Part shown: piece after piece, positions 1 to 64,000 of the stretch
Position numbering within the stretch: the stretch's first letter is position 1
How the letters are laid out: each line of letters starts with the position of its first letter
DNA from: an uncultured Bacilli bacterium
GTDB taxonomy: Bacteria; Bacillota_I; Bacilli_A; RF39; UBA660
Direction of reading: 5' to 3'
Assembly (NCBI GenBank): GCA_947629035.1
Contig: CANRCE010000002.1
Location: 251-64,250, forward strand
Length of the DNA: 64,000 nucleotides
Notes under the pieces: generated by a model
Database searches by the model: none
Told to the model about the DNA's origin: nothing
The model's input: the letters and a program-made list of their open reading frames with translations, nothing else
Made by a program: the position numbers and the translations under genes

Positions 1-976
1 ATTATTTAGTATAGTACCACCTAATGCTGTATTAGTAACACATAATATTTTTACTGGTAAAGTAAAAGTAAAAGAAAGAGGTTTAAGATTTAATTTTCCT
101 TGGATAAGAAGTAAATTGGTTATTACTTCAACTGTAGCTATCGATTATCCAAAAAGAAAGTATGTAACATCAGATAATGTTTATATTGATGTCGATCCTG
201 CTTTGACTGTTAAAGTAATTGATGCTAGTAAATATGAATTTAATAGTACTAATCCATTAGAGGAATTAGGAACTAAAATTGAAGATGTAATGCGTATTTT
301 TATTGCTAATAAATCAGTAAAAGATATGATTGGTAAAAAATATAATTTAGTTGAAATTGATTCTCAAGGATTACTTGCTGATTTTGCACTTAGAAATGGT
401 CTACAAGTTACAAATTTATATTTTAAATCAACTGATTTACCTAAAACATTAGTAGATGATTTTGAAGCTGCTACACAACAAAGATTAGCTAATGAAAGGG
501 CAATTGAAAGAGCTAAAAGCTTAAAAGAACAAGCTATAATTAATAAAGAAACAGCTAAATTAAATGCTGAAGCAGCAGCATATGGTGAGAAAACTAGATT
601 AACAGCTATAGCTAAAGTTTTAAAAGATATGAATATCACACCAACAGAATTTGCTAAAGTAGTAAGTGATTCAATGTGGTCTAATGGTAATGCTACAGTA
701 ATTGCTAATGTAGGAAATAATGCTCCAGATAAAACAGCAGTAGATCTTGCAACATTAATTGAAGCATTAAGACAATCACATAATAAACCAAAAAGAAATA
801 CTAAAACTAAAACTAGTGAACAACCAACGGTTAAAGATTTAGCTGAAAATAATAATGTCGATTCAGTAAATTCTAGTGAGAAAAATGATAGTGAAAGTCA
901 AGAAGTAGAACAACCAAAAAAACGAGGTAGAAAAAGAAAAGTTACAGAACCTACAACAGATTCTGAAAATAAATAA
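1..976 (+). CDS. SPFH/Band-7 (stomatin/prohibitin-like) domain protein, 3' part; gene starts upstream of window
   Basis: The frame of ORF 116..976 stays open back to nt 2 (LFSIVPPNAVLVTHNIFTGKVKVKERGLRFNFPWIRSK...). SPFH-like core followed by a coiled-coil segment (ATQQRLANERAIERAKSLKEQ) and a Lys/Glu/Ser-rich low-complexity tail. Confidence 0.5.
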   Translation, partial: LFSIVPPNAVLVTHNIFTGKVKVKERGLRFNFPWIRSKLVITSTVAIDYPKRKYVTSDNVYIDVDPALTVKVIDASKYEFNSTNPLEELGTKIEDVMRIFIANKSVKDMIGKKYNLVEIDSQGLLADFALRNGLQVTNLYFKSTDLPKTLVDDFEAATQQRLANERAIERAKSLKEQAIINKETAKLNAEAAAYGEKTRLTAIAKVLKDMNITPTEFAKVVSDSMWSNGNATVIANVGNNAPDKTAVDLATLIEALRQSHNKPKRNTKTKTSEQPTVKDLAENNNVDSVNSSEKNDSESQEVEQPKKRGRKRKVTEPTTDSENK

Positions 977-984
977 TAAAAGCG

Positions 985-1125
985 ATGACTTGGCTTGGAA
1001 ACCAAAACAGCTATATAGAATAAAAGAGATTCCTTTTAAAGAATAAATAAGGTGGAACCGCGGAAATTTAATTTTCGTCCTTATGTCTTAAAGGAATCTT
1101 TTTTAATATATAAAAGGAGAATGAT
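985..1125 (+). promoter_or_regulatory. T-box riboswitch leader upstream of glyQS (short glycine-type)
   Basis: Canonical T-box core aaataAGGTGGaACCGCGg at 1044-1062. Possible GGC specifier in 'acttGGCttgg'. Downstream 'ATAAGG...CCTTAT' antiterminator pairing and a U-run (1110-1117) before the RBS. The leader is only about 65 nt from the upstream stop to the T-box, so Stem I may overlap the upstream gene. Confidence 0.55.
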
Positions 1126-1128
1126 AAG

Positions 1129-2499
1129 ATGAATGAATTAACAATGGAAAAATTAGTAAATTTATGTAAGCAATATGGTTACATTTTTCAAGGTAGTGAA
1201 ATTTATGGAGGACTTGCTAATACATGGGATTATGGACCTTTAGGAAGCAAGTTAAAAAATAATATTAAAGATTTATGGCGTAAGCGATTCATTCAAGAAA
1301 GACAAAATGCTTATGAGTTAGATGCAGCAATCTTAATGCATCCAAGAGTATGGGAAGCAAGTGGTCATGTAGCAAGTTTTTCTGATCCACTAATTGATTG
1401 TAAAAATTGTAAAACAAGACATCGAGTGGATAATTTAATTGATGAATTTGATAGTAATGCTCATGCAGATGGCTTAACTCAAGAAGAAATGATGGCTTAT
1501 GTAAGAGAGCACAAAGTACCATGTCCTAAATGTGGTAAGAGTGATTTTACGGATATTAGATCATTTAATTTAATGTTTGAAACATATCGTGGTGTAACTG
1601 AAGATAGTAAAAATAAAATATATTTACGACCTGAAAATGCACAAGGAGAATATGTTAATTTTTTAAATGTGCTACGTTCTATGCGATGTAAACTTCCCTT
1701 TAGTATTGGGCAAGTAGGAAAAGCTTTTAGAAATGAAATAACACCAGGTAATTTTACTTTTAGAACTATTGAATTTGAACAAATGGAATATCAAACTTTT
1801 TGTAAAAAAGGAACTGATAGTGAACTTTATAATTATTTTAAAGAATATGCTAAAAAATTCTTTATTGATTTAGGTATAAAAGAAGAAAAATTACGTTATC
1901 ATGATCATGAAAAATTAGCTCATTATGCTAAAGAAGCATGTGATATTGAATATAAATTTTGTTTTGGTTGGGGTGAGATTAATGGAACACATAATCGAAC
2001 AGACTATGATTTAAGTCGTCATCAAGAATATTCAACCGAATCTCAAAGTTATTTAGATCCTGATACTAATGAAAAATTTATTCCATATATTATTGAATCA
2101 ACTGTAGGATGTGATCGTTTAGTTTTAGCTATTTTAGATAATGCTTATACTGTAGAGGAACTTGATAATGGCGATACAAGAGAAATTATGAAAATTCATC
2201 CTGCGCTTGCTCCTTATAAAGTAGCAATTTTACCTTTAAATAAAAAATATCATAGTAAAAAAGCATTAGAATTATATGAAAACTTATCTAAAAAGTTTTC
2301 TGTAACTTATGATGAAACTGCTTCAATTGGTAAAAGATATCGAAGAGCAGATATATCAGCTGTTCCATTTTGTATAACAGTAGATGATGAAACACTAAAT
2401 AATAATACTGTAACAATAAGAAATCGTGATACGATGAAACAAGATATTGTAAATGTATCTGATATTTCAGATTATATTGAAAAAAGAATTACTTTTTAA
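1129..2499 (+). CDS. glyQS: glycine--tRNA ligase, single-chain (alpha2, archaeal/eukaryote-like) type
   Basis: 456 aa. Class II aaRS motifs; start MNELTMEKLVNLCKQYGYIFQGSEIYGGLANTWDYGPLG is typical of alpha2 GlyRS. T-box leader upstream. Confidence 0.9.
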   Translation: MNELTMEKLVNLCKQYGYIFQGSEIYGGLANTWDYGPLGSKLKNNIKDLWRKRFIQERQNAYELDAAILMHPRVWEASGHVASFSDPLIDCKNCKTRHRVDNLIDEFDSNAHADGLTQEEMMAYVREHKVPCPKCGKSDFTDIRSFNLMFETYRGVTEDSKNKIYLRPENAQGEYVNFLNVLRSMRCKLPFSIGQVGKAFRNEITPGNFTFRTIEFEQMEYQTFCKKGTDSELYNYFKEYAKKFFIDLGIKEEKLRYHDHEKLAHYAKEACDIEYKFCFGWGEINGTHNRTDYDLSRHQEYSTESQSYLDPDTNEKFIPYIIESTVGCDRLVLAILDNAYTVEELDNGDTREIMKIHPALAPYKVAILPLNKKYHSKKALELYENLSKKFSVTYDETASIGKRYRRADISAVPFCITVDDETLNNNTVTIRNRDTMKQDIVNVSDISDYIEKRITF

Positions 2500-2501
2500 A
2501 A

Positions 2502-2552
2502 AAAAGATGCTCATATTTTAAGCAAAAGATGCTCATATTTTAAGCATCTTTT
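2502..2552. terminator. bidirectional rho-independent terminator between glyQS (+) and clpB (-), containing a perfect 22-nt tandem duplication
   Basis: aaaagatgctcatattttaagc occurs at 2502-2523 and again at 2524-2545. The second copy plus 'atctttt' forms the hairpin aaagatgct/agcatcttt followed by a T-run. The complement supplies an A-run/T-run for the convergent clpB. Confidence 0.55.
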
Positions 2553-4660
2553 AATATTAATTTATTATTGTTTAAGTCAATAACAACATTGCTATTAAAT
2601 TTAATTTTATCTTCTAAAATGGCATTTGCAATAAGCGTTTCAATGTTTCTTTGAACAAATCTTTTAATAGGCCTTGCTCCATATTTTTCATCATAAGCAT
2701 TATCAATAATAAAATCTTTAGCTTGACTAGTTAGTTTTAGATGAATATTTTTATCTTTTAGTCGATTAGTTATTTCATTAATAATCTTATCTAAAATATC
2801 ATAGATAACTTCTTTACTTAAAGAATTAAAAATAATTATCTCATCAATACGATTTATAAATTCTGGTTTAAATGTATTTCTTAATTCACTTAAGACCATT
2901 TCATTTTTATTAATATCATTATCTAATATGTAATCACTTCCTAAATTAGAAGTCATAATAATAATCGTATTTTTAAAATCAACTGTTCTACCTTGAGAAT
3001 CAGTAATTCTACCATCATCTAAAATTTGAAGTAAGATATTAAAAACATCTTTATGAGCTTTTTCAATTTCATCAAATAAAACGATGGAGTAGGGATTTCT
3101 TCTTACAGCTTCTGTTAATTGTCCTGCATCATCATAACCAACATATCCAGGAGGAGAACCAATAAGTCTTGCAACCGAATGAGCTTCCATATATTCAGAC
3201 ATATCAATTCTAATCATATGTCTTTCATCATCAAATAACTCATAGGCTAAACTTCGAGCTACTTCGGTTTTACCAACCCCTGTAGGTCCTAGGAAAATAA
3301 AGGAACCAATTGGTCGATTAGGATCTTTAATACCTGCTCTTGCTCTTATAATGGCTTCACTTACTAATTTTAAAGCTTCATCTTGACCTTTAACTCTTTT
3401 TTCAAGATTTTCTTTTAAATTTAATAATTTTTCTTTTTCACTTCCTACTAATTTTGCAATAGGAATACCTGTCCATTTAGAAATTATACTAGCAACAGAT
3501 TCTTCATCAACGGTATCAGATAAAATATCTGATTTATTTTGTTGTTGTAAAGTTTGTAATTCTTTTTCTAATTTAGGGATAGTTCCATGACGTAAAACAG
3601 CAGCTTTTTCTAAATCGTAATTATTTTCGGCTGTATCTAGATCAAAATAAGCTTTATCTATTTCTTCTTTTTTCTTACTTATTTTACTATTAATATCTTT
3701 TTCCTCTAAAAATCTAGTTCTTAAATCTTCTTCCTTAACTTTTAATTCACTGATATTTTTATCAATTTGTTCTAATCTTTTTTTAGAAATTTCATCTTTT
3801 TCCTTTTTTAAAGCCTGTTTTTCAATTTCAAGTTGCATAATATTTCTTGTTAGAGTATCTAATTCGACAGGAACAGATTCCATTTGTACTCTAATAGTAG
3901 CACAAGCTTCATCAATTAAATCAATAGCTTTATCAGGAAGATAACGATTAGTAATATATCTATCTGATAAATTAGCTGCTGCTATTAAAGCTTTATCTTT
4001 AATATTAACACCGTGATAAACTTCAAAACGAGATTTTAAACCTCTTAATATTGTAATAGTATCTAAAACACTAGGTTCTTTTACTAGGACTTTTTGAAAT
4101 CTACGTTCTAGGGCACTATCTTTTTCAATATATTTGCGATATTCATTTAAAGTAGTAGCTCCGATACAATGAATTTCTCCTCTTGCTAACATAGGTTTTA
4201 ACATATTACCAGCATCCATTGCTCCCTCAAGAGCACCAGCACCTACGATCATATGAATTTCATCAATAAACATAATGATATTACCACTTTCATCTTTAAT
4301 TTTTTTTAAAACAGCTTTTAATCTTTCTTCAAATTCTCCCCGATATTTAGCTCCAGCAATTAAAGAGCCCATATCAAGTTCCCAAATAGTTTTATTTTTT
4401 AGACTATTTGGAACATCACCTTTGATAATTCGATTAGCAAGTCCTTCGATAATAGCAGTCTTACCAACACCAGCTTCACCAATTAAGACAGGATTATTTT
4501 TGGTCTTACGTGATAAAATTCGGGTAATGGATCTAATTTCATCATCTCTACCAATGACTGGATCAACTTTACCATCGCGAACAGCTTGGGTAATATCTCT
4601 ACCATATTTTTCTAAAACATTTTCTTCTTGATTAAAATTTTGTTCATTCATATTTATCAC
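2540..4660 (-). CDS. clpB: ATP-dependent chaperone ClpB, form lacking the N-terminal domain
   Basis: 706 aa. Two AAA+ modules ([16 protein letters not shown]) separated by a long coiled-coil M-domain ([36 protein letters not shown]...), which identifies ClpB rather than ClpC/E. The protein starts directly at D1, so the roughly 150-aa N-domain is absent, as in Mollicutes-type ClpB. Confidence 0.85.
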
Positions 4661-4820
4661 CCTTTCTTTTTTTTCATTACTATTATAGCATTAATTTAGC
4701 AATTGTCAAGTTAGATTGCTAAATATTTTTAAACTTTTTTTAAAATTTTGAAGTAATCTCTAAAAAAAGATTATATAATTTATATTAAAGGACTTATACT
4801 ACTACAGATAAGGAGGAATT

Positions 4821-6287
4821 TTGAAAAAAATAAAAACAATATTAAAAATAATTACTTTAATTATAACCACTTGTAGTATTACCAAAGTATCTGCTAGTAG
4901 TTTATCATCGGAAGCTATTGCTGGAGTTTATGGAATATTTATATCTGATGATTATTATTCATTTCCTATGGACATTTATAGAATGGATGGTAGAGTAGCT
5001 TATTGTATTCAACCAGGAACTCAAATTATAACAAGTAATTATCTTGCTACTAGTGATACTAGTTTAAGTGGATTATCTCAAGATAAAATTGATTATATTA
5101 AATTAGTAGCTTACTATGGCTATGATTATTATAACCATCAAAATTATAATTATTATATTGCTGCTCAAGAATTAATTTGGGAAAAAGTAGTTGATGGTGG
5201 AGAGGGTTATTATACAACAACTCAAGAGGTTCATGGAGAAAAAATTGATATTGAAAAATATAAAGAAGAAATTTTAAATTTAATTGCCAAACATAATGAA
5301 ATTCCCTCTTTTGCCGATACAAAAGTTGTAAAACTTAAAAATAAAGATGTAACTATTGAAGATAAAAATAATGTCTTATCTTCATTTGAACTTACTGAAA
5401 GTGGTGCATCAATTAACAAAAATAAACTTACAATAACTAGTGATACAATAAATAAAATTTCTTTAGAAAAAAAGTTATATACTGATAAAGTTTTTTTGTT
5501 ATATTACTATTCTACATCACAAAAAATGATATCAGCAGGAATTATTGATGCTCCTAAAGTAGATGTTTATGTTGAACATACTGGAGCTAATCTTGAAGTT
5601 AAAAAGTTTGGGGAAGAGTTTGATATAACATTAAATGATTATCATAAAATACCTCTAGATGGTGTTACTTTTAATTTATATGCTAAAAGTGATATTGTTA
5701 CTAGTGATAATGTTATTCATTATAAAAGTGGTGATTTAATTGATACTTTTACAACTAATAAAGAGGGAAAAATTAATACTATTTTGTATTTTGGAGAGTA
5801 TTGTCTTGTTGAAAAATATGATAATTTTAATTATAAAATAGAGGATAATCCCTATTGTTTTACTTTAAGTCATGATGATAGTATTTCAATATATAACTAT
5901 CTTAAAAAGGGAAGTTTAAAGGTCATAAAAAAAGATGATAAAACTGGTAAAACATTACAAGGCACTACTATTGGTTTATATACTATGGATTCTAAATTAA
6001 TAGCAAGTAAAACGACAGATAATACAGGTTCAATTATATTTTCTGATATACCACTTGGTAGTTATTATATTAAAGAACTAGAAGCTAGTGAGGGTTATTT
6101 TTTAAATAATGATAAGATTTATGTTGAAGTTTTAGAGGATGATAAATTGGTAACAATTGATATTACTAATGAAAAAATAGTAAAAGTTCCGAAAACTGCT
6201 GATAATGAATATGATATTTCTAAATATATGTTTTTAGTTAATATAATTGGATTGTTTATGTTAAGATATGGTTTTAAGAAAATCTAA
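4821..6287 (+). CDS. cell-wall-anchored surface protein with Cna-B/SpaA-type (prealbumin-like) domains and a C-terminal sorting signal
   Basis: Signal peptide MKKIKTILKIITLIITTCSITKVSASS. Cna-B-like domain GSLKVIKKDDKTGKTLQGTTIGLYTMD...GSIIFSDIPLGSYYIKELEASEGY. C-terminus VPKTAD + hydrophobic YMFLVNIIGLFML + basic tail RYGFKKI, which is a sortase sorting-signal architecture. Host-like NNT codon usage. Confidence 0.7.
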   Translation: MKKIKTILKIITLIITTCSITKVSASSLSSEAIAGVYGIFISDDYYSFPMDIYRMDGRVAYCIQPGTQIITSNYLATSDTSLSGLSQDKIDYIKLVAYYGYDYYNHQNYNYYIAAQELIWEKVVDGGEGYYTTTQEVHGEKIDIEKYKEEILNLIAKHNEIPSFADTKVVKLKNKDVTIEDKNNVLSSFELTESGASINKNKLTITSDTINKISLEKKLYTDKVFLLYYYSTSQKMISAGIIDAPKVDVYVEHTGANLEVKKFGEEFDITLNDYHKIPLDGVTFNLYAKSDIVTSDNVIHYKSGDLIDTFTTNKEGKINTILYFGEYCLVEKYDNFNYKIEDNPYCFTLSHDDSISIYNYLKKGSLKVIKKDDKTGKTLQGTTIGLYTMDSKLIASKTTDNTGSIIFSDIPLGSYYIKELEASEGYFLNNDKIYVEVLEDDKLVTIDITNEKIVKVPKTADNEYDISKYMFLVNIIGLFMLRYGFKKI

Positions 6288-6792
6288 AATAATATTTATA
6301 GGTTTAATTTTTATAATCATATCATTAGGATATTATCGTAATTATTTTATTAATTATTTTGATAATATAAAAGATAAAATAAATGTCGATAATTATCTTT
6401 TAGGAAAAAATAATAAATTATTAGCAGTTATCTATATTCCTAAAATTAATTTAAAAAAAGGAATATATTTTTTAGAAACTAAAGAAAATAATGTAAATAA
6501 AAATATTGAACTCTTAAGAGGATCTACTTCTAGTGATATTCTTTTAGCAGCTCATTCAGGAAATGGAAAAAAAGGTTATTTTAATAATATATTTAATTTA
6601 AAATATAATGATTTTATCTATTTATATCATGAAAATAAAAAATATATTTACGAAGTAATAGATTTTTATAAAGTAGAAAAAGATGGATATTTAAAATTAG
6701 ATTATGTTAATTATAAAAGATTAGTTTTAACAACATGTGATATTCTAGAGGAAAATAAGCAATATGTTGTTATAGCAAAATTGATAACATAA
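6268..6792 (+). CDS. sortase family transpeptidase (short, N-terminal membrane anchor)
   Basis: 174 aa. N-terminal TM, His in LLAAHSG, catalytic Cys in LVLTTCD (TLxTC motif). Overlaps the preceding substrate gene by 20 nt. The usual Arg about 10 residues after the Cys is not obvious (QYVVIAK). Confidence 0.65.
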   Translation: MVLRKSKIIFIGLIFIIISLGYYRNYFINYFDNIKDKINVDNYLLGKNNKLLAVIYIPKINLKKGIYFLETKENNVNKNIELLRGSTSSDILLAAHSGNGKKGYFNNIFNLKYNDFIYLYHENKKYIYEVIDFYKVEKDGYLKLDYVNYKRLVLTTCDILEENKQYVVIAKLIT

Positions 6793-6900
6793 TTTAATAA
6801 AAACTACTTGAAATGGAGATAAAAATATGATATATTAAAGGTGATAAATAGGTAAGGAGAAGTAGAAAAAATGGATAGAAATACAAACATTTGTCTAATA

Positions 6901-6908
6901 GGGGGGGG
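6901..6908. repeat. G8 homopolymeric tract in the intergenic region 126 nt upstream of the giant surface-protein gene
   Basis: ttgtctaataGGGGGGGGtataaaaagcc. A run of eight G in an otherwise roughly 28% GC context. It lies between a TTGTCT hexamer (6891-6896) and a TATAAA hexamer (6909-6914). Confidence 0.9.
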
Positions 6909-7033
6909 TATAAAAAGCCTTATAAAATAAGGGATTATACCGATTATAATATAAATATAAATAATAACTATAATGAAATATTTAGGAAACTAAATAATTT
7001 TCGTTATAGTTTTTTTAATGTAGGTGATAGCCT

Positions 7034-10000
7034 ATGTTAAAAAATATAAGAAGAACATATATCCTAGCAGTAGCAGTAATAGGACTATTAGCAGTAGCAC
7101 TATATTCAACATATGCAATGTTTACAGCAAATGTTGATTTAGCAGATGTAAGTATAACCCCAAATGTAACATTAGATGCTAAATTACTAGAATATGAACA
7201 ATTAACCATACCAAAAAATGAATATAAAATAATAGAGTTAAATGTAGCAAATGATTATAATAGTGAATTACATTATGGAGCATGGTATGAAATGATAAAT
7301 CCAACAACTACAGATAATGTAATAATAGCCAAATATAGTGAAAGTCAAGATGAAACATCAGGAACAATAGGACAAAATATTACGAAGAAAATAAAAGTAA
7401 TCATCTATAATAAAAATAATGAAGATATAACTCTAAATATAGGAATAGGAAGTAATATCGATGAAAACTTAAATTTAGGAGATAATAGACATATAATACA
7501 AGATACTTATACCGTAGTAAAAGCAAATATAACACCAGATAATACAGGAACATTAAATACAAAAGAGCAAGTAATACTTCAAAATAGTGATGCAATATTT
7601 AATGTAACACCAAATGGAAATTATGAAATAAGTAATGTATCATGTACAGGAGACCAAACAGCAAGCTATGTAGGTAATACTGTAACTGTAGCAAATGTAG
7701 CAAAAACTACAACTTGTACGATAACGATGAAAGAGAAAACATATACTGTAAATGCAAGTTTAAATCCATCAGAAGCAGGTCAATTAGATAAAAATACCCA
7801 AACAGTAACAACTGGTCAAACAGCAACCTTTAAAGTAACACCAACTGATGGTTATGAAATAAATAATGTAACATGTACTGACAATAATAATGCAACTTTT
7901 AATGGAGCAACCGTAACAGTTTCTAATGTCACAAGTGATACCACTTGTATTATTAATATGAAATTAAAAACCTATACCGTCTATATAAGTGCAGATAATT
8001 CAACTATAAAAGATGGAACAAAAGTAAATAATATAGTAAAAAATGGTAGTTTTGAAGACGGAAATGCTAATTGGACATTAGAAAATGCAAGTGTAGTAAC
8101 AGCACAACATTCTCATGGTAGTAAATCATTACAATTAAATGGTGGAACGACACCAGTAACGCCTATGAGTAAGCAAACATTATCACCAAAATCACCAGTC
8201 TTAAATCATAAATATTATGGAAGATTAATGTTTTTATCATCAGCTGATTTCTCAACTAGTGATAATAGATATGAATGGTATAGTGGAGATGGACCTAATA
8301 AAAATTTAGTATTTGCTAATAAATCAGATAAAACAACAAGTTGGAAACTATTATCAAATATTCAATGGGTAACGGAAAATACATATTTATCAAACGACTG
8401 GTATATAAGAAATTTCCAAGTAAATGCAAATAGTAATTCATATGTCGATGAGTTAATGATAATAGATTTAACAGATAGTTTTGGAAGTGGAAATGAACCA
8501 AAAAAAGAATGGCTAGATAACATAATACCATATTTTGAAACATCAGGATCAGTATCTAGTAGTAATGTAGTACATGGAAATACAACAAAATTTACAATAA
8601 CACCAGATACAGGATATGAAATAGATAAATATAGTTGTACAAATGCAACTATAACTGCAAGTGAAAATGAATATACAATATCAGGAATTAATCAAAATAC
8701 AAAATGTAATGTAACAACCAAGAAAAAAACCTATAACATAACAACAACAATAACACCATCAAATGGTACAACAGTATCACCATCATCAACAACAGTTAAA
8801 CATGGTGAGACATCAGAAATATTTAAAATAACTCCTAAAACAGGATATCAAGTAAGTTTTGTTAATTGTACAAATGGAGAGGCTAAATTATCAGGAACTA
8901 ACTTTACTGTCGAAAATGTAACGGGTAATTCAGAATGTACTATAACTATGGAACTAAAAAGTTATAAGGTAAGTGCAAGTGTAAGTTCAAATGGAAGTGT
9001 AACTCCATCATCAAAAACCGTAACACATGGATCTAATGCCACTTTTACTGTAAATCCAAATGATGACTATGAAATAGATAAAGTAACATGCTCAAATAAT
9101 CAAAATGCAAGTTTTTCTGGAAATACTGTAACCGTAAAATCAGTTACTAATGAAACATCATGCACTATTACAATGAAGAAAAAAACTTATACTGTAACAG
9201 CTCAAATAAGACCACAAGATGCAGCAACAGTATCTGGAGGTAATACTAAAACAGTAAGTCATGGTTTAAGTACAAGTTTTAGTATAAGTCCTAATACAGA
9301 CTATCAATACTTATCAGTAAGTGGAACAGGCTGTAGTATTTCAGGAACGACACTTAATGTATCAAGTGTAACAGAAGAAGTAACCTGTGTAGTATCATAT
9401 TTTAAATCACTTACTCAAGATATAACAAATTTAAACTATACAGGGGATGTTCAAATATATAAAGTAACAGAAGCCGGATATTATAGATTAGAAGTATGGG
9501 GAGCTGAAGGAGGATATCGATCAAGTAGTATCTATTCAGGAAAAGGAGGATACTCTTACGGAACAGTATATTTAGAAAAAGATACGATGTTATATATTTA
9601 CGCTGGAGGTTCAGGAAATAGTGGAACATGTAGTAATAGTATTTGTACAGGAGGATTTAATGGAGGAGGATATCGACACACCTATAAAGGTGGAGGAGGA
9701 GCATCCGATGTCAGAATAGGCTCTGATGATTATTACTCAAGAGTAATTGTCGCTGGAGGTGGAGGTTCAGATGGAGCATCTACTAAAAAGGGACAATATG
9801 GTGGTGGAGAAACTGGAGGAAGTAGTAGTGAAGACTATAGTTCAGTGCGAGGTTCTGGTGGAAAAGGAGGAACACAAACTTACTCTGGATATTCAACATC
9901 TTATACAATTGAAACCCAAACAACTACAGGGCTTAATAGTAGTAAATTAGAAAATTATGCCGGAGGATTTGGTTTTGGAGGTGGAGGTGTTAGTTATAGA

Positions 10001-11419
10001 AATGGCTATGGAGGCGCTGGTGGAGGTGGCTGGTATGGTGGAAGTGGAAACGTACCAGATAGCTCTAGTGATAACGATAGAGGAGGAGGTGGAGGTTCAG
10101 GCTTTGTCTACACCAGTACAACCCCATCAACAACACTACCATCAGGCTATAAATTAACAGATAAATATCAACTTACTAGTGCAGCTACCATCGGAGGATA
10201 TAAAAGTTTTAATTCTCCATCGGGTTCACAAGAAACAGGACATACAGGAAATGGATATGTAAGAATAACCAAAGATAAATTAACAGTAAATGTATCAGTA
10301 TCACCTAGTGATAGTGCAAACATAACTGGAGATAGTAGTAAAATTACACATCATGGAGAAAATATAGAATTTATTATAACCCCCAAAGAAGGTTATAAAT
10401 ATTTTATGGCAGAAGGATGTACTTATGATGAAAATACAAATACTGCTACAGTATCAAATGTAACACAAGATACTACCTGTATAGTGAGATTCAGAGGAAA
10501 AACTAATATAGATACAATATTTGATAAATGTCAGACTGGAGGATGGAAAGATAATACAGAACCTGGTTTATACGAAGATGGAAATGGAAATTGTAGATAT
10601 GTTGGAGCTGGTCCTAATAATTGGATAAAATTTAATGATGATATGTATCAGATAATTGGAATTTTTAATGAAAATACACACGGTAAAAAAGGAGAGTACT
10701 TACTAAAATTAATTTATCCAGATATACTTATAGCAGCAGCATATGGTGCACATAATATAGATGAAACGAGTGGAACTTACTCAAACTATAGTAGTGATTG
10801 GACAGGATCAAAGCACAGTAGTCCTTCAAGCGCATACCTACTTTTAAATGAATATTTTTATAATGCGGCAGATTCATCAACAAAATATGGGGCATGTGAA
10901 AATTGGACATATTTTAATAATGGGAATGCTGATAAATCAAAAAATTGCGATACAATGGTAGTCTATGGAATAAAAGAAAAATATAGAAATTATATAGAAA
11001 ACACAGCAATATGGTATTTGTATGGACTTTCTTCTACTTATTTCACAAAAAAAGATGTATATCAATGCGAAAGAGGAGGATACAATTGTACAGCACCATA
11101 TGAAGCAACTACCCAAGCACCAATAGGTCTTATATATCTAACAGATTATCTATATGCAAGTGGTTATAGCTCAAATACTGCCAGTTTAACAAATTCTGCA
11201 TTTTACTATGAAAATTGGCTATACCAAGGAAGCGTGTGGGTATTATCACCATATAATGTCAATAGTGCAAGTATAACAAGCTTCGATAATAGCTATTTAT
11301 TTTCATCAAATTATCCATATTTTGGAAATGGTCTTCTCCCCACTTTCTATCTAAAATCTGATGTTAAAGTAACTGGAGGAGATGGAACTTTTAATAATCC
11401 ATATACTATCAGTTATTGA
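7034..11419 (+). CDS. giant (1461 aa) secreted multidomain protein: SipW-cognate-type signal peptide, about 7 InlB-B-like Ig repeats, CBM4_9-like module, glycine-rich (PF12810-like) domain, family-specific C-terminal domain
   Basis: N-terminus RRTYILAVAVIGLLAVALYSTYAMFTANVDL resembles TasA/camelysin-type signal peptides. Repeats of about 75 aa share 'TP.DGYEI..V.C....A.F.G.TVTV.NVT.DTTC.I.M..KTYTV'. Residues about 335-520 carry NGSFEDGNANWTLENASVVTAQHSHGSKSLQLNGG (CBM4_9 pattern). Residues about 805-1075 are Gly-rich (YRLEVWGAEGG...GKGGYSYGTVYLEKDTMLYIYAGGSG...VRIGSDDYYSRVIVAGGGG). The last roughly 300 aa are shared with three paralogs. RBS aGGTGAtagcctATG. Codons end in A (gca, gta, aca, ata, gga), unlike host genes. 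Confidence 0.8.
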   Translation: MLKNIRRTYILAVAVIGLLAVALYSTYAMFTANVDLADVSITPNVTLDAKLLEYEQLTIPKNEYKIIELNVANDYNSELHYGAWYEMINPTTTDNVIIAKYSESQDETSGTIGQNITKKIKVIIYNKNNEDITLNIGIGSNIDENLNLGDNRHIIQDTYTVVKANITPDNTGTLNTKEQVILQNSDAIFNVTPNGNYEISNVSCTGDQTASYVGNTVTVANVAKTTTCTITMKEKTYTVNASLNPSEAGQLDKNTQTVTTGQTATFKVTPTDGYEINNVTCTDNNNATFNGATVTVSNVTSDTTCIINMKLKTYTVYISADNSTIKDGTKVNNIVKNGSFEDGNANWTLENASVVTAQHSHGSKSLQLNGGTTPVTPMSKQTLSPKSPVLNHKYYGRLMFLSSADFSTSDNRYEWYSGDGPNKNLVFANKSDKTTSWKLLSNIQWVTENTYLSNDWYIRNFQVNANSNSYVDELMIIDLTDSFGSGNEPKKEWLDNIIPYFETSGSVSSSNVVHGNTTKFTITPDTGYEIDKYSCTNATITASENEYTISGINQNTKCNVTTKKKTYNITTTITPSNGTTVSPSSTTVKHGETSEIFKITPKTGYQVSFVNCTNGEAKLSGTNFTVENVTGNSECTITMELKSYKVSASVSSNGSVTPSSKTVTHGSNATFTVNPNDDYEIDKVTCSNNQNASFSGNTVTVKSVTNETSCTITMKKKTYTVTAQIRPQDAATVSGGNTKTVSHGLSTSFSISPNTDYQYLSVSGTGCSISGTTLNVSSVTEEVTCVVSYFKSLTQDITNLNYTGDVQIYKVTEAGYYRLEVWGAEGGYRSSSIYSGKGGYSYGTVYLEKDTMLYIYAGGSGNSGTCSNSICTGGFNGGGYRHTYKGGGGASDVRIGSDDYYSRVIVAGGGGSDGASTKKGQYGGGETGGSSSEDYSSVRGSGGKGGTQTYSGYSTSYTIETQTTTGLNSSKLENYAGGFGFGGGGVSYRNGYGGAGGGGWYGGSGNVPDSSSDNDRGGGGGSGFVYTSTTPSTTLPSGYKLTDKYQLTSAATIGGYKSFNSPSGSQETGHTGNGYVRITKDKLTVNVSVSPSDSANITGDSSKITHHGENIEFIITPKEGYKYFMAEGCTYDENTNTATVSNVTQDTTCIVRFRGKTNIDTIFDKCQTGGWKDNTEPGLYEDGNGNCRYVGAGPNNWIKFNDDMYQIIGIFNENTHGKKGEYLLKLIYPDILIAAAYGAHNIDETSGTYSNYSSDWTGSKHSSPSSAYLLLNEYFYNAADSSTKYGACENWTYFNNGNADKSKNCDTMVVYGIKEKYRNYIENTAIWYLYGLSSTYFTKKDVYQCERGGYNCTAPYEATTQAPIGLIYLTDYLYASGYSSNTASLTNSAFYYENWLYQGSVWVLSPYNVNSASITSFDNSYLFSSNYPYFGNGLLPTFYLKSDVKVTGGDGTFNNPYTISY
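9444..10270 (+). other. glycine-rich domain-coding segment inside the giant ORF (PF12810-like); source of spurious alternative-frame ORFs
   Basis: GGN/GGA codon runs. Translated motifs LEVWGAEGG, LYIYAGGSG, ASDVRIG, RVIVAGGGGS, GGAGGGGWYGGSG match the bacterial glycine-rich-protein family pattern. ORF-track entries 9747..9950 and 9957..10157 are off-frame artefacts of this region. Confidence 0.6.
10619..10649 (+). repeat. 31-nt block (aattggataaaatttaatgatgatatgtatc) identical in three paralogs (also 11770..11800 and 25797..25827)
   Basis: Identical at nucleotide level inside the conserved C-terminal domain of the giant ORF, the 338-aa paralog and the 486-aa paralog. Encodes NWIKFNDDMY. Confidence 0.85.
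11338..11376 (+). repeat. 39-nt block near the 3' end of the giant ORF, 37/39 identical to 12468..12506 in the next paralog
   Basis: cccactttctatctaaaatctgatgttaaagtaactgg versus cccactttctatctaaaacctgacgttaaagtaactgg. Encodes PTFYLK(S/P)DVKVTGG. Confidence 0.8.
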
Positions 11420-11532
11420 TTTAGTTTAAATAGTGTTTACTTTTAAAGAGAAGATTAGTATCTATTGTTAATGCAATAATTATAAATTATATACAATAAA
11501 AAGTATTAAAAATAGAAAAGAGGTATTAGAAT

Positions 11533-12549
11533 ATGAATAAGAAATCGGTGATAGGTTCTAGTATGATATTAACAACAATAATAGGAATAGTATCAATATA
11601 TATTGGGAATACATATGCAGTAGAAAATGTTAGCGAAAGTGGCTCCTATAACACTTTAGTGGATACAATAATAGGTTTAGCTCCTGAAGAAGTTGGATGG
11701 GAGGCAGGAGCAGAAGGACTATACCAAGATGAAAATGGAGATTATCGATATATTGGAGGTAGTCCAGATAATTGGATAAAATTTAATGATGATATGTATC
11801 GAATAATTGGAATATTTCAAGAAAACACTCATGGTTTAGAAGGCTATCGAGTAAAATTGATTAGAGTAAAACCAATTGGAGCATATGCATATGGAGTTTA
11901 TCTCAAAAATAATTCTACTCGATATCATGGTGTCGACTTGGTTGGAATAAATGATGGTGATCAAAGCACTCCATTAAATTCGTATATATTACTAAATGAA
12001 TATTTTTATAATGCAACAGATGTATCAGAAGATTATGGAAAATGTGAAGATTGGGCATACGTTACAACTAGTAAGACAAAAAATTGTGATACAATAATAG
12101 GATATGGAATAAAAAATGAATACAGAAGTTACATAGAAAACACAGCGACATGGCACTATAATTGGTGTTATACTGATTTAAGTAAACAAGCTTTATATCA
12201 ATGTGAAAGACTTAGTGTTAATATAGATTATAGTACTCAAATGCCAGTTGGAGTAATGTATGCTTCTGATTACGCATACGCAAGTGGATATTTAGCAAGT
12301 TCAGATGCTGTTAATCAAGCGCTACGGGCAGGATCTAATTGGCTTTATATTGGATATGAATGGACAATAACACCAAATTGCTGGTTCCAAACTCTTTTTG
12401 TTAACCCTGGTGGAATGATAAGTTCATGTGATTTTAATTTAGGTTCAGAACATTCTATGCCAATACGTCCCACTTTCTATCTAAAACCTGACGTTAAAGT
12501 AACTGGTGGTACAGGGGCATATGATGATCCATATACTATTAGTATGTAA
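11533..12549 (+). CDS. secreted paralog (338 aa): signal peptide + family C-terminal domain only
   Basis: Signal MNKKSVIGSSMILTTIIGIVSIYIGNTYA|VE. Remainder aligns with the C-terminal 300 aa of the giant ORF (GLYQDENGDYRYIGGSPDNWIKFNDDMYRIIGIF, NTHG, YGKCEDWAY, NCD, QCER, YASGY, NWL, EWTITP, RPTFYLKPDVKVTGG). A-ending codon bias like the giant ORF. Confidence 0.8.
   Translation: MNKKSVIGSSMILTTIIGIVSIYIGNTYAVENVSESGSYNTLVDTIIGLAPEEVGWEAGAEGLYQDENGDYRYIGGSPDNWIKFNDDMYRIIGIFQENTHGLEGYRVKLIRVKPIGAYAYGVYLKNNSTRYHGVDLVGINDGDQSTPLNSYILLNEYFYNATDVSEDYGKCEDWAYVTTSKTKNCDTIIGYGIKNEYRSYIENTATWHYNWCYTDLSKQALYQCERLSVNIDYSTQMPVGVMYASDYAYASGYLASSDAVNQALRAGSNWLYIGYEWTITPNCWFQTLFVNPGGMISSCDFNLGSEHSMPIRPTFYLKPDVKVTGGTGAYDDPYTISM
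11761..11801 (+). repeat. 41-nt block identical to 25788..25828 in the 486-aa paralog
   Basis: agtccagataattggataaaatttaatgatgatatgtatcg is present in both genes. Confidence 0.8.
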
Positions 12550-12573
12550 TAGATATTTAGAATAGATTATTAA

Positions 12574-12625
12574 AAAAGCCTATTAACAAAGTGATTTTAA
12601 AATTTGTTTTGTTAATGGCTTTTTA
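12574..12625. terminator. bidirectional hairpin terminator between the paralog gene (+) and the acyltransferase gene (-)
   Basis: aaaagcctattaacaaa ... tttgttaatggcttttt forms an inverted repeat flanked by A-run and T-run. Confidence 0.5.
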
Positions 12626-12640
12626 ATATTTATTTATTTG

Positions 12641-13675
12641 TTATTTATTATTTTTTTTCTTTATTAATTTGGTTATTATGATGCCTAGGATTAATGATGA
12701 TATACTGACTAAAATATATAGTAGTAGGTTATTGTTTATAAGTAATTCTTTTTTATTGAATAGGCCAAATATAAATCGATATACAACGATAAAGAATGGG
12801 TGTATTATATAGATTATTAATGTTACTTTTTGATAGTTAAATTTTAGATTTTTATGAAAGTCTTTTAGGTAATTAAATAGAAAATACATAAGTGGTGGTA
12901 AGAAGATATACATAGAATCATGTCTTTGTAAATTAAAGTGTTTAAGTATTAATCCTTCGATTATCATTGGTATTAATAGGATAAATATATAGATTATACT
13001 AGTTTTTTTGTCTTCATGTTTTGCTATATAGCCTCCTAGGACTAGGAATATTGGTACATATAGGAAACCATTTTTGGTATAATTAAAAAATAGAAAGATA
13101 AAGTCATAAAAATAATTAATTATTGTTTTATTAATAAGGTAGTAATAGCTGTCTCCGAATAGGGCTATTATATATAATATTATACTTATTATAAAGGTGG
13201 TTTTAAATTTTAATTTTTTATTTAAAAAATATACTAATATTATTCCTATAATAACGTTGGGAAAATACCATAAATGATAAAATAGTCCATTAAATAAGAA
13301 ATCTTTGATAATGGTAAGAATGCTATTTTCTATAAAATAATGGTTGTATATTAGTATGGGTATATATATTATAGTGGCTATAATATATATTTTAAATAGT
13401 TTTATTATGCTTTTTTTAAATGTTTTAAAATCATTTTTATATAGGAAGAAACCTGTTTTCATTATGAAAAATGGAACTCCTACACGGGCAATAATTCTTG
13501 TAAGAATAAAGTCTAAATTTAAATTTATTGTTTCAAGTGGTGATATGTGGTTTGCCATTGATAAAAAGGCTGCAATTAAACCAAATATTGCAAGTTGTGA
13601 ATAAAATTTTTTTTCTTCAATCATAAGTGTACCTCCATCTATAACAATTTTAACAAATAATGAAGAATATAACAA
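12641..13675 (-). CDS. acyltransferase family 3 (OatA-like) integral membrane protein
   Basis: 344 aa, about 10 TM segments. ARVGVPFFIMKTGFFLY resembles the V(D/P)xFFxxSGF motif of acyltransferase_3. HLWYFP motif. Confidence 0.5.
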   Translation of the reverse strand: MLYSSLFVKIVIDGGTLMIEEKKFYSQLAIFGLIAAFLSMANHISPLETINLNLDFILTRIIARVGVPFFIMKTGFFLYKNDFKTFKKSIIKLFKIYIIATIIYIPILIYNHYFIENSILTIIKDFLFNGLFYHLWYFPNVIIGIILVYFLNKKLKFKTTFIISIILYIIALFGDSYYYLINKTIINYFYDFIFLFFNYTKNGFLYVPIFLVLGGYIAKHEDKKTSIIYIFILLIPMIIEGLILKHFNLQRHDSMYIFLPPLMYFLFNYLKDFHKNLKFNYQKVTLIIYIIHPFFIVVYRFIFGLFNKKELLINNNLLLYILVSISSLILGIIITKLIKKKNNK

Positions 13676-13762
13676 TATGTTATTTATAAAATAGTTTTTT
13701 TGTTATTGTAAATGCTAAAAATTTATTTGCTTTTGTAAGTTATATGTGATATAATTTTTATT

Positions 13763-16135
13763 ATGGAGAATAAGGGTGATGTTATGGCTAATGTGTCTAA
13801 TTATTATAAAACAAGTATAGAAAATTGTATAGCTCATAAAGAATGTATGGTAATAGGTAGAAAGTATCGTTTTACTGTTTTAACTGATAGACTTATTAGA
13901 TTACAATATTCACCAAGTGGTATGTTTGAAGATCGCCCAACTTCTAGAGTAATATTTCGTAATTTTGAAAGACCTATATTTACTGTAGAGGAGAGTGCTA
14001 CTTTAATTCAAATAAATACCAAATATTTTACTTTAAATTATGTTAAAGATAGATCTTTTAAAGGGGGAATTTTAACTCCGGCTTCGACTTTAAAAGTAAA
14101 TTTAAAAAATAGTGATAGAGAATGGTATTATAATCATCCAGAAGCTCGTAATTTTGGGACAATTAATTATTCTTTGGATGATTTTAATGGTAATTTAAAA
14201 TTAGATAAAGGTCTATATTCTACAGATGGTTTTTGTGTTATAGATGATTCTGATAGTTTAGTATTAAATGATGCTTTTGAATTTGTAAAAAGAGATCATA
14301 AAGAGATGGATTTATATTTATTTATGTATCGAAGAGATTTTAGTTTATGTCTACAGGATTATTATATGTTAACGGGTTATCCTAGTTTAATACCTAGATA
14401 TGCTTTGGGTAATTGGTGGTATAAGAATGAAAAATATACAAATAATGATATTTATGAAGTAATTGATAATTTTAATAAAAATAAAATACCTTTAAAGGTA
14501 TTGGTTTTAGGTGATTTTTGGCATGATAATTTGACACCTTATATTTTTGATAATACGGTGATTAATGCTGGTGAATTATTAAATTATTTAAATTCTAGAA
14601 ATATTAAATTAGCACTAACAATAAATCCTAGTTTAAAAGTTGATAGTAAAAGTAAATATTATAATAATTTTAGTTCTTTGTTGGAAAATAATAGTTTTGT
14701 TCCTTTTAGTAATAGTTCAATAAATGTTTATTATAATATGATATTAAAGCCTTTATTTGATAGTGGAATTAGTTTAATTAATATTGATTATAATAATCCT
14801 AAAGATAGATTAGGATTATGGCAGTTTAATAATTTACATGTATCTATGCAAGAACAAAAAGGAATAAGGGGTCTTATTTTATCCCGAAATAGTAAAATAG
14901 CTCAACATCGTTATCCGATTGTTTTTAGTGGTAAGACAAGAGTAAGTTGGAATACATTAAATGCTTTACCTAGATATAATTTATCAGCTTCAAATATGGG
15001 AATATCTTGGGTAGCACATGCGATTGGAGGATACTATAAGGGTATTGAGCAAGAAGAGTTATATTTAAGATATATTGAACTTGCTACTTTTTCTCCTATC
15101 TTTTTGTTGGCTAGTGAAAGGGGTAAATATTATAAAAGAGAACCTTGGAAATGGAATGATAAAGTTTTAGAAATAACAAGAGAATATATGCAATTAAGAC
15201 AGAGATTAATTCCTTATATTTATAATGAAGCATATATTTATCATTTGACAGGAGCTCCATTAATTCAAGCTTTTTATTATCAATATCCTAAAATATATGA
15301 TGAACCTTATTATAAAAATCAATATTTCTTTGGAAGATATATGTTTGTAGCGCCGATTACTAAAAAGAAAAATGTTGTTATGAATAGAGTAGTTCAAAGG
15401 TTGTTTGTACCTGATGGTACTTGGTTTGATTTTAAATCTGGTTTGAAATATCCTGGTGGTAAATATTACATGAATTTTTATAAAGATAATGATTATCCTG
15501 TTTTTTGTAAAGCTGGTTCTATTATTCCTCTTGCAATGGATACTTTGGATATTCCAAAGACTATTGAACTTATAATTTTTCCTTTAGATAATAATAGTTA
15601 TGATTTGTATGAGGATGATGGTATTACTAATAGATATACTAATAAAGAGTATTTAATTACTAATTATGAATATAATTATATAAAAGATAATTATACTTTA
15701 AAGATAAGTAAAAAAGAGGGTATTAATTTAATAGATAAACGAAATTATAAAATAAGATTTAAAAATACCAAAAATGTAAGTAATGTAAAAGCTTTAGTAA
15801 ATGGTATAGCAAATCCTGCTAATTGTTATTATGATAATACTGATTTAATTATTGAATTATTAGATATTGATATTAATGCTACTGTAGATATTAATATAAT
15901 GGGTTCTGATATTGAGGTTAGTACTTCTAGATTAATTACTAATGATATAAAAGATGTTATTTATGATTTAGAAATTGAGACAGTTTTAAAAGAAAAAATT
16001 GATGATATATTATTTAGTGATATGTCTATTAAGAAAAAAAGAATTGCTATTAGAAAATTAAAAAAGCAAAAATTAGAACCTAGATTTATTAAGGCTTTTC
16101 TTAATTTGTTAGATTTTATGAATGAAGAAAAATAA
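13763..16135 (+). CDS. glycoside hydrolase family 31-like protein (alpha-glucosidase/alpha-xylosidase fold), possibly non-hydrolytic
   Basis: 790 aa, no signal peptide. GH31 signature-2 region present (VAHAIGGYYKGIEQEELYLRYIELATFSPIFLLASE matches GADIGGF...RW.Q.GAFSPF.R.H). Nucleophile region reads LGDFWHDN. The acid/base WTGD region reads SWNT, so there is no Asp. Confidence 0.6.
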   Translation: MENKGDVMANVSNYYKTSIENCIAHKECMVIGRKYRFTVLTDRLIRLQYSPSGMFEDRPTSRVIFRNFERPIFTVEESATLIQINTKYFTLNYVKDRSFKGGILTPASTLKVNLKNSDREWYYNHPEARNFGTINYSLDDFNGNLKLDKGLYSTDGFCVIDDSDSLVLNDAFEFVKRDHKEMDLYLFMYRRDFSLCLQDYYMLTGYPSLIPRYALGNWWYKNEKYTNNDIYEVIDNFNKNKIPLKVLVLGDFWHDNLTPYIFDNTVINAGELLNYLNSRNIKLALTINPSLKVDSKSKYYNNFSSLLENNSFVPFSNSSINVYYNMILKPLFDSGISLINIDYNNPKDRLGLWQFNNLHVSMQEQKGIRGLILSRNSKIAQHRYPIVFSGKTRVSWNTLNALPRYNLSASNMGISWVAHAIGGYYKGIEQEELYLRYIELATFSPIFLLASERGKYYKREPWKWNDKVLEITREYMQLRQRLIPYIYNEAYIYHLTGAPLIQAFYYQYPKIYDEPYYKNQYFFGRYMFVAPITKKKNVVMNRVVQRLFVPDGTWFDFKSGLKYPGGKYYMNFYKDNDYPVFCKAGSIIPLAMDTLDIPKTIELIIFPLDNNSYDLYEDDGITNRYTNKEYLITNYEYNYIKDNYTLKISKKEGINLIDKRNYKIRFKNTKNVSNVKALVNGIANPANCYYDNTDLIIELLDIDINATVDINIMGSDIEVSTSRLITNDIKDVIYDLEIETVLKEKIDDILFSDMSIKKKRIAIRKLKKQKLEPRFIKAFLNLLDFMNEEK

Positions 16136-16153
16136 ACTAAAAAAATATTATAT

Positions 16154-16187
16154 AAAGCTCTATGTTATGATAAGGAGCTTTTTTTTA
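16154..16187 (+). terminator. rho-independent terminator after the GH31-like gene
   Basis: aaagctc-tatgttatgataag-gagcttttttttt: 7-bp stem followed by a T-run. Confidence 0.6.
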
Positions 16188-16275
16188 GTTTTTCTAATTT
16201 TATTTAATAATTACTTGATAACAATAATATTTTGATGATATAATAAAATATATATTATTAAAAGGGTGATGTGTC

Positions 16276-16635
16276 ATGGAAATAATTAAACTGGTATTAG
16301 AATATGTTATTGTTTTTTTAATTGTTTTTTTATTGCAATATTTTTTATATGCTAGAAAAAATAAAAAATATAATAAAAATAAAATTCCTGTTGAATTATT
16401 TTATTTAATGACTATTTATAAAGTAGATCCTAAAAAAATAAATTATAAAAGGTTTGTAAAACTTTATTGTTTTACTAATACTTTTATTATAGCAACAATA
16501 TATATGATTGTTATGTATTTAATTAATTCTTGGATTTTAAAAGTAATTATTGGAGTTATTTTACTTATATTGCTTACAATAATATGTTATGGTATAATAG
16601 GTAGATATTACAAGAGGAGGAATAAAGATGTATAA
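16276..16635 (+). CDS. small integral membrane protein (3 TM), overlapping the leuS start
   Basis: 119 aa with basic loops (ARKNKKYNKNK, GRYYKRRNKDV). RBS aaaGGGTGAtgtgtcATG. Its stop overlaps the leuS ATG by 8 nt, which suggests co-transcription. Confidence 0.45.
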   Translation: MEIIKLVLEYVIVFLIVFLLQYFLYARKNKKYNKNKIPVELFYLMTIYKVDPKKINYKRFVKLYCFTNTFIIATIYMIVMYLINSWILKVIIGVILLILLTIICYGIIGRYYKRRNKDV

Positions 16636-19033
16636 TTTTAGAAAAATTGAAAATAAGTGGCAAGAAAGATGGGAAAAAGAAGAAACTTTTAAGGCAAAGG
16701 ATGATTTTAGTAAGCCAAAATTTTATGGTTTAGTAGAATTTCCTTATCCTTCAGGAGCTGGTATGCATGTTGGTCATATTAAAGCTTATTCGGGATTAGA
16801 TGTTATTGCTAGGTTAAGAAGAATGCAAGGATATAATGTTTTATTTCCAATTGGTTTTGATGCTTTTGGATTACCAACAGAAAATTATGCAATAAAGACA
16901 AAAACTCATCCTAGAATTGTTACAGATAAAAATATTGAAAATTTTACTAAACAAATGAAAAAGGTAGGATTTGCTTTTGATTATTCTAGAACAATTGATA
17001 CAACACAAGAAAGTTATTATAAATGGACGCAATGGATATTTTTAAAAATGTTTGAGCATAATCTTGCTTTTCGTGATAAGACTTTAGTTAATTATTGTCC
17101 TTCTTGTAAAGTTGTTTTATCAAATGAAGATTCTCAAGGTGGTAAATGTGATATTTGTCATAATGAAATTATTCAAAAAGAAAAAGATGTTTGGTATTTA
17201 AGAATAACTGATTATAGTGAAAAGTTATTAGAGGGTTTAAAGGATGTTGATTATTTACCTAATATAAAACTTCAACAAGAAAATTGGATAGGTAAGTCAA
17301 ATGGGGCTTTTGTTTGGTTTGATTTAACTAATACTTCTGATAAACTTAAAATTTATACAACTAGACCTGATACTTTATTTGGTGTAACTTTTATGGTAAT
17401 TGCTCCAGAACATCCACTTATTGAAAAAAATAAAGATAAAATTTTAAATATGGATGAAATTAATGTTTATCGTGAAGTTACTAGGAAAAAGACTGAATTT
17501 GAAAGAATAGAATTAAATAAAGAAAAAACAGGAGTTAAAATTGATGGTATTCTAGCTATTAATCCCGTAAATGGTAAAGAAATACCAATATATGTATCAG
17601 ATTATGTTATGTTAGGTTATGGTACGGGGGCTATTATGGCTGTACCTGCTCATGATAGTCGTGATTATGAAATGGCTCGTAAATTCAATATTGATATAAT
17701 ACCTGTAATTGATGGTGATATATCTTATGAGGCTTATACTGAAGATGGAAAAATGATTAATTCGGGATTTTTAAATGGTATTGATAATAAAAAAGAAGCT
17801 ATTGAGAAAATGATAGCTTATTTGGAAGAAAATAAGATAGGTAAAAGAGCTGTACAATATAAGATGAAAGATTGGGCTTTTAATCGACAACGTTATTGGG
17901 GAGAGCCTATTCCTATTATTTATTGTGATAACTGTGGTATGGTTGCTGTTCCTTATGATGAGTTGCCTTTAAAATTACCTGAAATAAAAAATTATGAACC
18001 AGGTACTAATGGTGAGAGCCCTCTTGCTAAAATACCAGAATTTGTAAATTGTGTTTGTCCAAAATGTGGAAAAAATGCTAAAAGAGAAACAGATACTATG
18101 CCTCAATGGGCAGGTTCTTCATGGTATTTTTTAAGATATATTGATCCATTTAACGATAAAGAATTAGCAGACTATGATAAATTAAAATATTGGTTACCTG
18201 TTGATTGGTATAATGGTGGAATGGAACATGTTACAAGACACGTTATTTATTCAAGATTTTGGCATCATTTCTTATATGATATTGGTGTAGTTCCAACGAA
18301 AGAACCATATGCTAAAAGAACGGCTCAAGGTCTAATTTTGGGGCCTGATGGTGATAAGATGAGTAAATCAAAAGGTAATGTTATCGATCCTAATGATATT
18401 GTGGATAGTTATGGAGCTGATACTCTTCGGGCATATGTTCTATTTATGGGTGAATATTCTAAAGAGTCTCCTTGGAATGATGATGCTATCAAGGGTGTAA
18501 GTCGCTTTTTAGATAAAGTATATAATTTAAAAGATAAAGTCAATGATAAATTAGAATATTCTAAAAATCTAGAAATAATTATTAACAAGACAATTAAAAA
18601 AGTAAGTGAAGACTATGAAGCAATGAAATTTAATACAGCAATATCAGCATTAATGCAACTTACAAGTTCTTACGCTGAATGTGATGAAATAACGAAAGCT
18701 GATTATTTAGTTTTATTACAGTTATTATGTCCAATTGCTCCTCATATAACTGAAGAGTTAAATGAATTACTTGGAAATAAGCAAATGTTAGTTGATAGTA
18801 AATTTCCTGTTTATGATGCTTCTAAAGTTTTGGATGAAGAAATTGAAATTGCAGTTCAAATTAATGGTAAATTAAGAGATACTATTAAAGTAAAAAAAGA
18901 TGCTACTAAAGAAGAAGTATTAGCTTTGGCTTATGAAAGTGATAATATTAAAAGACATTTAGAGAATAAAAAAGTGGTAAAAGAAATAGTTGTTTTAGGA
19001 AGAATTGTTAATATTGTAGCAAAAGATGCTTAA
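16628..19033 (+). CDS. leuS: leucine--tRNA ligase
   Basis: 801 aa. Class I HIGH (PYPSGAGMHVGHIKAY) and KMSKS (KMSKSKGN). CP1 editing domain present. Confidence 0.9.
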   Translation: MYNFRKIENKWQERWEKEETFKAKDDFSKPKFYGLVEFPYPSGAGMHVGHIKAYSGLDVIARLRRMQGYNVLFPIGFDAFGLPTENYAIKTKTHPRIVTDKNIENFTKQMKKVGFAFDYSRTIDTTQESYYKWTQWIFLKMFEHNLAFRDKTLVNYCPSCKVVLSNEDSQGGKCDICHNEIIQKEKDVWYLRITDYSEKLLEGLKDVDYLPNIKLQQENWIGKSNGAFVWFDLTNTSDKLKIYTTRPDTLFGVTFMVIAPEHPLIEKNKDKILNMDEINVYREVTRKKTEFERIELNKEKTGVKIDGILAINPVNGKEIPIYVSDYVMLGYGTGAIMAVPAHDSRDYEMARKFNIDIIPVIDGDISYEAYTEDGKMINSGFLNGIDNKKEAIEKMIAYLEENKIGKRAVQYKMKDWAFNRQRYWGEPIPIIYCDNCGMVAVPYDELPLKLPEIKNYEPGTNGESPLAKIPEFVNCVCPKCGKNAKRETDTMPQWAGSSWYFLRYIDPFNDKELADYDKLKYWLPVDWYNGGMEHVTRHVIYSRFWHHFLYDIGVVPTKEPYAKRTAQGLILGPDGDKMSKSKGNVIDPNDIVDSYGADTLRAYVLFMGEYSKESPWNDDAIKGVSRFLDKVYNLKDKVNDKLEYSKNLEIIINKTIKKVSEDYEAMKFNTAISALMQLTSSYAECDEITKADYLVLLQLLCPIAPHITEELNELLGNKQMLVDSKFPVYDASKVLDEEIEIAVQINGKLRDTIKVKKDATKEEVLALAYESDNIKRHLENKKVVKEIVVLGRIVNIVAKDA

Positions 19034-19047
19034 AAACATCTTTTTTC
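19023..19047 (+). terminator. rho-independent terminator at the leuS stop codon
   Basis: aagatgcttaaaaacatctttttt. The stop TAA lies in the loop. Hairpin agatg/catct plus T-run. Confidence 0.55.
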
Positions 19048-19126
19048 TTTTGTCAAACTTGCGTAAACTTACTTGTATTTTATTTAATATTGTTATATCC
19101 TTATAGTAAGAGGGAGTGTGATATTA

Positions 19127-19327
19127 GTGATATATCCATCAATTGACAAAATATTAAATATTGTCGATTCTAAGTATGCTTTAGTCTATATTGTAGCAAA
19201 TAGAAGCAAACAAATGCAAAAAACAGGTTATTATCAAAAAAAGGAAGAAGAATACAAATCTAAAAAAACAATAGGAAGAGCTTTAGAAGAGGTATATGAT
19301 AATCTAATTCATGTTGAAAAACTATAA
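19127..19327 (+). CDS. rpoZ: DNA-directed RNA polymerase subunit omega
   Basis: V(M)IYPSIDKILNIVDSKYALVYIVANRSKQMQ...IGRALEEVYDNLIHVEK parallels Bacillus RpoZ (MLDPSIDSL..KLDSKYTLV..AKRARQ...GKALEEI). I place the start at GTG 19127 (RBS aagaGGGAG 8 nt upstream) rather than the ORF-track start of 19118. Confidence 0.7.
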   Translation: MIYPSIDKILNIVDSKYALVYIVANRSKQMQKTGYYQKKEEEYKSKKTIGRALEEVYDNLIHVEKL

Positions 19328-19401
19328 AAGTTTTTCATTTTTTTTATAAATTTTAAAGTAATTTCAAAAATTATCACTAATAATATAATTAGGAGGTAAT
19401 T

Positions 19402-20082
19402 ATGATAAAATTAAAAGATATTCCAAATAGTGAAAAGCCAAGAGAAAGATTAATTAAGTATGGTGCTAGTAATTTATCTAATGAAGAATTATTGATGATT
19501 ATTTTAGGAAGTGGTACTAAAGATATGGATGTTAAGCAACTTGCTGATAATATTTTAGTTAGATTAGATAATATTCAAAAATTAAAAGATTTAAATATTA
19601 AAAAATTAATGGAAATAAAAGGAATAGGTCAAGTAAAAGCTCTTTTACTTCTTGCTTGTTTAGAATTAGGTAAAAGGGTATATCAAGATACTACTATTGA
19701 AGATTTAATAAGATGTACTAATCCTAGTAATATCATATCTTACTTTAATTATTTATTTAAAGATAAAAAGCAAGAATATTTTTATGTGTTATATCTAGAT
19801 AATAAAAAGCAATTTATTGATAAGAAAATGTTATTTAAAGGAAGTATAGCTACTTCTTTAATTCATCCAAGAGAAATATTTAAAGAAGCTTATCTTTTGT
19901 CTTCATCATATATGATATGTCTACATAATCATCCTTCAGGAGATCCACTTCCTAGTAAAGAAGATATTTTAGTTACAAAAAGATTAGTGGAATTAGGTAA
20001 TCTTCATGCGATACCATTGATAGATCATATAATTATAGGAAATAATTGTTATTATAGTTTTTATCAAGATGATAAACTTTAA
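19402..20082 (+). CDS. radC: RadC-family JAB/MPN domain protein
   Basis: 226 aa. HhH N-terminal region and JAMM motif HNHPSGDPLPSKEDILVTKRL. Confidence 0.85.
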   Translation: MIKLKDIPNSEKPRERLIKYGASNLSNEELLMIILGSGTKDMDVKQLADNILVRLDNIQKLKDLNIKKLMEIKGIGQVKALLLLACLELGKRVYQDTTIEDLIRCTNPSNIISYFNYLFKDKKQEYFYVLYLDNKKQFIDKKMLFKGSIATSLIHPREIFKEAYLLSSSYMICLHNHPSGDPLPSKEDILVTKRLVELGNLHAIPLIDHIIIGNNCYYSFYQDDKL

Positions 20083-20169
20083 TAAATATTAATAAAAATT
20101 TAGTAAATACTAAAATTAAAGTCTTTTAAAAAAATATAAAATATTATATAATTATTATGAGGTGATAAA

Positions 20170-21030
20170 ATGCTAAAATACAAAAAAAAGAAATTAGCTT
20201 TAAGATATGTTATACTAGCAATACTTATTTCTATAATTTTGTTTTTAGTTATTTTTTCATATACACTAAAAACTGATCGTAAATTAAATAAAGTAGAATC
20301 TTTAATTAAAGATGTTATTGTTTTTAGTCAAAAAATTGTTTATGTACCTTTTAATTATCTTAGCGATAAAGTAAGTGATTTTTCTAAATTAAAAGATGTA
20401 GAAAAAGAAAATGATATATTAAATACTTCTTTAGATAGAATGTCTTCGATTGAAGCTGAAAATGTGGAATTAAGAAGACAAATTGAAAAATTAAAGGAAG
20501 AATTGAATATCGATTATGTTCTTACTGATTATGAATATTTAAATGCTACGGTTGTAAGTCGAAATATTGGTTATTGGTATAATACTATTACATTGGATAA
20601 GGGAAGTTATAGTGGAGTAGAGGTGGATATGGTAGTAATTAATGCTAAAGGATTAATTGGTAAAGTAATTAGCACTACAACTTTTACTTCTGAAGTTAGA
20701 TTAATAACTACTAATGATTCTAATAATAAAATATCTGTATTAGTAAGTGATGGTAATAATAAAGTTTATGGTTTACTTAACAAATATGACTATGATACTA
20801 ATACTTTAAAAATTGAAGGAATTAGTAATACATTACAAGTAAATATTGGAGATATGGTATATACAAGTGGAATGGGAGGAGTATTTCCAAGTGGTATATT
20901 AATAGGAAAGGTTAATGCTATTACTACTGATGAATATGATTTAGCTAAAATTATTAATGTAACTCCTTCAGCAGATTTTAATGATATAAATTTTGTTTCT
21001 ATTTTAAAAAGGAAAAGTGATGAAAAATGA
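20170..21030 (+). CDS. mreC: rod shape-determining protein MreC
   Basis: 286 aa. N-terminal TM, coiled coil (ENVELRRQIEKLKEELN), beta-domain GLIGKVISTTTFTSEVRLITTNDSNNKISVLV. Confidence 0.85.
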   Translation: MLKYKKKKLALRYVILAILISIILFLVIFSYTLKTDRKLNKVESLIKDVIVFSQKIVYVPFNYLSDKVSDFSKLKDVEKENDILNTSLDRMSSIEAENVELRRQIEKLKEELNIDYVLTDYEYLNATVVSRNIGYWYNTITLDKGSYSGVEVDMVVINAKGLIGKVISTTTFTSEVRLITTNDSNNKISVLVSDGNNKVYGLLNKYDYDTNTLKIEGISNTLQVNIGDMVYTSGMGGVFPSGILIGKVNAITTDEYDLAKIINVTPSADFNDINFVSILKRKSDEK

Positions 21031-21533
21031 TTATTGCTATTATTGCTCTTGTAATTTCCTTTTTTTTAGAAAGTATTACTTCTTGCTTTTTTCCAAATAG
21101 TTTAAATATGATTAGTTATTTTACTACTATTTATACTATTATAACATTAGTAGTGTTATATCCTTATTTTGATAATAATAAAAAGTATTATATGCTTCTT
21201 GTTATTTTTGGTATTCTTTTTGACATTATATATACTAATACCTTTTTATTAAATATAGTATTATTTTTTATTGTAAGTTTATTTGTAAGATTTATAAATT
21301 ATCATTTAGCTACTAATTTATTAAATATTAATATTATTAGTATAATAGCTATAATTATCTATCATTTATTTAGTTACTTTATTTTAGAAGTAATTGGTTA
21401 TCTTCAATATCCTTTTATGTTATTTATAAATATTATAAGTCATAGTTTAATCATGACTATAATTTATACTACAATACTATATTTAATACTAAAAAAAGTA
21501 TATATGCATGTTAATATAAAAACAATAAGATAA
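21027..21533 (+). CDS. mreD: rod shape-determining protein MreD (divergent)
   Basis: 168 aa polytopic membrane protein. Overlaps the mreC stop by 4 nt. Confidence 0.65.
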   Translation: MIIAIIALVISFFLESITSCFFPNSLNMISYFTTIYTIITLVVLYPYFDNNKKYYMLLVIFGILFDIIYTNTFLLNIVLFFIVSLFVRFINYHLATNLLNINIISIIAIIIYHLFSYFILEVIGYLQYPFMLFINIISHSLIMTIIYTTILYLILKKVYMHVNIKTIR

Positions 21534-21559
21534 AAAATGTTGTATTTTAGAAAAAAATA

Positions 21560-21725
21560 TGCTATTATAAAACTATAATTCTTTAAGGGACTATTATTTG
21601 TGACAGAATAGTTATACTTTAAAGCGTACTTTTGCGTTAAAGAAAAAAAGAGCACAATTATAAGTGAAATAAGGTGGCACCGCGAGTAATATCGTCCTTA
21701 TGTCTTGTTTTTGTGTTTTATTTTA
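21560..21725 (+). promoter_or_regulatory. T-box riboswitch leader upstream of aspS
   Basis: T-box core aaataAGGTGGcACCGCGa at 21668-21684. Candidate GAC specifier in 'tgtGACagaat'. ATAAGG/CCTTAT antiterminator pairing. Shares the 14-nt segment cgtccttatgtctt with the glyQS leader. T-rich tract before the RBS. Confidence 0.6.
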
Positions 21726-21739
21726 TGGAGGGATGTTAA

Positions 21740-23470
21740 ATGAAAAAGTATGATAATGCAAGTTTTAATCTAAAAGATGTAAATAAGGAAGTTACATTAT
21801 ATGGTTGGATTGCTAAAAAAAGAAATTTGGGAGGTTTAATTTTTCTTGATTTAAGAGATCGAAGTGGTATCATTCAAATTGTTGTTAAACCAGATATGCC
21901 TTTTTATAATGAAAATTATAAAAATGAAATGGTTTTAGAAGTAACTGGTAAAATAGTTGAAAGAGAAAGTAAAAATCCTAATCTTCCTACTGGAGATATT
22001 GAAGTTGTAGCTAGTGATATTGTTATATTAAATACAGCATTAGATTTACCTTTTGAAATAAATGATGAAGTTAATGCTTTAGAGGATACTAGATTAAAAT
22101 ATCGTTATTTAGATTTAAGAAGAAGTGTTTTACAGAAAAATTTAATGTTAAGACATCAAGTAACTTTAATTGCTCGTAATTTTTTATCTAGTTTGGGTTT
22201 TATTGAAATAGAAACTCCGATTTTATGTAAATCAACTCCTGAAGGAGCACGTGATTATTTAGTACCAAGTAGAATTAGTAAAGGTAAATTTTATGCATTA
22301 CCACAATCTCCTCAAATATATAAACAGCTTTTAATGATTAGTGGAATGGAGAAATATTTTCAAATAGCGCGTTGTTTTAGAGATGAAGATTTAAGAGCTG
22401 ATAGACAACCAGAATTTACTCAAATAGATATTGAAATGAGTTTTGCTAATGAAGAAGATATTTTTTCTATCGTAGAATCTTTAATGAAAAAAATTTTTAA
22501 GGAGATAAAAAATATTGAGCTTGGTGATTTTCCAAGACTAACTTATGATGAATGTATGGATAGATTTGGTAGTGATAAGCCCGATACTAGATTTAAAATG
22601 GAATTGTGTAATCTTAATGATATTTTTCATAATACTAATTTTACTATTTTTAAAAATGTTATTGATAATAAGGGTATAATTAAAGCTATTGTTGTAAAAA
22701 ATAATGCTAATAATTTTTCAAGAAAAGATATTGATAGGCTAACAGAGTTTGTAAAAATATATAAAGCAAATGCTCTTGCTTATTTAAAATATGATAAAGA
22801 ATTTACAGGTTCTATTGCTAAAGTAATTAGTGATGAAGAAAAAGAAGCTTTAATTAAAAATCTAGCTTTGGAAGATAATGATTTAGTATTTATAATTGCT
22901 GATAAAGAAAAAATAGTTAATAGTGCTCTTGGGGCTTTAAGAATAAAATTAGCTCATGATTTAGGCTTAATTGATGATAGTAAATATAATTTCTTATGGG
23001 TTACTGATTTTCCAATGTTTGAATATAGTGAAGAAGAAAAACGTTATATTGCAGCTCATCATCCATTTACATCTCCTAATTTAGAAGATATAGATAAGTT
23101 ATTAACTGATAAAGAAAATTGTTATTCTAGAGCTTATGATTTAGTTATAAATGGTTATGAACTTCTTAGTGGTTCAATTAGAATTCACGATCAAGAGATT
23201 CAAAATAAAGTTTTTGAAGCAATTGGACTATCAAAAGAAGAAGCAAAAGAACGATTTGGATTTTTCCTAGAGGCATTTAATTATGGAACACCTCCACATG
23301 GAGGAGTGGGTATTGGACTAGAAAGATTGATAATGATTTTAGCTAATACTGATAATATTCGTGATGTTGTTGCTTTTCCTAAAACAGCAAGCGCTACTGA
23401 TTTAATGGCTGATGCACCAAATGTAGTTGATTTAGCGCAATTAGAAATATTAGGTATTAACACTAAATAA
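21740..23470 (+). CDS. aspS: aspartate--tRNA ligase
   Basis: 576 aa. Class II motifs (FQIARCFRDEDLRADRQPEFTQID; GGVGIGLERL). N-terminal OB anticodon-binding domain. Confidence 0.9.
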   Translation: MKKYDNASFNLKDVNKEVTLYGWIAKKRNLGGLIFLDLRDRSGIIQIVVKPDMPFYNENYKNEMVLEVTGKIVERESKNPNLPTGDIEVVASDIVILNTALDLPFEINDEVNALEDTRLKYRYLDLRRSVLQKNLMLRHQVTLIARNFLSSLGFIEIETPILCKSTPEGARDYLVPSRISKGKFYALPQSPQIYKQLLMISGMEKYFQIARCFRDEDLRADRQPEFTQIDIEMSFANEEDIFSIVESLMKKIFKEIKNIELGDFPRLTYDECMDRFGSDKPDTRFKMELCNLNDIFHNTNFTIFKNVIDNKGIIKAIVVKNNANNFSRKDIDRLTEFVKIYKANALAYLKYDKEFTGSIAKVISDEEKEALIKNLALEDNDLVFIIADKEKIVNSALGALRIKLAHDLGLIDDSKYNFLWVTDFPMFEYSEEEKRYIAAHHPFTSPNLEDIDKLLTDKENCYSRAYDLVINGYELLSGSIRIHDQEIQNKVFEAIGLSKEEAKERFGFFLEAFNYGTPPHGGVGIGLERLIMILANTDNIRDVVAFPKTASATDLMADAPNVVDLAQLEILGINTK

Positions 23471-23491
23471 AGATACAGGGGAGGTTTTATT

Positions 23492-24958
23492 ATGGTATCG
23501 ATTAATAATAAATATGATCAAATTGCAGTTATATTTAAAAAAAATATTAATAAATTTTCTAATGGGTATGTACCTTATAAAGTAGTTGAGGGCTATTTAG
23601 ATAAAAATGATCTTATCTTTTTTGATAAAGAGGGTATAGCTTATTATCATATGATTGAAAATATGCAAGGAAATTGTTTTGCTTTAAGGACTAATATTGA
23701 GGATTTGAAAAGAGAAAATCCTAATATAACGTTAAACGAAATAAAGAAAGAATTTTTACAAAAGGCAAAAGGAAAAAATTATTATTTAAATATTGATCAA
23801 AATCAACAAAAATATATAACTATAGTAGATAAAGCTACCGAAGAAGTTGAAATTCTAAATGATTTAGATACAGAAAAACTAAATGAATATTTTAGTGATG
23901 AGTTGATTATGGTGGTAGATAATGGTAATGAACAAGTTGATAATCATCAAGCAGAAAATTCAAGTTTTTCTATTAAAAAAGTAAATGAAGCAGTAAAACC
24001 AAATATAGAAATAAAAATAAATGAATTATATGAACAATTATCCTTAAATATTATTGGACAAGATGAAGCTATTAGAAAAATTCTTGTAAGTATTTATAAA
24101 CATTATAATAATAATATAACTAAATCTCAAAATATTTTTGTCAATGGAAAAACTGGGGTAGGAAAAACGGAAATATTTAGACAACTTGCTAAATTAATTA
24201 AAGTTCCTATCGTAATTGAGGATGCTAATAATTTTACCATGGAAGGTTATTATGGTAGAGATGTAAATGAAATGTTGTCTGATATGTTAATAGCTGCAAA
24301 TGGAGATATTGCTTTAGCCGAAAATGGTATTTTGATAATTGATGAGATTGATAAATTAAGAGGAGATTATGAGAAAGTATCTACCACAGGTGTTCAGCAA
24401 AGTTTATTAAAACTAATCGAAGGTAAAGAAGCATATGTTCAATATGGCTATACCAAAGTTAAATTTGATACGACAAAACTTTTGGTTGGTGCTCTTGGAG
24501 CTTTTTCTGATATTAGTTTAAAACGAGGAAATGATTTAGGTTTTAATAGGGATATTACTAAATTAGAATATCAAGATTTACAATTAGCTGATTTTATAAA
24601 GGCTGGAATGATGCCTGAATTTATGGGAAGATTTCCTTCATTAGTTTCTTTAAAAGATTTAACAGTTGAAAATTTAATAACTATCTTAACTAAAGTACCA
24701 TCAAGTGCTTTACTTCAAAATGAACTATTATTTGCTGATATGAATATTGAATTAATTACTACTGATGATTTTATAAATGAAGTTGCAAAAAAAGCTTATG
24801 CTAAAAAAACAGGAGCAAGGGCTTTGGATGTTGTCATAAATGAAGCTTTAGAGGAGGCTTTATTTGAAATATTAAAAAATCCCAATACTTATAATCAATT
24901 AATTTGTGATGGTAATACCGTTAATAATAATAAAAAATATATATTAAGAAAAAATTAA
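23492..24958 (+). CDS. ClpX-family AAA+ ATPase with a non-canonical N-terminal domain (no C4 zinc finger)
   Basis: 488 aa. Residues about 180-488 align with ClpX (NIIGQDEAIRKIL, Walker A NGKTGVGKT, FTMEGYYGRDV, ILIIDEIDKL, VQQSLLKLIEG, LGF loop GNDLGFNRD in place of IGF, GRFPSLVSL, KTGARAL). The first roughly 175 aa are unrelated to the ClpX zinc-binding domain. Confidence 0.7.
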   Translation: MVSINNKYDQIAVIFKKNINKFSNGYVPYKVVEGYLDKNDLIFFDKEGIAYYHMIENMQGNCFALRTNIEDLKRENPNITLNEIKKEFLQKAKGKNYYLNIDQNQQKYITIVDKATEEVEILNDLDTEKLNEYFSDELIMVVDNGNEQVDNHQAENSSFSIKKVNEAVKPNIEIKINELYEQLSLNIIGQDEAIRKILVSIYKHYNNNITKSQNIFVNGKTGVGKTEIFRQLAKLIKVPIVIEDANNFTMEGYYGRDVNEMLSDMLIAANGDIALAENGILIIDEIDKLRGDYEKVSTTGVQQSLLKLIEGKEAYVQYGYTKVKFDTTKLLVGALGAFSDISLKRGNDLGFNRDITKLEYQDLQLADFIKAGMMPEFMGRFPSLVSLKDLTVENLITILTKVPSSALLQNELLFADMNIELITTDDFINEVAKKAYAKKTGARALDVVINEALEEALFEILKNPNTYNQLICDGNTVNNNKKYILRKN

Positions 24959-25010
24959 GAAGTAAAAAAGCTTTTTAATTTTTTTGTTTTATAGAAAAAC
25001 AGAAAATTAC

Positions 25011-25039
25011 TAGACAGAGGAATCTATTTATGTTATAAT
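25011..25039 (+). promoter_or_regulatory. candidate sigma-A promoter for the downstream paralog pair
   Basis: TAGACA-17 nt-TATAAT (ctaGACAgaggaatctatttatgtTATAATc), 115 nt upstream of the ATG at 25155. Confidence 0.4.
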
Positions 25040-25154
25040 CAAAATAGAGTAAAGGGAGCTTGATTGATAATGTTTGTAAAATTCTATTCAAAATATCTAA
25101 AAAAAAGAAAGCCATATCATTTTAAATTAAAAAATAATATTATAAGAGGTCATT

Positions 25155-26615
25155 ATGATTGATAAAATAAAAGTAATTTTAGCAATTTGTATAAGTACTT
25201 TCTTATTAGGAATTGGAATGACTTATGCTTGGTATACTTGGCAATCAGATAGTAACACTAACATTTCTTTTAAAATAATGAGTATGGCTGATGTAAGTTT
25301 TGCTACAGGAAATGATATTAATGTCGATGATTTAGCTCCTGTTTTAGACTATAAAGATGGAAAAATGACATCATTTTCTATAAATAATAAAAAAGAACAA
25401 ACCTTTACTGGTATGGTTAATTTAGAAATAACAACGATAGATGAAAATTTAAGAGTTGAAGATTTTAAATATGTTTTATTAAGCTCCAATGATAATAATA
25501 GTTTTACAGAAATAGCCAATGGTAATTTTAAAGATCAAGGACCTCAAACTATTACAATTAAAGAAATAGAAGTAAATCCAGGTATTACGTATTATCAATT
25601 TATAATTTATATCGATGGTAATATGGAAAATAATATTAATATGATGAATAAGCAATTTGTAGCTAAACTTATGGTTGAAGTTAAGGGAGTAAGTGATATA
25701 TTAGATTCTTGTGCTGATGAAGAGTGGGTATCTGGCGCTGAAGGCTTATATAAAGATGGAAATGGAAATTGTCGATATATCGGTGCAAGTCCAGATAATT
25801 GGATAAAATTTAATGATGATATGTATCGTATAATTGGTATTTTTGATGGTAATACTCATAAAAAAGAGCAAGAGAATTTATTAAAACTAATATATCCAAG
25901 TGCTTTTATTTCTAGTTCTTATGGAATATATAATACTACTAATGATAGTGGTACTTATTCTAATTATAGTAATAGTTTTAAGAATGATACTCAAGCTAGT
26001 CCATCAAATGCTTATGTTTTATTAAATGAATATTTTTATAATAAAACTAATACGTCAGGCACATATGGTGATTGTAATAATTGGACATATTTTCGAAATA
26101 GTGATGGAAAACAAGTAGGAAGCTGTGATAAAATGTTAGCCTATGGTATAAAAAGTGAATATCAAGATTATATTGAAAGTAATGTAACTTGGTATTTATA
26201 TGGAAATGCAGATAATACTATTAAAAGACAAGAGATGTATTTGTGTGAGAGAGGATTAAATGGTTGTACTAGTGCAAATGGTGGAGCGTCTAGTGAAAGT
26301 ATTATAGCTCCAATTGGATTAATGTACCCATCAGATTATTCATATGCTAGTGGTAAGTATTCAATAAGTGAAGATCCAAGATTATCTGAAAAAGATTTAG
26401 GTATTGAAAATTGGCTATTTACAGGTTATGAGTGGATTATAACACCATCAAGTAGTGATGCTAAAAAAGTTTTTCAAATAACGGATCAAGGTTTAGTTGA
26501 TATAGAGAGTGCATATCACTCACTTGTCTTACGTCCTGTATTTTATTTAAAATCAGATGTAAAAATAATAAATGGAAGTGGATCTTATAATGATCCTTAT
26601 GAAGTAAGTTTATAA
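25155..26615 (+). CDS. secreted paralog (486 aa): SipW-cognate-type signal peptide + roughly 150-aa N-terminal domain + family C-terminal domain
   Basis: N-terminus KVILAICISTFLLGIGMTYAWYTWQSDSN resembles TasA/camelysin signal peptides. The C-terminal 300 aa align with the other three paralogs (GLYKDGNGNCRYIGASPDNWIKFNDDMYRIIGIF, NTH, YGDCNNWTYF, SCD, LCERG, YASG, ENWL, EWIITP, RPVFYLKSDVKI). Host-like T-ending codons. Confidence 0.75.
   Translation: MIDKIKVILAICISTFLLGIGMTYAWYTWQSDSNTNISFKIMSMADVSFATGNDINVDDLAPVLDYKDGKMTSFSINNKKEQTFTGMVNLEITTIDENLRVEDFKYVLLSSNDNNSFTEIANGNFKDQGPQTITIKEIEVNPGITYYQFIIYIDGNMENNINMMNKQFVAKLMVEVKGVSDILDSCADEEWVSGAEGLYKDGNGNCRYIGASPDNWIKFNDDMYRIIGIFDGNTHKKEQENLLKLIYPSAFISSSYGIYNTTNDSGTYSNYSNSFKNDTQASPSNAYVLLNEYFYNKTNTSGTYGDCNNWTYFRNSDGKQVGSCDKMLAYGIKSEYQDYIESNVTWYLYGNADNTIKRQEMYLCERGLNGCTSANGGASSESIIAPIGLMYPSDYSYASGKYSISEDPRLSEKDLGIENWLFTGYEWIITPSSSDAKKVFQITDQGLVDIESAYHSLVLRPVFYLKSDVKIINGSGSYNDPYEVSL
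25788..25828 (+). repeat. 41-nt block identical to 11761..11801
   Basis: agtccagataattggataaaatttaatgatgatatgtatcg. Confidence 0.8.
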
Positions 26616-26639
26616 GATAAAGAAAAGAGGTGTTAACCT

Positions 26640-27692
26640 TTGCAAAAGAAATTGATAATAAATTTTAGTTTAATATTAATAGTAATTACTATGGCATCAG
26701 TATATATAGGAAATACTTATGCTCATGCTGATGAATCATCCCAAGCAGCAACTACTTTATTAACAGAGGAGATTAAGAATAAAAGCCAAGGCCAAGGTTG
26801 GTCTTCGGGTAATGAAGGATTATATCAGGATGAAAATGGTGACTATCGATATGTCGGAGCAAATCCTAATAATTGGGTAATATTTAATGATGATAGATAT
26901 CAAATAATTGGTATGTTTAATAAAAATACCCATGGATTGGATGGCTATCGAGTAAAATTAATAAGAGCAAAACCAATCGGGGCTTATGCTTGGGGAGTAT
27001 ATAATGATAGCAATACTAGTGGTACTTATTCTAATTATAGTGCTAATTGGACTGGAAAAGGTCAAAGTACGCCAGCTAATTTATATGTTTTATTAAATGA
27101 ATATTTTTATAATAAAAAAGATACTTCAGATACATATGGTAATTGTAATGATTGGACATATTTTTCATCCAATTTAAGAAAAACCCAAAATTGTGATGTT
27201 ATAGTAGACTATGGTATAAAAAGTGAATATCAAAATTATATTGAAAGTGAGGCAACCTGGTATTTATATGGCATTTTAAGTACTAATTTAGAAGTACAAA
27301 GGCGAGATATGTACGAGTGTGAAAGAGGATCGGGAGATTGTACTAGTGCAAATAGTGGAGCATCTGATACAAGTATCACTGCGCCAATTGGACTTATGTA
27401 TCCTACTGATTATCTATATGCAACTAATAATTATGCTGATAGTAATAATGCTCATAAATTAGTCGAAAACAATTATGGTATTTCCAATTGGTTATATATG
27501 GGTTATGAGTGGACTATAACTCCAACTACTGATGAGCAAATTGCTCTTCGAGTTGAGTATAATAGTAGTATTAATAAAAATTATACTTGTTTTGCTAATC
27601 TTGTTCGTCCAACTTTTTATTTAAAGTCTGATGTTTATGTAAAAAGTGGTGATGGGTCATATAATAATCCTTATGTCTTGACACTTTCGTAA
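26640..27692 (+). CDS. secreted paralog (350 aa): signal peptide + family C-terminal domain
   Basis: TTG start with RBS aaaGAGGTG. Signal ...ITMASVYIGNTYA|HADE. Domain GLYQDENGDYRYVGANPNNWVIFNDDRYQIIGMF, NTHG, YGNCNDWTYF, NCD, ECERG, YAT, NWL, EWTITP, RPTFYLKSDVYV. Confidence 0.75.
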   Translation: MQKKLIINFSLILIVITMASVYIGNTYAHADESSQAATTLLTEEIKNKSQGQGWSSGNEGLYQDENGDYRYVGANPNNWVIFNDDRYQIIGMFNKNTHGLDGYRVKLIRAKPIGAYAWGVYNDSNTSGTYSNYSANWTGKGQSTPANLYVLLNEYFYNKKDTSDTYGNCNDWTYFSSNLRKTQNCDVIVDYGIKSEYQNYIESEATWYLYGILSTNLEVQRRDMYECERGSGDCTSANSGASDTSITAPIGLMYPTDYLYATNNYADSNNAHKLVENNYGISNWLYMGYEWTITPTTDEQIALRVEYNSSINKNYTCFANLVRPTFYLKSDVYVKSGDGSYNNPYVLTLS

Positions 27693-27936
27693 ATATATAG
27701 TTAATTTTCTTGAAAAAAAGAAATTATTATGATACAATTAATACATCTAGAGGATACGATATCTATTATATAAAACCGACTAAGGATATATACGGGAATC
27801 TAATACTTACTATGTGTTGAATGCTTAAGATATTTCTTAAGAATCCTAATTAGTTTGTTGTGATTACCCACCTGTTGTAAGAGCGGGTTTTATCCTAATT
27901 TAGAGTCGATCCTTTGGATTTTTTAATGGAGATAAA

Positions 27937-28626
27937 ATGGAAAGATTTGATAGAACAATTACTTTAATTGGAAATGATAATTTTAGATTAATTCAAAATT
28001 TAAAAGTAGCCGTAGTAGGGCTTGGTGGTGTAGGAGGATATGCTTTAGAATCATTAGCTAGAATGGGAGTATTAAATCTTATTATCGTCGATTATGATAT
28101 TGTTGATATTACCAATATAAATAGGCAAATTATTGCCGATACTAATACCATATCTAAAAAGAAAACTCTAGCTTTTAAAGAAAGACTTTTATTAATAAAT
28201 CCTTCTCTTAAAATAGAAATTTTAGATATAAAATTAGATAGTAGTAACATAGATAAATTATTTGCTTATGAAATGGATTATTTAATTGATGCTTGTGATG
28301 ATATAAATGTCAAAAAAGAACTTATAAAAAATTGTCTTAAAAAGAAAATAAAATTTATAAGTTCAATGGGAATGGGAAATAAATTAGATCCTAGTTTAAT
28401 TAAAATAACGGATATTAGAAATACCCTTTATGATCCTCTTGCTAAAATTTTAAGAAAATATGTCAAAGATAATAAGATAAAAGATAAAATAATGGTAGTA
28501 TCTTCAACTGAAAAACCACGTATTAAAAGTCGTGATAAAATAGGAACTGTAAGTTATGTTGCTTCCGTAGCAGGTTTACTTTGTACAAGTTATGTTATAA
28601 ATGATATATTAAAAGATAGATTATAA
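27937..28626 (+). CDS. tcdA: tRNA threonylcarbamoyladenosine dehydratase (ThiF/MoeB-like E1 fold)
   Basis: 229 aa. Rossmann GLGGVGG, DYDIVDITNINRQ. Confidence 0.75.
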   Translation: MERFDRTITLIGNDNFRLIQNLKVAVVGLGGVGGYALESLARMGVLNLIIVDYDIVDITNINRQIIADTNTISKKKTLAFKERLLLINPSLKIEILDIKLDSSNIDKLFAYEMDYLIDACDDINVKKELIKNCLKKKIKFISSMGMGNKLDPSLIKITDIRNTLYDPLAKILRKYVKDNKIKDKIMVVSSTEKPRIKSRDKIGTVSYVASVAGLLCTSYVINDILKDRL

Positions 28627-28632
28627 CTAAAA

Positions 28633-29853
28633 TTATGAATCTATCTTTTTTAAATTATCATTTATTTCTTTTAATATTTTTTCATTTTTATTATTTTTGG
28701 GATGATAATAGATTTTATCCACGATTTTATCAGGTAAATATTGTTGTTTAACATATGAATTTTTATAATTATGAGGATATAGATAAGTAGTTGAGGGATT
28801 TATTAGATGTTTAGGAACATTACCAGTATTACCTGTTTTAATATCATTAAGAGCAAGATCAATAGCCATAACAGCAGAATTACTTTTAGGAGATAGAGCC
28901 ATTTCAATTACAATCGCAGAAAGTGGTATTTTAGCTTCAGGAAATCCAACTCTTAATGCAGCATTAATTGCAGCATCCAATTTAGGACCTATCGTTGGAT
29001 TAGCAAGTCCAATATCTTCATAGGCAATAACTGATAATCTTCTAGCAATAGCTTCAATATCACCAGCAGCAATTAATCTTGCCAAGTAATGAAGTGAAGC
29101 ATCAACATCACTTCCTCTTATGGATTTTTGAAAAGCACTTAATACTTCATAATAGCCGTCTTCATTTTTATCATGAAAGAAATTAGCTTTATTATTAATA
29201 CTACTTAAAAGTTCTAAAGTAATCCTCTTATCATTTGAAGCATAATAAGCTACCTCAATTAAATTATAAACATAACGTAAATCATAACCAGCCATATTAA
29301 TTAAACTAACAATAGCATCTTGTTCAATAACAATTCCAGGAAGTAAATTAGAATTAATTACTCTATCTATTCCATCTTTAATATCATTGCTGTCTAACTC
29401 ATGAAGCTCAAATAATTGACAACGACTTCTGATAGCAGAATTAATACTATGATAAGGATTAGAAGTAGTCATGCCAATTAGAGTTATAAGTCCATTTTCT
29501 AAAAAAGGAAGTAAAAGATCCTGTTTATCTTTATTTAAACGATGAATTTCATCCATAATCAAAATCATGCCATTATTATATTTAGCTTCTTCGATTACTG
29601 TATCAAAATCTTTTTTATTGTTAATAGTAGCATTCAACATGCGATATTTAAGATTAAGTTCATTAACAATAGCAAGAGCAATACTAGTCTTACCAATTCC
29701 AGGTTTACCATATAAAATCATGGAAAATAACTTTTTATTATTAACTAAATTAGTCAGAACTTTATCATCACCAATTAAATGTTTTTGCCCAATAACTTCA
29801 GAAAGTTTATTAGGTCTAAGTTTAATAGCTAATAATTCATTCATTAAGCTCAC
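28633..29853 (-). CDS. rarA: replication-associated recombination protein A (MgsA/RarA AAA+ ATPase)
   Basis: 406 aa. LYGKPGIGKTSIALAI, IMDEIHRLNK, C-terminal MgsA helical domain (YYHPKNN...). Confidence 0.85.
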   Translation of the reverse strand: MSLMNELLAIKLRPNKLSEVIGQKHLIGDDKVLTNLVNNKKLFSMILYGKPGIGKTSIALAIVNELNLKYRMLNATINNKKDFDTVIEEAKYNNGMILIMDEIHRLNKDKQDLLLPFLENGLITLIGMTTSNPYHSINSAIRSRCQLFELHELDSNDIKDGIDRVINSNLLPGIVIEQDAIVSLINMAGYDLRYVYNLIEVAYYASNDKRITLELLSSINNKANFFHDKNEDGYYEVLSAFQKSIRGSDVDASLHYLARLIAAGDIEAIARRLSVIAYEDIGLANPTIGPKLDAAINAALRVGFPEAKIPLSAIVIEMALSPKSNSAVMAIDLALNDIKTGNTGNVPKHLINPSTTYLYPHNYKNSYVKQQYLPDKIVDKIYYHPKNNKNEKILKEINDNLKKIDS

Positions 29854-30034
29854 TTCCTATATAGATAATTTTATCAAAAACTAAAGTTGATGTAAAGTAT
29901 ATTTAAAATAGTAAATTTAAGTGTTAATTTTTATATCTTTTTATTTAACAAGAGTAGATTTTTCTAAAAAAAAATGCTAAAATTGATTTGTAAGATATGA
30001 TAGTTGTTATATCTTAAGTAGGAGTTTCTTAATT

Positions 30035-30973
30035 ATGCGAAGAAAAATTGAAGATTTAGATTTAGGAAAGGCTAGTATTTTAGTATTAAAAGAATATAAG
30101 TATTATTTAGAAAATGTTTTAAGTAAACAAGATAATAGTGTTATGTCATATATTACGGATATTATCTTATATTTAAAATTTCAAGAAAAAGAAAAGGGTA
30201 AGTTTGATGATATCGCTAAACTTACTACTAAAATAAGTATTGATGATATTGAAAAATATATACAATATTTAGTGTCTTCATCATATTCAGATACTTCGAT
30301 AAGAAGAAAAATGATATCAATTAAATTATTTCACAAATATTTAAGTCATAAATATAGTGTTTATGATTGTGCAGAAAAATTACAAAGTAGAAAAATACAA
30401 AAAAAATTACCAGAGGCTTTAACTATCGAAGAAGTAGAAAAATTACTTGATATTAAATTAGAAAATGCTTATGATTATCGTAATAAAGCTATGTTAGAGC
30501 TTATGTATGCAACGGGATTAAGAGTTAGTGAATTAGTAGGTCTAACTTTATATGATATTGATTTAAAAGAGGGTTATTTGCGATGTAAAGGTAAGGGTAA
30601 TAAAGTTAGAATTGTTCCTATTGGAGAAGTTGCTTTAGATTATTTAAATATTTATTTAGATAATTATCGTAGTAGTTTAAAAAAAGCTTATGTTTGTGAT
30701 AATATTTTTTTAAATAATCATGGTAAAGCTATTAGTAGGCAAGGCTTTTTTAAAATAATAAAAAAACAAGCAATGGATGTTGGTATTACAAAGGAAATAA
30801 GTCCTCATATGTTAAGACATTCTTTTGCAACACATCTTCTTAATAATGGAGCAGATTTAAGAAGTATTCAAATGATGTTAGGTCATGCTAATTTATCGAC
30901 TACGCAAATTTATACAAATTTAACTAATGATGTTTTAAGAGAAAATTATGATTTATATCATCCAAGAAGCTAG
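30035..30973 (+). CDS. xerD: tyrosine site-specific recombinase, XerD/XerC family
   Basis: 312 aa. Catalytic region HMLRHSFATHLLNNGADLRSIQMMLGHANLSTTQIYT (R..H..R..Y). The LSTTQIYT ending looks closer to Bacillus XerD (RipX) than XerC, so the D-versus-C assignment is tentative. Confidence 0.75.
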   Translation: MRRKIEDLDLGKASILVLKEYKYYLENVLSKQDNSVMSYITDIILYLKFQEKEKGKFDDIAKLTTKISIDDIEKYIQYLVSSSYSDTSIRRKMISIKLFHKYLSHKYSVYDCAEKLQSRKIQKKLPEALTIEEVEKLLDIKLENAYDYRNKAMLELMYATGLRVSELVGLTLYDIDLKEGYLRCKGKGNKVRIVPIGEVALDYLNIYLDNYRSSLKKAYVCDNIFLNNHGKAISRQGFFKIIKKQAMDVGITKEISPHMLRHSFATHLLNNGADLRSIQMMLGHANLSTTQIYTNLTNDVLRENYDLYHPRS

Positions 30974-30984
30974 GGAGGAAGATT

Positions 30985-32349
30985 ATGAAAATAAATAAAT
31001 TAATGTTTAGAGAATATGATATAAGAGGTATTTATAATGAAGATATTACTGTTGGTGTAGCATATTTAATTGGAAGAGGATTTGCCTCTAATTTAAGAAA
31101 AAGAAATATTACGAAAACAATAGTGGGTTATGATAATAGACTATCTTCAAAAGATATTGAAAAAGAGTTAGTACAAGGTATTATTGATAGTGGTGTAGAT
31201 GTTGTAAGATTAGGTTTAGTAACAACACCGATGTATTATTATTCATGGGATTTACTTAATATTAAATGTGGTATTATGATAACAGCTTCACATAATCCAA
31301 AAGAATATAATGGTTTTAAGTTTTCTTATAATGGTATTAATAATGCTTTTGGTAAGGAAGTAACAGATTTATATGATACAATTATAAATGAAGATTTTTA
31401 TGATGGTAAAGGTATTATAAGTGATTTTTCTATTACGAAAGATTATATTGATTTAATTACTAATTCAATTAGTCTAGGAGATAGAAAATTAAAAGTCGTT
31501 TATGATTGTGGTAATGGTACAACTTCAATTATTGCTAATAAAATATTTGAAAAATTTAATAATATTGAATTTATACCTTTATTTGATAAATCTGATGGTA
31601 ATTTTCCAAATCATCATCCTGATCCTTGTGTTGAAGAAAACTTAAAAGATTTAAAAGCAGAAGTCTTAAAAAATAAAGCACAACTAGGTATTGCTTTTGA
31701 TGGTGATGGTGATCGAGTTGGAATAGTAGATGAGCATGGTAATATGGTCGATATAGATAAGTATATGATTATTATTTGGCGTGATATTTACGATAAAGTA
31801 AGTCCTAAAAAAGCCTTATTTGATGTTAAATGTTCTAAAGTACTAGAGGATGAACTTGTTAAATTGAATATAGAACCAGTCTGTTATCGAACGGGAAATT
31901 CTTATATGAAAGAAAAGTCAGTAAGTGGTAATTTCCCTTTTGGAGGTGAATTATCAGGTCATGTCTTTTTTAGAGATAGATTTTTAGGTATTGATGATGG
32001 TATTTATGCAGGTTTAAGATTAATAGAAATTTTAAGTAAAACAGATAAAAATGTAAGTGATTTACTTTTAGGTATTAATACTTATTATGCTACTAAAGAA
32101 TTAAAAAGAGAAGTTAGTGATGATAAAAAATTTGAAATTGTTAAAGAAGTTTTAAATTACTGTCAAAAGAAAAATTACAAAGTACTTACTATCGATGGTG
32201 TTAAAGCTATATTTGAAGATGGAAGTGCAATTGTTAGAGCTTCAAATACTGGTCCTAATATAACTATGCGTTATGAGGCAACTAGTGAAAAAAGAAAAGA
32301 AGAAATTCAAAAAGAGTTTGATAGTTTATTAGATAATTTACTTAAATAA
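30985..32349 (+). CDS. phosphohexomutase family enzyme (phosphomannomutase / phosphoglucomutase / possibly GlmM)
   Basis: 454 aa. Active-site serine loop GIMITASHNPKEYNGFKF. Mg-binding FDGDGDR. Sugar-binding GGELSGH. Confidence 0.75.
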   Translation: MKINKLMFREYDIRGIYNEDITVGVAYLIGRGFASNLRKRNITKTIVGYDNRLSSKDIEKELVQGIIDSGVDVVRLGLVTTPMYYYSWDLLNIKCGIMITASHNPKEYNGFKFSYNGINNAFGKEVTDLYDTIINEDFYDGKGIISDFSITKDYIDLITNSISLGDRKLKVVYDCGNGTTSIIANKIFEKFNNIEFIPLFDKSDGNFPNHHPDPCVEENLKDLKAEVLKNKAQLGIAFDGDGDRVGIVDEHGNMVDIDKYMIIIWRDIYDKVSPKKALFDVKCSKVLEDELVKLNIEPVCYRTGNSYMKEKSVSGNFPFGGELSGHVFFRDRFLGIDDGIYAGLRLIEILSKTDKNVSDLLLGINTYYATKELKREVSDDKKFEIVKEVLNYCQKKNYKVLTIDGVKAIFEDGSAIVRASNTGPNITMRYEATSEKRKEEIQKEFDSLLDNLLK

Positions 32350-32412
32350 AAATTTATCTATCTTTTTAAAATAAAATAATGTATAATTAAAATATAAGGA
32401 GCGTAGATATTT

Positions 32413-32937
32413 ATGTCAAAAGAATCGTTTTTAATTATTTTTATAGGGGCAATTTTAGGATTTATTATTATTTTAATGGTAGGTTTATATACTAGACTTT
32501 TAAATCGAAAAAGTAAAGTGATAGAAAAGTTTGAACAAATTGATTTAGCATTACAAAAAAAATGTGAAATAATTCCTAATTTAATTGATATATTAAAAGA
32601 ATATTTTCAAGATGAAAGTTTATTTGAGGAAATAATAAATGCAAGAAATATTTTATTAGAGGCTAGTGATATTAATAGTAAAATTAATGCTAATCTAAAT
32701 TTAGATAATGTTCTTATAAGAATATTTGATGTTTGTAAAAATAATATAAATTTAAATGAAAATAAAAAATATCAAGAAATGGTAAAAGATTTTGAAGAAT
32801 ATAATAATAAAATTGATTATGCGATTAGTTTTTATAATGATTCGGTTGCAGACTATAATAATTTTAAGAAAAAATTTCCTTTAAATATATTTATTAAGCT
32901 AATGAAATCTAGTAATTTTAACTTTTATAATAAATAG
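32413..32937 (+). CDS. lemA: LemA family membrane protein
   Basis: 174 aa. N-terminal TM then LYTRLLNRKSKVIEKFEQIDLALQKKCEIIPNLIDILKEY. Confidence 0.7.
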   Translation: MSKESFLIIFIGAILGFIIILMVGLYTRLLNRKSKVIEKFEQIDLALQKKCEIIPNLIDILKEYFQDESLFEEIINARNILLEASDINSKINANLNLDNVLIRIFDVCKNNINLNENKKYQEMVKDFEEYNNKIDYAISFYNDSVADYNNFKKKFPLNIFIKLMKSSNFNFYNK

Positions 32938-32941
32938 TATT

Positions 32942-33577
32942 ATGGTAGAATTTGAGTATCAAGATAAAATATTTAAAACAGAAATAATTAGAAAAAATAA
33001 TAAGAATACTTATATTAGAGTAAAAGATGATAAAGTTATCGTTACTACTAATTATTTAGTAAGCAATAAACAAATTGAAAAACTAATTTATGATAATCAA
33101 AAATCAATTATAAGAATGATTAAAAACTATGAGCAAAAAAATGCTAATAGTAAAATATTTAAACTATTTGGAAAAGAATATGATATAATCTATGGTAATT
33201 TATTTTCTAAAGTAGAAGTTAGTGATAATAAAATATTTGCTTGTGATGAAAAAAAATTAGCTAGATATTTAAAAAAATATATTGAACAAATATTTAAAGA
33301 AAGGCTTCTTTATAATTATAATTTATTTGAAGAAAAAATACCTTATCCAGATTTAAGAATAAGAAAGATGAAAACAAGATGGGGAGTATGTAATACTAAA
33401 AGGCATATTGTAACTTTAAATTTAGAATTATCAAGATATGAAATATGTTATTTAGATTATGTTATTATTCATGAGCTTTCTCATTTGATTTATCCTAATC
33501 ATCAAAAAGAGTTTTGGATGCTTGTAGGTAAATATTGTAAAAATTATAAAGTTTTAAGAAAGAATTTAAGAAATTAG
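32942..33577 (+). CDS. M48-family/DUF45 (YgjP-like) zinc metallopeptidase
   Basis: 211 aa. HExxH in VIIHELSHLIYPNH. Commonly found beside lemA. Confidence 0.6.
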   Translation: MVEFEYQDKIFKTEIIRKNNKNTYIRVKDDKVIVTTNYLVSNKQIEKLIYDNQKSIIRMIKNYEQKNANSKIFKLFGKEYDIIYGNLFSKVEVSDNKIFACDEKKLARYLKKYIEQIFKERLLYNYNLFEEKIPYPDLRIRKMKTRWGVCNTKRHIVTLNLELSRYEICYLDYVIIHELSHLIYPNHQKEFWMLVGKYCKNYKVLRKNLRN

Positions 33578-33641
33578 ATTCTTTTTTCTTTATTTTTCAT
33601 CTAATCTATATTATAATAAAAGTAGAAATGAGGAAGTTAAT

Positions 33642-34370
33642 ATGTTAATAACATCATTAAATAATAGTCATATTAAAGATTTAATAAAACTAAAAGATAA
33701 AAAATATCGAGATAAAAATAAAAAATTTCTTATTGAGGGTGAACATCTTGTTTTAGAAGCTTATAAAAAAGGTTTAATTGAAGAATTAATTTTAGATGAA
33801 GATGCACTTTTTCCTCTTGATGTTAAAACAATTTATGTTACAAAGCAAATTATAAGAAAAATTAGTAGTTTAGATACACCATGTAATATTTTAGCTTTAG
33901 TAAGACAACCAAATGAAGAGAAGATGGGAGATAAAATATTAATGGTCGATGGTATTCAAGATCCTGGTAATTTAGGAACGATCATAAGAAGCGCTACAGC
34001 TTTTGATATTGATACGGTTATTTTATCTTCTGATTGTGTTGATTTATATAATCCTAAAACAATCAGATCTACTCAAGGAATGCTATTTCATATAAATATT
34101 TTAAGAAGAGATTTAGGTTCTTGTATTTTAAAATTAAAGGAAGAGGGCTATAAAATAGTGGGTACAAAAGTAACACATGGAATAGATGTCAAAGATGCTA
34201 AAATATTTAATCATTTTGCTTTAATCGTAGGTAGCGAGGGAAGTGGAGTAAAAGAAAATTTATTAGATTTATGCGATGAGAATTTATATATAAAAATGAA
34301 TGATGCCTGTGAGAGTTTAAATGTTGCTGTAGCAAGTTCTATCTTAATGTACGAGTTATATCACAAATGA
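33642..34370 (+). CDS. TrmH/SpoU-family RNA 2'-O-methyltransferase
   Basis: 242 aa. SPOUT motifs DGIQDPGNLGTIIRSA, ALIVGSEGSGV, NVAVASSILMYE. Confidence 0.75.
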   Translation: MLITSLNNSHIKDLIKLKDKKYRDKNKKFLIEGEHLVLEAYKKGLIEELILDEDALFPLDVKTIYVTKQIIRKISSLDTPCNILALVRQPNEEKMGDKILMVDGIQDPGNLGTIIRSATAFDIDTVILSSDCVDLYNPKTIRSTQGMLFHINILRRDLGSCILKLKEEGYKIVGTKVTHGIDVKDAKIFNHFALIVGSEGSGVKENLLDLCDENLYIKMNDACESLNVAVASSILMYELYHK

Positions 34371-34861
34371 GCTATATTTATTTAGGAAAAATAGTAAATA
34401 CTCATGGCATTAAAGGAGAAGTTCGTATTTTATCTAATTTTATATATAAAGATTTAATTTTTAAAAAGAATTTTAAAGTTTATATAGGAAAAGAAAAAAA
34501 GGAAGAAGAAATTTTAACTTATCGCAAACATAAGCAATTTGATATGTTAACTTTTATTGGCTATACTAATATAAATGAAGTATTAAAATATAAAGGACAA
34601 AATATTTATTTTAAAAAAGAAGATTTAAAGTTAGAGGAAGGTAAATATCTTGATGAAGATTTAATAAATTTAAAGGCTATGTTTTTAAATAAAGAAATAG
34701 GTTTTATTAAAAGGATAGAAAGATATGAAAAAAATTGTTTAATTGTTATTGAAAATAATAAATTAGAGTATTTAGTACCATATCATGATAATTTTATTGA
34801 AAAAATAGATTTAACTAAAAAAATAATTGTATTTAAAAATATTGAAGGACTGATAAGATGA
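34367..34861 (+). CDS. rimM: 16S rRNA processing protein RimM
   Basis: 164 aa. LGKIVNTHGIKGEVRI N-terminus and PRC barrel. Stop overlaps trmD. Confidence 0.75.
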   Translation: MSYIYLGKIVNTHGIKGEVRILSNFIYKDLIFKKNFKVYIGKEKKEEEILTYRKHKQFDMLTFIGYTNINEVLKYKGQNIYFKKEDLKLEEGKYLDEDLINLKAMFLNKEIGFIKRIERYEKNCLIVIENNKLEYLVPYHDNFIEKIDLTKKIIVFKNIEGLIR

Positions 34862-35538
34862 AAATAGATGTACTAACCTTATTTGAACAAATGTATCAAA
34901 ATTTTTTAGAAGAATCGATAATAAAAAGAGCAATTGAAAGTAAAAAAATAGAAGTTAATCTTCATAATATTAGAGATTATTCTCTTGATAAACATAAGAA
35001 AGTAGATGATTATCCTTATGGTGGGGGAGCAGGTATGGTTTTGATGTGCGAACCTATTTTTCGAGCAATTGATGATTTAAAAAAAGAGAATACTAAAGTT
35101 ATTATGATGAGTCCAAGGGGAAAGGTTTTTAATCAAAAAAAAGCTGTAGAACTTTCTTTAAATGAACATTTAATTATTTTATGTGGTCATTATGAGGGAT
35201 TTGATGAGAGAATTAGCACTATTGTCGATGAAGAAATATCAATTGGAGATTATATTCTTACCGGAGGAGAACTTGCTTCGATGGTTGTGATGGATGCAAT
35301 TATTAGATTAGTACCTGATGTTATCAGTGATGATTCTAAAACTTTTGAATCTTTTAACGATAATTTATTAGATTATCCCAATTATACCTATCCAAGAGAA
35401 TTTCGAGGATTAAAAGTACCAGAGGTTTTACTATCAGGACATCATGAAAATATTGATAAGTATCGAAATGAAATGCGTTATAAAATAACCCAAGAAAAAC
35501 GACCAGATTTACTAGAGAGGACTGATAATGATGAGTAA
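34858..35538 (+). CDS. trmD: tRNA (guanine37-N1)-methyltransferase
   Basis: 226 aa. DDYPYGGGAGMVLM and ILCGHYEGFDERI. Gene order rimM-trmD is conserved. Confidence 0.9.
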   Translation: MKIDVLTLFEQMYQNFLEESIIKRAIESKKIEVNLHNIRDYSLDKHKKVDDYPYGGGAGMVLMCEPIFRAIDDLKKENTKVIMMSPRGKVFNQKKAVELSLNEHLIILCGHYEGFDERISTIVDEEISIGDYILTGGELASMVVMDAIIRLVPDVISDDSKTFESFNDNLLDYPNYTYPREFRGLKVPEVLLSGHHENIDKYRNEMRYKITQEKRPDLLERTDNDE

Positions 35539-35998
35539 TTTTTATATCGAAAAAAATAAGAGTACTAACGAAACGATATATTTAGAATTTGATAAGTTAA
35601 AAGGCTACAATATAAAACCTAAAAAACAACCAGATGATGCTATTTTAGTAAACAAAATAGTATTTGTATCACCAACTTTAACGGAAAAATTAATTAGAAA
35701 AAAAATAGATTTGCAAATAAATAAATTTTTAAATGCAATAAAGGATTATAATGAAGATGATAGTGATGATGAAAGTGGTATTAGAAAAACACTTGAAGAT
35801 GCTGAAAGATTAAAATTAAATATTATCACTAATTATGTAAAATTTTTAGGAAATACTTATCAAAGTTTAACTCTTAAAAAAATTCAAATTATTATCAATG
35901 AACTTCGAATGAAATTATATGATATAAGAGAAAGAAAACAACTTTTAATGTTCTATGAACAATTTAAAAATACAGAAACACGACCAAAGGGAAGATAA
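35528..35998 (+). CDS. hypothetical protein (occupies the slot where rplS usually follows trmD)
   Basis: 156 aa, acidic middle (DYNEDDSDDESG), no recognisable motif. Overlaps the trmD end by 11 nt. Confidence 0.4.
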   Translation: MMSNFYIEKNKSTNETIYLEFDKLKGYNIKPKKQPDDAILVNKIVFVSPTLTEKLIRKKIDLQINKFLNAIKDYNEDDSDDESGIRKTLEDAERLKLNIITNYVKFLGNTYQSLTLKKIQIIINELRMKLYDIRERKQLLMFYEQFKNTETRPKGR

Positions 35999-36156
35999 TA
36001 GATAAAATATTATAATTTTTAATTGTAAGATATTTATTGATATCTTTTTCTTTATATGATGTTTTTTATAGCAAAACAAACAAATGTATCTAAAAATATT
36101 GACATTTAATTTGTTCTATTATAAAATTAATTTAGTAAAAAAGTAGGTGATTAGTT

Positions 36157-38466
36157 TTGAATATTCAAAATAACAGTATTATTATAATGCCTAGTGCTTT
36201 TAAAAATAGTTTAATTAAAAAGATAAGAGAAGAAAATAAATTATTAAATGTTAAATTTATATCTGATTTAGAATTTATTAAAAAGTATTATTTTGATTAT
36301 AATGAAAAAACTTGTTATTATATAATGCAAAAATATAAAGTAAATTATGAAATTGCTAATATTTATCTTCAAAATATTTATTATGTAATAGATTCTAACA
36401 ATAATAATTCTAAAGTTTTATTTTTAAAAGATATTTATAATGATTTAATAAATAATGATCTTCTTATTATAGATAAAGGTTTTTCTAGTTATTTAAAAAC
36501 AAAAAACATTTATCTTTATAAAAAAGAATTATTAAATGAAATAGCGTTAGTGAAATTAGATAATTTCTCTTATGATGTAATAAATGAAAATAATAATACT
36601 TATAAATTACCTTGTATTTTAGAATTTTCAACTATCGAAGAAGAAGTTGATTATGTAGCAAATGAAATTGTCAGTTTAATAAAAAATAATGTAGATATCA
36701 ATAAAATAAAATTAGTAGGTATCGATAAAAACTACATTAATATTTTAAAAAGAACTTTTAAGTTTTATCATTTACCTTTAGATTTAGGAATAAATAAAGT
36801 TTTATATAATACTGATATTGGTCTATATTTTTTAAAAAACTTATCGGATGATTTTGAAGTATTAAATAAAATTAAAGAAAATTATAATTTAGATAATAGT
36901 GAAAACTTGAATATCTATAATACTATTATTGATGTATTAAATAATTTTACTTGGACAGATAGTTACCTTAAAATAAAAGAAATTTTAATTGAAATATTTA
37001 AAAAAACGAAAATTAAAAGTAAGATAACTAAAAATAAAATAAGCATTGTTGATTTAAAAGAAGAAGATTTTAATGATGAATATGTTTTTGTTATGAATTT
37101 TAGTATGAATAATATTCCTTTCGTTTATAAAGATGAAGATTATCTCTCATCACAAATAAAACAAGATTTAGGTTATCGTAGTATAACTTTAAAAAATAGA
37201 CGTGAACTAGAAAACATTACTAGGATTTTAACTAGGATAAAAAATTTAACAATTACTTTTAAAAAGGAAGATATAAATGGTAGTTATTATATTTCTAGTT
37301 TAGTAGATAAGCTAAATTTAGAAGTTAAAACGATATCTTTTTCTTCATATAAAAATTCTAATTTAGCGAACAAATTAAAATTAGCTAAAATGTTAGATCT
37401 TTATAATAAGTATGGTATTTTAAATACAGATATAAATATTTTAGCTAGTATGTATCCTAATTTTAATTATAAAACTTATACTAATGATTATCATAATATA
37501 AATTTAGATAGTCTAAATAAATATCTAGATAATAAGTTATTTTTATCTTATAGTAGTCTAAATAATTACTTTTTATGTCCATTTAAATATTATTTAGCTA
37601 ATATTTTAAACGTTAATTTTTTTGAAGATACTTATTATAGTGATATCGGTAGTGTTTTTCATGAAGTGTTAGCTAAATATGAAGATAGTGATTTTGATAT
37701 AGATAAATATTTTTCTAAATTAAAATTTAATAATTTAAAGGAAAAATTTTTCTATAATAAATTAAAGGAAGATTTAAAATTTATAATTGATGCTCTAAAA
37801 AAACAAGCTACTTATTGTAGTTTTAACAAAAGCTTAAAGGAAGAAAAAGTAAAAGTATTACTTAAAGATAATGTTATTTTTTCTGGTATTATTGATAAGA
37901 TTTTATATAAAGAAGAAAATGATCAGACTAATTTAGCGATTATTGATTATAAAACAGGAAATGTGTCCCTTGATTTATCATTATTAAAATATGGATTAAA
38001 TATGCAACTTCCTATTTATATTTATCTTATATTAAATTATAAAAAAATTAATAATCCAAATATTGTAGGTATCTATTTACAAGAGTTATTAAACTATGAC
38101 AAAAAAGAAGAAGATTTAAATTCTTCCAAATTAGATAGTTTAAAATTAAAGGGTTATAGTGTATCCGATAAAGAAATATTAGAAAAATTTGATAGTAATT
38201 ACTTTGATTCAAAAATGATTAAAGGCTTAAAAATAAATAATGATGGTTCTTTTAATCATAATGCAAAAATATTAAATAAGGATGATTTTATCAATATTTA
38301 TAATGAAGTTGATGATAGGATAAAATTTGCTATTTCTAATATTAAAAAAGCTAACTTTAAAATTAATCCTAAAGTTATTAAAGGAAATAATGTAAGTTGT
38401 AAGTTTTGTCCGTATCAAGATATTTGTTATGTCAAAGTAGAAGATATGAGTTTTATTGAAAAGTAG
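36157..38466 (+). CDS. addB: ATP-dependent helicase/nuclease subunit B-like (compact AddB/RexB: RecB-type nuclease domain with Fe-S cysteines, no Walker A)
   Basis: 769 aa versus about 1150 for typical AddB. C-terminal PD-(D/E)xK nuclease (GSVFHEVL ... IIDYKTGN ... QLPIYIY) and Cys cluster C..CKFCPYQDIC. No GxGKT motif in the N-terminal part. Translationally adjacent to addA. Confidence 0.65.
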   Translation: MNIQNNSIIIMPSAFKNSLIKKIREENKLLNVKFISDLEFIKKYYFDYNEKTCYYIMQKYKVNYEIANIYLQNIYYVIDSNNNNSKVLFLKDIYNDLINNDLLIIDKGFSSYLKTKNIYLYKKELLNEIALVKLDNFSYDVINENNNTYKLPCILEFSTIEEEVDYVANEIVSLIKNNVDINKIKLVGIDKNYINILKRTFKFYHLPLDLGINKVLYNTDIGLYFLKNLSDDFEVLNKIKENYNLDNSENLNIYNTIIDVLNNFTWTDSYLKIKEILIEIFKKTKIKSKITKNKISIVDLKEEDFNDEYVFVMNFSMNNIPFVYKDEDYLSSQIKQDLGYRSITLKNRRELENITRILTRIKNLTITFKKEDINGSYYISSLVDKLNLEVKTISFSSYKNSNLANKLKLAKMLDLYNKYGILNTDINILASMYPNFNYKTYTNDYHNINLDSLNKYLDNKLFLSYSSLNNYFLCPFKYYLANILNVNFFEDTYYSDIGSVFHEVLAKYEDSDFDIDKYFSKLKFNNLKEKFFYNKLKEDLKFIIDALKKQATYCSFNKSLKEEKVKVLLKDNVIFSGIIDKILYKEENDQTNLAIIDYKTGNVSLDLSLLKYGLNMQLPIYIYLILNYKKINNPNIVGIYLQELLNYDKKEEDLNSSKLDSLKLKGYSVSDKEILEKFDSNYFDSKMIKGLKINNDGSFNHNAKILNKDDFINIYNEVDDRIKFAISNIKKANFKINPKVIKGNNVSCKFCPYQDICYVKVEDMSFIEK

Positions 38467-41400
38467 GTGATATTTATGAATTATACAAAAGAACAATTAG
38501 AGGCTATAAATAAAGATAACACTAATATTATTGTTTCAGCAGGAGCAGGTTCTGGTAAAACAGCAGTACTTACTCAAAGAGTTATAAGAAAACTTTATGA
38601 ACATACTCATATTAATGAATTGTTGATTTTAACTTTTACAAATAAAGCAGCAAGTGAAATGAAAGATAAAATAAGAAAAGCTATCTTAAAAGAAGAAAAG
38701 TTAAAAGATGAACTAGACCTACTAGATAATGCTTATATTACAACCTTTGATAGTTATGCTTTATCAATTGTTAAAAAATATCACTATGTATTAGGATTAA
38801 AACGTAATATTAAAATTGGGGATACATCACTTTTAGAATTAAAAAAACAAGAATTTTTAGAGAAAATTTTTGAAGATTACTATAATAAGCAAGATCCTTT
38901 ATTTTTAAAATTAGTAGATAATTTTTGTATTAAAGATGATAAACTTTTAAAAAGGAGAATATTAGATTTAAATAAAAAATTAGATATGTTATCAGATAAA
39001 CAACAATATTTAAAAGAATATGATGCTTTTAAGAATATTGATAATGATATTTTAGATTATATAAATTATTTAAAAGAAAAAATTAAAATGATAGAAAATT
39101 ATACTAATGAATTAAAATATTATGTAGATAGTTCATATTATGATAAAATTTATAATAGTATAAAAAGACTATTAATTAGTAATAACTACGATGAAATTAA
39201 AAAAAATTGCAATCTAAAGTTACCTAATTTACCTAAAAATAGTAGTGAAGAAGCTAAAAATATTAAGTCGATAATAAAAGATTTAATTGATAATATTGTA
39301 AGTTTAACTAATTATAGTGATATTTTGGAAATTAAAAATGAACTATATAATACTAAAGATAATTTAAAGATATTAATAAAAATCTTAATAGAACTAGATG
39401 ATGAGATAAAAAATTATAAAAATAACCTTGGTATCTATGAATTTAATGATATAGCTCTAATGGCTATTAAGTTAGTAAAGGAGCAAGAAGAAATTGCAAA
39501 AGAGATTAAAAATAGTTTCAAAGAAATATTAATTGATGAATATCAAGATACTAATGATTTACAAGAAGAATTTATTTCTTATATTGCTAATAATAATGTT
39601 TATATGGTTGGAGATATAAAACAAGCTATTTATCGTTTTCGTAATGCTAATCCATATCTTTTTAAAGAAAAATATGATTTATATCAAGATGGTAAATTGG
39701 GAATTAAGATAGATTTAAATAAAAATTTTCGTTCACGTAAGGAAGTTTTAGCAAATATAAATACTATTTTTAATGAACTTATGGATGATTCTTATGGTAA
39801 TGCTAACTATCAAAAAGATCATCAAATGATTTATGGTAATTTAGCCTATGATGAGAATAAAAGTAAATCTCAAGATAGTAATATGGATATTTTAACTTAT
39901 TGTAGTAAAGAAGGATATAGTAATGCTGAAATTGAAGCTTTTATTATTGCTAATGATATAAAGAAAAAAATAGAAAATAAATATTTAATTTATGATGATA
40001 AAATAAGAGAAGTAAGCTATAGAGATTTTGCTATTTTATTTGCTGATTCTACTAACTATTCATTATATAAAAAAGTATTTGAATATATGAAAATTCCTCT
40101 TAGTATTATTAAAGATGAACGATTACTTTTAAAAGAAAATGTATTAAAAAATATTATTTGTTTAATAGAATGTATTTATGAAAAAAAATATGATGATAAT
40201 TTTAAATTAGCTTTTTTAAGTGTTGCAAGAAGTTTTTTGTGTGAAATTGATGATAATGATATATTTGATATGTTTTTAAATAATGATTTTATTAATAATG
40301 AAATTTATCTTAAATGTAAGAAAATTGCTTCTAATATTGATAATTTATCTTTAATTCAAATATTAGATCTTATAGTAGAGGAATTTAATTACTATGAAAA
40401 TTTAATAAAAGTTGGTAATATTGATAATAGATTAATTGAAATAGATAAATTATATGATATAGCAAATGATTTAATGGAAGTAGGTTATAATCTCAAAGAA
40501 TTTAATGATTATTTAAAACAAGTAAATAAATTTGATTATAAAATTGAATACAAAATTAATGAAAAAGAAGAAGATACAGTAAAAATGCTTACTATTCATA
40601 AATCGAAAGGTTTAGAATATAAGATATGTTATTTTGCTGGTTTAGATAAAAAATTTAATTTACAAGATATAATACCCAATATTTTATATGATAAAAAATA
40701 TGGTATTATTATCTCTTCTTTTAGTGATAGTGAAAAAGATACAATTTATAAAAAGTTAGTAAAAGATAATTATCTAAAAGATGAAATATCAGAAAAAATA
40801 AGATTATTTTATGTTGCTTTAACTAGAGCTCGTGAAAAAATAATTATGGTTATAAATGAAGAAGAAAAGAAAGTTTTAGATAAAAGTACTTTTCGTAGTT
40901 TTAAAGATATGTTAGATTATGTTGCGATTAAAATTGATAAATTTAAAAAAAATATTGATATAAATACTTTAGGGCTAACTAAAGATTATCAAAAGCAAAA
41001 GAAATTAGCTTATTATTATGATTTAAAAGAAGTTGTTAGACCAGAAGAGCTAGATATTAAAAATACTTATGAAGAAGAATTTACTTTTTCAAAAAAAAGT
41101 AATGATTTAATTGATAAAGAAACAGCGCATAATTTACAAGTAGGAAATGATATTCACGAATCTTTTGAACGATTTGATTTCAAAGTACAAGACTTTTCTA
41201 TTTTAGATAAATTTAGTGCTAGTAAGATGCAAAACTTTTTAAAACAAAAACTTTTGTCTAATATAAGCAAGGCTAATATTTATCAAGAATATGAATTTAT
41301 TTATGAACAAGAAGATAATATATATCATGGAATTATTGATTTAATGTTAGAATATGATGATCATATTGATATTATTGATTATAAATTAAATGATATAACT

Positions 41401-41544
41401 GATAATAATTATTTGAAGCAATTAAATGGATATAAAAATTATATAAGTAAGATAGTTAATAAACCTATAAATATTTATTTATATTCAATTTTACAAGATA
41501 AGATTGTTAATTTAAATTTAAAAGAAGAAATGCTAATAAGATAA
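38467..41544 (+). CDS. addA: ATP-dependent helicase/nuclease subunit A (UvrD-like helicase + C-terminal RecB nuclease)
   Basis: 1025 aa. Walker A AGAGSGKT, helicase motifs (ILIDEYQDTN, VGDIKQAIYRFRNA, TIHKSKGLE, VALTRAR). C-terminal nuclease GNDIHESFERFDF...HGIIDLMLEYDDHIDIIDYK. Confidence 0.85.
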   Translation: MIFMNYTKEQLEAINKDNTNIIVSAGAGSGKTAVLTQRVIRKLYEHTHINELLILTFTNKAASEMKDKIRKAILKEEKLKDELDLLDNAYITTFDSYALSIVKKYHYVLGLKRNIKIGDTSLLELKKQEFLEKIFEDYYNKQDPLFLKLVDNFCIKDDKLLKRRILDLNKKLDMLSDKQQYLKEYDAFKNIDNDILDYINYLKEKIKMIENYTNELKYYVDSSYYDKIYNSIKRLLISNNYDEIKKNCNLKLPNLPKNSSEEAKNIKSIIKDLIDNIVSLTNYSDILEIKNELYNTKDNLKILIKILIELDDEIKNYKNNLGIYEFNDIALMAIKLVKEQEEIAKEIKNSFKEILIDEYQDTNDLQEEFISYIANNNVYMVGDIKQAIYRFRNANPYLFKEKYDLYQDGKLGIKIDLNKNFRSRKEVLANINTIFNELMDDSYGNANYQKDHQMIYGNLAYDENKSKSQDSNMDILTYCSKEGYSNAEIEAFIIANDIKKKIENKYLIYDDKIREVSYRDFAILFADSTNYSLYKKVFEYMKIPLSIIKDERLLLKENVLKNIICLIECIYEKKYDDNFKLAFLSVARSFLCEIDDNDIFDMFLNNDFINNEIYLKCKKIASNIDNLSLIQILDLIVEEFNYYENLIKVGNIDNRLIEIDKLYDIANDLMEVGYNLKEFNDYLKQVNKFDYKIEYKINEKEEDTVKMLTIHKSKGLEYKICYFAGLDKKFNLQDIIPNILYDKKYGIIISSFSDSEKDTIYKKLVKDNYLKDEISEKIRLFYVALTRAREKIIMVINEEEKKVLDKSTFRSFKDMLDYVAIKIDKFKKNIDINTLGLTKDYQKQKKLAYYYDLKEVVRPEELDIKNTYEEEFTFSKKSNDLIDKETAHNLQVGNDIHESFERFDFKVQDFSILDKFSASKMQNFLKQKLLSNISKANIYQEYEFIYEQEDNIYHGIIDLMLEYDDHIDIIDYKLNDITDNNYLKQLNGYKNYISKIVNKPINIYLYSILQDKIVNLNLKEEMLIR

Positions 41545-41592
41545 TCATTGACAAAAATAATTTGATTATTGTAAAATAAGTTTATAGATGAG

Positions 41593-42228
41593 GTGATAAT
41601 TTTGGATGAAAATTTATTTAGAATATTAAATCAATTAAATAAAGATAATAGAGATATTATAAACATTTTAATTCATAATGATATTGTAAGTATCGATTAT
41701 ATTGAAAAGCAAGTAATTTTAAGTTTAAATCCTAGTTTAATTTATAAAACAGCTTTATATATAGATAATATTTCAATAGATAAATTAGCTAATGCTATGA
41801 TAGAGACTCACAATGCTTTTTATATGTGTTACTTTGCTCGGGATGTTAAAGGAGCTCCAATATATGATTTAGCTATGGCTGTTATTAGACAAAATAATGC
41901 CGATGCTATTTTTGAATTTGCTTATTCAGTCGAAAATGCTCCGATATACGATTTAGCTATGGCCGTTATAAAACTTAAAAATAAATCAAAAATTATTCTT
42001 TTTATGAATAATATTAAAAATGCTCCACTAGATGAATTACGACAAGCTTTAATTGATATTGAAGAAGAAGAGAAAATGACTAAAAAAGAAGAATTAACTA
42101 ATTCACTTATTAAATTTCTAATTACTAATGATACTTCATCAGTATTAAAATCTCTTCATTTATATACTAATCTTTTTAACGAAGATAATTATTTATCAAA
42201 AACAAAAAATAAAAATAAGAATAAATAA
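41593..42228 (+). CDS. hypothetical protein with internal 25-aa repeats
   Basis: 211 aa. (K/E)(G/N)APIYDLAMAVI(R/K) occurs twice plus a third partial copy NAPLDELRQALI. DNA-level about 75-nt periodicity 41857-42040. Lys/Asn-rich tail. Confidence 0.4.
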   Translation: MIILDENLFRILNQLNKDNRDIINILIHNDIVSIDYIEKQVILSLNPSLIYKTALYIDNISIDKLANAMIETHNAFYMCYFARDVKGAPIYDLAMAVIRQNNADAIFEFAYSVENAPIYDLAMAVIKLKNKSKIILFMNNIKNAPLDELRQALIDIEEEEKMTKKEELTNSLIKFLITNDTSSVLKSLHLYTNLFNEDNYLSKTKNKNKNK

Positions 42229-42266
42229 TTTTCTTAATTTAAAAAAATGTTATAGGGAGGATTTTT

Positions 42267-43634
42267 ATGTCTAAATTAGATGAATTTAATGAGAATATAA
42301 AAAATAAAAAAATAGCAATAATTGGTCTTGGAGTAAGTAATATTCCTTTGATTGATTATTTTTATGAACATAAAGCTAAAGTAGTTGTTTTTAATGATAA
42401 AGAAATTGCTGAAGAAATATTAGAAAAATTAAAAAAATATGGAATTGACTATATTATTGCAAAAGAATATAACACGATGTTAGCAGATTTTGATTATATA
42501 TTTAGATCACCTAGTTGTCTTCCTACAAGAGGTGATTTAATGTATGCTAAAGAGCATGGTGCAATTGTTACAACCGAAATAGAAATGACTATAATGCTAA
42601 CTGATGCCAAAGTAATTGGCGTTACTGGAAGTGATGGAAAAACGACAACGTCTACTTTAATATCTTTAATTTTAAAAGCATCCAATCATAATGTTTTTCT
42701 TGGGGGAAATATAGGAGTACCACTTTTTACCAAATTAAAAGATATTAAAAAAGATGATATTATTGTTTTAGAATTAAGTAGTTTCCAACTTATGAATATG
42801 AATGTTAGTCCACTTATTTCTATAATTACTAATATAAGTCCTAATCATTTAGATATTCACTCATCATATCAAGAATATATTGATGCTAAAACAAATATTT
42901 TTAAGCATCCTAATAATAAAAAATTAATATTAAATTACGATAATGAAGTAACTAATAGCTTTAAAGATGCTAATCGTGAAGTTATCTTATTTTCTAGTAA
43001 AAAGTTATTAAATCATGGTTATTCTTATTATGATAATATAATATATAAAGATAAAGAAGAACTAATGAGAACAGATAATATTAAAATTAAAGGAGTTCAT
43101 AATTATGAAAATATTATGGCTGCTTTAGCTAGTTGTTATGAACTAATTGATATAAATAAAGCAATCGAAGCTATTACTTCGTTTAATGGTGTTGAACATC
43201 GTTTAGAATTTGTAAGAGAGATAAATAAAGTAAAATGGTATAATGATTCTGTTAGTTCCTCACCATCAAGAACTATCGCTGGTCTTAAAACTTTTAAAGA
43301 AAATATTGTCTTAATTGCTGGAGGTTACGATAAAAATCTAGATTATGATAATTTAGCAAAGGAAATGATTTCAAGAGTAAATAAACTTATTTTATTTGGA
43401 GCAACTAAAGATAAAATATTAGCTTCTTTAAATAAATATGATAATAATATTGAAATATATGTCTTAAATACTCTAGAGGAAGTTGTCAAAAAAGCTTATG
43501 AAGTATCTAAAGAAAATGAAATAGTTTTATTTTCTCCAGCTTCTGCTAGTTTTGATATGTTTAAAAATTTTGCTGATCGGGGAATTAAATTTAAAAATTT
43601 AGTATTATCGCTAAATGATGATAAAGAAAAATAA
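42267..43634 (+). CDS. murD: UDP-N-acetylmuramoylalanine--D-glutamate ligase
   Basis: 455 aa. Mur ligase P-loop GVTGSDGKTTT. N-terminal Rossmann IAIIGLGVSN. Not embedded in a dcw cluster here. Confidence 0.85.
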   Translation: MSKLDEFNENIKNKKIAIIGLGVSNIPLIDYFYEHKAKVVVFNDKEIAEEILEKLKKYGIDYIIAKEYNTMLADFDYIFRSPSCLPTRGDLMYAKEHGAIVTTEIEMTIMLTDAKVIGVTGSDGKTTTSTLISLILKASNHNVFLGGNIGVPLFTKLKDIKKDDIIVLELSSFQLMNMNVSPLISIITNISPNHLDIHSSYQEYIDAKTNIFKHPNNKKLILNYDNEVTNSFKDANREVILFSSKKLLNHGYSYYDNIIYKDKEELMRTDNIKIKGVHNYENIMAALASCYELIDINKAIEAITSFNGVEHRLEFVREINKVKWYNDSVSSSPSRTIAGLKTFKENIVLIAGGYDKNLDYDNLAKEMISRVNKLILFGATKDKILASLNKYDNNIEIYVLNTLEEVVKKAYEVSKENEIVLFSPASASFDMFKNFADRGIKFKNLVLSLNDDKEK

Positions 43635-43666
43635 AATTATTCCTATTAATAGTTGAAAGAAGGTAA

Positions 43667-44788
<1,122 letters not shown>

Positions 44789-44823
44789 AAAAAGAAACAA
44801 ATGTATGCTATAATTAAAATGAG

Positions 44824-45831
44824 GTGACTAAAATGGAGGAGAATGTTTTAACTAGTGAATTATTAGATTCTGATTTGAATATAAGACCTAGTAATTTGGA
44901 TGAGTATATTGGTCAAAAGGAAGTTAAAGAAAATATTGATGTATTTATAAAATCAGCAATTATCAGAGAAAAACCCTTGGATCATGTTTTATTATATGGG
45001 CCTCCAGGATTAGGTAAGACAACTTTAGCATATATTATTGCTAATGAATTAGGTAGCAATATAAAAACAGCATCTGGTCCTGCGATTGAAAAGCCAGGTG
45101 ATTTAGCAGCTGTTTTATCTACCCTTGAACCAGGAGATGTACTATTTATTGATGAAATACATCGTATTCCACGCTATATTGAAGAAATTTTATATCCTGC
45201 CATGGAAGACTATTGTTTAGATATTATTATTGGAACTGAGGGAAATACAAGGAGTATAAAAATAAATTTACCTAAATTTACATTAGTCGGTGCAACGACA
45301 AGAGCAGGTGATTTATCTTCACCATTAAGAGATCGCTTTGGTATAATATCAAAACTTAACTATTATACTGAAGATGAATTATTTCAAATTACTAAAAGAA
45401 CCTCTAAAGTTTTAGAGATGCCAATTGAAGATGATGCTGCAAGAGAATTAGCTAAACGAAGTAGAGGAACTCCTAGAATTTGTAATCGTTTATTTAAACG
45501 GGTTTTGGATTTTGCTTTAGTAGAGGGTAAATCAGTTATCGATTTAGATATAACTTCTAGAGCTTTAGAAAGATTAAAAGTAGATAAATTAGGTTTGGAT
45601 GAAACAGATCATAATTTACTTATGGCTATTATTGAAAAATTTAATGGAGGACCTGTTGGAATAGATGCACTTGCTAGTTCTATTGGCGAAGAAGTTACCA
45701 CTATTGAGGATGTGTATGAGCCTTATCTTTTACAAAATGGTTTTTTAAAAAGAACATCAAGAGGTCGTGTAGTTACGGAAAAAGGTTATGAACATCTTGG
45801 TATAAGTCATTATAAAAATACTTTATTTTAA
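44824..45831 (+). CDS. ruvB: Holliday junction branch-migration ATPase RuvB
   Basis: 335 aa. [36 protein letters not shown]. No ruvA immediately upstream; tgt occupies that position. Confidence 0.9.
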
Positions 45832-45903
45832 AAATAATAAAATAAAAGTAAACTAGAGTTTTTTCTCTTGGTTTACTTTTTATTATCAAAAATAAATTTA
45901 AGA

Positions 45904-46839
45904 TTATTTTTCTTTGGCATATTTTCCTTGATAAGTATCTTCTTTTTTCATTAATTTATCTATGTCATTTAAAACACAAAATTTTTTTAATAACCATTTA
46001 GGTTCGATTAAAGTATCTAAATCAGGATCTGATGTAAGTCGATGAATAACTATTTCTTCGCGTAATAATTCAAGTTGTCTTACGACGATATCGACATATT
46101 CATCTTTGGTTAAAAGATGAAATTTTTCTTTTAAATACATTTTTTCTAAAGGAGTATCTTTAATAATATTTAACATATGAATTTTTATTCCTTGAATATC
46201 TAAACTATTAAGATGTTTTACGGTATCTAGCATCATTTCTTTTGTTTCATAGGGAAGACCATTTATAATATGAACAACGACATTTATATTTCTTTTTCGA
46301 AGTAATGATACCATCTTATCAAACTGTTCTAAACTATGACAACGATTTATTAATTTAGCTGTTTTTTCATGAATAGTCTGTAATCCAAGTTCAATTGTAA
46401 GATATGTTTTTTTATTGAGTTCTTCTAAATAATCTAAAACATCATCTGAAATAGCATCAGCTCTAGTTGCAATAAATAAACCTACTACATCTTTTTGTTT
46501 TAATATCTCTTCATACTTTTCTTTTAATACACTAACTTTAGCATAGGTATTAGTATGAGCTTGAAAATAACCAATGTATTTAGCATTTTTCCATTTTTTA
46601 TCAATAACATTTTTAACTTTATTAAATTGTACAGTTAAACTATCTTCAACATTACCAGCATGTTCACCTGAACCTAATTTAGAACAATAAATACAACCAC
46701 CATAGCCAACTTTTCCATCGATATTGGGACAGGTAAAACCAGCATTTAAGCTAATTTTTGCAATTTTACAATTAAATTTTTTATTAAAAAAATAATTTAG
46801 AGTATGATATCTTTTATTATCTAAAGTATATTTAAACAT
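45904..46839 (-). CDS. radical SAM protein, TIGR01212 (YhcC-like) family
   Basis: 311 aa. CPNIDGKVGYGGCIYCS CxxxxxxxxxCxxC cluster typical of TIGR01212. Confidence 0.75.
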   Translation of the reverse strand: MFKYTLDNKRYHTLNYFFNKKFNCKIAKISLNAGFTCPNIDGKVGYGGCIYCSKLGSGEHAGNVEDSLTVQFNKVKNVIDKKWKNAKYIGYFQAHTNTYAKVSVLKEKYEEILKQKDVVGLFIATRADAISDDVLDYLEELNKKTYLTIELGLQTIHEKTAKLINRCHSLEQFDKMVSLLRKRNINVVVHIINGLPYETKEMMLDTVKHLNSLDIQGIKIHMLNIIKDTPLEKMYLKEKFHLLTKDEYVDIVVRQLELLREEIVIHRLTSDPDLDTLIEPKWLLKKFCVLNDIDKLMKKEDTYQGKYAKEK

Positions 46840-46924
46840 AAAATCACCATCTATATTTTAACATAAAATTTAGTTTTTGTATCTAAAATTTAAAACTACA
46901 CATACTATAATAGGGTGAGCTTCG

Positions 46925-48004
46925 ATGAATGATATTAAACGCTATAATCTATTTATGCTATTTTCTAGTATCTCGCGAAATATAATTGAAGTATTTTCTT
47001 GCGTTTTATTATATAAAATGGGTTATAGTTTAAAGGATATCTTACTTTTTTTTAGTATTGTCTTTTTTTTAGGATTTATTTTTAGTTTTTTAACTTTAAA
47101 AATAGCCAAAATAATAAATCCTAAATACATTTTGCTTTTATCAGGCTTTATTTTTGCTTTTAGTTTTTATTTTTTATCTATTATGAATAATAGTTTTCTA
47201 AATTTAATTATTTTTGCAATTTTAATAAGTCTAGGTTCTTATACATATCATCCCTTAAGGCATTATTATGCTCTTACAATTTTACCAAAAAAAGCTTCAA
47301 AAGAAATTGGTAATATTTTAATTATCTCTTATATTGCCATTACTTTTTCATCTTATCTTGGAGCTTATATAACTAATAATTTAGGACTTATTTATATTGT
47401 CTTTATTATTATTTTTTTATCATTAATATCAGTTATATTTTTATCAAAAATTAAACTTGAAAATAAAAATACAAAAGTAAATTTTGAAAAAATACCAGTT
47501 AATAAATTTTTATTTTTTTTAATGGAACAATTTAAAGTTATATTTTTAACTATGCAACCTTTATATTTATTTATCTATATTGATAATAATATTGAGTATA
47601 TTGGTGTATTTAATGTTATATTAACTATAGCTTCAATTATATTTACATATTTGTTTGTAAGAAGAAAAAATATTTATCAAAATTTTAAGATTTTGAATAT
47701 AGTATTTTGCCTTATACTTTTATTAAAAATTAATATTTATCATAAATATTTTCTCTTAATATTAGCTTTTTTCGAAGGATTTGGCACTAAAATGTTTGAA
47801 ATAATAAGCTCTTTTAATGCATATAATTATAATAAAGACAATTTAGAGGGTTATATTAATAAATTAGAACTTATTTTTTGTGTTATGAGAGGTTTAATTT
47901 GTTTAGTTTCCTTTTTACTATTTAATAATATAAAGACGATACTATATTTTAGTATTATAGGAATTTTTCTTTGTAGTTTCATTAGATTGGATTTTGAAAA
48001 TTAA
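46925..48004 (+). CDS. polytopic membrane protein (about 10-12 TM), MFS-like topology, function unknown
   Basis: 359 aa, hydrophobic throughout, no catalytic motif recognised. Confidence 0.4.
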   Translation: MNDIKRYNLFMLFSSISRNIIEVFSCVLLYKMGYSLKDILLFFSIVFFLGFIFSFLTLKIAKIINPKYILLLSGFIFAFSFYFLSIMNNSFLNLIIFAILISLGSYTYHPLRHYYALTILPKKASKEIGNILIISYIAITFSSYLGAYITNNLGLIYIVFIIIFLSLISVIFLSKIKLENKNTKVNFEKIPVNKFLFFLMEQFKVIFLTMQPLYLFIYIDNNIEYIGVFNVILTIASIIFTYLFVRRKNIYQNFKILNIVFCLILLLKINIYHKYFLLILAFFEGFGTKMFEIISSFNAYNYNKDNLEGYINKLELIFCVMRGLICLVSFLLFNNIKTILYFSIIGIFLCSFIRLDFEN

Positions 48005-48062
48005 TACTTGAAATATTGTATTAAATATGATATTATATTAAAGCAAAAAAGGAAGTGAATTT

Positions 48063-48335
48063 ATGGCTGGAAATTATAATATTGAATCATTATATAAGGT
48101 TAATTTAGCACATAATGATGTAGCTTTAAATGAATCTTTCATTTTATATACTACAAACAATTTAAATTATGAAGATTTTTTTCATAGAATTGTCTTAAAT
48201 GATAATTATAGAATTTTAAATAAAGAGGGAATAAGTAAATTTTTAACTAAAGAAGAAAGAAAAAAAGGAGTAATTGATTATCAAAAAGTATTAGAAATAG
48301 AGAGTAAATTAAAGGCTTTAAAGCGAATTAAATAA
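48063..48335 (+). CDS. hypothetical small protein
   Basis: 90 aa, RBS aaaGGAAGTGaatttATG. No recognisable motif. Confidence 0.35.
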   Translation: MAGNYNIESLYKVNLAHNDVALNESFILYTTNNLNYEDFFHRIVLNDNYRILNKEGISKFLTKEERKKGVIDYQKVLEIESKLKALKRIK

Positions 48336-48398
48336 ATCTAAAATTAATAAAAAAATATTGTTTTCATCTTTATCTAGTGCTATAATAATATTATTGAT

Positions 48399-48474
48399 TG
48401 CCCCATAGCCAAGTGGTAAGGCATCGGACTCTGACTCCGACATTTCGTTAGTTCGAATCTAACTGGGGCAACCA
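48399..48474 (+). tRNA. tRNA-Gln (anticodon CUG)
   Basis: 76 nt, hand-folded. Acceptor TGCCCCA/TGGGGCA, anticodon stem TCGGA/TCCGA with loop cuCUGac, T-loop TTCGAAT, 3' ACCA. Close to the Bacillus tRNA-Gln backbone but with C34. Confidence 0.8.
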
Positions 48475-48486
48475 AGATTGATAAAT

Positions 48487-48508
48487 CCTTATTTTATAAG
48501 GTTTTTTT
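48487..48508 (+). terminator. rho-independent terminator after tRNA-Gln
   Basis: ccttat-ttt-ataagg followed by ttttttt. Confidence 0.7.
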
Positions 48509-48623
48509 ATGTTAATAGTTACTTTTTATTTATTTTTTTAATTTTAAGATGTCTTCTTGACTTTTAATATTAAATATGGTTAAATGATTGATGAAGAGTT
48601 TATAGAGGAAAAGAGGTTTTATA

Positions 48624-50261
48624 ATGGATAAGAAAGATTTAGCTAATTTATTATATCCTAATATTACTAAAACAATTGAGGATCTTGAAAAAATGTATCC
48701 AGAACGAAAGCTTAATGATAAGGCTATGGTATGTAGATTTGCTCCAAGTCCTACAGGAAGAATGCATATGGGTAATTTATATGCTTCATTTATTCCTGAA
48801 GTAATAGCTAAACAGACTAATGGTGTTTTTATATTAAGAATTGAAGATACTGATAATAAACGCGCTATTGAAAATGGTATTGAATTAATATTAAATGATT
48901 TAGAACATTATAATTATATTATTAATGAAGATCCTATAAAAGGTGGAGCTTATGGACCATATATTCAAACTGAAAGAAAAGAAATTTATCATACCGTTGC
49001 TAAATATTTAGTATCAATTGATAGAGCATATCCTTGTTTTTGTTCAGAAGATGATCTTAATAATATGCGTGAGGAACAAGAAAAGAGAAAAGATAGAATA
49101 GGATATTATGGGCATTATGCAAAATGTAGAAATTTAAGCTATGATGAAGTGAAAAAACATCTTGAAAATGGTGATAAATGGGTACTTAGATTAAAGTCTA
49201 ATGGTGATTTCAATAAAAAAATTATTTTTAAAGATTTAGTTAAAGGAACTATTGAACTTCCCTCAAATGATATCGATCAAGTTTTAATTAAATCTGATGG
49301 AATTCCTCCATATGCATTTGCTCATGTTTGCGATGATCATTTTATGAGAGTTACTATCGTTACTAGAGATGATTCTTATATTTCATCGGTTCCATATCAT
49401 TTAGAAATATGGAATGCATGTGGTTTTAAACCTCCAAAATATGCTCATCTATTACCTTTAAATATCAAAGATAATAATACTATAAGAAAAATTAGTAAAA
49501 GAAAAGATCCAACGGCAGCAGTAGCATTTTATCATGAAAGAGGAATTCCTGTTGAGGCAATAAAATTATACTTTGCAACGATTATGAATTCTAATTTTGA
49601 AGGTTGGTATTTACAAAATCAAGATAAGTCATATAGAGATTTTGAATTTTCTTTTAGTAAAATGAGTAAAAGTGGGCCATTATTTGATTTAGAAAAAGTA
49701 ATAAATATTTCTAAAAACTATTTATCAAAATTAAAAGCAGAAGAAGTATATGATAATGCTTTAACTTGGTCTTTAGAGTATGATAAAGAATTTGCTAAAA
49801 TACTTCAAAAGTATAAGGATTATACTATTGATGTATTAAATATTGAAAGAAATGTTAAAAAGCCTCGTAAGGATTTTAGTTGTTATTCTGAAATAAAATC
49901 ATGTATTTGGTATATGTATGATGAATTATTTGATCAACAATTACAATATAATTTTGATAACATAAAATATAAAAAAGAAATTGCTACGATTTTAAAAGAA
50001 TATTTAGAAAATTACTATAATGAAAATGATGATAAAGATACATGGTTTAATAAAATGAAGCAATTAGCAGATAAATTAGGTTATGCTAGTGATATAAGGG
50101 AATATAAAGAAAATCCTACATTATATAAAGGAAATATTAGTGATGTTGCAAATGTTATAAGAGTAGCAGTTACGACTTCCAATAAAAGTCCTGATTTATA
50201 TATGATTTTAAAATTATTAGGACGTGATAGAATTGAAAAAAGGTTTAGCATATTTTACTAA
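48624..50261 (+). CDS. gltX: glutamate--tRNA ligase-type class I synthetase (GluRS/GluQ-like, with about 35-aa N-terminal extension)
   Basis: 545 aa. RFAPSPTGRMHMGN (HIGH region variant), ILRIEDTD, DG.PPYAFAHVCDDH, RKISKRKD (KMSKS equivalent), C-terminal GluRS-type helical anticodon-binding domain (ISDVANVIRVAVTTSNKSPDLYMILKLLGRDRIEKR). Confidence 0.8.
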   Translation: MDKKDLANLLYPNITKTIEDLEKMYPERKLNDKAMVCRFAPSPTGRMHMGNLYASFIPEVIAKQTNGVFILRIEDTDNKRAIENGIELILNDLEHYNYIINEDPIKGGAYGPYIQTERKEIYHTVAKYLVSIDRAYPCFCSEDDLNNMREEQEKRKDRIGYYGHYAKCRNLSYDEVKKHLENGDKWVLRLKSNGDFNKKIIFKDLVKGTIELPSNDIDQVLIKSDGIPPYAFAHVCDDHFMRVTIVTRDDSYISSVPYHLEIWNACGFKPPKYAHLLPLNIKDNNTIRKISKRKDPTAAVAFYHERGIPVEAIKLYFATIMNSNFEGWYLQNQDKSYRDFEFSFSKMSKSGPLFDLEKVINISKNYLSKLKAEEVYDNALTWSLEYDKEFAKILQKYKDYTIDVLNIERNVKKPRKDFSCYSEIKSCIWYMYDELFDQQLQYNFDNIKYKKEIATILKEYLENYYNENDDKDTWFNKMKQLADKLGYASDIREYKENPTLYKGNISDVANVIRVAVTTSNKSPDLYMILKLLGRDRIEKRFSIFY

Positions 50262-50270
50262 ACCTCTTTT

Positions 50271-50399
50271 TTAATTACAACAACCTGGTTGGTTAGGTCC
50301 ATAATTATTTCCATTACCCCAAAATAGAACAAAGAAGATAATTAAAACAATAATAATAATCCAAAGACCTCCACCACAGCCATAGCCATAACCGTACAT
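50271..50399 (-). CDS. tiny Gly/Tyr-rich transmembrane protein (TIGR01732 'tiny_TM_bacill' / YjcZ-like)
   Basis: Not in the ORF track (42 aa). MYGYGYGCGGGLWIIIIVLIIFFVLFWGNGNNYGPNQPGCCN. Strong RBS aaaGGGGGTG 8 nt upstream on the minus strand. Confidence 0.55.
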   Translation of the reverse strand: MYGYGYGCGGGLWIIIIVLIIFFVLFWGNGNNYGPNQPGCCN

Positions 50400-50501
50400 G
50401 TATTTAACACCCCCTTTGTAAATATTATATTTGAAATAATAAATATTGCATATAATGGATACCTAACTCTTAAATTAACTCTTGCTAAATACACTTAATT
50501 T

Positions 50502-51074
50502 ATGATAAAATGTGATAAAAGGATGGATAATATGAGACAAATAAGAAAGAAACAATACAAAATATATATTGTTTTAACATTTTCAAAAACTTTACTATCA
50601 CGTGTAATAAAAGGATATACCAAAGCAGAATTTGCTCATGTATCATTATCTTTAGATGATAGATTAGATATGATGTATAGTTTTGGAAGATTAAATTCTT
50701 ATATTCCTTTTTGGGGAGGATTTGTAAAAGAAGATATCAATTATGGTTTTTTTAAACGTTTTAATGATACAAAATCTGCAATATTTTCAATAAATGTATC
50801 AGAAAAACAGTATAAACATATTAAAAAAATCATTAGAAAGATGAATGAAAATAAAAAAAATTATAAATTTAATGTATTGGGATTATTTATGGCAAGATTT
50901 AATATAGAACGTAAAAAGAATAATGCTTTTTATTGTTCTGAATTTGTAAAATATGTAATGAATAAAGCTTATATACAACTTGATTTACCAAAGATTACAA
51001 AGCCAATGGATTTCTTTTATCATCAAAAGTTAAATTTAGAATATGAGGGTTTACTTAGAGATTACAATAAGTGA
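50502..51074 (+). CDS. YiiX/YaeF-like permuted papain-fold (C92) protein
   Basis: 190 aa. Conserved FYCSEFV near the C-terminus and AHVSLSLDD near the N-terminus, resembling the permuted NlpC/P60-like YiiX family. Confidence 0.45.
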   Translation: MIKCDKRMDNMRQIRKKQYKIYIVLTFSKTLLSRVIKGYTKAEFAHVSLSLDDRLDMMYSFGRLNSYIPFWGGFVKEDINYGFFKRFNDTKSAIFSINVSEKQYKHIKKIIRKMNENKKNYKFNVLGLFMARFNIERKKNNAFYCSEFVKYVMNKAYIQLDLPKITKPMDFFYHQKLNLEYEGLLRDYNK

Positions 51075-51142
51075 TATTAAAAAATTAAAAAGTCTTGTAA
51101 AATCAACTATATAGTGTTATAATAATATTGCTTTTGATATCA

Positions 51143-51219
51143 TGGCCTGTTGGTGAAGTGGTTAACACGGTACCCTCTCAAGGTATTATTCACGGGTTCA
51201 AGTCCCGTACAGGCTACCA
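51143..51219 (+). tRNA. tRNA-Glu-like gene with an apparent 8-nt anticodon loop (cuCUCaaa)
   Basis: 77 nt. Acceptor GGCCTGT/ACAGGCT, T-arm ACGGG-TTCAAGT-CCCGT, 3' ACCA. The backbone aligns with Bacillus tRNA-Glu (GGCCCGTTGGTCAAGCGGTTAA...). The anticodon stem GTACC/GGTAT encloses CTCTCAAA (8 nt), one more than canonical; a possible anticodon is CUC. Confidence 0.55.
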
Positions 51220-51339
51220 AAATAGTTAACTTCGTAGGACTTATATAGTTTTGCGATTTTTTAATATTTATGATTAAAAAAATATATTAAAAGATGCTAG
51301 TCTTTTTTTAATTTTTATGTTATCATTATTAAATGAGAG

Positions 51340-51765
51340 GTGAAGTACATGACATTAAATCGTAGTTTAGCAAGAGAAAAAGCAATGGCTATACTATATC
51401 AAATTTTTTTGGAAGATACCAATAGAATAAATTATAATATAACTGATGTAATAAAAGATAATTTAGAAGTTGAAAATGACTTTGTTAATAAATTAGTAAT
51501 GGGAACTATTAGTAACCTAGAAAAAATAGATAAAATAGCAAATAAGTATTTAAAAACGTGGCCTATTAATAGATTAGGCTATCATGATCAAGCAATTTTT
51601 CGGATGGCCATTTTTGAATTATTGTATACTGATACTCCAAATGTTGTTGTTATAAATGAAGCAATTGAACTTACTAAAAAATATTCTGATGATAAGATAA
51701 GTAAGATGATAAATGGTGTTTTAGATAATGTTTATCATGATTTGCTTGAAGGTAAAGATGAGTAA
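51340..51765 (+). CDS. nusB: transcription antitermination factor NusB
   Basis: 141 aa. AREKAMAILYQ...RLGYHDQAIFRMAIFELLY...NEAIELTKKYSDDKISKMINGVLD. The true start may be the Met at 51349. Confidence 0.8.
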   Translation: MKYMTLNRSLAREKAMAILYQIFLEDTNRINYNITDVIKDNLEVENDFVNKLVMGTISNLEKIDKIANKYLKTWPINRLGYHDQAIFRMAIFELLYTDTPNVVVINEAIELTKKYSDDKISKMINGVLDNVYHDLLEGKDE

Positions 51766-52606
51766 TATTTATATTAAAAATTATGATAAAAGTTACGAAC
51801 AACTAATTGAGGATAAAGAAATTACTAGATTAAAAAAAGAAAAACAAGTTTTTTTCTTTTCTAATGACAAATATTTTTTTAAACAAACAGATAATTATTA
51901 TCAAGAATTAATTGGAGCAAAAATAGCTTCACATTTAAATATAGAGCATGTTGACTATAAATTAGCTAAAATTAATTTTAAAAACTCAACATCTTTTGGT
52001 GTAATGGCTTTGAATTATCGAAAAAATTATAGAGTAATTAATTTTCATTCTTTATTTTTAGAATATGAAAAAGCAAATTCATCATTAGAAAATAAAGATA
52101 ATAATATGAATTTAGAATATATTTGGCAAGTTTTAGATTATCATTTTAAAAATTATAAAAACAAAGAGCAAGTAGTAGCCTCTATTATGGATAAATTAGT
52201 AAGTCATTTTTTATTAGATTTGATTATAGGTAATCATGATAATGGGCCATTTAATTATGAAATTTTAGAAACTAATGATGGGGCAACATTAGCAGATTAT
52301 CACGATTTTGGATTAGCTTTTCAATTTCAAAATCATACACGTTTTACTGTAGAAAATAATACTAATGATACTTTTTATGATAATATTTTAAGATTTATTG
52401 AATTAAGTTATAAAGAATATATTGATAGATTAAATAAAATGATTAATACATTAACTTTAGAGGAATTAGAAAAAATTTTTAAAGAAGTAGAAAATGATAT
52501 ATCATCTCAAATACCTCTAAATTTAAAAAATATAATTTTTTTAAGCTATGGTAGGCATAGACAAAATATTTTGAAAATACTTAACAATAAAAAAAGAAGT
52601 AGGTGA
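51758..52606 (+). CDS. hypothetical protein with HipA_C-like / atypical kinase-fold signature
   Basis: About 283 aa from the ATG at 51758 (RBS gaaGGtaaagATG); the ORF-track start of 51728 overlaps nusB. LLDLIIGNHDNGPFNYEIL...LADYHDFGLAF parallels the HipA catalytic loop GNtDnHlKNfS and the downstream (A)P(A)YD motif. Sits where folD normally lies between nusB and xseA. Confidence 0.35.
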   Translation: MSNIYIKNYDKSYEQLIEDKEITRLKKEKQVFFFSNDKYFFKQTDNYYQELIGAKIASHLNIEHVDYKLAKINFKNSTSFGVMALNYRKNYRVINFHSLFLEYEKANSSLENKDNNMNLEYIWQVLDYHFKNYKNKEQVVASIMDKLVSHFLLDLIIGNHDNGPFNYEILETNDGATLADYHDFGLAFQFQNHTRFTVENNTNDTFYDNILRFIELSYKEYIDRLNKMINTLTLEELEKIFKEVENDISSQIPLNLKNIIFLSYGRHRQNILKILNNKKRSR

Positions 52607-52610
52607 TAAA

Positions 52611-53888
52611 ATGGATAGGGAATATATAACAATAGGAGAACTTAATCATTATATTAAGCAAATATTTGATGAAGATATATTCTTAAGAAAAGTCTATATA
52701 AAAGGTGAAATATCTAATTTTAAAGCTCATACTAGAGGACATTATTATTTTACTTTAAAAGATGATACTAGTAGAATTAATGCTATTATGTTTTTAAATA
52801 ATACTTATAAACTTAAATTTGTACCAACTGATGGTATGAAAGTATTAGTAACAGGAAGAGTTAGTCTTTACGAAGCCAATGGAGCTTATCAAATATATGT
52901 AGATGATATGTTAGAAGATGGTGTAGGAAGTTTATATGTAGCTTATGAACAATTAAAGAAAAAACTTGAAGCTGAAGGACTTTTTTCCAAAGAACATAAG
53001 AAAAAAATACCAAGAATTCCTAAAAAAATAGGTATTGTTACAGCTTCAACGGGAGCAGCAATTAAAGATATTTTAACAACGATTAAAAGAAGATATCCTA
53101 TTGCCGAAACGATATTATTTCCATCGTTAGTTCAAGGAAATGATGCTAGTAGTGATATTGTAAAAAAAATTGAAATTGCAAATACTTATGATATTGACAC
53201 TTTAATTGTAGGTCGTGGTGGAGGATCAATCGAGGATTTATGGCCTTTTAATGAAGAAAATGTAGCAAGAGCTATTTATAATTCTAGAGTACCTGTAATT
53301 AGCGCTGTTGGGCATGAGATTGATTTTACAATTGCTGATTTTGTTGCAGATTTAAGAGCCCCAACACCAACAGCAGCTGCAGAACTTGCAGTTCCAGATA
53401 TTACAACAATTATTAATTATTTAGATACTGCGAAAAATCGTAGTTATAATGCAATTTTTAATTTTTTAGAAAGTAAAAAAATACTTTTAAATAATTTAAA
53501 AGATAGTTATATTTTAAAAAAACCAGAAGCTATGTATGAAATAAAAGAGCAATGTTTGGATACTTTAATTGATAATTTAAATAAAAGTATTACAAAAATT
53601 GTTGAGGCAAAACAAGTAAAGTTATTTAATTTAAAAAATAATTATATTTTAAATAATCCCCAAATGCTTTACAAATTTAAACAACAATATTTTGTCAAGT
53701 TGACAGAAAAGCTTGAAGTACTAAATCCTTTAAATACAATTAAAAGAGGTTATTCTATTGTAAAAGTTAATAGTAAAATAGTGACTAGTATTAGTGATGT
53801 AAAAATAAATGATAATTTAATTATAGATGTAAAAGATGGTCAAATTGAGACTAAAGTGATAAGGAAAGGTGATAAAAATGAAAAATAA
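52611..53888 (+). CDS. xseA: exodeoxyribonuclease VII large subunit
   Basis: 425 aa. N-terminal OB fold (ISNFKAHTRGHYYFTLKD), GIVTASTGAAIKD, VGRGGGSIEDLW, GHEIDFTIADFVAD. Confidence 0.9.
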   Translation: MDREYITIGELNHYIKQIFDEDIFLRKVYIKGEISNFKAHTRGHYYFTLKDDTSRINAIMFLNNTYKLKFVPTDGMKVLVTGRVSLYEANGAYQIYVDDMLEDGVGSLYVAYEQLKKKLEAEGLFSKEHKKKIPRIPKKIGIVTASTGAAIKDILTTIKRRYPIAETILFPSLVQGNDASSDIVKKIEIANTYDIDTLIVGRGGGSIEDLWPFNEENVARAIYNSRVPVISAVGHEIDFTIADFVADLRAPTPTAAAELAVPDITTIINYLDTAKNRSYNAIFNFLESKKILLNNLKDSYILKKPEAMYEIKEQCLDTLIDNLNKSITKIVEAKQVKLFNLKNNYILNNPQMLYKFKQQYFVKLTEKLEVLNPLNTIKRGYSIVKVNSKIVTSISDVKINDNLIIDVKDGQIETKVIRKGDKNEK

Positions 53889-54096
53889 AAGTTTTGAAGA
53901 AAAAATAAAAGAATTAGAGGCTATTGTAAAAGAATTAGAAAACGGTGAAGTTAATCTAGATGAAGCTATTGATAAGTATACAAAAGCTATGAATTTAGTA
54001 AAAGAATGTTCTGAAAATTTAACATCAGCTCAAGAGAAAGTAAATAAAATTTTAACTGAAAATGGTGTTTTAGAAGAATTTAAAGTCGAAGAATAA
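53869..54096 (+). CDS. xseB: exodeoxyribonuclease VII small subunit
   Basis: 75 aa. SFEEKIKELEAIVKELENGEVNLDEAIDKYTKAMNLVKEC. Overlaps the xseA end. Confidence 0.85.
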   Translation: MIKMKNKSFEEKIKELEAIVKELENGEVNLDEAIDKYTKAMNLVKECSENLTSAQEKVNKILTENGVLEEFKVEE

Positions 54097-54220
54097 TGAT
54101 GTGAACCCTGTTTAGTAACATCATAAAGCGACTTTTTTTATATATTTATCTATTAATACTTTATCTGTATTTGTTTACTTAAATAGATTTAAATAATAAA
54201 AAATATTAAAATTTTCCTTT

Positions 54221-54979
54221 TTAAAATAAAAATTTTAATAACATAAAAATAATACCTATAATAAAAAATATTTTTGTATTTTTATCTAAATTATATTTTT
54301 TAGAAGTTGGTAATAATTCACAAAAAGCAATTTGAAGCATAATTCCTGCAATAATAGCAAATAATATTCCTAGTAGGGTATCGCTTACAAATGGTTTTAA
54401 AAATAAAAATGTAAGTAGAGCTCCAAATGGTTCTGATAAGGCAGAAATTAGTGTATAAATTATTGCTTTTGATTTACTACCTGTTGCATAATAAATAGGT
54501 ACGGAAATACTGATACCTTCAGGTATATTATGTAAAGAAATTGCTACAGCAAGAGATATTCCAAGTGAAAAGTCACTATTGGTAGCCATAAAAGTTGCAA
54601 TACCTTCGGGGATATTATGTAATATTATAGCTAACATTGAAATAATTCCTACTTTAAAAAGTGATTTATTTTTTATATCTTGATATGGTTTATCAGGAAG
54701 ATAATAATCTATTAGCATCGATATTATTATTCCCAATATTATTGCTATCATACATAAACTAACATTTGTTAAAAAATTAAAATTTTCTCTTAAACATGAA
54801 ATAGCTTCTGGTATTAAGTCCGTAATAGATACACAAATCATGACTCCTGATGCAAAAGCTAATGATGAGGCTATTATTTTTTGATAATTACTTTTTTTAA
54901 AAAAAATAATAAGACATCCTAACATTGTCGCAAAACCAGCGATTGTCGTTAGTAAAAAAGCAAAAAGTTCTGTATTCAT
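54221..54979 (-). CDS. zupT: ZIP family zinc transporter
   Basis: 252 aa, 8 TM. Twin HNIPEG motifs (LHNIPEGIAT, LHNIPEGISIS). Confidence 0.8.
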   Translation of the reverse strand: MNTELFAFLLTTIAGFATMLGCLIIFFKKSNYQKIIASSLAFASGVMICVSITDLIPEAISCLRENFNFLTNVSLCMIAIILGIIISMLIDYYLPDKPYQDIKNKSLFKVGIISMLAIILHNIPEGIATFMATNSDFSLGISLAVAISLHNIPEGISISVPIYYATGSKSKAIIYTLISALSEPFGALLTFLFLKPFVSDTLLGILFAIIAGIMLQIAFCELLPTSKKYNLDKNTKIFFIIGIIFMLLKFLF

Positions 54980-55083
54980 AAACTATAATCACCCAATTAA
55001 TTATATTGTTTTAAAATGGTATTATTTCACATTTTTATTTTTTAGAAAAAAAGTAATACTAATAATGTAGTCTGTGATAAATT

Positions 55084-56100
55084 ATGAAAAAGGAGATGCA
55101 TTTTATGTTTTTTAAGAAACTAAAAAACAAAATTGGGCTTCTTGTCATTAGTATAATGCTATTTCCTATGCAAGTATTTGCATATTCTGACTACATAATT
55201 GCTGGTGGGGAAAATATTGGAATTGAACTAAAGTCTACAGGTATCATGATTGTAGGAACTTATAATGTTGGAAATGATAATCCAGCACGTGATGCTAATT
55301 TACAAAATGGCGATAAAATCATTAAAATTAATGGTATTGATGTAACTTCAATTGAAGAGATGTTAAATGTCATTAAAAATTCTGATAATAAAGATAGTAT
55401 TGCCATAACTTATCTTCGTGGAAGTAAAAGACTACAAACAAATTTAACACTTAAAAAGGATGGAAATGATATCTATAAAACAGGTCTTTATGTAAAAGAT
55501 AGTATTAGTGGAGTAGGAACACTTACTTTTATTGATCCTGAAACCAAAATATATGGTGCTTTGGGGCATGAGATTATCGAAAAAACAACTGGTCAAAAGT
55601 TAGAAATTAAAGATGGAAAAATCTATAATTCGACAGTAACTGGTATAACACGAAGTAGTAATGGTGTTCCTGGTGAAAAAAATGCCAAATATGATACTTC
55701 TTATGTTTATGGTAATGTTAAAGAAAACACTACTTCAGGTGTTTTTGGAGAATATTCATCACAACTTCCTAATAAAAAGTTATATAAAGTAGCCGAAGCA
55801 AGTGATATTAAAACTGGAAATGCTAGTATTTTAACCGTTATTGAAGGAGAAAAAGTAGAAGAATTTAGTATCAATATTCTTAAAACTAATGATAATAATA
55901 ACAGTACTAAAAACATCTTATTTGAAATAACCGATCCTGTTTTATTAGAAAAAACAGGAGGTATTATTCAAGGAATGAGTGGTAGTCCAATTATTCAAGA
56001 TGATAAAATTATTGGCGCTGTAACTCATGTTGTTGTTGATGATCCCACCAAAGGATATGGTATTTTTATTACAAGTATGTTAGAAGAAGCCGAAAATTAG
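55084..56100 (+). CDS. spoIVB: stage IV sporulation protein B-type signalling serine peptidase (S55)
   Basis: 338 aa. Signal peptide, PDZ domain (NLQNGDKIIKINGIDVTSIEEM), S55 catalytic region GTLTFIDPETKIYGALGHEI ... GMSGSPIIQDDKIIGAVTHV. Confidence 0.85.
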   Translation: MKKEMHFMFFKKLKNKIGLLVISIMLFPMQVFAYSDYIIAGGENIGIELKSTGIMIVGTYNVGNDNPARDANLQNGDKIIKINGIDVTSIEEMLNVIKNSDNKDSIAITYLRGSKRLQTNLTLKKDGNDIYKTGLYVKDSISGVGTLTFIDPETKIYGALGHEIIEKTTGQKLEIKDGKIYNSTVTGITRSSNGVPGEKNAKYDTSYVYGNVKENTTSGVFGEYSSQLPNKKLYKVAEASDIKTGNASILTVIEGEKVEEFSINILKTNDNNNSTKNILFEITDPVLLEKTGGIIQGMSGSPIIQDDKIIGAVTHVVVDDPTKGYGIFITSMLEEAEN

Positions 56101-56120
56101 AACGAGTTTAAAGACTCGTT
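56101..56120 (+). terminator. hairpin immediately after spoIVB (weak T-run)
   Basis: aacgagt-ttaaag-actcgtt then ctttg. Confidence 0.4.
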
Positions 56121-56186
56121 CTTTGACTAATACAATCTTTACAATTTAAATAAAACATTGTATACTTAATACAAGGAGGCAAAATT

Positions 56187-56615
56187 ATGATTAAGGAATT
56201 TAAGGAATTTATTCAAAGAGGAAATGTCATTGATCTAGCTGTTGGAGTTATTATGGGAAGTGCTTTTGGAAAAATAGTATCTTCTTTAGTTGATAACATA
56301 ATTATGCCACTAGTAGGTATCATTTTAGGAGGTATTGATTTTACTGATTTAAAATTTAAGGTTCAAGATGCTACAGTTACTTATGGTATATTTATTCAAA
56401 ATGTTATTGACTTTTTAATTATCGCTTTTTGTATTTTTATTTTTATAAAGCTTATTAATAAAATTAGTCATAAAAATAAAAAAGAAGAAGTAAAAGAAGA
56501 AGTAGTAGTTGTTAATGAAATTACTTTACTAGAAGAAATACGTGATTTATTAATGCAAAAGCAATTAACTAATAAGCAAAGTAAAACCAAGACTAATTCT
56601 AAAACAAAAAAATAA
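56187..56615 (+). CDS. mscL: large-conductance mechanosensitive channel
   Basis: 142 aa. [41 protein letters not shown] is the MscL signature. Confidence 0.85.
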
Positions 56616-56714
56616 TTTTACATAGGAAATAGAAATTTTAAAATTTTTTCTATTTTTTTAATGACAATTCTATATTTTTTTGATATAATTATTTCATGAT
56701 AGGAGAGTATTAAT

Positions 56715-57461
56715 ATGAGAGAAACATTAATTTGTAGTCTAGAAAAGCATTATATATATTTAATAGATAATGTTACCTATAGTTATTATATAGCAATACC
56801 ATATAAAGAATTTAAAAATACTAATTTAGCTATTACTTTAAGAGGAGATTATGAAAATTTTAATATTTCAAGTAAAGGACTTGATGTAGTAGTTTCTTAT
56901 ATAAATAATTTGTACCGTAATATTGACAATTATAATGTTACTTTGGTATTTCCTATCTTTGTCGATAACACTCTTAAAGCAGTAGATCAAAATATTAATA
57001 TTAATAATTTTGCAAGATTAGATCAAATGATGGGTGCTATTATTAATGATGCTAATAACACTTTAATTAGACATAATGTACAGGTTTTAGACACTGTTTA
57101 CATTATAAATAATGGAGAATATAAAGCTTTTCTTAACTGGTTTGTTGAACGTTATCAAGAAAGGGTAGAATATCGTAGCTTACCAGAACTTATGCAGGCT
57201 GAAAATATCGATAAAACATATAATATAATAGATACTCCTAGTATAAGTTTTGTTGTTGGAAAGAATAATGAGGAATCTATAGAAGTTAAACAAGATAATG
57301 TCGAAAAAATTCCGGATGCAATTTCTGATATTATTGAAAGAAATCAAGAACAAAAAGAACCAATACAAACAAGCAATAGCTATGGCTATGCTTCATATTG
57401 GTTTCTTGGAATTATTACAATTGTAATATCATTTATTTTACTTTCTATTTTAGTAAGATAG
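56715..57461 (+). CDS. hypothetical tail-anchored membrane protein
   Basis: 248 aa. Soluble Asn/Ile-rich body and a single C-terminal TM (YWFLGIITIVISFILLSILV). Confidence 0.4.
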   Translation: MRETLICSLEKHYIYLIDNVTYSYYIAIPYKEFKNTNLAITLRGDYENFNISSKGLDVVVSYINNLYRNIDNYNVTLVFPIFVDNTLKAVDQNININNFARLDQMMGAIINDANNTLIRHNVQVLDTVYIINNGEYKAFLNWFVERYQERVEYRSLPELMQAENIDKTYNIIDTPSISFVVGKNNEESIEVKQDNVEKIPDAISDIIERNQEQKEPIQTSNSYGYASYWFLGIITIVISFILLSILVR

Positions 57462-57462
57462 T

Positions 57463-57588
57463 TTAAAAAGCGTAAATAGCAATAGTACTTAAAATTGAAC
57501 CTACTGCTAAAATAAGCATAATAATGGCAAATATTTTAGCACCTAGGTTTTGTTTTTTTTTCTTTTTTCTTTTATTTGTATTACTCAT
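57463..57588 (-). CDS. candidate 41-aa small membrane protein (not in ORF track)
   Basis: Minus strand MSNTNKRKKKKKQNLGAKIFAIIMLILAVGSILSTIAIYAF with RBS aAGAGGTGcgatATG. Convergent with the upstream gene. Confidence 0.35.
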   Translation of the reverse strand: MSNTNKRKKKKKQNLGAKIFAIIMLILAVGSILSTIAIYAF

Positions 57589-57667
57589 ATCGCACCTCTT
57601 AAATAATTATATATTATTTTAGGAATATTTTCAAGTAAATAATAATATATTTTATTGGTGATAACAT

Positions 57668-58297
57668 ATGAGCAAGAAATTTAATAATATTTTGAAGATT
57701 ATACTACCTAGTAAACGTATTAACTTTTTCGTAATTTTTACAATTATTTTAGGAATAATATCTGGAAGTATTTTCATTGTAATTTTATCTAAAGAAGATC
57801 AAACATTAGTTATAAACCAAATACAAGGATTCTTTACAAGTATTAATAATAATTCTCTAAATAGTGGACTAGCCTTCAAAAATTCTTTAATTGTAAATTT
57901 TACTTTTATTGCTATACTTTGGATTTTAGGAATGTCAATGTTAGGAATAATAATTAATATCTTTTTTACTTATATTAAAGGATTTGTATTAGGTTTTTCA
58001 ATATCGGCGATTATTTATACTTATGGAGCAAAAGGAATTATTGGAAGTTTAATATATGTTTTTCCAACTTCGTTAATTAATTTACTAATTACAATTATCT
58101 TAAGTGTATATAGTATAATGTTTACAACAATGTTATTTCGTCAAATATTTTTAAAAAAGAATTTAAATAGTAGATTATTTTTTAAAAAGTATTTTATTAT
58201 TTTATGTATTACAAGTGGACTTGCTATTATTTCGGCCATATCTGAAGCTTTTATATTACCATCATTACTTAAATTAGTAGTTAAACTATTTGTATAA
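57668..58297 (+). CDS. spoIIM: stage II sporulation protein M
   Basis: 209 aa, 5 TM. ILWILGMSMLGIIINIFFTYIKGFVLGFSISAIIYTYGAKGI and EAFILPSLLK parallel B. subtilis SpoIIM ([49 protein letters not shown]). Confidence 0.7.
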   Translation: MSKKFNNILKIILPSKRINFFVIFTIILGIISGSIFIVILSKEDQTLVINQIQGFFTSINNNSLNSGLAFKNSLIVNFTFIAILWILGMSMLGIIINIFFTYIKGFVLGFSISAIIYTYGAKGIIGSLIYVFPTSLINLLITIILSVYSIMFTTMLFRQIFLKKNLNSRLFFKKYFIILCITSGLAIISAISEAFILPSLLKLVVKLFV

Positions 58298-58336
58298 TAG
58301 TTTTTTTTATGCTATAATACTTGATGGTGATGTATT

Positions 58337-59416
58337 ATGAAAACTGTTGTTATAGGAATGTCTGGTGGTGTCGATAGTTCTGTAGCAGCCTTTCTATTAA
58401 AAAAAGAAGGATATAATGTTATTGGTCTTTTTATGCGTAATTGGGATAGCACTATTAATAATGATTTTTTAGGAAATCCAAATTTAAATAATAATATTTG
58501 TCCTCAAGAACAGGATTATAATGATGCTAAAGCTGTTTGTGAAAAATTAGATATTCCTTTACATCGAGTTGATTTTGTTAAGGAATATTGGGATTTTGTT
58601 TTTTCTTATTTTTTAGATGAATTAAAAAAGGGAAGAACTCCTAATCCTGATGTTATGTGTAATAAATATATTAAATTTGATTTATTTATCGAAAAGGCAT
58701 TGGATTTAAAAGCAGATTATATTGCGACAGGACATTATGCTAAATTAATAGATGGTAATCTTTATAAAGCAAGTGATGTTAATAAAGATCAATCTTACTT
58801 TCTAGCATACGTAAACAAAGAAAAATTTAAAAATGTTTTATTTCCTTTAGGTAATCTTACGAAACCTGAAGTACGAAAAATTGCTATAAAAGAAGGATTA
58901 ATAACTGCTAAAAAAAAGGACTCTACTGGTATATGCTTTATTGGAGAAAGAAATTTTACAGACTTTTTACAAAATTATTTACCAAATATGCCTGGTGATA
59001 TTGTAGATATTGATACGAAAAAAGTGTTAGGTAAGCATATTGGACTTATGTATTATACAATTGGACAAAGAAGGGGACTAAATTTAGGAGGAGAGAATAA
59101 TCGTCATTATGTTGTTAGTAAAGATTTAGATAATAATATTTTATATGTAGCAAGTGGTGATGAAAATAACTATCTATATTCTAGTTCAGCGATTATTGAA
59201 GACTTTAATTTTTTAACTGATAAAAGAGTGGGGGAGGCAAATTGTAAATTTAGATATCGACAAGCCGATATTCCTTGTCAAATTGAATATTTAAAAGATA
59301 ATATGCTAAAATTAACATATAAAAAAGCTAAAGCTGTTACGCCTGGACAATTTTGTGTCATTTATTTAGATGACTTATGTTTAGGTGGTGGAATAATTAA
59401 AGAAGTATATAAATAA
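58337..59416 (+). CDS. mnmA: tRNA-specific 2-thiouridylase
   Basis: 359 aa. PP-loop VVIGMSGGVDSSVAA. Catalytic Cys (NPDVMCNKYIKF; TGICFIGE). Confidence 0.9.
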   Translation: MKTVVIGMSGGVDSSVAAFLLKKEGYNVIGLFMRNWDSTINNDFLGNPNLNNNICPQEQDYNDAKAVCEKLDIPLHRVDFVKEYWDFVFSYFLDELKKGRTPNPDVMCNKYIKFDLFIEKALDLKADYIATGHYAKLIDGNLYKASDVNKDQSYFLAYVNKEKFKNVLFPLGNLTKPEVRKIAIKEGLITAKKKDSTGICFIGERNFTDFLQNYLPNMPGDIVDIDTKKVLGKHIGLMYYTIGQRRGLNLGGENNRHYVVSKDLDNNILYVASGDENNYLYSSSAIIEDFNFLTDKRVGEANCKFRYRQADIPCQIEYLKDNMLKLTYKKAKAVTPGQFCVIYLDDLCLGGGIIKEVYK

Positions 59417-59477
59417 CCTTTAAATTCTTGACAATTTTTAAATATTTGTTAAAATATATATAGGAGGCTAAAAACAC

Positions 59478-60254
59478 ATGGATGTAGTTGAAAAAATAAA
59501 TTTAATATTGAAGAGAGCAAATATATCAAAAGTTAATTTGGCTAAATATTTAGGAGTTTCAAGACAAATGGTATACAACTATTTAGATGGAAATGATTTG
59601 TCAAAACTTCCTAATGAAAAATGTCAATTATTATTTAAATTATTAGATGTCAAAGGGGCTGAAGAAATTTTAAAATTAGATCTTACTGATGAATATATAC
59701 AGTCGGTAGGTAATAAAATTTTTAATGCTAAAAAGCCAGCTAAAAAAGATGAAATAATTGATTTATCAGGTTTAAGAAAAGAAGAACAAGAATTAATTAG
59801 TGATATGATATTTTTAATTAAAGAAATGTTCAATGAAGATAAGACAAAAATGTGTCTATATACAATTAATTATTTTTATCATTTTTTACAAGCAATGAAT
59901 AATACAAAAGAATTAAAATATGTTTTGGTATATTTTTCAAAAGCAGCTGGTTTAACTAATCCAAATGAATTTGTTTTTGATGAAGATCATCAATACGTAT
60001 TTGAAAGTATTATGTATTCTGCAATGACATTATATAATAATGGGGGAGCTTCTCGTACTAAATTAGCAGAATCACATAAAAGATGGGAAGCAGAATTAGC
60101 CCGTAAAAACGAAGAAAAAATGAGTCGAACTCAAGAATTAAATACTGCAAAAGTTCAAGCTTTAAAAGAATTAGGATATACTGAAATAAATGAAGCAAAT
60201 GCTAGTGAAGTATTTGATAAAATTGCAGAAATTCAGTCTAGAAATGCTATATAA
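59478..60254 (+). CDS. XRE-type helix-turn-helix protein with C-terminal coiled-coil region
   Basis: 258 aa. N-terminal HTH LILKRANISKVNLAKYLGVSRQMVYNYLDG. C-terminal RWEAELARKNEEKMSRTQELNTAKVQALKEL. Confidence 0.45.
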   Translation: MDVVEKINLILKRANISKVNLAKYLGVSRQMVYNYLDGNDLSKLPNEKCQLLFKLLDVKGAEEILKLDLTDEYIQSVGNKIFNAKKPAKKDEIIDLSGLRKEEQELISDMIFLIKEMFNEDKTKMCLYTINYFYHFLQAMNNTKELKYVLVYFSKAAGLTNPNEFVFDEDHQYVFESIMYSAMTLYNNGGASRTKLAESHKRWEAELARKNEEKMSRTQELNTAKVQALKELGYTEINEANASEVFDKIAEIQSRNAI

Positions 60255-60797
60255 ATTAAAAAATATATTTCCCCTACTTTAGATTTTTATAATAAATAGG
60301 GGAGTTTTTGATTTTTAGGTTATAAGGTTATATTTAATAAAAAAAATATCTTTTAGTAAGATAATTATTCATCTTTAATTTATAATTTAATATGAAATAT
60401 CTCATAAAGTTAGAGATAAATACAAATTTGAGATTAATAAATTTATTTAAAAATTATAATTGAATTACTTATAGATTTATTAATAAAAGTATAAAAAGTA
60501 ATATAAATAAATAATATATTATTTTAGATAAAACTTATATTTTTAAATATTATTCTTAAGTTCCGATAATATATGTTATGTTAACTTCTATATAGAGAAG
60601 AAGAGAGAATCATCCTACTTTTCTTTTTTATTTATAATAAAATAACCTAGATAATTATTGTAGATACACTATTTTTTTAGTGTAATTAAATTAATTTATT
60701 TTATTCTTTATAACTATTATATCATTGTTATATCATTTAATTTTTTGATATGAATACAGTTTGTTTTTTTAAGCCATACTATTAATGGAGGCAAATT

Positions 60798-60965
60798 ATG
60801 AAAAAAAATCAAACAATTAAATGTGATGTAACATCTTGTGCTTACAATGATTGTAAAGAAAAAGTTTGCAATTTATCACATATTAAGGTAAGTTCAACAA
60901 CTGATAATGATGAATGTAAAACTAAAAAAGAAACAATATGTGATAGTTTTGAAGAAAACAGCTAA
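60798..60965 (+). CDS. small Cys-rich protein, DUF1540-like (not in ORF track)
   Basis: 55 aa MKKNQTIKCDVTSCAYNDCKEKVCNLSHIKVSSTTDNDECKTKKETICDSFEENS. The C.V..C.YN..C....C....I.V pattern resembles the DUF1540 family of Bacillus/Clostridium. RBS taatGGAGGcaaattATG. Flanked by terminators. Confidence 0.5.
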   Translation: MKKNQTIKCDVTSCAYNDCKEKVCNLSHIKVSSTTDNDECKTKKETICDSFEENS

Positions 60966-60974
60966 AATATTAAA

Positions 60975-61002
60975 AGTAGGGGTTTATCACCCTACTCTTT
61001 TT
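60975..61002. terminator. bidirectional terminator between the DUF1540-like gene (+) and rseP (-)
   Basis: agtaggg-gtttatca-ccctact followed by cttttt. The same stem sequence (cccta/taggg) recurs in the hairpin at about 60269-60306 after the HTH gene. Confidence 0.55.
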
Positions 61003-61018
61003 AATTAGCTCTTATATT

Positions 61019-62059
61019 TTAAAATAAACGTAAAATATCATTAAATGTAACATATATCATAAGTGCAAGTAATAGGAAAAATCCTATATTGTGAATAGTG
61101 TTTTCTATTTTAGGATCAACAGGACTTCCTTTTATTTTTTCAATAATTAAGAATAATATACGTCCACCATCAAATGCTGGAAATGGTACTAAATTGATAA
61201 CTCCAACATTGATTGATAAAAAGGCAACTAAATACATAAGACTTTGTATTCCAGCTTTTGCTTGATCTCCAACAACGCTAAAAATACCAACGGGACCAGA
61301 AAGTTCCTTTACAGCTACTCCACCAGTAAATAAACTCTTTAATGTAGTTAACATAAGCTTAAATAAAGCACCAGTTGTAGTAATTGCATACTGTAATGAC
61401 TTAATAAATCCTTTTTCTTTTTTATTAGAGATTGTTATACCAACAGCATAGCTTATATTACCATCTTCATCTTTTTGTTCTTTTGGAGTAAGTTTTACTG
61501 TTTGTATATTTCCATTTTTCTTTTCTAATTTAATTTCTAATTCTTTTCCTTTTGAAGATTGAATTAATAATTGTACTTCATTCCAACTTGCTGTTTTATC
61601 ACCATTAATAGAGATAATTCTATCACCATCTTCAATACCTGCTTCATATGATGGATAATCACTTGATACTGATCCCACAATTGGAGTAATTGAAGAAGAA
61701 CCAAAGATTAGTGCACTTATAAATAGCATTACAAAAGCAAAGATAAAATTAAATCCAGCTCCTGCAGACATTATTAAAAATTTCTGAATAAAGTTTTTAG
61801 AATATAATTTTTTATCTTTGGGTATTTTTTCATCATCCTCTACCTCTTCTCCAGATAATCTAACATATCCTCCAAGAGGTATGCATCTAATACTATATTC
61901 AGTTTCACCATTTTTCTTTTTAAAACAGAAAATACGTGGTCCCATTCCTATAGAAAATTCATATACATATACTCCAAACATTTTTGCAAAAATAAAATGT
62001 CCAAATTCATGTACTAAAATTATTGCTCCTAAAACTAAAATAAACCATATAATTGTCAT
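61019..62059 (-). CDS. rseP: RIP metalloprotease RseP (site-2 protease, M50)
   Basis: 346 aa. HEFGHF at the N-terminus, PDZ (GIEDGDRIISINGDKTASWNEV), LDGG-type motif FPAFDGGRILF. Confidence 0.8.
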   Translation of the reverse strand: MTIIWFILVLGAIILVHEFGHFIFAKMFGVYVYEFSIGMGPRIFCFKKKNGETEYSIRCIPLGGYVRLSGEEVEDDEKIPKDKKLYSKNFIQKFLIMSAGAGFNFIFAFVMLFISALIFGSSSITPIVGSVSSDYPSYEAGIEDGDRIISINGDKTASWNEVQLLIQSSKGKELEIKLEKKNGNIQTVKLTPKEQKDEDGNISYAVGITISNKKEKGFIKSLQYAITTTGALFKLMLTTLKSLFTGGVAVKELSGPVGIFSVVGDQAKAGIQSLMYLVAFLSINVGVINLVPFPAFDGGRILFLIIEKIKGSPVDPKIENTIHNIGFFLLLALMIYVTFNDILRLF

Positions 62060-62073
62060 ATTTATCCTCCTTC

Positions 62074-62850
62074 TTATAAAATATTTAATATTAAGCTTAA
62101 ACCTAATATAACAAAAATAACACTATCAAATCTATCCAAAATACCACCATGACCTGGTATTAGATTGGAATAATCTTTTATTTTAAAATATCTTTTTATA
62201 CTACTAAAAAATAAGTCCCCTACTTCACTTAATATTGTTAAAAATAAAGATATTATAATAATATAAATAATACTTAAATTTCCAATAAAAATATAATAAT
62301 ATAATGAAGATATAACACATCCTATAATTGTACCTACGATACTACCCTCAATTGTTTTATTTGGAGATATATTAGTTAATTTGTGTTTACCAATTAGCAT
62401 ACCACTAATATAAGCATATGTATCTGTCATAAAAGCTACGATAAAAATATAAATACATTTATAAATATTATCATTATATATTTCTATAAATAAATTAAAA
62501 GTAATTCCTAAAAACATAATAATTGCTAATAAATAAAAATAATCAGAAACATTGTATTTTTTATTATTATAAGTAACTAATAATATACTAAGTAGTAAAA
62601 TAGGAATTATATACGTAATAACATGATTAACTGTAAATAAAAAATGATTTGTAACAATTAAGCTAATAGAAATAATACAAATAAAATAAATAATATTATC
62701 TAACTTCTCATCTTTATATTTTGCTTTAATTAGTTCTGTCAATGCAAATATTGATGCTAACAATGTTATTAAACTAAATATTGTCTTATTAGTCAAAGAA
62801 ATTATTAAAATCAATAAAATTATAAAAGCACCAATTAATCTTTTTTTCAA
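62074..62850 (-). CDS. cdsA: phosphatidate cytidylyltransferase
   Basis: 258 aa. SPNKTIEGSIVGTI and GHGGILDRFDS signature. Conserved cdsA-rseP order. Confidence 0.85.
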   Translation of the reverse strand: MKKRLIGAFIILLILIISLTNKTIFSLITLLASIFALTELIKAKYKDEKLDNIIYFICIISISLIVTNHFLFTVNHVITYIIPILLLSILLVTYNNKKYNVSDYFYLLAIIMFLGITFNLFIEIYNDNIYKCIYIFIVAFMTDTYAYISGMLIGKHKLTNISPNKTIEGSIVGTIIGCVISSLYYYIFIGNLSIIYIIIISLFLTILSEVGDLFFSSIKRYFKIKDYSNLIPGHGGILDRFDSVIFVILGLSLILNIL

Positions 62851-62966
62851 TTAATATCACCATCTATCTGTATAATTTAATTATAATATAATTATATAAA
62901 ATAAACAAGTATTTATTTATGTATTTTTATTAATGTAAAAAGAAGAGTTATCATATTTCTCTTCTT

Positions 62967-64000
62967 TTAATTTAATTCAATCTTTTCTTTACCACCCATA
63001 TAAGGTTGTAGAGCTTTTGGAATTTTAATTGAACCATTTTCCTCGTAATTATTTTCAATTACTGCTATTAAACCTCTAGGTGATGCAACTACCGTATTAT
63101 TTAAAGTTGCTAAATATTTATTACCATTTTCTGTTTTCATTCTAATTGCTAATCTTCTTGCTTGAGCATCCCCTAAAGTTGAACAAGAACCAACTTCAAA
63201 ATATTTCTTTTGTCTTGGACTCCAAGCTTCAACATCACAAGATTTAACTTTAAGATCAGCAAGATCACCACTACAGCATTCAAGAGTTCTAACAGGTACA
63301 TCTAAACTTCTAAAAAACTCTACGGTATAACTCCACATTTTATTATACCAATCCATAGCGTCTTCTGGCTTACATAAAACAATCATTTCTTGTTTTTCAA
63401 ATTGATGAACTCTATATAATCCTCTTTCTTCTAAACCATGAGCTCCGACTTCTTTTCTAAAACATGGAGAGTATGATGTCATTTTTATTGGTAATTTCTC
63501 TTCATCAATTAACTGATCTTTAAATTTACCAATCATAGAGTGTTCAGATGTTCCAATTAAATATAAGTCTTCTCCTTCTATTTTGTACATCATATTTTCC
63601 ATTTCTTTAAATGACATAACACCCGTTACTACATCACTTCTTATCATAAATGGTGGAACGCAATAAGTAAAACCTTTATCTATCATAAAATCTCTTGCAT
63701 AACTTAACATAGCTGAATGAAGTCTTGCAATATCCCCCATTAAGTAATAAAAACCATTGCCACTTGTTCTTCCAGCTGATTCTTTATCTAATCCATTTAA
63801 AGCTTCACATATATCAGAATGATAAGGTATTTCATAATTAGGAACTACTGGTTCTCCAAATCGTTTTACTTCAACGTTTTCACTATCGTCTTTACCAATA
63901 GGTACTGACTCATCAATTATTTGAGGAATAACCATCATTTTTTCTCGTAATAGTATTGATAAATTATTCTCTTCTTGTTCAATTTCAACTAGTTGCTTAT
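62967..64000 (-). CDS. serS: serine--tRNA ligase (3' two-thirds; N-terminal coiled-coil lies beyond the window end)
   Basis: VIPQIIDESVPIGKDDSENVEVKRFGE parallels SerRS (RIPNIPHESVPVGKDE.DNVEVRRWGE). Class II motifs YKIEGEDLYLIGTSEHS and SPCFRKEVGAHGLEERGLYRVHQFEK. The frame stays open upstream of the Met at 63938. Confidence 0.85.
   Translation of the reverse strand, partial: KQLVEIEQEENNLSILLREKMMVIPQIIDESVPIGKDDSENVEVKRFGEPVVPNYEIPYHSDICEALNGLDKESAGRTSGNGFYYLMGDIARLHSAMLSYARDFMIDKGFTYCVPPFMIRSDVVTGVMSFKEMENMMYKIEGEDLYLIGTSEHSMIGKFKDQLIDEEKLPIKMTSYSPCFRKEVGAHGLEERGLYRVHQFEKQEMIVLCKPEDAMDWYNKMWSYTVEFFRSLDVPVRTLECCSGDLADLKVKSCDVEAWSPRQKKYFEVGSCSTLGDAQARRLAIRMKTENGNKYLATLNNTVVASPRGLIAVIENNYEENGSIKIPKALQPYMGGKEKIELN

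Follow-up and report, generated by a model that had tools for sequence, protein, structure and literature searches.

Class III genes of Escherichia coli and Bacillus subtilis have an accessory-type codon usage that is distinct from that of core genes. In a survey of 29 prokaryote families, codon usage was biased toward U at four-fold codons and toward C at two- to three-fold pyrimidine-ending codons, with optimisation greatest among ancestral core genes and genes of high expression, and smallest among accessory "singletons" (PMC7374057). In very low-GC genomes, singletons exceeded core genes in GC3 (PMC7374057). Codon-usage heterogeneity is itself already well described.

The locus reported here lies in a 64-kb stretch of a MAG contig (the whole of which we refer to as the window) and resembles such accessory genes in that the four-fold U preference of core genes is lost in its accessory genes, in that accessory GC3 equals or exceeds the core value, as in very low-GC genomes, and in that the atypical genes are clustered and have surface functions. 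It departs from them in a strong positive preference for A (0.74) beyond the intergenic level (0.51), the comparison being made against the window plus about 10 kb of probable same-species contigs rather than a whole genome. With classical genomic islands, the locus shares a contiguous atypical block with surface/adhesin-type genes, a break in synteny at one edge and hints of strain variation; unlike them, it has no integrase or transposase, tRNA, flanking repeats or similarity to phages or plasmids, its GC3 is not atypical, and no donor is identifiable. Recombining surface-protein families offer a further parallel: several paralogs per genome with a shared N-terminal leader region and C-terminal domain, mosaic identity between paralogs, a homopolymeric G8 tract upstream of the largest gene, and architectures that differ by gain or loss of repeat modules. 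Here, however, no sign of switching, silent cassettes or phase variation came to light, and the copies within the window are only about 50% identical. Finally, bacterial PF12810 proteins are matched strongly by the largest gene and two of its relatives, yet in this family the domain is joined with InlB-B-repeat-like modules and a C-terminal domain of about 290 aa. Our favoured account, to which we give about an even chance, is that the block 7034..13675 consists of accessory surface-protein genes from a recombining flexible pool, with accessory-type codon usage.

Gene content of the locus

The neighbourhood is otherwise made up of core genes (glyS, clpB and, further along, GH31, leuS, mreC and aspS), and its main features are collected in Table 1. 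The protein encoded by the giant ORF has a hydrophobic signal or anchor at its N-terminus, about 7-8 divergent InlB-B-repeat-like modules with a 231-nt period (PF18998, E 3e-7), an ALK/LTK-type glycine-rich domain at aa 813-1079 (nt 9470-10270; PF12810, E 6e-39, 134.8 bits against a gathering cut-off of 24.5), and, at the C-terminus, a conserved domain of about 290 aa (nt 10538-11416), which par1 matches at 47% identity. PDB sequence searches with the C-terminal domain returned nothing meaningful, and its AlphaFold2 model was poor (mean pLDDT 52). The G8 tract is enclosed by a 19-codon ORF (6871..6930). Downstream of par1, the palindromic hairpin folds with -17.4 and -15.0 kcal/mol on the two strands (z -5.5 and -5.0) and carries A- and T-runs, so that it looks like a predicted bidirectional intrinsic terminator; a consensus terminator scan made no call on it because it has few G-C pairs. 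Public data call the acyltransferase at 327 aa, i.e. 12641..13624.

Table 1 Features of the locus and its paralogs (window coordinates).
Feature	Coordinates	Strand	Description
Sortase gene			upstream neighbour of the giant ORF, 241-nt spacer between; four-fold A/(A+T) 0.51
G8 homopolymer	6902..6909	+	within the sortase-giant ORF spacer, read from the sequence
Giant ORF	7034..11419	+	1461 aa, strongly A-ending codon usage
Short secreted paralog par1	11533..12549	+	338 aa, moderately A-ending
Palindromic hairpin	12573..12624	both	between the convergent par1 and acyltransferase genes
Acyl_transf_3 membrane acyltransferase	12641..13675	-	PF01757, E 2e-19
Two further C-terminal-domain paralogs	25155..27692	+	486 and 350 aa, host-like codon usage

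Three adjacent ORFs share an A-ending codon bias

At four-fold sites, A/(A+T) of the giant ORF was 0.74, compared with 0.427±0.081 (range 0.24-0.62) in 48 other ORFs of the window, and its T fraction was 0.23 vs 0.53 in the pooled genes, i.e. the reduced four-fold U preference of the accessory-type class. The shift extended to GCA (71% vs 31% in the rest of the window), GTA (76% vs 43%), ATA (73% vs 35%), GGA (68% vs 43%), CCA (74% vs 40%), ACA (55% vs 33%), TCA (38% vs 21%) and CTA (21% vs 9%), with per-amino-acid chi-square p values between 1e-3 and 1e-13. It was even along the whole length of the gene and present for each following base and in each codon family, which excludes the neighbouring base and the codon family as its cause; amino-acid composition was likewise rejected. 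C-ending codons were also more frequent among two-fold pyrimidine-ending codons (0.116 vs about 0.05 in the host), and four-fold C/(C+G) was 0.72.

The membrane acyltransferase on the opposite strand was the most codon-atypical ORF of the window (excess divergence 0.56), with four-fold frequencies of A 0.585, T 0.245, C 0.17 and G 0, an A/(A+T) of 0.71, and 26% C-ending codons among its two-fold pyrimidine-ending codons. Par1 ranked third of 51 ORFs by excess divergence (0.18); its four-fold sites held 6 C and 9 G. An LLR classifier that scores each ORF for giant-type (positive) against host (negative) usage was negative in 48 of 48 host ORFs (mean -0.137, maximum -0.013) and positive in par1 (+0.03) and the acyltransferase (+0.20). 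The paralogs at 25-27 kb, which sit among core genes and served as an internal control, behaved as host genes, with A/(A+T) of 0.45-0.47, excess divergences of 0.003 and 0.051, and LLRs of -0.095 and -0.107. The sequence-only reading had described 7034..12549 as one stretch of NNA-ending codons amid NNT-biased genes. The A-ending usage is borne out, strongly so in the first of the two ORFs that make up this stretch and only moderately in the second (par1, A/(A+T) 0.60); the T bias holds for nearly all genes of the window, though not clearly for the sortase gene or the 25-27 kb paralogs.

That reading had also noted a raised GC content. The giant ORF is indeed at 31.6% GC, but 31.0% is expected for the same protein in host codon usage, as its Thr/Ser/Gly-rich composition almost fully predicts the rise, and there is no signal at synonymous sites (GC3 0.118 vs 0.107 in the host; four-fold GC and overall GC3 also match). 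With GC3 unchanged and the excess predicted from the protein, GC content was discarded as a sign of foreign origin.

One way to arrive at such usage would be relaxed translational selection only, under which genes of weak expression would drift toward the mutational equilibrium and selection would keep core genes at U. Surveys do report that the four-fold U bias peaks in core genes and in those of high expression and is lowest in accessory ones (PMC7374057), and ORFs of the window that lack a Pfam match are on the whole slightly richer in A (0.54-0.62). However, intergenic DNA has an A/(A+T) of 0.51, so that the values of the giant ORF, and of the acyltransferase at 0.71, lie well above it and relaxed selection alone is not enough. 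The doubled C-ending frequency in the giant ORF is the opposite of AT drift, and addA, addB, radC and rarA, presumably native genes of low expression, are T-biased. We therefore regard this explanation as unlikely. Low expression as such was rejected as the cause on similar grounds, AddA/AddB and other non-housekeeping ORFs being host-like; an enolase gene at a second locus (L031, see below) stood at 0.49.

Edges of the atypical block

The three most deviant of the 51 ORFs are adjacent and form a single block. It had been proposed that the G8 tract and the hairpin delimit the island; both exist, and neither is a compositional boundary. At the downstream end, the most atypical ORF of all, the acyltransferase, lies past the hairpin. 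Synteny shared with relatives starts exactly at the right edge of the block: two contigs of the closest relatives found (L024 and L025) have GH31, a small ORF and leuS in common with the window and nothing upstream of GH31, although these relatives are distant (about 57% aa identity for GH31 and 77-80% for leuS) and delimit the right edge only. Contigs of the same species end or diverge at 5001, 6896 (two contigs) and 13763, the last being an alternative junction from a contig of 2.3x coverage (L027), and a third same-species contig reads through 6896 with the G8 tract. These strain-level breakpoints rest on contigs of 2-3x coverage and could be assembly artefacts. Missing giant-ORF fragments in other samples were dropped as an indication of strain-specific absence, the word-indexed search having missed even the self hit.

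Since the source is a MAG contig, the block might be an assembly or binning chimera, i.e. DNA of another organism of the same metagenome joined in silico. Independent contigs spanning 7007-7034 or the giant ORF-par1 junction were not found, and two contigs stop at 6896, as would fit such a chimera. Against it, the window is matched at 100% identity over 12369-14119 by L026, an ENA contig of independent origin that runs from the 3′ end of par1 through the acyltransferase into the 5′ end of GH31; L028 contains the sortase gene and continues into the spacer, to within 27 nt of the start codon of the giant ORF. Four-fold GC and GC3 match the host, and paralogs of the same family lie among the core genes at 25-27 kb. 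We consider a chimera extremely improbable.

Tests for a mobile or imported island

Pfam and NCBIfam searches of the ORFs between 4.8 and 16 kb revealed no integrase, transposase, conjugation or phage genes. There is no tRNA target at the block, the only tRNAs of the window being at 48.4 and 51.1 kb, and searches for flanking direct or inverted repeats gave chance-level AT-rich matches only. No match was obtained by blastn of 6793-13762 against phages and plasmids, by tblastn against plasmids, or by an IMG/VR scan with the domain alignment. In a neighbour-joining tree of the C-terminal domain, the four copies of the window formed deep, roughly equidistant branches and were not nested within a foreign clade among those sampled. 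No close homolog in a foreign lineage was found that could serve as donor, and no homolog came closer than about 52-69% identity. The sequence-only reading had offered two alternatives, recently acquired DNA still unadapted to its host or a gene under different translational selection, and is supported in part. The idea that the DNA was recently acquired horizontally keeps the contiguous atypical block and the synteny break on its side, and has the lack of mobility genes and of a donor, together with host-like GC3, against it; the donor that a search among relatives had been expected to reveal did not appear.

The bias recurs in a protein family of uncultured Bacilli

Exact-protein look-ups for the giant ORF, par1, aspS, GH31, P0020 and P0288 returned no record, NCBIfam had no name for any family member, and the giant ORF and par1 were singletons in 90% clusters. 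The C-terminal domain is widespread (more than 5,000 representative homologs), while the giant-type architecture was found only in MAGs of uncultured Bacilli and in metagenome proteins; PF12810 is also strong in two relatives (P0020, E 1e-39, and the L004 protein, 2e-44). Identity to the best homologs is 41-69%, over parts only, with best matches at 52% (L004/L006), 41-46% (P0020) and, for the acyltransferase, 47-52%; its named homologs are from Clostridia (39-46% identical) and its closest ones reach 52%. The genes of the block are hence lineage-restricted, variable and not core, again as in the accessory-type class. In protein comparison, the closest paralog of the giant ORF, P0288, is 95% identical to its aa 1-80 and falls to 30-57% by aa 200-313, a drop that points to recombination-like mosaicism.

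A second locus, probably from the same species (L031/L032), carries a giant-like and a par1-like gene with A/(A+T) of 0.71 and 0.69, against 0.49-0.56 in the flanks. The LLR was positive for the par1-like gene of L032 (+0.07), for the P0022 gene (+0.11) and for family genes in L016, L022 and L025 (+0.06 to +0.11). In other genomes, family genes were more A-rich than their same-strand neighbours at 11 of 11 leading-strand loci (+0.01 to +0.48), with a value of 0.78 vs 0.31 in L016. The sequence-only reading had named a native gene class with the same A3 bias as the finding that would tell against import; this holds in part, the same A-ending usage occurring in family members at L031/L032 and in other genomes.

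These observations raise the possibility of a native gene-class effect, in which the secreted family, and perhaps other envelope genes, selectively favours or tolerates A-ending codons with no transfer involved; possible reasons include an adjustment to tRNAs with UNN anticodons, translation that is slow or conditional, or an mRNA that is A-rich and unstructured. An A/(A+T) above the intergenic level would also suggest a directional force and not mere relaxation. Yet the two paralogs that lie 13 kb away in the window, on the same strand, are host-like, the unrelated acyltransferase deviates likewise, and a neighbouring secreted TED-SpaA adhesin has host usage. Moreover, where strand asymmetry is strong in related genomes, members of the family fall below their lagging-strand neighbours in A (-0.04 to -0.34), and there is therefore no universal family-wide pull to A. 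A gene-class effect is accordingly a possible but doubtful explanation. A more elaborate variant, which we put forward as speculative and consider improbable, would make A-ending usage a selected trait shared by the giant-type and short-paralog subfamily and acting as a translational gate, possibly combined with G8 phase variation and paralog recombination, and varying the cell surface. The subfamily would occupy at least two loci per genome and recur in a number of related genomes, and the gate could operate, for example, through dependence on particular UNN-anticodon tRNAs or through deliberately slow translation that aids secretion and folding of the repeat and glycine-rich domains.

Strand asymmetry suggests yet another origin, whereby a recent inversion brought the giant ORF and its paralog to the leading strand after they had evolved on the lagging one. 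In related MAGs, strand asymmetry is very strong and lagging genes have A/(A+T) of 0.5-0.68 and C/(C+G) of 0.8-0.93; the giant ORF stands at 0.74 and 0.72, and the lagging strand is also where L004 and L006 carry its counterparts of 52% identity. In the present genome, however, pooled plus-strand and pooled minus-strand genes share the same four-fold A:T ratio, which rules out strand bias as the cause here and leaves no lagging-strand A signature to inherit. In addition, the acyltransferase, encoded on the opposite strand, is biased in the same way on its sense strand, par1 shows no enrichment in C, and no inverted repeats surround the segment. We hold such a relic to be very unlikely.

Discussion

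Under our favoured account of a recombining accessory pool, a cassette comprising a giant secreted glycine-rich-domain protein, a short paralog and an opposite-strand acyltransferase would have been inserted into, or reshuffled within, the otherwise core neighbourhood, and would vary between lineages and probably between strains. Its genes would be members of a multigene family that undergoes exchange, duplication and recombination in a flexible gene pool of related uncultured gut Bacilli. They lack the four-fold U preference of long-resident host genes and favour A-ending codons instead, ATA among them, with a slight rise in C-ending ones; the reason would be that they have been too briefly in their present chromosomal context to have acquired host usage, and the host-like paralogs at 25-27 kb would fit older residents. 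History is most likely the cause of the atypical usage, and we infer transfer, either horizontal or intragenomic, although a property of the gene class might just as well account for the recurrence of the bias in family members across several genomes. Viewed this way, the block shows the usual codon pattern of surface-protein genes that are variable and accessory, and does not prove a fresh import.

For annotation, the locus teaches that genuine and conspicuous codon-usage islands need not be mobile islands of the classical type, and that GC may rise through amino-acid composition alone. It draws attention to a variable surface-protein site in poorly known, uncultured low-GC gut Bacilli, and a mosaic family that pairs an ALK/LTK-type glycine-rich domain with a widespread C-terminal domain. 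Should the family turn out to be a surface repertoire that recombines and differs between strains, it would matter for the interaction of these bacteria with the host or with phages.

A-ending codon usage of the giant ORF

Among the codons of the giant ORF, those ending in A are foremost for Ile and throughout the four-fold families, with shares above those in the other ORFs for GCA (71% vs 31%), GTA (76% vs 43%), ATA (73% vs 35%), GGA (68% vs 43%), CCA (74% vs 40%), ACA (55% vs 33%) and TCA (38% vs 21%; chi-square p 1e-3 to 1e-13 per amino acid). Four-fold A/(A+T) amounted to 0.74, as compared to 0.427±0.081 (maximum 0.62) in the 48 other ORFs that define host usage, and the bias is even over all 1461 codons, non-repetitive ends included. 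These values bear out the sequence-only reading that this usage is unlike that of host genes. Effects of the next base (0.71-0.77 whichever base follows vs 0.33-0.47), of the codon family and of the replication strand (pooled plus genes A 0.377, T 0.533; minus genes A 0.361, T 0.544) were ruled out as its source; the related idea that the usage is a relic of a strand switch appears very unlikely.

The higher GC claimed for the island was likewise observed (31.6%, in a window of 25% GC), but as an amino-acid effect (Thr 12.7%, Ser 10.8%, Gly 10.1%): GC2 was 0.449 vs 0.27 in the host, GC3 hardly differed (0.118 vs 0.107), and re-encoding the giant protein with host codon frequencies predicted 31.0%.

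Extent of the block and its locus

When 51 ORFs were ranked by sampling-corrected divergence from leave-one-out pooled usage, the acyltransferase (0.56), the giant ORF (0.25) and its short paralog par1 (0.18) came out on top, with the others at ≤0.088. A log-likelihood classifier of giant against host usage put par1 (+0.03) and the acyltransferase (+0.20) on the positive side and 48/48 other ORFs on the negative (mean -0.137, maximum -0.013). Ranking and classifier together place the atypical block at 7034..13675, and its codon-usage contrast with the host is genuine. The downstream hairpin, previously taken as the island's limit, thus lies inside the block, the acyltransferase beyond it being the most atypical ORF of all; the hairpin is a predicted bidirectional terminator-like element between convergent genes.

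Features at and around the codon-atypical block
Feature	Position	Strand	Remarks
Thioester-domain/SpaA adhesin	4821..6287		
Sortase	6268..6792		
Spacer between sortase and giant ORF			241 nt; contains G8 tract 6902-6909
19-codon mini-ORF	6871-6941 region		encloses the G8 tract
Giant ORF	7034..11419	plus	1461 aa
par1	11533..12549	plus	338 aa; paralog of giant-ORF C-terminal domain
Palindromic hairpin	12573-12624		
Acyltransferase (Acyl_transf_3 membrane protein)	12641..13675	minus	
GH31 glycosidase	13763..16135		
Two further C-terminal-domain paralogs	25155..26615 and 26640..27692		47-51% identical
C-terminal domain copies	10538-11416, 11737-12546, 25713-26612, 26805-27689		motifs NWIKFNDD, LLNEYFYN, RPTFYLKSDV
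addB/addA-like nuclease-helicase pair	36157-41544		GC 18-20%
tRNA-Gln(CTG)	48399-48474		
tRNA-Glu(CTC)	51144-51219		

The window was drawn from a 67-kb NCBI contig and has uncultured gut "Bacilli" MAGs as relatives; the majority of its genes lie on the plus strand, GC skew is positive, and core genes (glyS, clpB, leuS, radC, mreC, aspS) surround the block. A small hairpin (-11.6 kcal/mol, z -2.7) comes after the mini-ORF in the spacer (MDRNTNICLIGGGIKSLIK*), which has GGTAAGGAG upstream; if the G8 tract changed in length, the mini-ORF would be frameshifted immediately upstream of the giant gene.

Proteins encoded by the block

In the giant protein, a hydrophobic leader precedes a series of seven or eight divergent InlB-B-repeat-like modules (PF18998; DNA period 231 nt, copies 64-82% identical), which are followed by a glycine-rich domain of the ALK/LTK type (PF12810, E 6e-39) and a C-terminal domain of ~290 aa. 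For the latter, a search at E≤1e-3 gave 5,344 representative homologs, and neither Pfam, NCBIfam nor the PDB sequences gave a match; the quality of its structure prediction was too low for use. It occurs alone, behind repeats or in multiple copies in one protein. The database protein P0020 (1400 aa) shares the architecture of the giant protein at 41-46% identity, and proteins of the metagenomic loci L004 and L006 (836 and 860 aa) are 52% identical to it across the glycine-rich and C-terminal parts, each gene being followed by a short paralog, as in the window.

A conserved TYAMFT or TYAWYT motif follows the hydrophobic stretch and closes the leaders at 7034-7130 and 25155-25250 and at the N-termini of the family proteins P0022 and P0288; matched by no model, it resembles SipW-type (TasA/camelysin-like) signal peptides. 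The acyltransferase matched, below cut-offs, membrane-domain models of VanT (membrane-bound serine racemase). Among its homologs, several carry a fused alanine-racemase domain (PF01168), and the named ones are Clostridia (Ruminococcus, Oscillospiraceae, Anaerocolumna).

A bias elsewhere in the family

On L031 and L032, metagenomic contigs with the same samples and coverage as same-species contigs, the gene for P0022 (560 aa, giant-like; A/(A+T) 0.71) and a par1-like gene after it (0.69) stand among neighbours at 0.49-0.56 (enolase, lipoprotein, Cse60-family small protein, flippase-like protein). In other genomes, the family member was higher in A at 11/11 loci with T-biased same-strand neighbours, as at L016 (0.78 vs 0.31), L022 (0.70 vs 0.41) and L025 (0.69 vs 0.50). 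The same A bias in a native gene class, which would have argued against acquisition, is thus found in part: these genomes have it, whereas the window paralogs at 25-27 kb show host-like usage. As lagging-strand members in MAGs with strong replication-strand asymmetry were, moreover, lower in A than their neighbours, there is no uniform pull of the family toward A. Class-specific selection for A-ending codons is possible, if somewhat doubtful; family members simply mismatch their surroundings, as expected for often moved or replaced genes.

The four-fold strand asymmetry was very strong in MAGs CAKOSA01 and CAAGHJ01 (L002, L004, L006, L007, L008, L013), with A/(A+T) of 0.18-0.27 and C/(C+G) of 0.05-0.2 in leading-strand genes and of 0.5-0.68 and 0.8-0.93 in lagging-strand genes, core proS and rnfCD among these.

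Relaxed selection and accessory-type usage

Relaxed selection alone is insufficient, since intergenic A/(A+T) is 0.51 as opposed to 0.74 in the giant ORF, presumably low-expression native genes (addA/addB, radC, rarA) stay T-biased, and the C-ending share in two-fold pyrimidine boxes exceeds the host's ~2-fold in the giant ORF and ~5-fold in the acyltransferase. We consider pure relaxation unlikely. The addB/addA-like pair, our low-expression native control, is very AT-rich, yet typical of the host in codon usage. The only two tRNA genes in the window are isoacceptors for G-ending codons; CAG and GAG are rare in the genome (7% and 15%).

A survey of 29 prokaryote families (PMC7374057) found, in all of them, a bias to U at four-fold codons and to C at pyrimidine-ending codons of two- to three-fold degeneracy. 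Optimisation of codon usage peaked in ancestral core genes and in genes of high expression, the least favoured codons residing in accessory "singleton" genes; in very low-GC genomes, GC3 is highest in singletons and declines toward core genes. The block resembles singletons in four-fold U bias and GC3, but differs in its higher C-ending share, against the C-bias part.

Variable surroundings and mosaic relatives

On two metagenome contigs of the closest relatives found (leuS 77-80%, GH31 56-57% aa identity), the order GH31, small ORF, leuS is kept and nothing upstream of GH31 is common with the window; synteny with them thus begins at the block's right edge. Contigs from other ENA samples carrying identical sortase or acyltransferase proteins have 2-3x coverage, so that any single breakpoint is weak evidence. 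L026 matched 12369-14119 at 100%; an assembly chimera as the source of the block is extremely unlikely. L027 matched 12518-13763 at 99.8% and diverged completely at the GH31 start codon, reflecting either a different strain's alternative junction or a chimera caused by low coverage; its positions 1-92 open a different divergent ORF (MQPRQNI...). L029 and L030 both terminate at 6896, 5 nt ahead of the G8 tract. L028 matched 5001-7007 at 99.65%, yet its adhesin N-terminus is unrelated: compared with window 4821-5000, L028:1-187 encodes an adhesin 99% identical from residue 54, with the first ~55 residues unrelated and the break just ahead of a YCIQPG motif.

P0288 (621 aa, from a 23.8 kb NCBI contig) consists of leader, two repeats and C-terminal domain. 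Compared over window 7034-7990 and 10260-11419, its identity to the giant protein is 95% at residues 1-80, 82% at 81-160, 30-57% by 200-313 and 45-72% in the C-terminal domain; over the same leader, P0022 is only ~50% identical. This mosaic suggests recombination between family members.

The synteny edge, the contig breakpoints and the mosaic paralog point to an accessory, variable block. Against a discrete, recent island, there was no integrase or transposase among annotated ORFs at the block, no tRNA near it and no flanking repeat, no match in phage, plasmid or IMG/VR records, and no close foreign homolog of its genes. A neighbour-joining tree built on the C-terminal domain puts the four window copies on deep, about equidistant branches outside the clades of other genomes. 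Our best reading, at about even odds, is that the block forms a surface-protein cassette that is accessory and recombining, its codon usage being of the accessory type. Codon heterogeneity of this kind is well known; the mosaic multigene family and the unnamed, widespread C-terminal domain add modest extra interest.

Follow-up and report, generated by a model that had tools for sequence, protein, structure and literature searches.

The run of eight G residues (G8) that precedes the gene for a large 1461-aa protein is probably the mutable element of a phase-variation switch, which is built into a translated leader with an attenuator. By the window we mean the whole stretch of DNA that was analysed, i.e., 64,000 nucleotides from an uncultured Bacilli bacterium. 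The preliminary description of the window considered the run as a poly-G phase-variation switch for the surface gene that acts on its promoter. The slippage switch is supported by the homologous leaders, which carry tracts of G5 to G11 and include a 98%-identical pair one G apart; the promoter mechanism is not. We propose instead that the length of the tract sets the length of a short leader peptide, which in turn would decide whether transcription is terminated before the large gene.

The tract, the leader frames and the leader RNA

The features that had been described around the tract, namely G8 between the hexamers TTGTCT and TATAAA at a spacing of 12 nt, can all be read directly from the letters (positions 6891-6914, TTGTCTAATAGGGGGGGGTATAAA; Table 1); 125 nt lie between the tract and the ATG of the main gene. 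The run is as improbable as was claimed, although the GC content is about 24-25% locally and about 25% in the whole window rather than about 28%. The 64-kb window contains no other G or C run of at least six, and the number of such runs expected per 64 kb ranges from 0.014 (independent bases) to 0.05 (first-order Markov model). Only 4.4% of the Gly codons are GGG, and the Gly runs (GGGG/GGGGG) of the 1461-aa protein are all spelled with GGA and GGT. Therefore, the tract is not a by-product of coding, and G homopolymers are avoided everywhere except here.

Table 1. Positions of the leader features and of the adjacent genes in the window
Feature	Position	Strand	Basis and remarks
TED/SpaA pilin-like protein with a terminal VPKTA sorting signal, and overlapping small sortase	4821..6792	+	Directly upstream of the intergenic region
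Candidate leader promoter TTGAAA, 17 nt, TGaTATATT (extended -10)	6808..6836	+	10/12 consensus positions; transcription start presumed
Leader-ORF Shine-Dalgarno sequence AAGGAG	6854..6859	+	Read from sequence; GGAAGGAG at the homologous position in relatives
Leader ORF, present G8 short form (presumed OFF), MDRNTNICLIGGGIKSLIK	6871..6930	+	ATG 6871, TAA 6928-6930
TTGTCT hexamer	6891-6896	+	Read from sequence
G8 homopolymer, presumed slippage site (codons GGG GGG GGt)	6901..6908	+	Read from sequence
Hairpin C, GGUAUAA...UUAUACC around CCUUAU-AAA-AUAAGG	6907..6941	+	MFE fold; holds the short-leader stop codon
TATAAA hexamer	6909-6914	+	Read from sequence; 12 nt from TTGTCT
Continuation frame after +1 G or -2 G	6909..7040	+	Open for 43 codons; TAA 7038-7040
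Hairpin A with U7, putative AU-rich intrinsic terminator/attenuator	6966..7016	+	20-bp stem, GAAA loop, U run 7010-7016
Hairpin B, 14-bp stem sequestering the main SD (AGGTGA, 7022-7027) and ATG (7034-7036)	7012..7043	+	MFE and centroid folds; inverted repeat I5
Proposed controlled gene, 1461-aa modular secreted/surface protein	7034..11419	+	First ATG 7034

Exact-protein look-ups for the same species gave only three low-coverage ENA contigs. One of them, the metagenome contig L001, has an identical sortase gene and independently carries G8, so the tract did not arise as an artefact in the assembly of this record. The tract length does not vary between these two sequences of the species (n = 2). 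The only differences of the L001 leader from that of the window are one SNP in the linker and a 6-nt indel that keeps the frame, and the long frame of L001 stays open. The other two contigs (L002 and L003) break off 4 nt short of the tract, and two contigs from the set of related loci (L034 and L048) start 8-9 nt before their own tracts, so that four contigs break within 10 nt of a tract. Such breaks fit either heterogeneity of the population or the trouble of sequencing poly-G, and tract lengths taken from short-read assemblies are possibly off by one. Exact look-ups of the 1461-aa protein, its 338-aa neighbour, P0001 and P0032 retrieved no record; the JGI metagenomes gave no match to a DNA anchor of 23 nt, and a GTDB scan with the sortase returned only relatives of 35-45% identity, none with G runs.

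The dissected intergenic region upstream of the 1461-aa ORF is 241 nt long. The leader ORF starts 11 nt after its Shine-Dalgarno sequence, which is a rather long spacing; its N-terminus, MD...C.(L/I)GGG, is homologous to those of relatives such as MDIYLTKLTVCKLGGG. Leader translations were computed for tract lengths from G5 to G12. The peptide has 18-20 aa and a stop at 6928 with G5, G8 or G11 (19 aa for the present G8), 13-14 aa and a stop at 6911 with G7 or G10, and 55-57 aa with G6, G9 or G12 (56 aa for G9), the stop of the long form overlapping the main ATG (ATGTTAA). Between the tract and position 7038 the long frame contains no stop codon and the other two contain 5 and 13; the probability that a given frame is open is 0.008, as estimated by shuffling. 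With respect to the stem of hairpin A, the short forms end 38 and 55 nt before it, and the long form ends 27 nt past it. One frame is stopped at once by the TATAA that follows the tract (GTA TAA). In the long frame, the variable sites are distributed over the three codon positions as 7/4/6, i.e., the counts are flat and give no clear indication of purifying selection on the peptide. Thus, our argument is drawn from the open frame and not from peptide conservation, and a conserved long-frame peptide is not claimed.

The site TTGAAA-17-TGaTATATT is the only one in the region with TG before the -10 hexamer, and it lies upstream of the tract. Of the 15 homologous leaders, 11 have the pattern TTGnnA-17-TGnTAnnnT at a distance of 33-74 nt before the leader ATG. 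Judging from this conservation, the site is likely to be the promoter of the leader transcript. Considering that this promoter precedes the leader ORF, the tract is expected to be transcribed and to lie within a translated leader ORF. The scan revealed no terminator between 6792 and the promoter, and read-through from the pilin/sortase operon into the leader is possible.

The leader RNA (6843-7045) is strongly structured (z = -6.8). For hairpin A (6966-7011) the folding energy is -17.5 kcal/mol with z = -5.2, and 0 of 200 shuffled sequences fold as well. The hairpin is kept in 21 leaders with compensatory changes in 13 of the 19 pairs; 94.7% of the alignment cells are paired vs 34-52% in slid controls, and none of 500 shuffles matches the observed value. 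The terminator covariance model has a single match in the window (6962-7018, 56 bits). The stem of this predicted terminator has very few G-C pairs. A simple terminator scan missed hairpin A because it has fewer than three such pairs.

The core of hairpin C, CCTTAyAAAATAAGr, recurs in L028, L032, L034, L037 and L039. A stem analogous to hairpin B, which sequesters the SD and ATG, is found in L017; hairpin B and the overlap of the stop with the main ATG are not kept in most relatives. Several other candidates were considered for the region. A riboswitch or other known RNA was rejected: the leader has no match in Rfam 15 at the gathering threshold and only chance-level matches at E-values up to 10. 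An invertible-promoter switch was rejected as well, considering that the inverted-repeat search around the region gave no convincing arms. A repeated or mobile element starting from 6897, which could explain the contig breaks, was also rejected, since blastn of the intergenic region against the window found no second copy; the sole other match was a 21-nt palindromic one at 48487-48507.

In the protein that is proposed to be controlled, a hydrophobic helix and a beta-sandwich domain at the N-terminus are accompanied by InlB-B-repeat-like modules and a glycine-rich domain of the ALK/LTK type; the C-terminal domain has two paralogs in the window. Neither an LPXTG motif nor pilin domains were found in it. 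The helix, the beta-sandwich, the B-repeat-like modules and the glycine-rich domain together suggest a surface protein. The protein collection contains no close relative of its first 450 aa, and it is the family of its N-terminal domain (motif YSTYAMFT) that defines the loci with the poly-G leader. The motif resembles, as we presume, SipW-type (TasA/camelysin) signal peptides. The sequence searches of NCBIfam and PDB gave no match to the 1461-aa protein, and neither did Foldseek with the model of the N-terminal domain (a generic beta-sandwich, pLDDT 76); PHROG matches are confined to the glycine-rich domain and belong to families of unknown function. The window itself is core chromosome, with genes for aminoacyl-tRNA synthetases, MreC, RadC, 6S RNA and tRNAs; in GTDB, the nearest records are MAGs labelled 'uncultured Bacilli' that come from human and rabbit gut.

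Homologous leaders in gut metagenomes

A metagenome scan with the alignment of the N-terminal domain gave 42 loci, many of which have a clearly homologous leader. The order of its elements is as follows: the promoter, GGAAGGAG, the ATG with a peptide such as MDIYLTKLTVCKL-GGG, the G tract, the terminator (AACTATAG...CTATAG with a T run), the SD and the main ATG. At the same position of the leader there are 17 tracts of G8 to G11 and two of G5. The tract is G8 in the window and L001; G9 in L032, L034, L037 and L039; G10 in L020, L021, L028, L046, L048, L052 and the second leader of L030; G11 in L018, L019, L029, L030, L054 and L055; and G5 in L016 and L017. The G8 of the window is thereby the shortest among the presumably active tracts. 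All 17 G or C runs of at least seven in the 252 kb of fetched loci fall in such leaders.

The frames were compared in the 15 fully analysable leaders, i.e., those with a recognisable start, the window included. Exactly one long frame (39-60 aa) is present in each of the 15. In the 14 other leaders, the long frame ends 12-18 nt before the U run, i.e., in the 3' arm of the hairpin, in all except L017, where it ends at the main ATG; the remaining two frames end 68-89 nt before the U run. The product of the chance probabilities of the open frame over seven subfamilies is about 10^-6.7.

In the assemblies two leaders are in the long state (L032 and L037) and about 13 in the short one. The share of 2 in about 15 does not differ significantly from one third, nor are the loci independent of one another. 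That every OFF state is one step from ON was dropped as evidence because it is trivially true with three frames. The leaders of L028 (G10, short) and L037 (G9, long) are 98% identical across their length. Other arrangements are also found: L030 has two leaders in tandem, and in the group L018-L021 the tract sits within the loop of a flanking inverted repeat. In L016, which like L017 is a distant member of the protein family, the leader ORF has an SD, G5 and a stop soon after it, and the extended frame ends in a hairpin of -20.4 kcal/mol followed by U7; the layout of L017 is similar, with the extended frame ending at a TGA that overlaps the main ATG.

Proposed mechanism and alternative explanations

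We presume that transcription starts at the conserved extended -10 promoter (about 6808-6836) and that ribosomes load at AAGGAG and the ATG at 6871 and translate the leader ORF containing the tract. With G8, as with G5 or G11, they would complete a peptide of 18-20 aa and stop at 6928, 38 nt short of the attenuator hairpin; with G7 or G10, the leader translation would stop at 6911. In these short states the 20-bp hairpin with U7 (6966-7016) is predicted to form and to end most transcripts, and in the RNA that escapes termination the main SD and ATG would be locked in the hairpin at 7012-7043, which corresponds to an OFF or low state. If slipped-strand mispairing added one G (or removed two), the ribosome would enter the only open frame. 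The resulting peptide of 55-57 aa would be translated through both hairpins and would end at the TAA at 7038, overlapping the ATG at 7034. We infer that such translation would prevent the terminator and either unmask or couple the translation of the 1461-aa protein, which corresponds to the ON state.

The hexamers flanking the tract could instead be the -35 and -10 elements of the large gene (TTGTCT at 6891 and TATAAA at 6909), with the tract length tuning their spacing, as the preliminary description supposed. Both hexamers are indeed present in the window, and the tracts of L018-L021, L029 and L030 are preceded by TTGTAA and followed by a perfect TATAAT. Promoters of the sigma-70 type have a -35/-10 spacing of 16-18 nt; however, it is 12 nt here and 13-15 nt in the relatives (14-15 nt in the six loci just named), and never 16-18. 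The hexamers are absent in L028/L037, L032/L039, L054/L055 and L016/L017, which keep the tract, the frames and the terminator, and outside the window one subfamily alone has TATAAT or TATAAA after the tract. The hexamer pair of the window is not called in the promoter scan, its spacer being 12 nt, and AT-rich hexamers occur at the chance rate (15 found vs 13 expected); the TATAA also has another role as the stop of one frame. A promoter at this place would have the terminator hairpin in its own 5' UTR and nothing to relieve the terminator, and the conserved promoter lies upstream of the tract. We consider this explanation very improbable, and the claim that changes in tract length alter promoter strength through spacing is not supported. 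It is still less probable that the G run is neutral or accidental, having arisen by chance, decay or an artefact of sequencing or assembly, and has no regulatory role. Such a view would agree with the identical G8 in the only two sequences of the species and with the known difficulty of poly-G in short-read data, several contigs being broken at the tract; but only about 0.01-0.05 such runs are expected per window, two assemblies have the run independently of each other, and more than 15 loci from different studies carry a homologous tract, always at this place and never elsewhere.

Two further explanations retain the translated leader and assign another role to it. The G run could be slippery for -1 ribosomal frameshifting or for transcriptional slippage, so that a fixed or condition-dependent fraction of ribosomes enters the long frame and relieves attenuation with no change in DNA. 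It speaks for such non-heritable recoding that the long frame is precisely the one reached by a -1 shift at G_GGG_GGU, that hairpin C begins right at the 3' end of the tract, and that L016 and L017 keep a conserved G5, which is poor for DNA slippage, together with an open long frame. On the other hand, close relatives differ in tract length and hence in frame, as in the L028/L037 pair, which is the signature of switching at the DNA level; no conserved stimulatory structure is found downstream at the usual spacing of 5-9 nt; in L018-L021 the tract is in the loop of the inverted repeat; and the G5 lacks a proper X_XXY_YYZ heptamer. We regard recoding as unlikely for the locus, although it is the least improbable of the explanations opposed to ours. 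Slightly less credit is due to the proposal that the long frame encodes a phase-variable small protein that has the motif PYKIRDY and a function of its own, that the hairpin is its terminator or an embedded structure, and that the large gene is not controlled. The motif (K)PYKIR(D/N/G)Y is common to the window, L028, L037, L032, L034 and L039, and there are third-position differences within it, e.g., CCTTAT...AGG vs CCTTAC...AGA. However, it is absent from the subfamilies of L018-L021, L054 and L016/L017, the remaining peptide is of low complexity and not conserved, the codon-position test is flat, and the leader is always directly upstream of one protein family with its stop placed on the terminator. 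The motif also coincides with the nucleotides of hairpin C, and its recurrence may reflect these nucleotides rather than the peptide.

Returning to the switch by slippage in the leader, it is tempting to extend it beyond the window. We see about an even chance that a widespread undescribed 'poly-G leader switch' cassette exists in uncultured Bacilli of human and animal gut and stochastically switches a family of modular secreted proteins. Some contigs would then have several independently switched copies, the tandem pair of L030 among them. Whereas the passenger modules are shuffled, the cassette seems to move together with the conserved N-terminal domain. The G5 tracts of L016 and L017, which are too short for frequent DNA slippage, hint at a non-heritable route to the long frame, and the same architecture could thus also be driven by recoding rather than mutation.

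To our knowledge, Streptococcus gallolyticus is so far the only species for which phase variation by leader-peptide attenuation has been demonstrated, and the repeat there is a pentanucleotide; in our full-text literature searches, neither this leader nor an attenuator with a homopolymer in the leader peptide was described. If the proposal is true, leader-attenuator switching on a plain G homopolymer is a general design and not a curiosity, and an uncharacterised family of large secreted proteins is flagged as sufficiently important, antigenically or ecologically, for stochastic switching. The switch would also account for the assemblies that break at such tracts. The combination of an SD and ATG, a G tract of about eight or more, one open frame and an AU-rich hairpin with a U run could then be used as a signature for mining metagenomes. 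It is also a warning, as the mechanism can be misassigned where such tracts are annotated as promoter spacers or as intergenic.

Comparison with known systems

Homopolymers and short repeats in promoter spacers form the switches of Neisseria meningitidis opc and porA (poly-C/G), Mycoplasma hyorhinis vlp (poly-A) and Haemophilus influenzae hif (TA repeats). There the tract is the spacer between -35 and -10, and its common lengths give 16-18 nt. Our locus likewise has a homopolymer in front of the gene for a putative surface protein, and slippage is proposed to alter its expression; it differs in the distance of 12-15 nt between the hexamers, in their lack of conservation, and in a tract that is, by our reading, transcribed and translated. 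In the intragenic poly-G/C contingency loci of Campylobacter jejuni, Helicobacter pylori and Neisseria, a frameshift truncates the effector itself. These loci share with the leader family the tracts of G8-G11, with a frame switching that is predicted here, the polymorphism of tract length (among strains there, among homologous leaders here) and assemblies that are mostly in one phase; the difference is that here a leader peptide, which is not the effector, would change its length and act on a terminator.

In the leaders of the trp operon and of ermC and cat, the supply of amino acids or stalling induced by a drug sets the position of the ribosome. As in these systems, the position of the ribosome on a short leader ORF would decide here on a terminator or an SD-sequestering hairpin; unlike in them, it would be set by a heritable frameshift in the leader.

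The closest parallel is the pilus phase variation of S. gallolyticus (Pil1/Pil3), which operates by the length of a leader peptide and transcription attenuation (Danne et al. 2014, PMC3894217). In Pil1 the short form stops 39-49 bp before a terminator of -18.7 kcal/mol with 6 T, and out-of-frame changes of the repeat give long peptides that end in or beyond the hairpin, with raised transcription; a translating ribosome prevents termination, for which mutants in the ATG and RBS and translation inhibitors were used (PMC3894217). In a switch of this type, the short form is expected to stop some 28 nt or more before the terminator and a frameshifted form within or beyond it; the frames computed for the window show both stops. 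The likeness extends to many details: a promoter followed by a short leader ORF that has an RBS of its own and a hypermutable repeat inside; the short-form stop 38 nt before the terminator vs 39-49 bp in Pil1; the hairpin of -17.5 vs -18.7 kcal/mol and U7 vs T6; frameshifted forms that end within or beyond the hairpin, the stem-loop and U run lying between the leader stop and the gene; a surface structure of a gut Gram-positive as the target; and the short, low-expression form in most sequenced states.

The two systems also differ. The repeat is a G homopolymer (5-11 G) here and 13-22 GCAGA units in Pil1, and a search for a GCAGA array in our leader gave none. The target is a large non-LPXTG modular protein of the YSTYAMFT family rather than the pilA-pilB-srtC operon, and a pilin and a sortase are found upstream of the leader, not downstream. 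In the window, the long ORF would also open the SD/ATG hairpin and its end overlaps the main ATG, an arrangement that suggests coupled translation. The hosts of our leaders belong to uncultured low-GC Bacilli of the gut. By this comparison, we believe that the locus would work like Pil1 and is not homologous to it, considering that the type of repeat, the leader sequence and the cargo are all different.

Contig ends, tandem copies and flanking repeats

Four independent metagenome contigs (L002 and L003, which match the window locus, and L034 and L048) end no more than 10 nt from a poly-G tract, the run within the short leader ORF that had been proposed as a phase-variation switch. This suggests either that the tract length is heterogeneous in the population or that sequencing fails at poly-G and breaks the assembly. 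A single further contig, L030, carries two family genes in tandem, each with a separate and complete poly-G leader; the two copies could switch independently.

In one subfamily of loci (L018-L021, L029, L030 and L046) an imperfect inverted repeat, TTAACTGTTTGTAAA ... TTTACCTACCTGTTAA, brackets the tract; in RNA the repeat would form a hairpin with the G run in its loop. There is no equivalent of this repeat in the window.

Departures from the common leader

Some leaders look decayed or locked. The leader of L043 has no tract, and its ORF is fixed in a frame whose stop lies within the hairpin. In L022 and L042 the tract is lost and an insertion of about 75 nt, which is possibly a bypass promoter, separates the terminator from the main ATG. 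The tract of L023 is interrupted (GGGAGGGG) and its U run is broken; L046 also has a broken U run and retains G10.

Upstream of the leader in the window lies an operon of a TED/SpaA pilin-like protein and an overlapping sortase, and there is no terminator between this operon and the leader. At its C-terminus the pilin-like protein has VPKTA (a variant of LPXTG), then a hydrophobic segment and finally a basic tail. The sortase is very small (174 aa) and scores far under the cut-offs of classes C and D.

A 21-nt near-copy of the core of hairpin C (AAGCCTTATAAAATAAGG), the leader hairpin holding the stop codon of the short ORF, is found elsewhere in the window as a minus-strand match, AAATCCTTATTTTATAAGGTTTTTTT, just past the first of the two tRNA genes. 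This element resembles an ordinary terminator; a palindrome reused by coincidence probably accounts for the match.

Coordinates of the features discussed
Feature	Sequence	Positions	Remark
Contig end	L002, L003	window 6896	identical base in both, 4 nt short of tract
Contig start	L034, L048		within 10 nt of tract
Tandem leader tracts	L030	1002-1012; 2662-2671	G11; G10
Flanking inverted repeat	L019	190-245	example
Leader without tract	L043	568-707
Leader, tract lost	L022	219-434
Leader, tract lost	L042	250-363
Leader, tract interrupted	L023	43-146
Leader, U run broken	L046	1437-1491
Pilin/sortase operon	window	4821-6792
Neighbour of big protein	window	11533-12549
Genes sharing C-terminal domain	window	25155-26615; 26640-27692
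6S RNA	window	27741-27924	ordinary feature
tRNA genes	window	48399-48471; 51144-51216	ordinary features
Hairpin C near-copy	window	48487-48507	minus-strand match
P0035/bAvd-like/RVT_1 locus	L060	1-1073; 1501-3495

Modules and relatives of the big protein

The big protein (window 7034-11419) has no entry in the protein collection searched; its neighbour is present there. A relative of NCBI MAG origin, P0001 (621 aa), is nearly identical to it at the N-terminus, with few residues differing in the first 60-odd, and has 69% identity over residues 1-312; the middle modules beyond differ. Two further genes of the window also carry the big protein's C-terminal domain. Because a near-identical N-terminus is joined to other middle modules in P0001 and the C-terminal domain recurs in the window, we infer that the family evolves through the shuffling of modules, while the N-terminal domain in front of them stays constant.

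The locus of another family member, P0035 (in L060), has a plain promoter and lacks the poly-G leader. Its gene lies directly 3' of two others, one bAvd-like and one for a reverse transcriptase (RVT_1); the pair of bAvd and reverse transcriptase is the hallmark of a diversity-generating retroelement.

Follow-up and report, generated by a model that had tools for sequence, protein, structure and literature searches.

The 64-kb stretch of DNA analysed here (the window) encodes four proteins that end in the same domain of about 300 amino acid residues, which the first-pass annotation had left unassigned. The locus thereby raises the question of which structural class this domain belongs to, and which role four predicted exported copies of it may have in an uncultured gut Bacilli bacterium.

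Four paralogs in two gene pairs

Four ORFs on the + strand, the strand of all features below, were confirmed at 7034-11419, 11533-12549, 25155-26615 and 26640-27692. Their layout is that of two long and short gene pairs. The last ~300 aa, common to the four ORFs, share 44-51% pairwise identity over the profile columns, and full-length alignment of the other three domains with that of the giant ORF gave 45-48% identity. A family profile scored the four domains at 395-479 bits, far above chance, and detected no fifth domain copy in the 64-kb window. ORFs, alignment and profile scores bear out the initial proposal of a four-member paralog family, whose members are all predicted to be exported.

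The giant long paralog (7034..11419, 1461 aa), delimited by its ORF and the profile, begins with a leader of 28 residues (7034..7117; ...AVALYSTYA then MFTANV), putatively cleaved after TYA; its N-terminus reads as originally quoted (..YSTYAMFTA..). This leader had no HMM match in Pfam and NCBIfam scans, and its pattern of an h-region followed by (S/T)(Y/F)A-x-(F/W) is also seen in long relatives. The leader is followed by an N-terminal beta-rich domain, about eight InlB-B-repeat-like modules including an unassigned insert of ~170 aa, a glycine-rich domain of the ALK_LTK_GRD type (9470..10270, aa 813-1079; Pfam PF12810, 134.8 bits, E 6.3e-39), one further repeat and the C-terminal DUF6273-like C-type-lectin-fold domain (10481..11416). 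The latter was placed by alignment and by the family profile (aa 1150-1461, 413 bits), and its fold was taken over from the model of the homologous 338-aa paralog. Flg_new_2 was also matched among the Pfam models.

Long paralog B (25155..26615, 486 aa) consists of a leader (aa 1-25, ..GIGMTYA then WYTWQSD), a jelly-roll beta-sandwich N-domain (aa ~26-175) and a DUF6273-like C-terminal domain (aa ~176-486). Its N-terminus agrees with the earlier quotation (..GMTYAWYTWQSD..). Short paralog A (11533..12549, 338 aa), the protein used for the structure model, carries a Sec-type signal peptide (aa 1-29, ..YIGNTYA then VEN) and a stand-alone DUF6273-like domain. Short paralog B (26640..27692, 350 aa, TTG start; 479 bits with the family profile) is likewise composed of a Sec-type signal peptide (..YIGNTYA then HAD) and a DUF6273-like domain, and a near-identical ortholog of it was found (P0003). 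The putative signals of both short ORFs thus end in ..YIGNTYA as first described, with V or H as the next residue. From these N-termini we infer the export and the cleavage sites of the four proteins.

All four proteins terminate in ...NPY(T/E/V)(I/V/L)S/T-x, and an LPXTG-type sorting signal (motif, hydrophobic segment and positive tail) is absent from their C-termini. An adjoining 488-aa TED/SpaA protein does carry a sorting signal (VPKTAD, TM and KKI). Promoter and terminator scans of the window did not rise above shuffled sequence; the sole standouts, by position alone, were 6808-6836 and 25011-25039. The sequence motifs first quoted for the family are present with three exceptions: NTHG reads NTHK in the 486-aa ORF, and in the giant ORF EW.ITP is replaced by VWVLSP and RP(T/V)FYLK by LPTFYLK. 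The spacing between the His and the Cys in the domain of the giant is 72 residues (H65, C137).

Identity of the shared C-terminal domain

In none of the four proteins did the C-terminal domain match a Pfam or NCBIfam model directly. DUF6273 (PF19789, gathering score 23.5 bits) was not found in them even at E<=1. It nonetheless ranked first of the Pfam families in the close homologs, with sub-threshold matches in 4 of 45 (best E 0.005). The family profile in turn finds the proteins P0147, P0166 and P0232 at E 1e-43 to 1e-80, and these exceed the DUF6273 gathering score with 45.6, 45.2 and 57.5 bits, respectively. The residues matched by the two models overlap, as in P0166, where Pfam covers 856-1004 and the profile 798-870 and 881-1024. 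Together with the fold, this overlap links the window domains transitively to DUF6273. The profile search proposed in the first-pass annotation hence came out blank for direct models and reached DUF6273 once the wider family served as a bridge.

An AF2 model of the 338-aa paralog (pTM 0.81) resembles both the DUF6273 domain and C-type lectin domains. Further structure-search matches included TvpA, TaqVP, Mtd, FGE-like proteins and many C-type lectin domains, and those in BFVD included phage proteins named 'DUF6273 domain-containing protein'. By the transitive profile link and the modelled fold, the window C-terminal domain is a divergent, insertion-bearing branch of the DUF6273 / C-type-lectin-fold (CLec) domains, and can no longer be called unassigned. 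A phmmer search of the PDB with the DUF6273-positive P0232 did not recover 9qa6, so that the solved structure is not linked to the family at the level of sequence.

That structure, ThomasA, an IgA peptidase of Thomasclavelia ramosa, carries its DUF6273 domain at the N-terminus (residues 31-322) and next to an M64 peptidase, whereas the window domains are C-terminal and without such an attachment. In the IgA-peptidase study the DUF6273 domain was dispensable for catalysis and was given no function. The window domains are also longer (~300 aa) than the Pfam model of 172 positions. In comparison with DUF6273 they add an insertion of ~35 aa, modelled with low confidence (aa 112-148 in the 338-aa ORF), and Cys-bearing loops. 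We know of no ligand for DUF6273 domains.

The family was earlier considered lineage-specific, which does not hold in the narrow sense. At E<=1e-3 the profile matched 6,968 representatives of 50%-identity clusters; in species-representative genomes there were 464 matches, and the loci among the matches listed span about 50 assemblies.

Variable loops in the sister clade and their counterparts in the window

In MAGs of sister-clade gut Bacilli, the long and the short gene enclose an Avd gene, a reverse transcriptase (RT) gene and a template repeat (TR). The two proteins between the genes correspond to bAvd and RVT_1; of the related loci, 11 have the RT and 12 have Avd. One TR pairs with two VRs, one in the long and one in the short target. 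In L077 every mismatch between TR and VR falls at a TR adenine, and in L003, L005-L008 and L015 most do; L077 and L005, as examples, have 12-15 mismatches at A and 0-1 at other positions. This adenine-specific mutation is confined to a loop of ~25 aa that precedes the RPxFYLK strand. The cassettes of the relatives are chromosomal, with enolase, RuvX and YceG in their flanks. DUF6273 has been described as a CLec-like DGR target with a C-terminal VR, in large and small targets (PMC10743442; PMC11792537). The sister-clade cassettes resemble the published two-target phage DGR cassettes in the VR within a C-terminal hairpin, the single TR and the adjoining Avd and RT.

Both gene pairs of the window have counterparts in this set: L003, L015 and L077 for the 486-aa ORF, and L005, L007 and L010 in the DGR clade for the giant ORF (N-domain E 4e-16, glycine-rich domain E 3e-105). 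The loop equivalent to the VR lies at 11252..11338 in the giant (YNVNSASITSFDNSYLFSSNYPYFGNGLL; GC 0.28, the gene average), where it was defined by its position, which matches that of the VR in L077, at 12376..12465 in short paralog A (NCWFQTLFVNPGGMISSCDFNLGSEHSMPI; GC 0.33), at 26448..26531 in long paralog B (SSSDAKKVFQITDQGLVDIESAYHSLVL; GC 0.32) and at 27525..27605 in short paralog B (TTDEQIALRVEYNSSINKNYTCFANLV; GC 0.27). In the model of short paralog A this loop forms two strands (aa 286-290 and 296-299), which we read as a predicted hairpin.

The RT and Avd proteins of the relatives, searched against the 64-kb window with tblastn, gave nothing better than E 2.6. Neither a TR-like copy of any of the four loops, with scores equal to those of shuffled controls, nor a high-identity repeat occurs in the window. 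The VR-equivalent loops of the DGR clade have a GC content of 0.45-0.64; those of the window have 0.27-0.33, the same as the rest of the gene. The window loops are dissimilar to one another, and the greatest divergence among the paralogs falls within them. The window genes are static paralogs without a hypermutation signature, the absence of a DGR being read within the 64 kb.

Predicted function and alternatives

Taken as a whole, the data are probably best explained by exported, static DUF6273-like proteins that bind ligands through a CLec-fold domain, with the hairpin as binding surface. The shared C-terminal ~300 aa would constitute the binding domain, which the long proteins would carry on a stalk. 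This stalk would comprise the leader and the beta-sandwich in the 486-aa protein, and the leader, the N-domain, the Ig-like repeats and the glycine-rich domain in the giant; the short proteins would be Sec-secreted stand-alone copies of the domain. By analogy with the sister clade, the hairpin of about 25-30 residues before the last conserved strand (RPxFYLK) is most likely the binding surface and is predicted to contact the ligand. Since a retroelement is absent from the window and the loops lack a hypermutation signature, the organism would carry four fixed specificities. Both of the cassette types in which they are arranged have counterparts elsewhere that bear a DGR. A surface glycan or protein of the host or of microbes would be a candidate ligand. 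To our knowledge, DGR-type CLec domains generally lack the EPN/QPD and WND motifs by which true C-type lectins bind Ca2+ and carbohydrate.

A more specific reading concerns the long paralogs, at least those of the 486-aa type, as subunits of fibres similar to TasA or archaeal bundling pili, linked by donor strands and displaying lectin-fold domains. The long members resemble TasA/camelysin and AbpA/AbpX in a leader h-region followed by (S/T)(Y/F)A-x-(F/W)-T and then a beta-sandwich. A SipW-type peptidase would remove the leader, the freed N-terminal strand (WYTWQSD... or MFTANV...) would enter the beta-sandwich of the next subunit, and each subunit would display a binding domain of lectin fold that is DGR-hypermutable in sister species; the filament might be capped or decorated by the short secreted paralog. 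Likenesses to TasA/camelysin proteins were seen among relatives: the N-domain of L031 passes Peptidase_M73 (30.6 bits, cut-off 22.5), TIGR04088 gave weak matches in 3 of 33 relatives (E ~0.01) along with weak TapA matches, and an hhalign comparison yielded 56% probability (E 1e-4). Neither PF12389 (Peptidase_M73) nor TIGR04088 matched in the two long window proteins, and the top sequence match of the N-domain profile in the PDB, AbpX, was not significant (E 0.17). Among the genes beside family members in L077-L082, a Pfam search for Peptidase_S24/S26 returned only a housekeeping-type S26 adjoining rplS in L081. The TasA/SipW-type leaders originally attributed to both long ORFs thus persist weakly for the 486-aa ORF, through the likeness of its leader, and not for the giant. 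We regard the fibre as unlikely; if true, gut Bacilli with reduced genomes would possess a programmable adhesive fibre of a type not described before. Our literature search for DGR together with TasA, or with RF39, found no papers.

Somewhat less probable still is a catalytic use of the CLec fold, as an FGE/sulfatase-modifying enzyme, a sulfoxide synthase or another enzyme that employs the conserved E-R ... D. The residues conserved family-wide include the polar E225, R226 and D246, which could belong to an enzymatic or metal site and not simply to the scaffold.

There is also a small chance that a retroelement outside the 64-kb window acts in trans on the four genes, which would then be live DGR targets. 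The pairs of L010, L011 and L012 have no RT between the long and the short gene and yet possess VR-like loops with GC 0.54-0.64, which makes arrangements that act in trans probable for the family. The window loops, however, are of ordinary GC content, unlike each other and without a template-like copy in the 64 kb, and the nearest orthologs, the adjacent pair P0002 and P0004, likewise lack Avd and RT. It is very improbable that the genes are left over from a prophage module for receptor binding or tail fibres. DUF6273 is common among the DGR targets of gut phages, but the two loci are surrounded by housekeeping genes (LeuRS, AspRS, MreCD and a ThiF-family protein, named from their translations, and an AAA ATPase, GH31 and ThiF), and no phage genes were seen at either locus. 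Moreover, unlike virion proteins, the four proteins begin with predicted export signals, and the chromosomal setting is shared by the cassettes of the relatives.

The clan CD-like cysteine peptidase suspected at first from a His-then-Cys dyad (NTHG ... G-x-C) is hardly credible: His100 and Cys171 vary little or not at all in the close subfamily, but the modelled fold is lectin-like and not caspase-like, and His100, Cys171 and Cys224 are missing in much of the wider family (98 distant domains), where other core residues are near-invariant. A non-significant match to cruzipain, the only one obtained in the PDB with profiles of 4 and 45 sequences (E 0.05-0.19), was rejected as noise; it is short and local and the fold is incompatible.

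Ligand binding by a static CLec-fold domain, with the loop as the putative contact site, is therefore the likely role of the family, and the four genes are to be annotated as exported DUF6273-like lectin-fold proteins and not as proteases. The domain is neither new nor a protease; it is of a known kind, present here as four fixed copies. This gives a structural class and a likely, predicted role to a family that lacks annotation across thousands of clusters from gut metagenomes. It also shows that, in a clade of uncultured gut Bacilli of low GC, several chromosomal cassettes are given over to such proteins. One clade has both cassette types together with a two-target DGR and the clade of the window has them without it, so that hypermutation and a fixed set of paralogs can be compared in nature as means of surface recognition.

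The shared C-terminal domain

Four proteins encoded on the forward strand of the window end in a common C-terminal domain. At locus A, the giant ORF (7034-11419, 1461 aa) is followed after 113 bp by short paralog A (11533-12549, 338 aa), and locus B has the same layout, with long paralog B (25155-26615, 486 aa) and, 24 bp downstream, short paralog B (26640-27692, 350 aa, TTG start). The first-pass annotation was right in grouping the four as paralogs: their last ~300 residues align over the full length, with 45-48% identity to the giant ORF and 90-odd invariant columns, and each ORF scores 395-479 bits against a family profile. Pairwise identities on profile columns range between 44 and 51%, and the profile detected no fifth copy in the window. 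The motifs quoted for the domain are present, with deviations in the 486-aa ORF (NTHK) and the giant ORF (VWVLSP and LPTFYLK).

The domain had been called unassigned, which is literally true for single-sequence scans of Pfam and NCBIfam, where the domain of the window proteins had no match, but profile links and fold lead to DUF6273 and the C-type-lectin (CLec) fold. When 45 close homologs were scanned singly, DUF6273 (PF19789) was the top, sub-threshold match (four members, best E 0.005). Three distant profile matches (P0147, P0166 and P0232) exceed the DUF6273 gathering score (45-57 bits vs 23.5), and their DUF6273-matched residues overlap the segments matched by the family profile. Foldseek against viral models retrieved several gut-phage proteins named 'DUF6273 domain-containing protein'. 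This makes the C-terminal domain a divergent representative of DUF6273/CLec. Relative to the 172-position Pfam model, it adds a low-confidence insertion of ~35 aa (aa 112-148) and Cys-containing loops.

The close clusters of the family number 237, nearly all unnamed metagenome proteins of ~345 aa. A search with the profile of 45 sequences matched 6,968 representatives of 50%-identity clusters at E<=1e-3, of which 3,896 reach E<=1e-10; in many, the domain is repeated in tandem. P0122 and P0196 contain 8-22 matched stretches, and a relative's locus (L050, 2268-12908) holds one open frame of 3,547 aa, running to the locus end, with seven full and one split domain copies.

A His/Cys peptidase resembling clan CD, suggested earlier from the order of these residues, finds no agreement in the fold, which is not caspase-like, or in the conservation among 118 aligned full-length domains from the profile search. 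In the 98 distant ones, His100 (of NTHG) is kept in 40 and deleted in 29, and Cys171 is kept in 46; the Cys224 position holds Tyr, Ala or Ser in the wider family. Near-invariant are E225, R226, G240, Y243, D246, W270, W277, R312, P313, Y316 and L317. The His and Cys residues are subfamily traits, and the Cys residues probably form two local disulfide loops (G-x-C...N-C-D and C-E-R-G-x-x-C). A weak sequence match to cruzipain was dismissed as noise.

Retroelement targeting in relatives and fixed paralogs in the window

Searching one genome per species gave 464 matching stretches. Of the 76 loci listed, almost all belong to MAGs of gut Bacilli or 'Tenericutes' that are uncultured (from human, chicken, rabbit, mouse and deer), and several copies per genome are common. 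The closest clade, with ~40-43% identity to the window proteins, also has long and short pairs, often separated by ~2.4 kb encoding bAvd (PF22296), an RVT_1 reverse transcriptase (RT) and a 96-aa ORF, as annotated with Pfam. This is a diversity-generating retroelement (DGR): in L077, one 75-nt template repeat (TR) just after the RT (13428-13502) matches one variable repeat (VR) at the 3' end of the long gene (11354-11428) and another at that of the short gene (14826-14900), with mismatches only at template adenines. The adenine bias recurs in L003, L005, L006, L007, L008 and L015; 11 related loci carry an RT and 12 an Avd.

The VR codes exactly for the ~25 residues from (E/Q)W-x-I-T-P to R-P-x-F-Y-L-K. 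The window-protein model places two strands in the equivalent segment (aa 286-290 and 296-299), which we read as a hairpin. Both agree with published DUF6273-type DGR targets, large and small, whose VR lies at the domain C-terminus on a surface beta-hairpin (PMC10743442; PMC11792537). In the four-sequence alignment, the window domains differ most in this predicted hairpin.

Three MAGs of the same clade (L010, L011 and L012) have directly adjacent pairs with no RT between them and GC-rich, VR-like loops (GC 0.54-0.64), which suggests a DGR acting in trans from another cassette of the same genome. In L077, L003, L078, L015, L014 and L070, the long target gene is immediately preceded by a 71-aa ORF (9771-9986 in L077) whose N-terminus (MKLNNKGQTLVEYILIISL...) resembles Flp/type-IVb pilins; tblastn detected no window counterpart (E 0.96). 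Because sporulation-associated genes (YabP, YqfD and Spore_Cse60) adjoin cassettes in L077 (886-2438 and 7107-7277) and L079 (1474-1653), these uncultured low-GC Bacilli may be spore formers.

There is no DGR within the 64 kb of the window. A tblastn search with RT, Avd and accessory ORFs of the relatives found nothing, neither strand holds a template-like copy of the loops (scores equalled shuffled controls), and the window has no high-identity repeat. The VR-equivalent loops of the four genes have the GC of their own genes (0.27-0.33), whereas in the DGR clade loop GC is 0.45-0.64 against a gene GC of 0.30-0.39. In a neighbour-joining tree, the window domains group with the orthologs P0002-P0005, and the sister of this group is the DGR clade. 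Every paralog pairs with a separate ortholog (P0004 for the giant ORF, P0002 for short A, P0003 for short B), which speaks for ancient duplications and for maintenance of the genes. The nearest ortholog pair has no DGR either. Counterparts of the giant ORF are the 818-864-aa long proteins of L005, L007 and L010 (common N-domain, E 4e-16; glycine-rich domain, E 3e-105), those of the 486-aa ORF the ~500-aa long proteins of L003, L015 and L077; judged by these similarities, each window locus matches a specific DGR cassette type.

N-terminal modules and neighbouring genes

The short paralogs carry ordinary Sec-type signal peptides ending in TYA. Long proteins of the window and of dozens of MAGs have in common an h-region, next to it (S/T)(Y/F)A-x-(F/W)-(T/V), and after this a beta-rich domain. 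The TasA/SipW-type leader proposed for both long proteins finds no support in the giant ORF and is plausible but unproven for the 486-aa ORF. An iterative search with the mature N-domain of the latter reaches L031, whose N-domain exceeds the Peptidase_M73/camelysin threshold (30.6 vs 22.5 bits), and hhalign gave a probability of 56% (E 1e-4). The SipW-dependent signal model TIGR04088 matched weakly in 3 of 33 relatives and TapA in two; among PDB sequences, the N-domain profile matched AbpX, an archaeal bundling protein, best, though not significantly (E 0.17). No Peptidase_S24/S26 gene adjoined family members in the Pfam-annotated contigs of relatives examined, other than a housekeeping-type S26 beside rplS in L081.

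In some MAGs, a type IV pilin/pseudopilin-type N-terminus (KKGFTLVELLAVIVIL...) replaces the TasA-like leader (L073, 7593-8870; L075, 1197-3068; L076, 4697-6805), so that export or fibre modules of at least two different kinds appear to present the DUF6273-like domain. L081 (3806-4819) joins a 486-aa-type leader and beta-sandwich N-module to a DUF285 C-terminus (BspA-like repeat, PF03382) instead of the lectin-fold domain; this N-module thus looks like a general display module of the lineage.

Between Ig-like repeats, the giant ORF embeds a bacterial copy of the ALK/LTK-type glycine-rich domain (aa 813-1079, 9470-10270, forward strand, PF12810, E 6e-39), strongly conserved in L005 and L010 (E 1e-104 or better). 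A ~170-aa insert between its B-repeat modules (aa ~330-500, ~8020-8530, forward strand) starts with NGSFEDGNANWTLENA... and has no Pfam match; this motif may resemble the start of CBM4/9/22-type carbohydrate-binding modules.

The neighbours of the loci, read from translations and Pfam, are housekeeping genes (LeuRS, AspRS, MreC/D, AAA ATPase, ThiF-family protein, GH31). GC is ~25%. Encoding MreC and MreD, the organism has a cell wall. Immediately before the giant ORF (4821-6792, forward strand), the gene of a 488-aa pilin-like protein overlaps that of a 174-aa sortase (Pfam Sortase, E 1e-13; top subclass matches class C/D). The pilin-like protein combines a thioester domain (TED, E 3.6e-6) with two SpaA prealbumin-like domains (E 7e-29), and at its C-terminus are the sorting signal VPKTAD, a TM segment and the tail KKI. 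As all four lectin-fold proteins lack a sorting signal, a functional link is unproven. L081 also has a TED/SpaA protein near a family member. At 36157-41544 (forward strand), where the window is richest in AT (GC 0.18-0.21), lie genes for an AddB-like PD-(D/E)XK nuclease (769 aa) and for an AddA/UvrD-type helicase (1025 aa).

Proposed role

Most likely, these are exported proteins presenting a CLec-fold binding domain, on a stalk in the long forms and free in the short forms. The data show the paralogy, the fold class, the connection to DUF6273, the targeting of relatives by DGRs and the lack of a DGR in the 64 kb; we infer export with cleavage, ligand binding, a contact surface formed by the loop and any partnership of long and short forms. 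The hairpin, as the segment targeted by DGRs in sister species, would determine specificity. The closest known systems are DUF6273 domains (the ThomasA N-terminal domain, phage DGR targets and 'tentaclins'), like which the window proteins would work in our view, and CLec-fold DGR variable proteins, from which they differ in having neither a VR/TR pair nor an RT within the 64 kb. The finding, no surprise to a specialist, serves annotation and offers a natural contrast between repertoires driven by DGRs and a fixed one, which in this genome would consist of four variants.

Follow-up and report, generated by a model that had tools for sequence, protein, structure and literature searches.

The locus and its genomic context

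An exact open reading frame with an ATG start, at positions 7034..11419 (+) of the 64-kb stretch of DNA analysed here (hereafter the window), encodes a protein of 1461 amino acids, which forms a singleton cluster. Its coordinates and length agree exactly with the original prediction, and the order and number of the modules claimed there were reproduced, with Pfam confirming the repeats (PF18998) and the glycine-rich domain (PF12810). Residues 1–29 (7034..7120, +) form a predicted signal peptide, read by eye from the translation, with a basic n-region (KNIRR), a hydrophobic core of 17 residues and a TYA cleavage-type motif at which the precursor would be cleaved; similar ends (...NTYA and ...MTYA) are found in paralogs within the window. 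The N-terminal domain that follows (N-domain; residues 30–158; 7121..7507, +), as seen in alignment A6 and in tblastn to the relatives L007 and L012, is common to the proteins of P0001, L007 and L012 and weakly to a 486-aa paralog in the window, and has no match in Pfam, NCBIfam, PHROGs or the PDB sequences. Residues 1–158 were absent from the original prediction. The stretch ...STYA, followed by MFT, bears an unexplained resemblance to the TasA/SipW type, and a signal peptide or N-domain of this type was rejected after NCBIfam, Pfam, PHROGs and the PDB sequences returned nothing. The C-terminus, ...GGDGTFNNPYTISY, includes no LPXTG-type sorting signal with hydrophobic segment and basic tail, and the protein has neither a lipobox nor a C-terminal anchor.

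Upstream lie genes for a thioester-domain (TED)/SpaA pilin-like adhesin (4821..6287, +; Pfam TED and SpaA), whose C-terminal sequence carries a VPKTAD-type sorting signal, and for a sortase (6268..6792, +; Pfam Sortase), neither of which neighbours the corresponding gene in the nearest relative, P0001. A GH31 gene is located 2.3 kb downstream, with an oppositely oriented acyltransferase gene in between, and the flanking genes further encode LeuRS, a ClpB-like protein and a glycyl-type tRNA synthetase. The context of the gene is thus chromosomal and non-phage. The 5' region of the gene carries a G8 homopolymer (6901..6908, +), the sole run of at least six G or C in the window, where 0.016 would be expected from the window composition. 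The flanks of the tract had no match in the metagenome scan, and its involvement in phase variation would be speculation. Counts in a promoter and terminator scan did not exceed those of shuffled sequence.

InlB-B-type repeats and a jelly-roll module

Using a self-built HMM, seven repeat copies could be distinguished (residues 159–235, 236–312, 506–565, 566–642, 643–717, 718–792 and 1084–1156; i-E values 4e-13 to 2e-36), each containing a cysteine pair spaced by 18–24 residues. With 30.6 bits, the Pfam model for the divergent InlB B-repeat, PF18998, clears its cut-off of 23.6, so that the earlier description of about seven InlB-B-type repeats of roughly 75 residues with two cysteines each holds. 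Repeats 1 and 2 (7508..7969, +; i-E 9e-35 and 2e-36), which are also matched by PF18998, precede the interrupted third, the remainder of which is followed directly by repeats 4–6 (8549..9409, +; i-E 4e-13 to 5e-34), and repeat 7 (10283..10501, +; i-E 1e-30) stands apart. The copy at 506–565 is missing approximately 16 positions at its start. Splicing residues 313–326 to it restores a near full-length match (HMM positions 3–77; 44.2 bits versus 35.6 unspliced), which suggests that the start strand or strands of repeat 3 lie at residues 313–~328 (7970..8017, +) and that the intervening module is probably nested inside this repeat.

The intervening module (residues ~329–505; 8018..8548, +) had been predicted to follow the CBM4_9 carbohydrate-binding pattern. 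The fold supports this, with an AlphaFold model (pLDDT 92.1) whose best Foldseek matches in the PDB are CBM16, CBM22 and CBM4-2 (E 2e-8 to 1e-5, probability 1.00), the CBM16 match reaching E 2e-8 and a target-normalised TM of 0.76. The Pfam model, however, does not, since PF02018 (CBM_4_9) has no match in the whole protein at E<=1 or in the segment at E<=10; the domain searches proposed at the outset thus support the InlB-B and PF12810 assignments, with the CBM_4_9 model negative. A CBM4/9/16/22-type beta-jelly-roll is therefore supported by the fold together with weak transitive sequence links. Among the 62 proteins scanned of the module's family (3188 representatives), three match PF02018, and in one of these three, P0153, the match is sub-threshold (E 3.6e-4) and falls inside a copy of the module. 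The module stands beside a glycine-rich domain in eight of these 62 proteins and occurs with Sipho_Gp37 in five and with Prophage_tail in four, and other proteins carry it on type IV pilin-like N-termini. The jelly-roll model also matches non-lectin proteins in Foldseek, among them Cry toxin domains and cyclases.

The glycine-rich domain

Residues 813–1079 (9470..10270, +) match nearly the whole of PF12810 (profile positions 6–241 of 243; E 6.3e-39; 134.8 bits against a gathering threshold of 24.5), as predicted. Glycine makes up 25 % of this segment, which includes eleven glycine runs. The off-frame open reading frames that had been attributed to this stretch are present at 9747..9950 (+; 67 aa), 9957..10157 (+; 66 aa) and 9411..9629 (-; 72 aa). 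The rest of the gene also contains comparable small open reading frames, such as the one at 8316..8543 (-).

A literature search for papers on bacterial PF12810 proteins found none, and to our knowledge no function has been described for the bacterial PF12810 members or for the family of ~300-aa C-terminal domains discussed below. Two parts of the earlier description of the glycine-rich domain (GRD) need revision. PF12810, which was held to be without assigned function, is currently named the ALK/LTK glycine-rich domain in Pfam; where the earlier text had a beta-solenoid-like domain, polyglycine-II helices next to a TNF-like domain have been described. By its profile match the GRD is thus of the ALK/LTK type rather than a solenoid. 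In ALK, GRD-type domains form part of the ligand-binding extracellular domain (PMC9608196, PMC11364801), with a bundle of fourteen PPII helices (PMC11364801). The TNF-like domain and the glycine-rich domain of ALK are structurally similar to those of a tail fibre (PMC9608196), and for the similar domain in the tail fibre gp24 of the cyanophage Pam3 a part in host-receptor recognition has been proposed (PMC9608196, PMC11364801). The GRD shares 68 % identity with that of L007 and matches the PHROG families phrog_1589, 7388 and 5811 (E 4e-28 to 2e-23). A sequence-level link to the solved ALK/LTK chains was discarded, as phmmer and a 5-sequence profile gave no match at E<=10 among the PDB sequences, a result to which low-complexity filters may contribute.

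The C-terminal domain family

The C-terminal family domain (CTD; residues ~1160–1461; 10511..11416, +) was characterised by BLASTP, AlphaFold and Foldseek. As the original prediction stated, this distal module is shared: residues ~1136–1461 match three more open reading frames in the window with 44–49 % identity (BLASTP). Directly downstream lies a 338-aa paralog consisting of a signal peptide and the CTD only (11533..12549, +; 44 % to residues 1136–1460), while a 486-aa paralog with an N-domain (25155..26615, +; 46 %) and a 350-aa paralog (26640..27692, +; 49 %) are arranged in tandem. None of the three has a Pfam match, and neither do any of 411 CTD homologs contain a Pfam domain; the family is absent from Pfam. 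The earlier description gave the distal domain no identity.

The CTD model (pLDDT 86.7) has one close solved match, the IgA peptidase (IgAse) of Thomasclavelia ramosa (9qa6; E 1.9e-8 over 314 columns, TM 0.48, 15 % identity), and the remaining matches are many, weak C-type-lectin-like domains (CTLDs), with Lcl (8q4e) second in the PDB. Known DGR variable proteins (see below) are absent from its top 50 PDB matches. Judging from the domain map in PMC12237041, the aligned IgAse region is probably the N-terminal domain (NTD), whose CTLD core, of ~290 residues, is enlarged and decorated, and which resembles the Lcl C-terminal domain, precedes the metallopeptidase and is dispensable for IgA cleavage (PMC12237041). 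One strong and many weak Foldseek matches thus point to an enlarged C-type-lectin-like fold for the CTD. At the sequence level no match to IgAse was obtained, even with a 69-sequence profile, and a link to solved structures was rejected after this profile gave only spurious short cruzipain matches (E 0.014). The Pfam models of Mtd, FGE-sulfatase and DUF1566 do not match the CTD. Against BFVD the model matches DUF6273 phage proteins (E 5e-6 and weaker); DUF6273 (PF19789) gives weak matches in 5/69 CTD family members (best E 2.6e-4) and none in the window CTD at E<=10.

The phage relatives of all three globular modules bring up the alternative of a phage or prophage receptor-binding protein, a tail fibre in place of a bacterial surface protein. 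The CBM-like module co-occurs with Sipho_Gp37 and Prophage_tail, the GRD matches PHROG families, and the CTD model matches, beside DUF6273, proteins annotated as tail-collar fibre or receptor-binding. We nevertheless hold this to be very improbable, given the predicted N-terminal signal peptide, flanking genes that run from the TED adhesin and sortase to the tRNA synthetases, the lack of phage structural genes among the annotated open reading frames, and paralogs that are scattered over the chromosome and mostly consist of a signal peptide and the CTD.

The original prediction suggested a carbohydrate-targeting surface protein. As a carbohydrate-specific adhesin or glycan-capture protein, it would bind sugars with both the CBM-like module and the lectin tip and perhaps feed the GH31 enzyme. 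The CBM16, CBM22 and CBM4 structures matched by the jelly-roll are in line with this, as are C-type-lectin-like folds, which are often glycan binders, the proximity of the GH31 gene, and the Lcl C-terminal domain, which, going by a title cited in PMC12237041, comes from a paper on host-glycosaminoglycan recognition. On the other hand, the same jelly-roll fold matches Cry toxin domains and cyclases, the Pfam CBM model is negative, the GH31 gene is set apart by the opposing acyltransferase gene, and DGR-type lectin folds are treated as general ligand-binding scaffolds for which a sugar is not required (PMC5758913). Strict sugar specificity is conceivable but rather unlikely; it is a narrower version of the reading that we prefer and does not contradict it. 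'Carbohydrate-targeting' is thus plausible, and 'surface or secreted ligand-binding' is the safer wording, since the CBM module fails PF02018 and rests on its fold and weak transitive links.

Diversity-generating retroelements in relatives and in the window

In related gut Bacilli MAGs, diversity-generating retroelements (DGRs) target the CTD family. A reverse transcriptase (RT) lies within 3 kb in 10/76 loci, and eight pairs of template repeat (TR) and variable repeat (VR) were found in seven loci, in which template adenines account for between 9/11 and 14/14 mismatches (binomial p 1e-3 to 6e-7). The RT exceeds the threshold of PF00078 (RVT_1) and is accompanied by a bAvd-like gene (E 9e-8). 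The VRs span ~80–90 nt (~30 residues) just before a conserved RPTFYLKS motif and form a GC-rich island in 31/38 CTD copies, the TRs are rich in Asn codons, the RT and Avd-like gene lie alongside, and a part of the cassettes serve two targets. The protein architecture of the relatives comprises N-domain, GRD and CTD in L007 (836 aa) and L012 (818 aa), and N-domain, one repeat and CTD in P0001; DGR components adjoin an 818-aa GRD and CTD protein. As the tip of these proteins is rewritten by a DGR, it would be the specificity-determining face.

The VR-equivalent segment of the window protein (residues 1407–1435; 11252..11338, +) lies between S-P and L-P-T-F-Y-L-K-S in alignment A1, of which positions 272–299 contain no conserved columns. 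Its GC content of 0.31 equals that of the gene body, and across the four window copies the equivalent segments range from 0.30 to 0.36, compared to 0.43–0.65 in DGR-type copies; a GC-rich VR island is missing from 4/4. Leu1435 replaces the near-invariant Arg of the family at the VR end. For none of the four copies does a repeat of this segment occur anywhere in the window. The search for a DGR, which covered 64 kb of a 67-kb contig, was negative throughout: tblastn found no RT in the window and a YxDD scan gave two hits unrelated to RT, a TR blast and a search for the TR-flank motif returned nothing, and the only GC islands are the glycine-rich coding stretch and a tRNA-Gln. A DGR inside the window was thus rejected, and the four window copies look static, as they lack an RT, a template repeat and a GC-rich VR island.

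It could still be argued that the gene is the active target of a remote DGR beyond the window and would thus show a hypervariable tip across the population. The family is targeted in relatives, non-phage DGRs can reach targets at distances beyond 100 kb (PMC5758913), the VR of L007, the closest GRD relative, is GC-rich (0.65), and the window segment, matched in length and ending in YFGNG, resembles the VR of L001. Against this, and making such a target decidedly unlikely, are the background GC of all four segments with no GC-rich 3' end, the absence among them of a common backbone, unlike copies of one template, a Leu in place of the near-invariant Arg codon at the VR end, and a window without RT, TR or the conserved TR-flank motif.

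Proposed role of the protein

The domain identities, the fold matches, the relatives in which DGRs target the family and the missing DGR signals here together make it probable that the protein, secreted or displayed on the surface, is a non-enzymatic ligand binder of several modules and a fixed-sequence descendant of a DGR-diversified system. Its most likely function is that of a surface or secreted ligand-binding protein; from these results we infer its secretion, its surface display, its binding function and any ligand. The host would be a small-genome, low-GC gut bacterium of the class Bacilli. In the proposed arrangement, the signal peptide and family-specific N-domain would be followed by a stalk of seven disulfide-capable InlB-B-type repeats, which would bear three modules of recognition kinds used by bacteria and phages: a CBM4/9/16/22-like jelly-roll, probably in the loop of repeat 3, an ALK/LTK-type GRD, and a tip with an enlarged C-type-lectin fold. 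The core of N-domain, GRD and lectin-fold tip is kept in related genomes. The window copy and its three paralogs would represent fixed-sequence descendants of a DGR-served system, and this protein may have gained repeats and a CBM-like module instead of hypermutation.

A more far-reaching proposal, which we offer as speculative and rather unlikely, is that the N-domain, ALK-type GRD and lectin-tip protein of this clade is a DGR-programmable surface receptor, that the window lineage lost hypermutation and compensated with a nested CBM-like domain, a longer stalk and perhaps on/off phase variation at the G8 tract, and that the same lectin superfamily supplied the T. ramosa IgA peptidase with its N-terminal domain. 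If true, the latter domain would have a role in host-ligand targeting.

Under the preferred reading of a fixed ligand-binding descendant, the bacterial PF12810 proteins and the ~300-aa C-terminal family may now be tied to a system of understood logic, and hypermutated and fixed copies of one receptor would provide a natural comparison pair. It would also provide a starting point for studying the contacts that uncultured small-genome gut Bacilli (the group of Clostridium sp. CAG:609 and Firmicutes bacterium CAG:460) make with their environment, and would give the IgA peptidase NTD a candidate identity; the structural paper (PMC12237041) did not resolve the function of this domain. The annotation can be corrected in three places: the CBM is assigned by fold only, the GRD is of the ALK/LTK type, and the 'family domain' belongs to a DGR-target family with a predicted lectin fold.

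Comparison with known systems

As in InlB B-repeat and Listeria-Bacteroides proteins (PF18998, PF09479), repeats of ~75 aa serve as spacers between modules, whereas here each repeat carries a conserved cysteine pair, one seemingly hosts a nested domain, and LRR and GW modules are absent. The jelly-roll shares its size and the N-terminal NGSFE..W motif with CBM16, CBM22 and CBM4 (PF02018). It differs in a family-specific C-terminal helical tail (IDLTxxFGxGNEPxKEW) and in belonging to a family tied to phage tail proteins, GRDs and pilin-like N-termini and not to glycoside hydrolases. The GRD resembles those of ALK/LTK and Pam3 gp24 in its full-length PF12810 match far over the threshold, and differs in being part of a bacterial single chain, between InlB-B repeats, with both the kinase and the fibre context absent. 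The CTD is a strong fold match to T. ramosa IgAse (9qa6), probably to its NTD, with Lcl as the second match for the CTD, but is C-terminal here and has no enzyme attached. Finally, the predicted C-terminal lectin-like fold would be shared with the DGR variable proteins of the CLec classes, such as Mtd of Bordetella phage, TvpA of Treponema and LdtA of Legionella (PMC5758913), as are, in the relatives only, the VR/TR pair and the adjacent RT and Avd-like gene. Unlike that class, the window copies are without TR, RT and a GC-rich VR, the CTD of ~300 aa is about twice the size of a normal CTLD, and here its chain also contains InlB-B repeats, a CBM-like module and a GRD.

Genomic context of the 1461-aa protein gene

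Window positions 7034..11419 (+) contain a genuine open reading frame (ORF) of 1461 residues. The window has a G+C content of ~25 %, with most genes on the + strand, and housekeeping genes for LeuRS, AspRS, a class II tRNA synthetase, ClpB-like ATPases, MreC, RadC and an AddAB-like helicase/nuclease surround the locus; this DNA is chromosomal and comes from a low-GC bacterium. Directly upstream (4821-6792) are two overlapping genes, one for a thioester-domain (TED) and SpaA pilin-like adhesin that carries a VPKTAD-type sorting signal and one for a small sortase, yet the 1461-aa protein itself lacks a sorting signal. A G8 homopolymer at 6901-6908 lies between a promoter-like site (6808-6836) and the ATG, 126 nt ahead of the latter. 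It is the sole G or C run of at least six in the 64 kb (0.016 expected), and is a candidate tract for phase variation of a surface protein gene by slipped-strand mispairing.

Domain architecture

Pfam analysis of the 1461-aa protein identified two significant families, PF12810 and PF18998. The latter, a divergent InlB B-repeat, scored 30.6 bits (cut-off 23.6), and a repeat-derived HMM distinguished seven copies (residues 159-235, 236-312, 506-565, 566-642, 643-717, 718-792 and 1084-1156), each with a Cys pair spaced by 18-24 residues. The original prediction of the ORF, with about seven InlB-B-type repeats and a PF12810-like domain, thus holds, and off-frame small ORFs are present in the Gly-rich stretch as described, with similar ones elsewhere in the gene. 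The parts of the architecture that were described stand, but residues 1-158 had been left out. The N-terminus is predicted to be a signal peptide (basic n-region, 17-residue hydrophobic core and TYA motif), while the N-domain (residues 30-158) matched nothing in any library searched. A 486-aa paralog, whose signal similarly ends in MTYA before WYT, has its own N-terminal domain (25155-25670), which aligns weakly with this N-domain (22 % identity) and likewise has no library match.

The glycine-rich domain (GRD; residues 813-1079) is assigned unambiguously by its profile match to PF12810, the ALK/LTK glycine-rich domain (E 6.3e-39; profile positions 6-241/243). The predicted domain is correct, but its description as a beta-solenoid-like domain of a family with no assigned function is out of date. 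PMC11364801, citing Li et al. 2021, describes the ALK PPII bundle as made up of fourteen PPII helices. Structurally similar domains are reported in the cyanophage Pam3 tail fibre, where the hypervariable distal tip of the glycine-rich domain is proposed to recognise host receptors (PMC9608196). The window GRD also matched the phage families phrog_1589, 7388 and 5811 (E 4e-28 to 2e-23). No ALK/LTK chains were retrieved with the GRD query against PDB sequences (phmmer; small profile), and a literature search yielded no publication on bacterial PF12810 proteins.

A CBM4_9 carbohydrate-binding module had also been predicted. Its fold was borne out by AlphaFold and Foldseek, but not its membership of the Pfam family: the segment searched alone gave no CBM_4_9 match at a threshold as permissive as E<=10. 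The model of this CBM-like module (8018-8548; pLDDT 92.1, pTM 0.89; input 22 sequences) matched CBM16 best in the PDB (E 2e-8, TMt 0.76), ahead of CBM22, a porphyran-binding CBM and CBM4-2; the same jelly-roll also matched a phage tailspike, Cry/Vip toxin domains and cyclases. The model thus supports a CBM-type fold, with sugar binding putative. Word-indexed searches found only 3 (single sequence) and 19 (profile) relatives. Since an exhaustive HMMER search retrieved 3188 representatives at E<=1e-3, the module, with proteins P0142-P0284, constitutes a large family outside Pfam coverage. PF02018 was matched by 3/62 scanned members; in the one checked, P0153, the match is sub-threshold (residues 8-119, E 3.6e-4) and lies inside a copy of the module (3-181). 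The module tail, IDLTxxFGxGNEPxKEW, is conserved, and the module recurs in tandem copies, beside GRDs, in phage tail proteins and with pilin-like N-termini. Among the 62 module-bearing proteins scanned, eight, the 1461-aa protein counted, also contain a GRD (8-25 residues after the module in two that were checked), five Sipho_Gp37 and four Prophage_tail, with type IV pilin-like N-termini on some. Repeat 3 covers only HMM positions 17-77; as splicing residues 313-326 onto 506-565 recovered positions 3-77 and raised the score from 35.6 to 44.2 bits, the module is probably inserted in a loop of this repeat.

Among 15 billion proteins, the 1461-aa protein is a singleton in 90 % clustering and also as the representative of its own 50 % cluster. 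Its modules are of known kinds, newly combined. The related protein P0001 (560 aa) combines the same signal peptide and N-domain with one repeat and the C-terminal domain (CTD), while an 836-aa protein (locus L007, 1321-3831) consists of the N-domain, a GRD 68 % identical to that of the window, a small domain and the CTD. The core architecture appears from these sequences to be an N-domain, an optional GRD and a lectin tip, with the seven repeats and nested CBM-like module being additions particular to the lineage of the 1461-aa protein.

The C-terminal family domain

The last ~300 residues match three further window ORFs (11533..12549, 25155..26615 and 26640..27692) at 44-49 % identity. The tandem CTD paralogs are followed, after ~2.3 kb, by a gene for a XerC/XerD-type tyrosine recombinase (Phage_integrase and SAM-like N-domain; 30035-30973). 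None of the 411 CTD homologs, mostly of ~345 aa (signal peptide and domain) or ~500 aa, has a Pfam domain or name; weak DUF6273 matches occur in 5/69 family members, and the CTD has no sequence-level match in the PDB. Its AlphaFold model (pLDDT 86.7, pTM 0.87) has a sole strong Foldseek match in the PDB, 9qa6, the Thomasclavelia ramosa IgA peptidase (IgAse; E 1.9e-8, 314 columns); the C-terminal domain of Legionella Lcl and numerous canonical C-type lectin domains matched weakly. Matches in a viral structure set were gut-phage DUF6273, tail-collar fibre- or receptor-binding-annotated and DUF1566 proteins.

Diversity-generating retroelements in relatives

The CTD family was found in 76 genome loci, mostly in human-gut 'uncultured Bacilli' MAGs but also in Clostridium sp. 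CAG:609, Firmicutes bacterium CAG:460, Candidatus Onthocola and 'Tenericutes' MAGs, with multiple copies in several genomes. A reverse transcriptase (RT) is encoded within 3 kb of the CTD gene in 10/76 loci. In eight template/variable repeat (TR/VR) pairs from seven loci, mismatches fall nearly all at template adenines (L001, 13/13; L010, 14/14; L016, 10/10; L012, 15/18; binomial p 1e-3 to 6e-7), and AAC/AAT codons are abundant in the templates. The L010 cassette (120-3951) comprises, in order, a target gene with VR1, a bAvd-like accessory gene (PF22296, E 9e-8), the RT (PF00078, 39.7 bits against 29.6), the TR and a second target gene with VR2. Complete cassettes of such diversity-generating retroelements (DGRs) also occur in gut Bacilli MAGs at L001, L005, L012, L014, L016 and L017, that of L005 likewise having a second target gene; conserved flanks of the TR are GGGTARTCT upstream and TATTTGGG downstream. 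In L012 (585-3041), an 818-aa protein with N-domain, GRD, small domain and CTD is followed by an RT ORF, and an 84-nt repeat of the 3' end of its gene recurs downstream. With RT and TR just downstream, this GRD-bearing protein is itself a DGR target; it and the L007 protein have DGR-type GC-rich VRs.

The VR spans ~30 residues between conserved W-T-x-T-P and R-P-T-F-Y-L-K-S motifs, exactly those columns without conservation in the family alignment. Its position agrees with published accounts, in which annotated variable regions of DGRs as a rule occupy C-terminal C-type-lectin folds (PMC8144416, PMC5758913). The repeat comparisons show the CTD family to be a DGR target in relatives.

Apparently static copies in the window

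No RT was detected in the window by tblastn, and a YxDD scan gave two matches only, both in unrelated ORFs. TR-like sequence and the TR-flanking motifs of the clade are absent from the window, whose GC-rich islands are limited to the Gly-rich coding stretch and a tRNA-Gln. A GC-rich VR island (0.43-0.65, gene body 0.23-0.39) is present in 31 of the 38 CTD copies examined, independent of a visible nearby RT, while the four window copies, L036, L046 and L073 have background GC (0.28-0.36) in this segment. The window covers 64 kb of a 67-kb contig, and a remote DGR beyond it might act on the window copies, but this is unlikely; one shared template would give the four VR-equivalent segments a common backbone, and they have none. 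The four window copies thus look static and non-diversified. At residue 1435 (11336-11338), in the RP motif closing the VR and among the codons forming its GC-rich end, Leu replaces the Arg found in at least 90 % of the family, consistent with decay of that end. As the VR-equivalent of the 1461-aa protein has the length of the L001 VR and both end in YFGNG, descent from a diversified ancestor is suggested.

Proposed function and comparison with IgAse

The 1461-aa protein would be extracellular, with the repeats as a stalk and three globular modules that may bind ligands, the lectin tip being the putative main specificity determinant. Shown are the domain identities, two modelled folds, DGR targeting of the tip domain family in relatives and a window free of DGR signals; overall, the original observation is confirmed and its interpretation, a carbohydrate-targeting surface protein, is supported in part. 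Of the new facts, the most useful concerns the unannotated family domain: it belongs to a lectin-fold DGR-target family and is present here in a non-diversified form.

IgAse is the closest solved structure to the CTD (10511-11416). Its N-terminal domain of ~290 residues is described as a C-type-lectin-like core that resembles Lcl and is doubled in size by decorations (PMC12237041); the same paper reports that IgA cleavage does not need this domain, and gives it no settled function. According to the domain map in that paper, the region of 9qa6 matched by the CTD is probably this N-terminal domain. The match has 15 % identity and a TM of 0.48, and the modelled CTD and the IgAse N-terminal domain may be members of one ligand-binding lectin superfamily.
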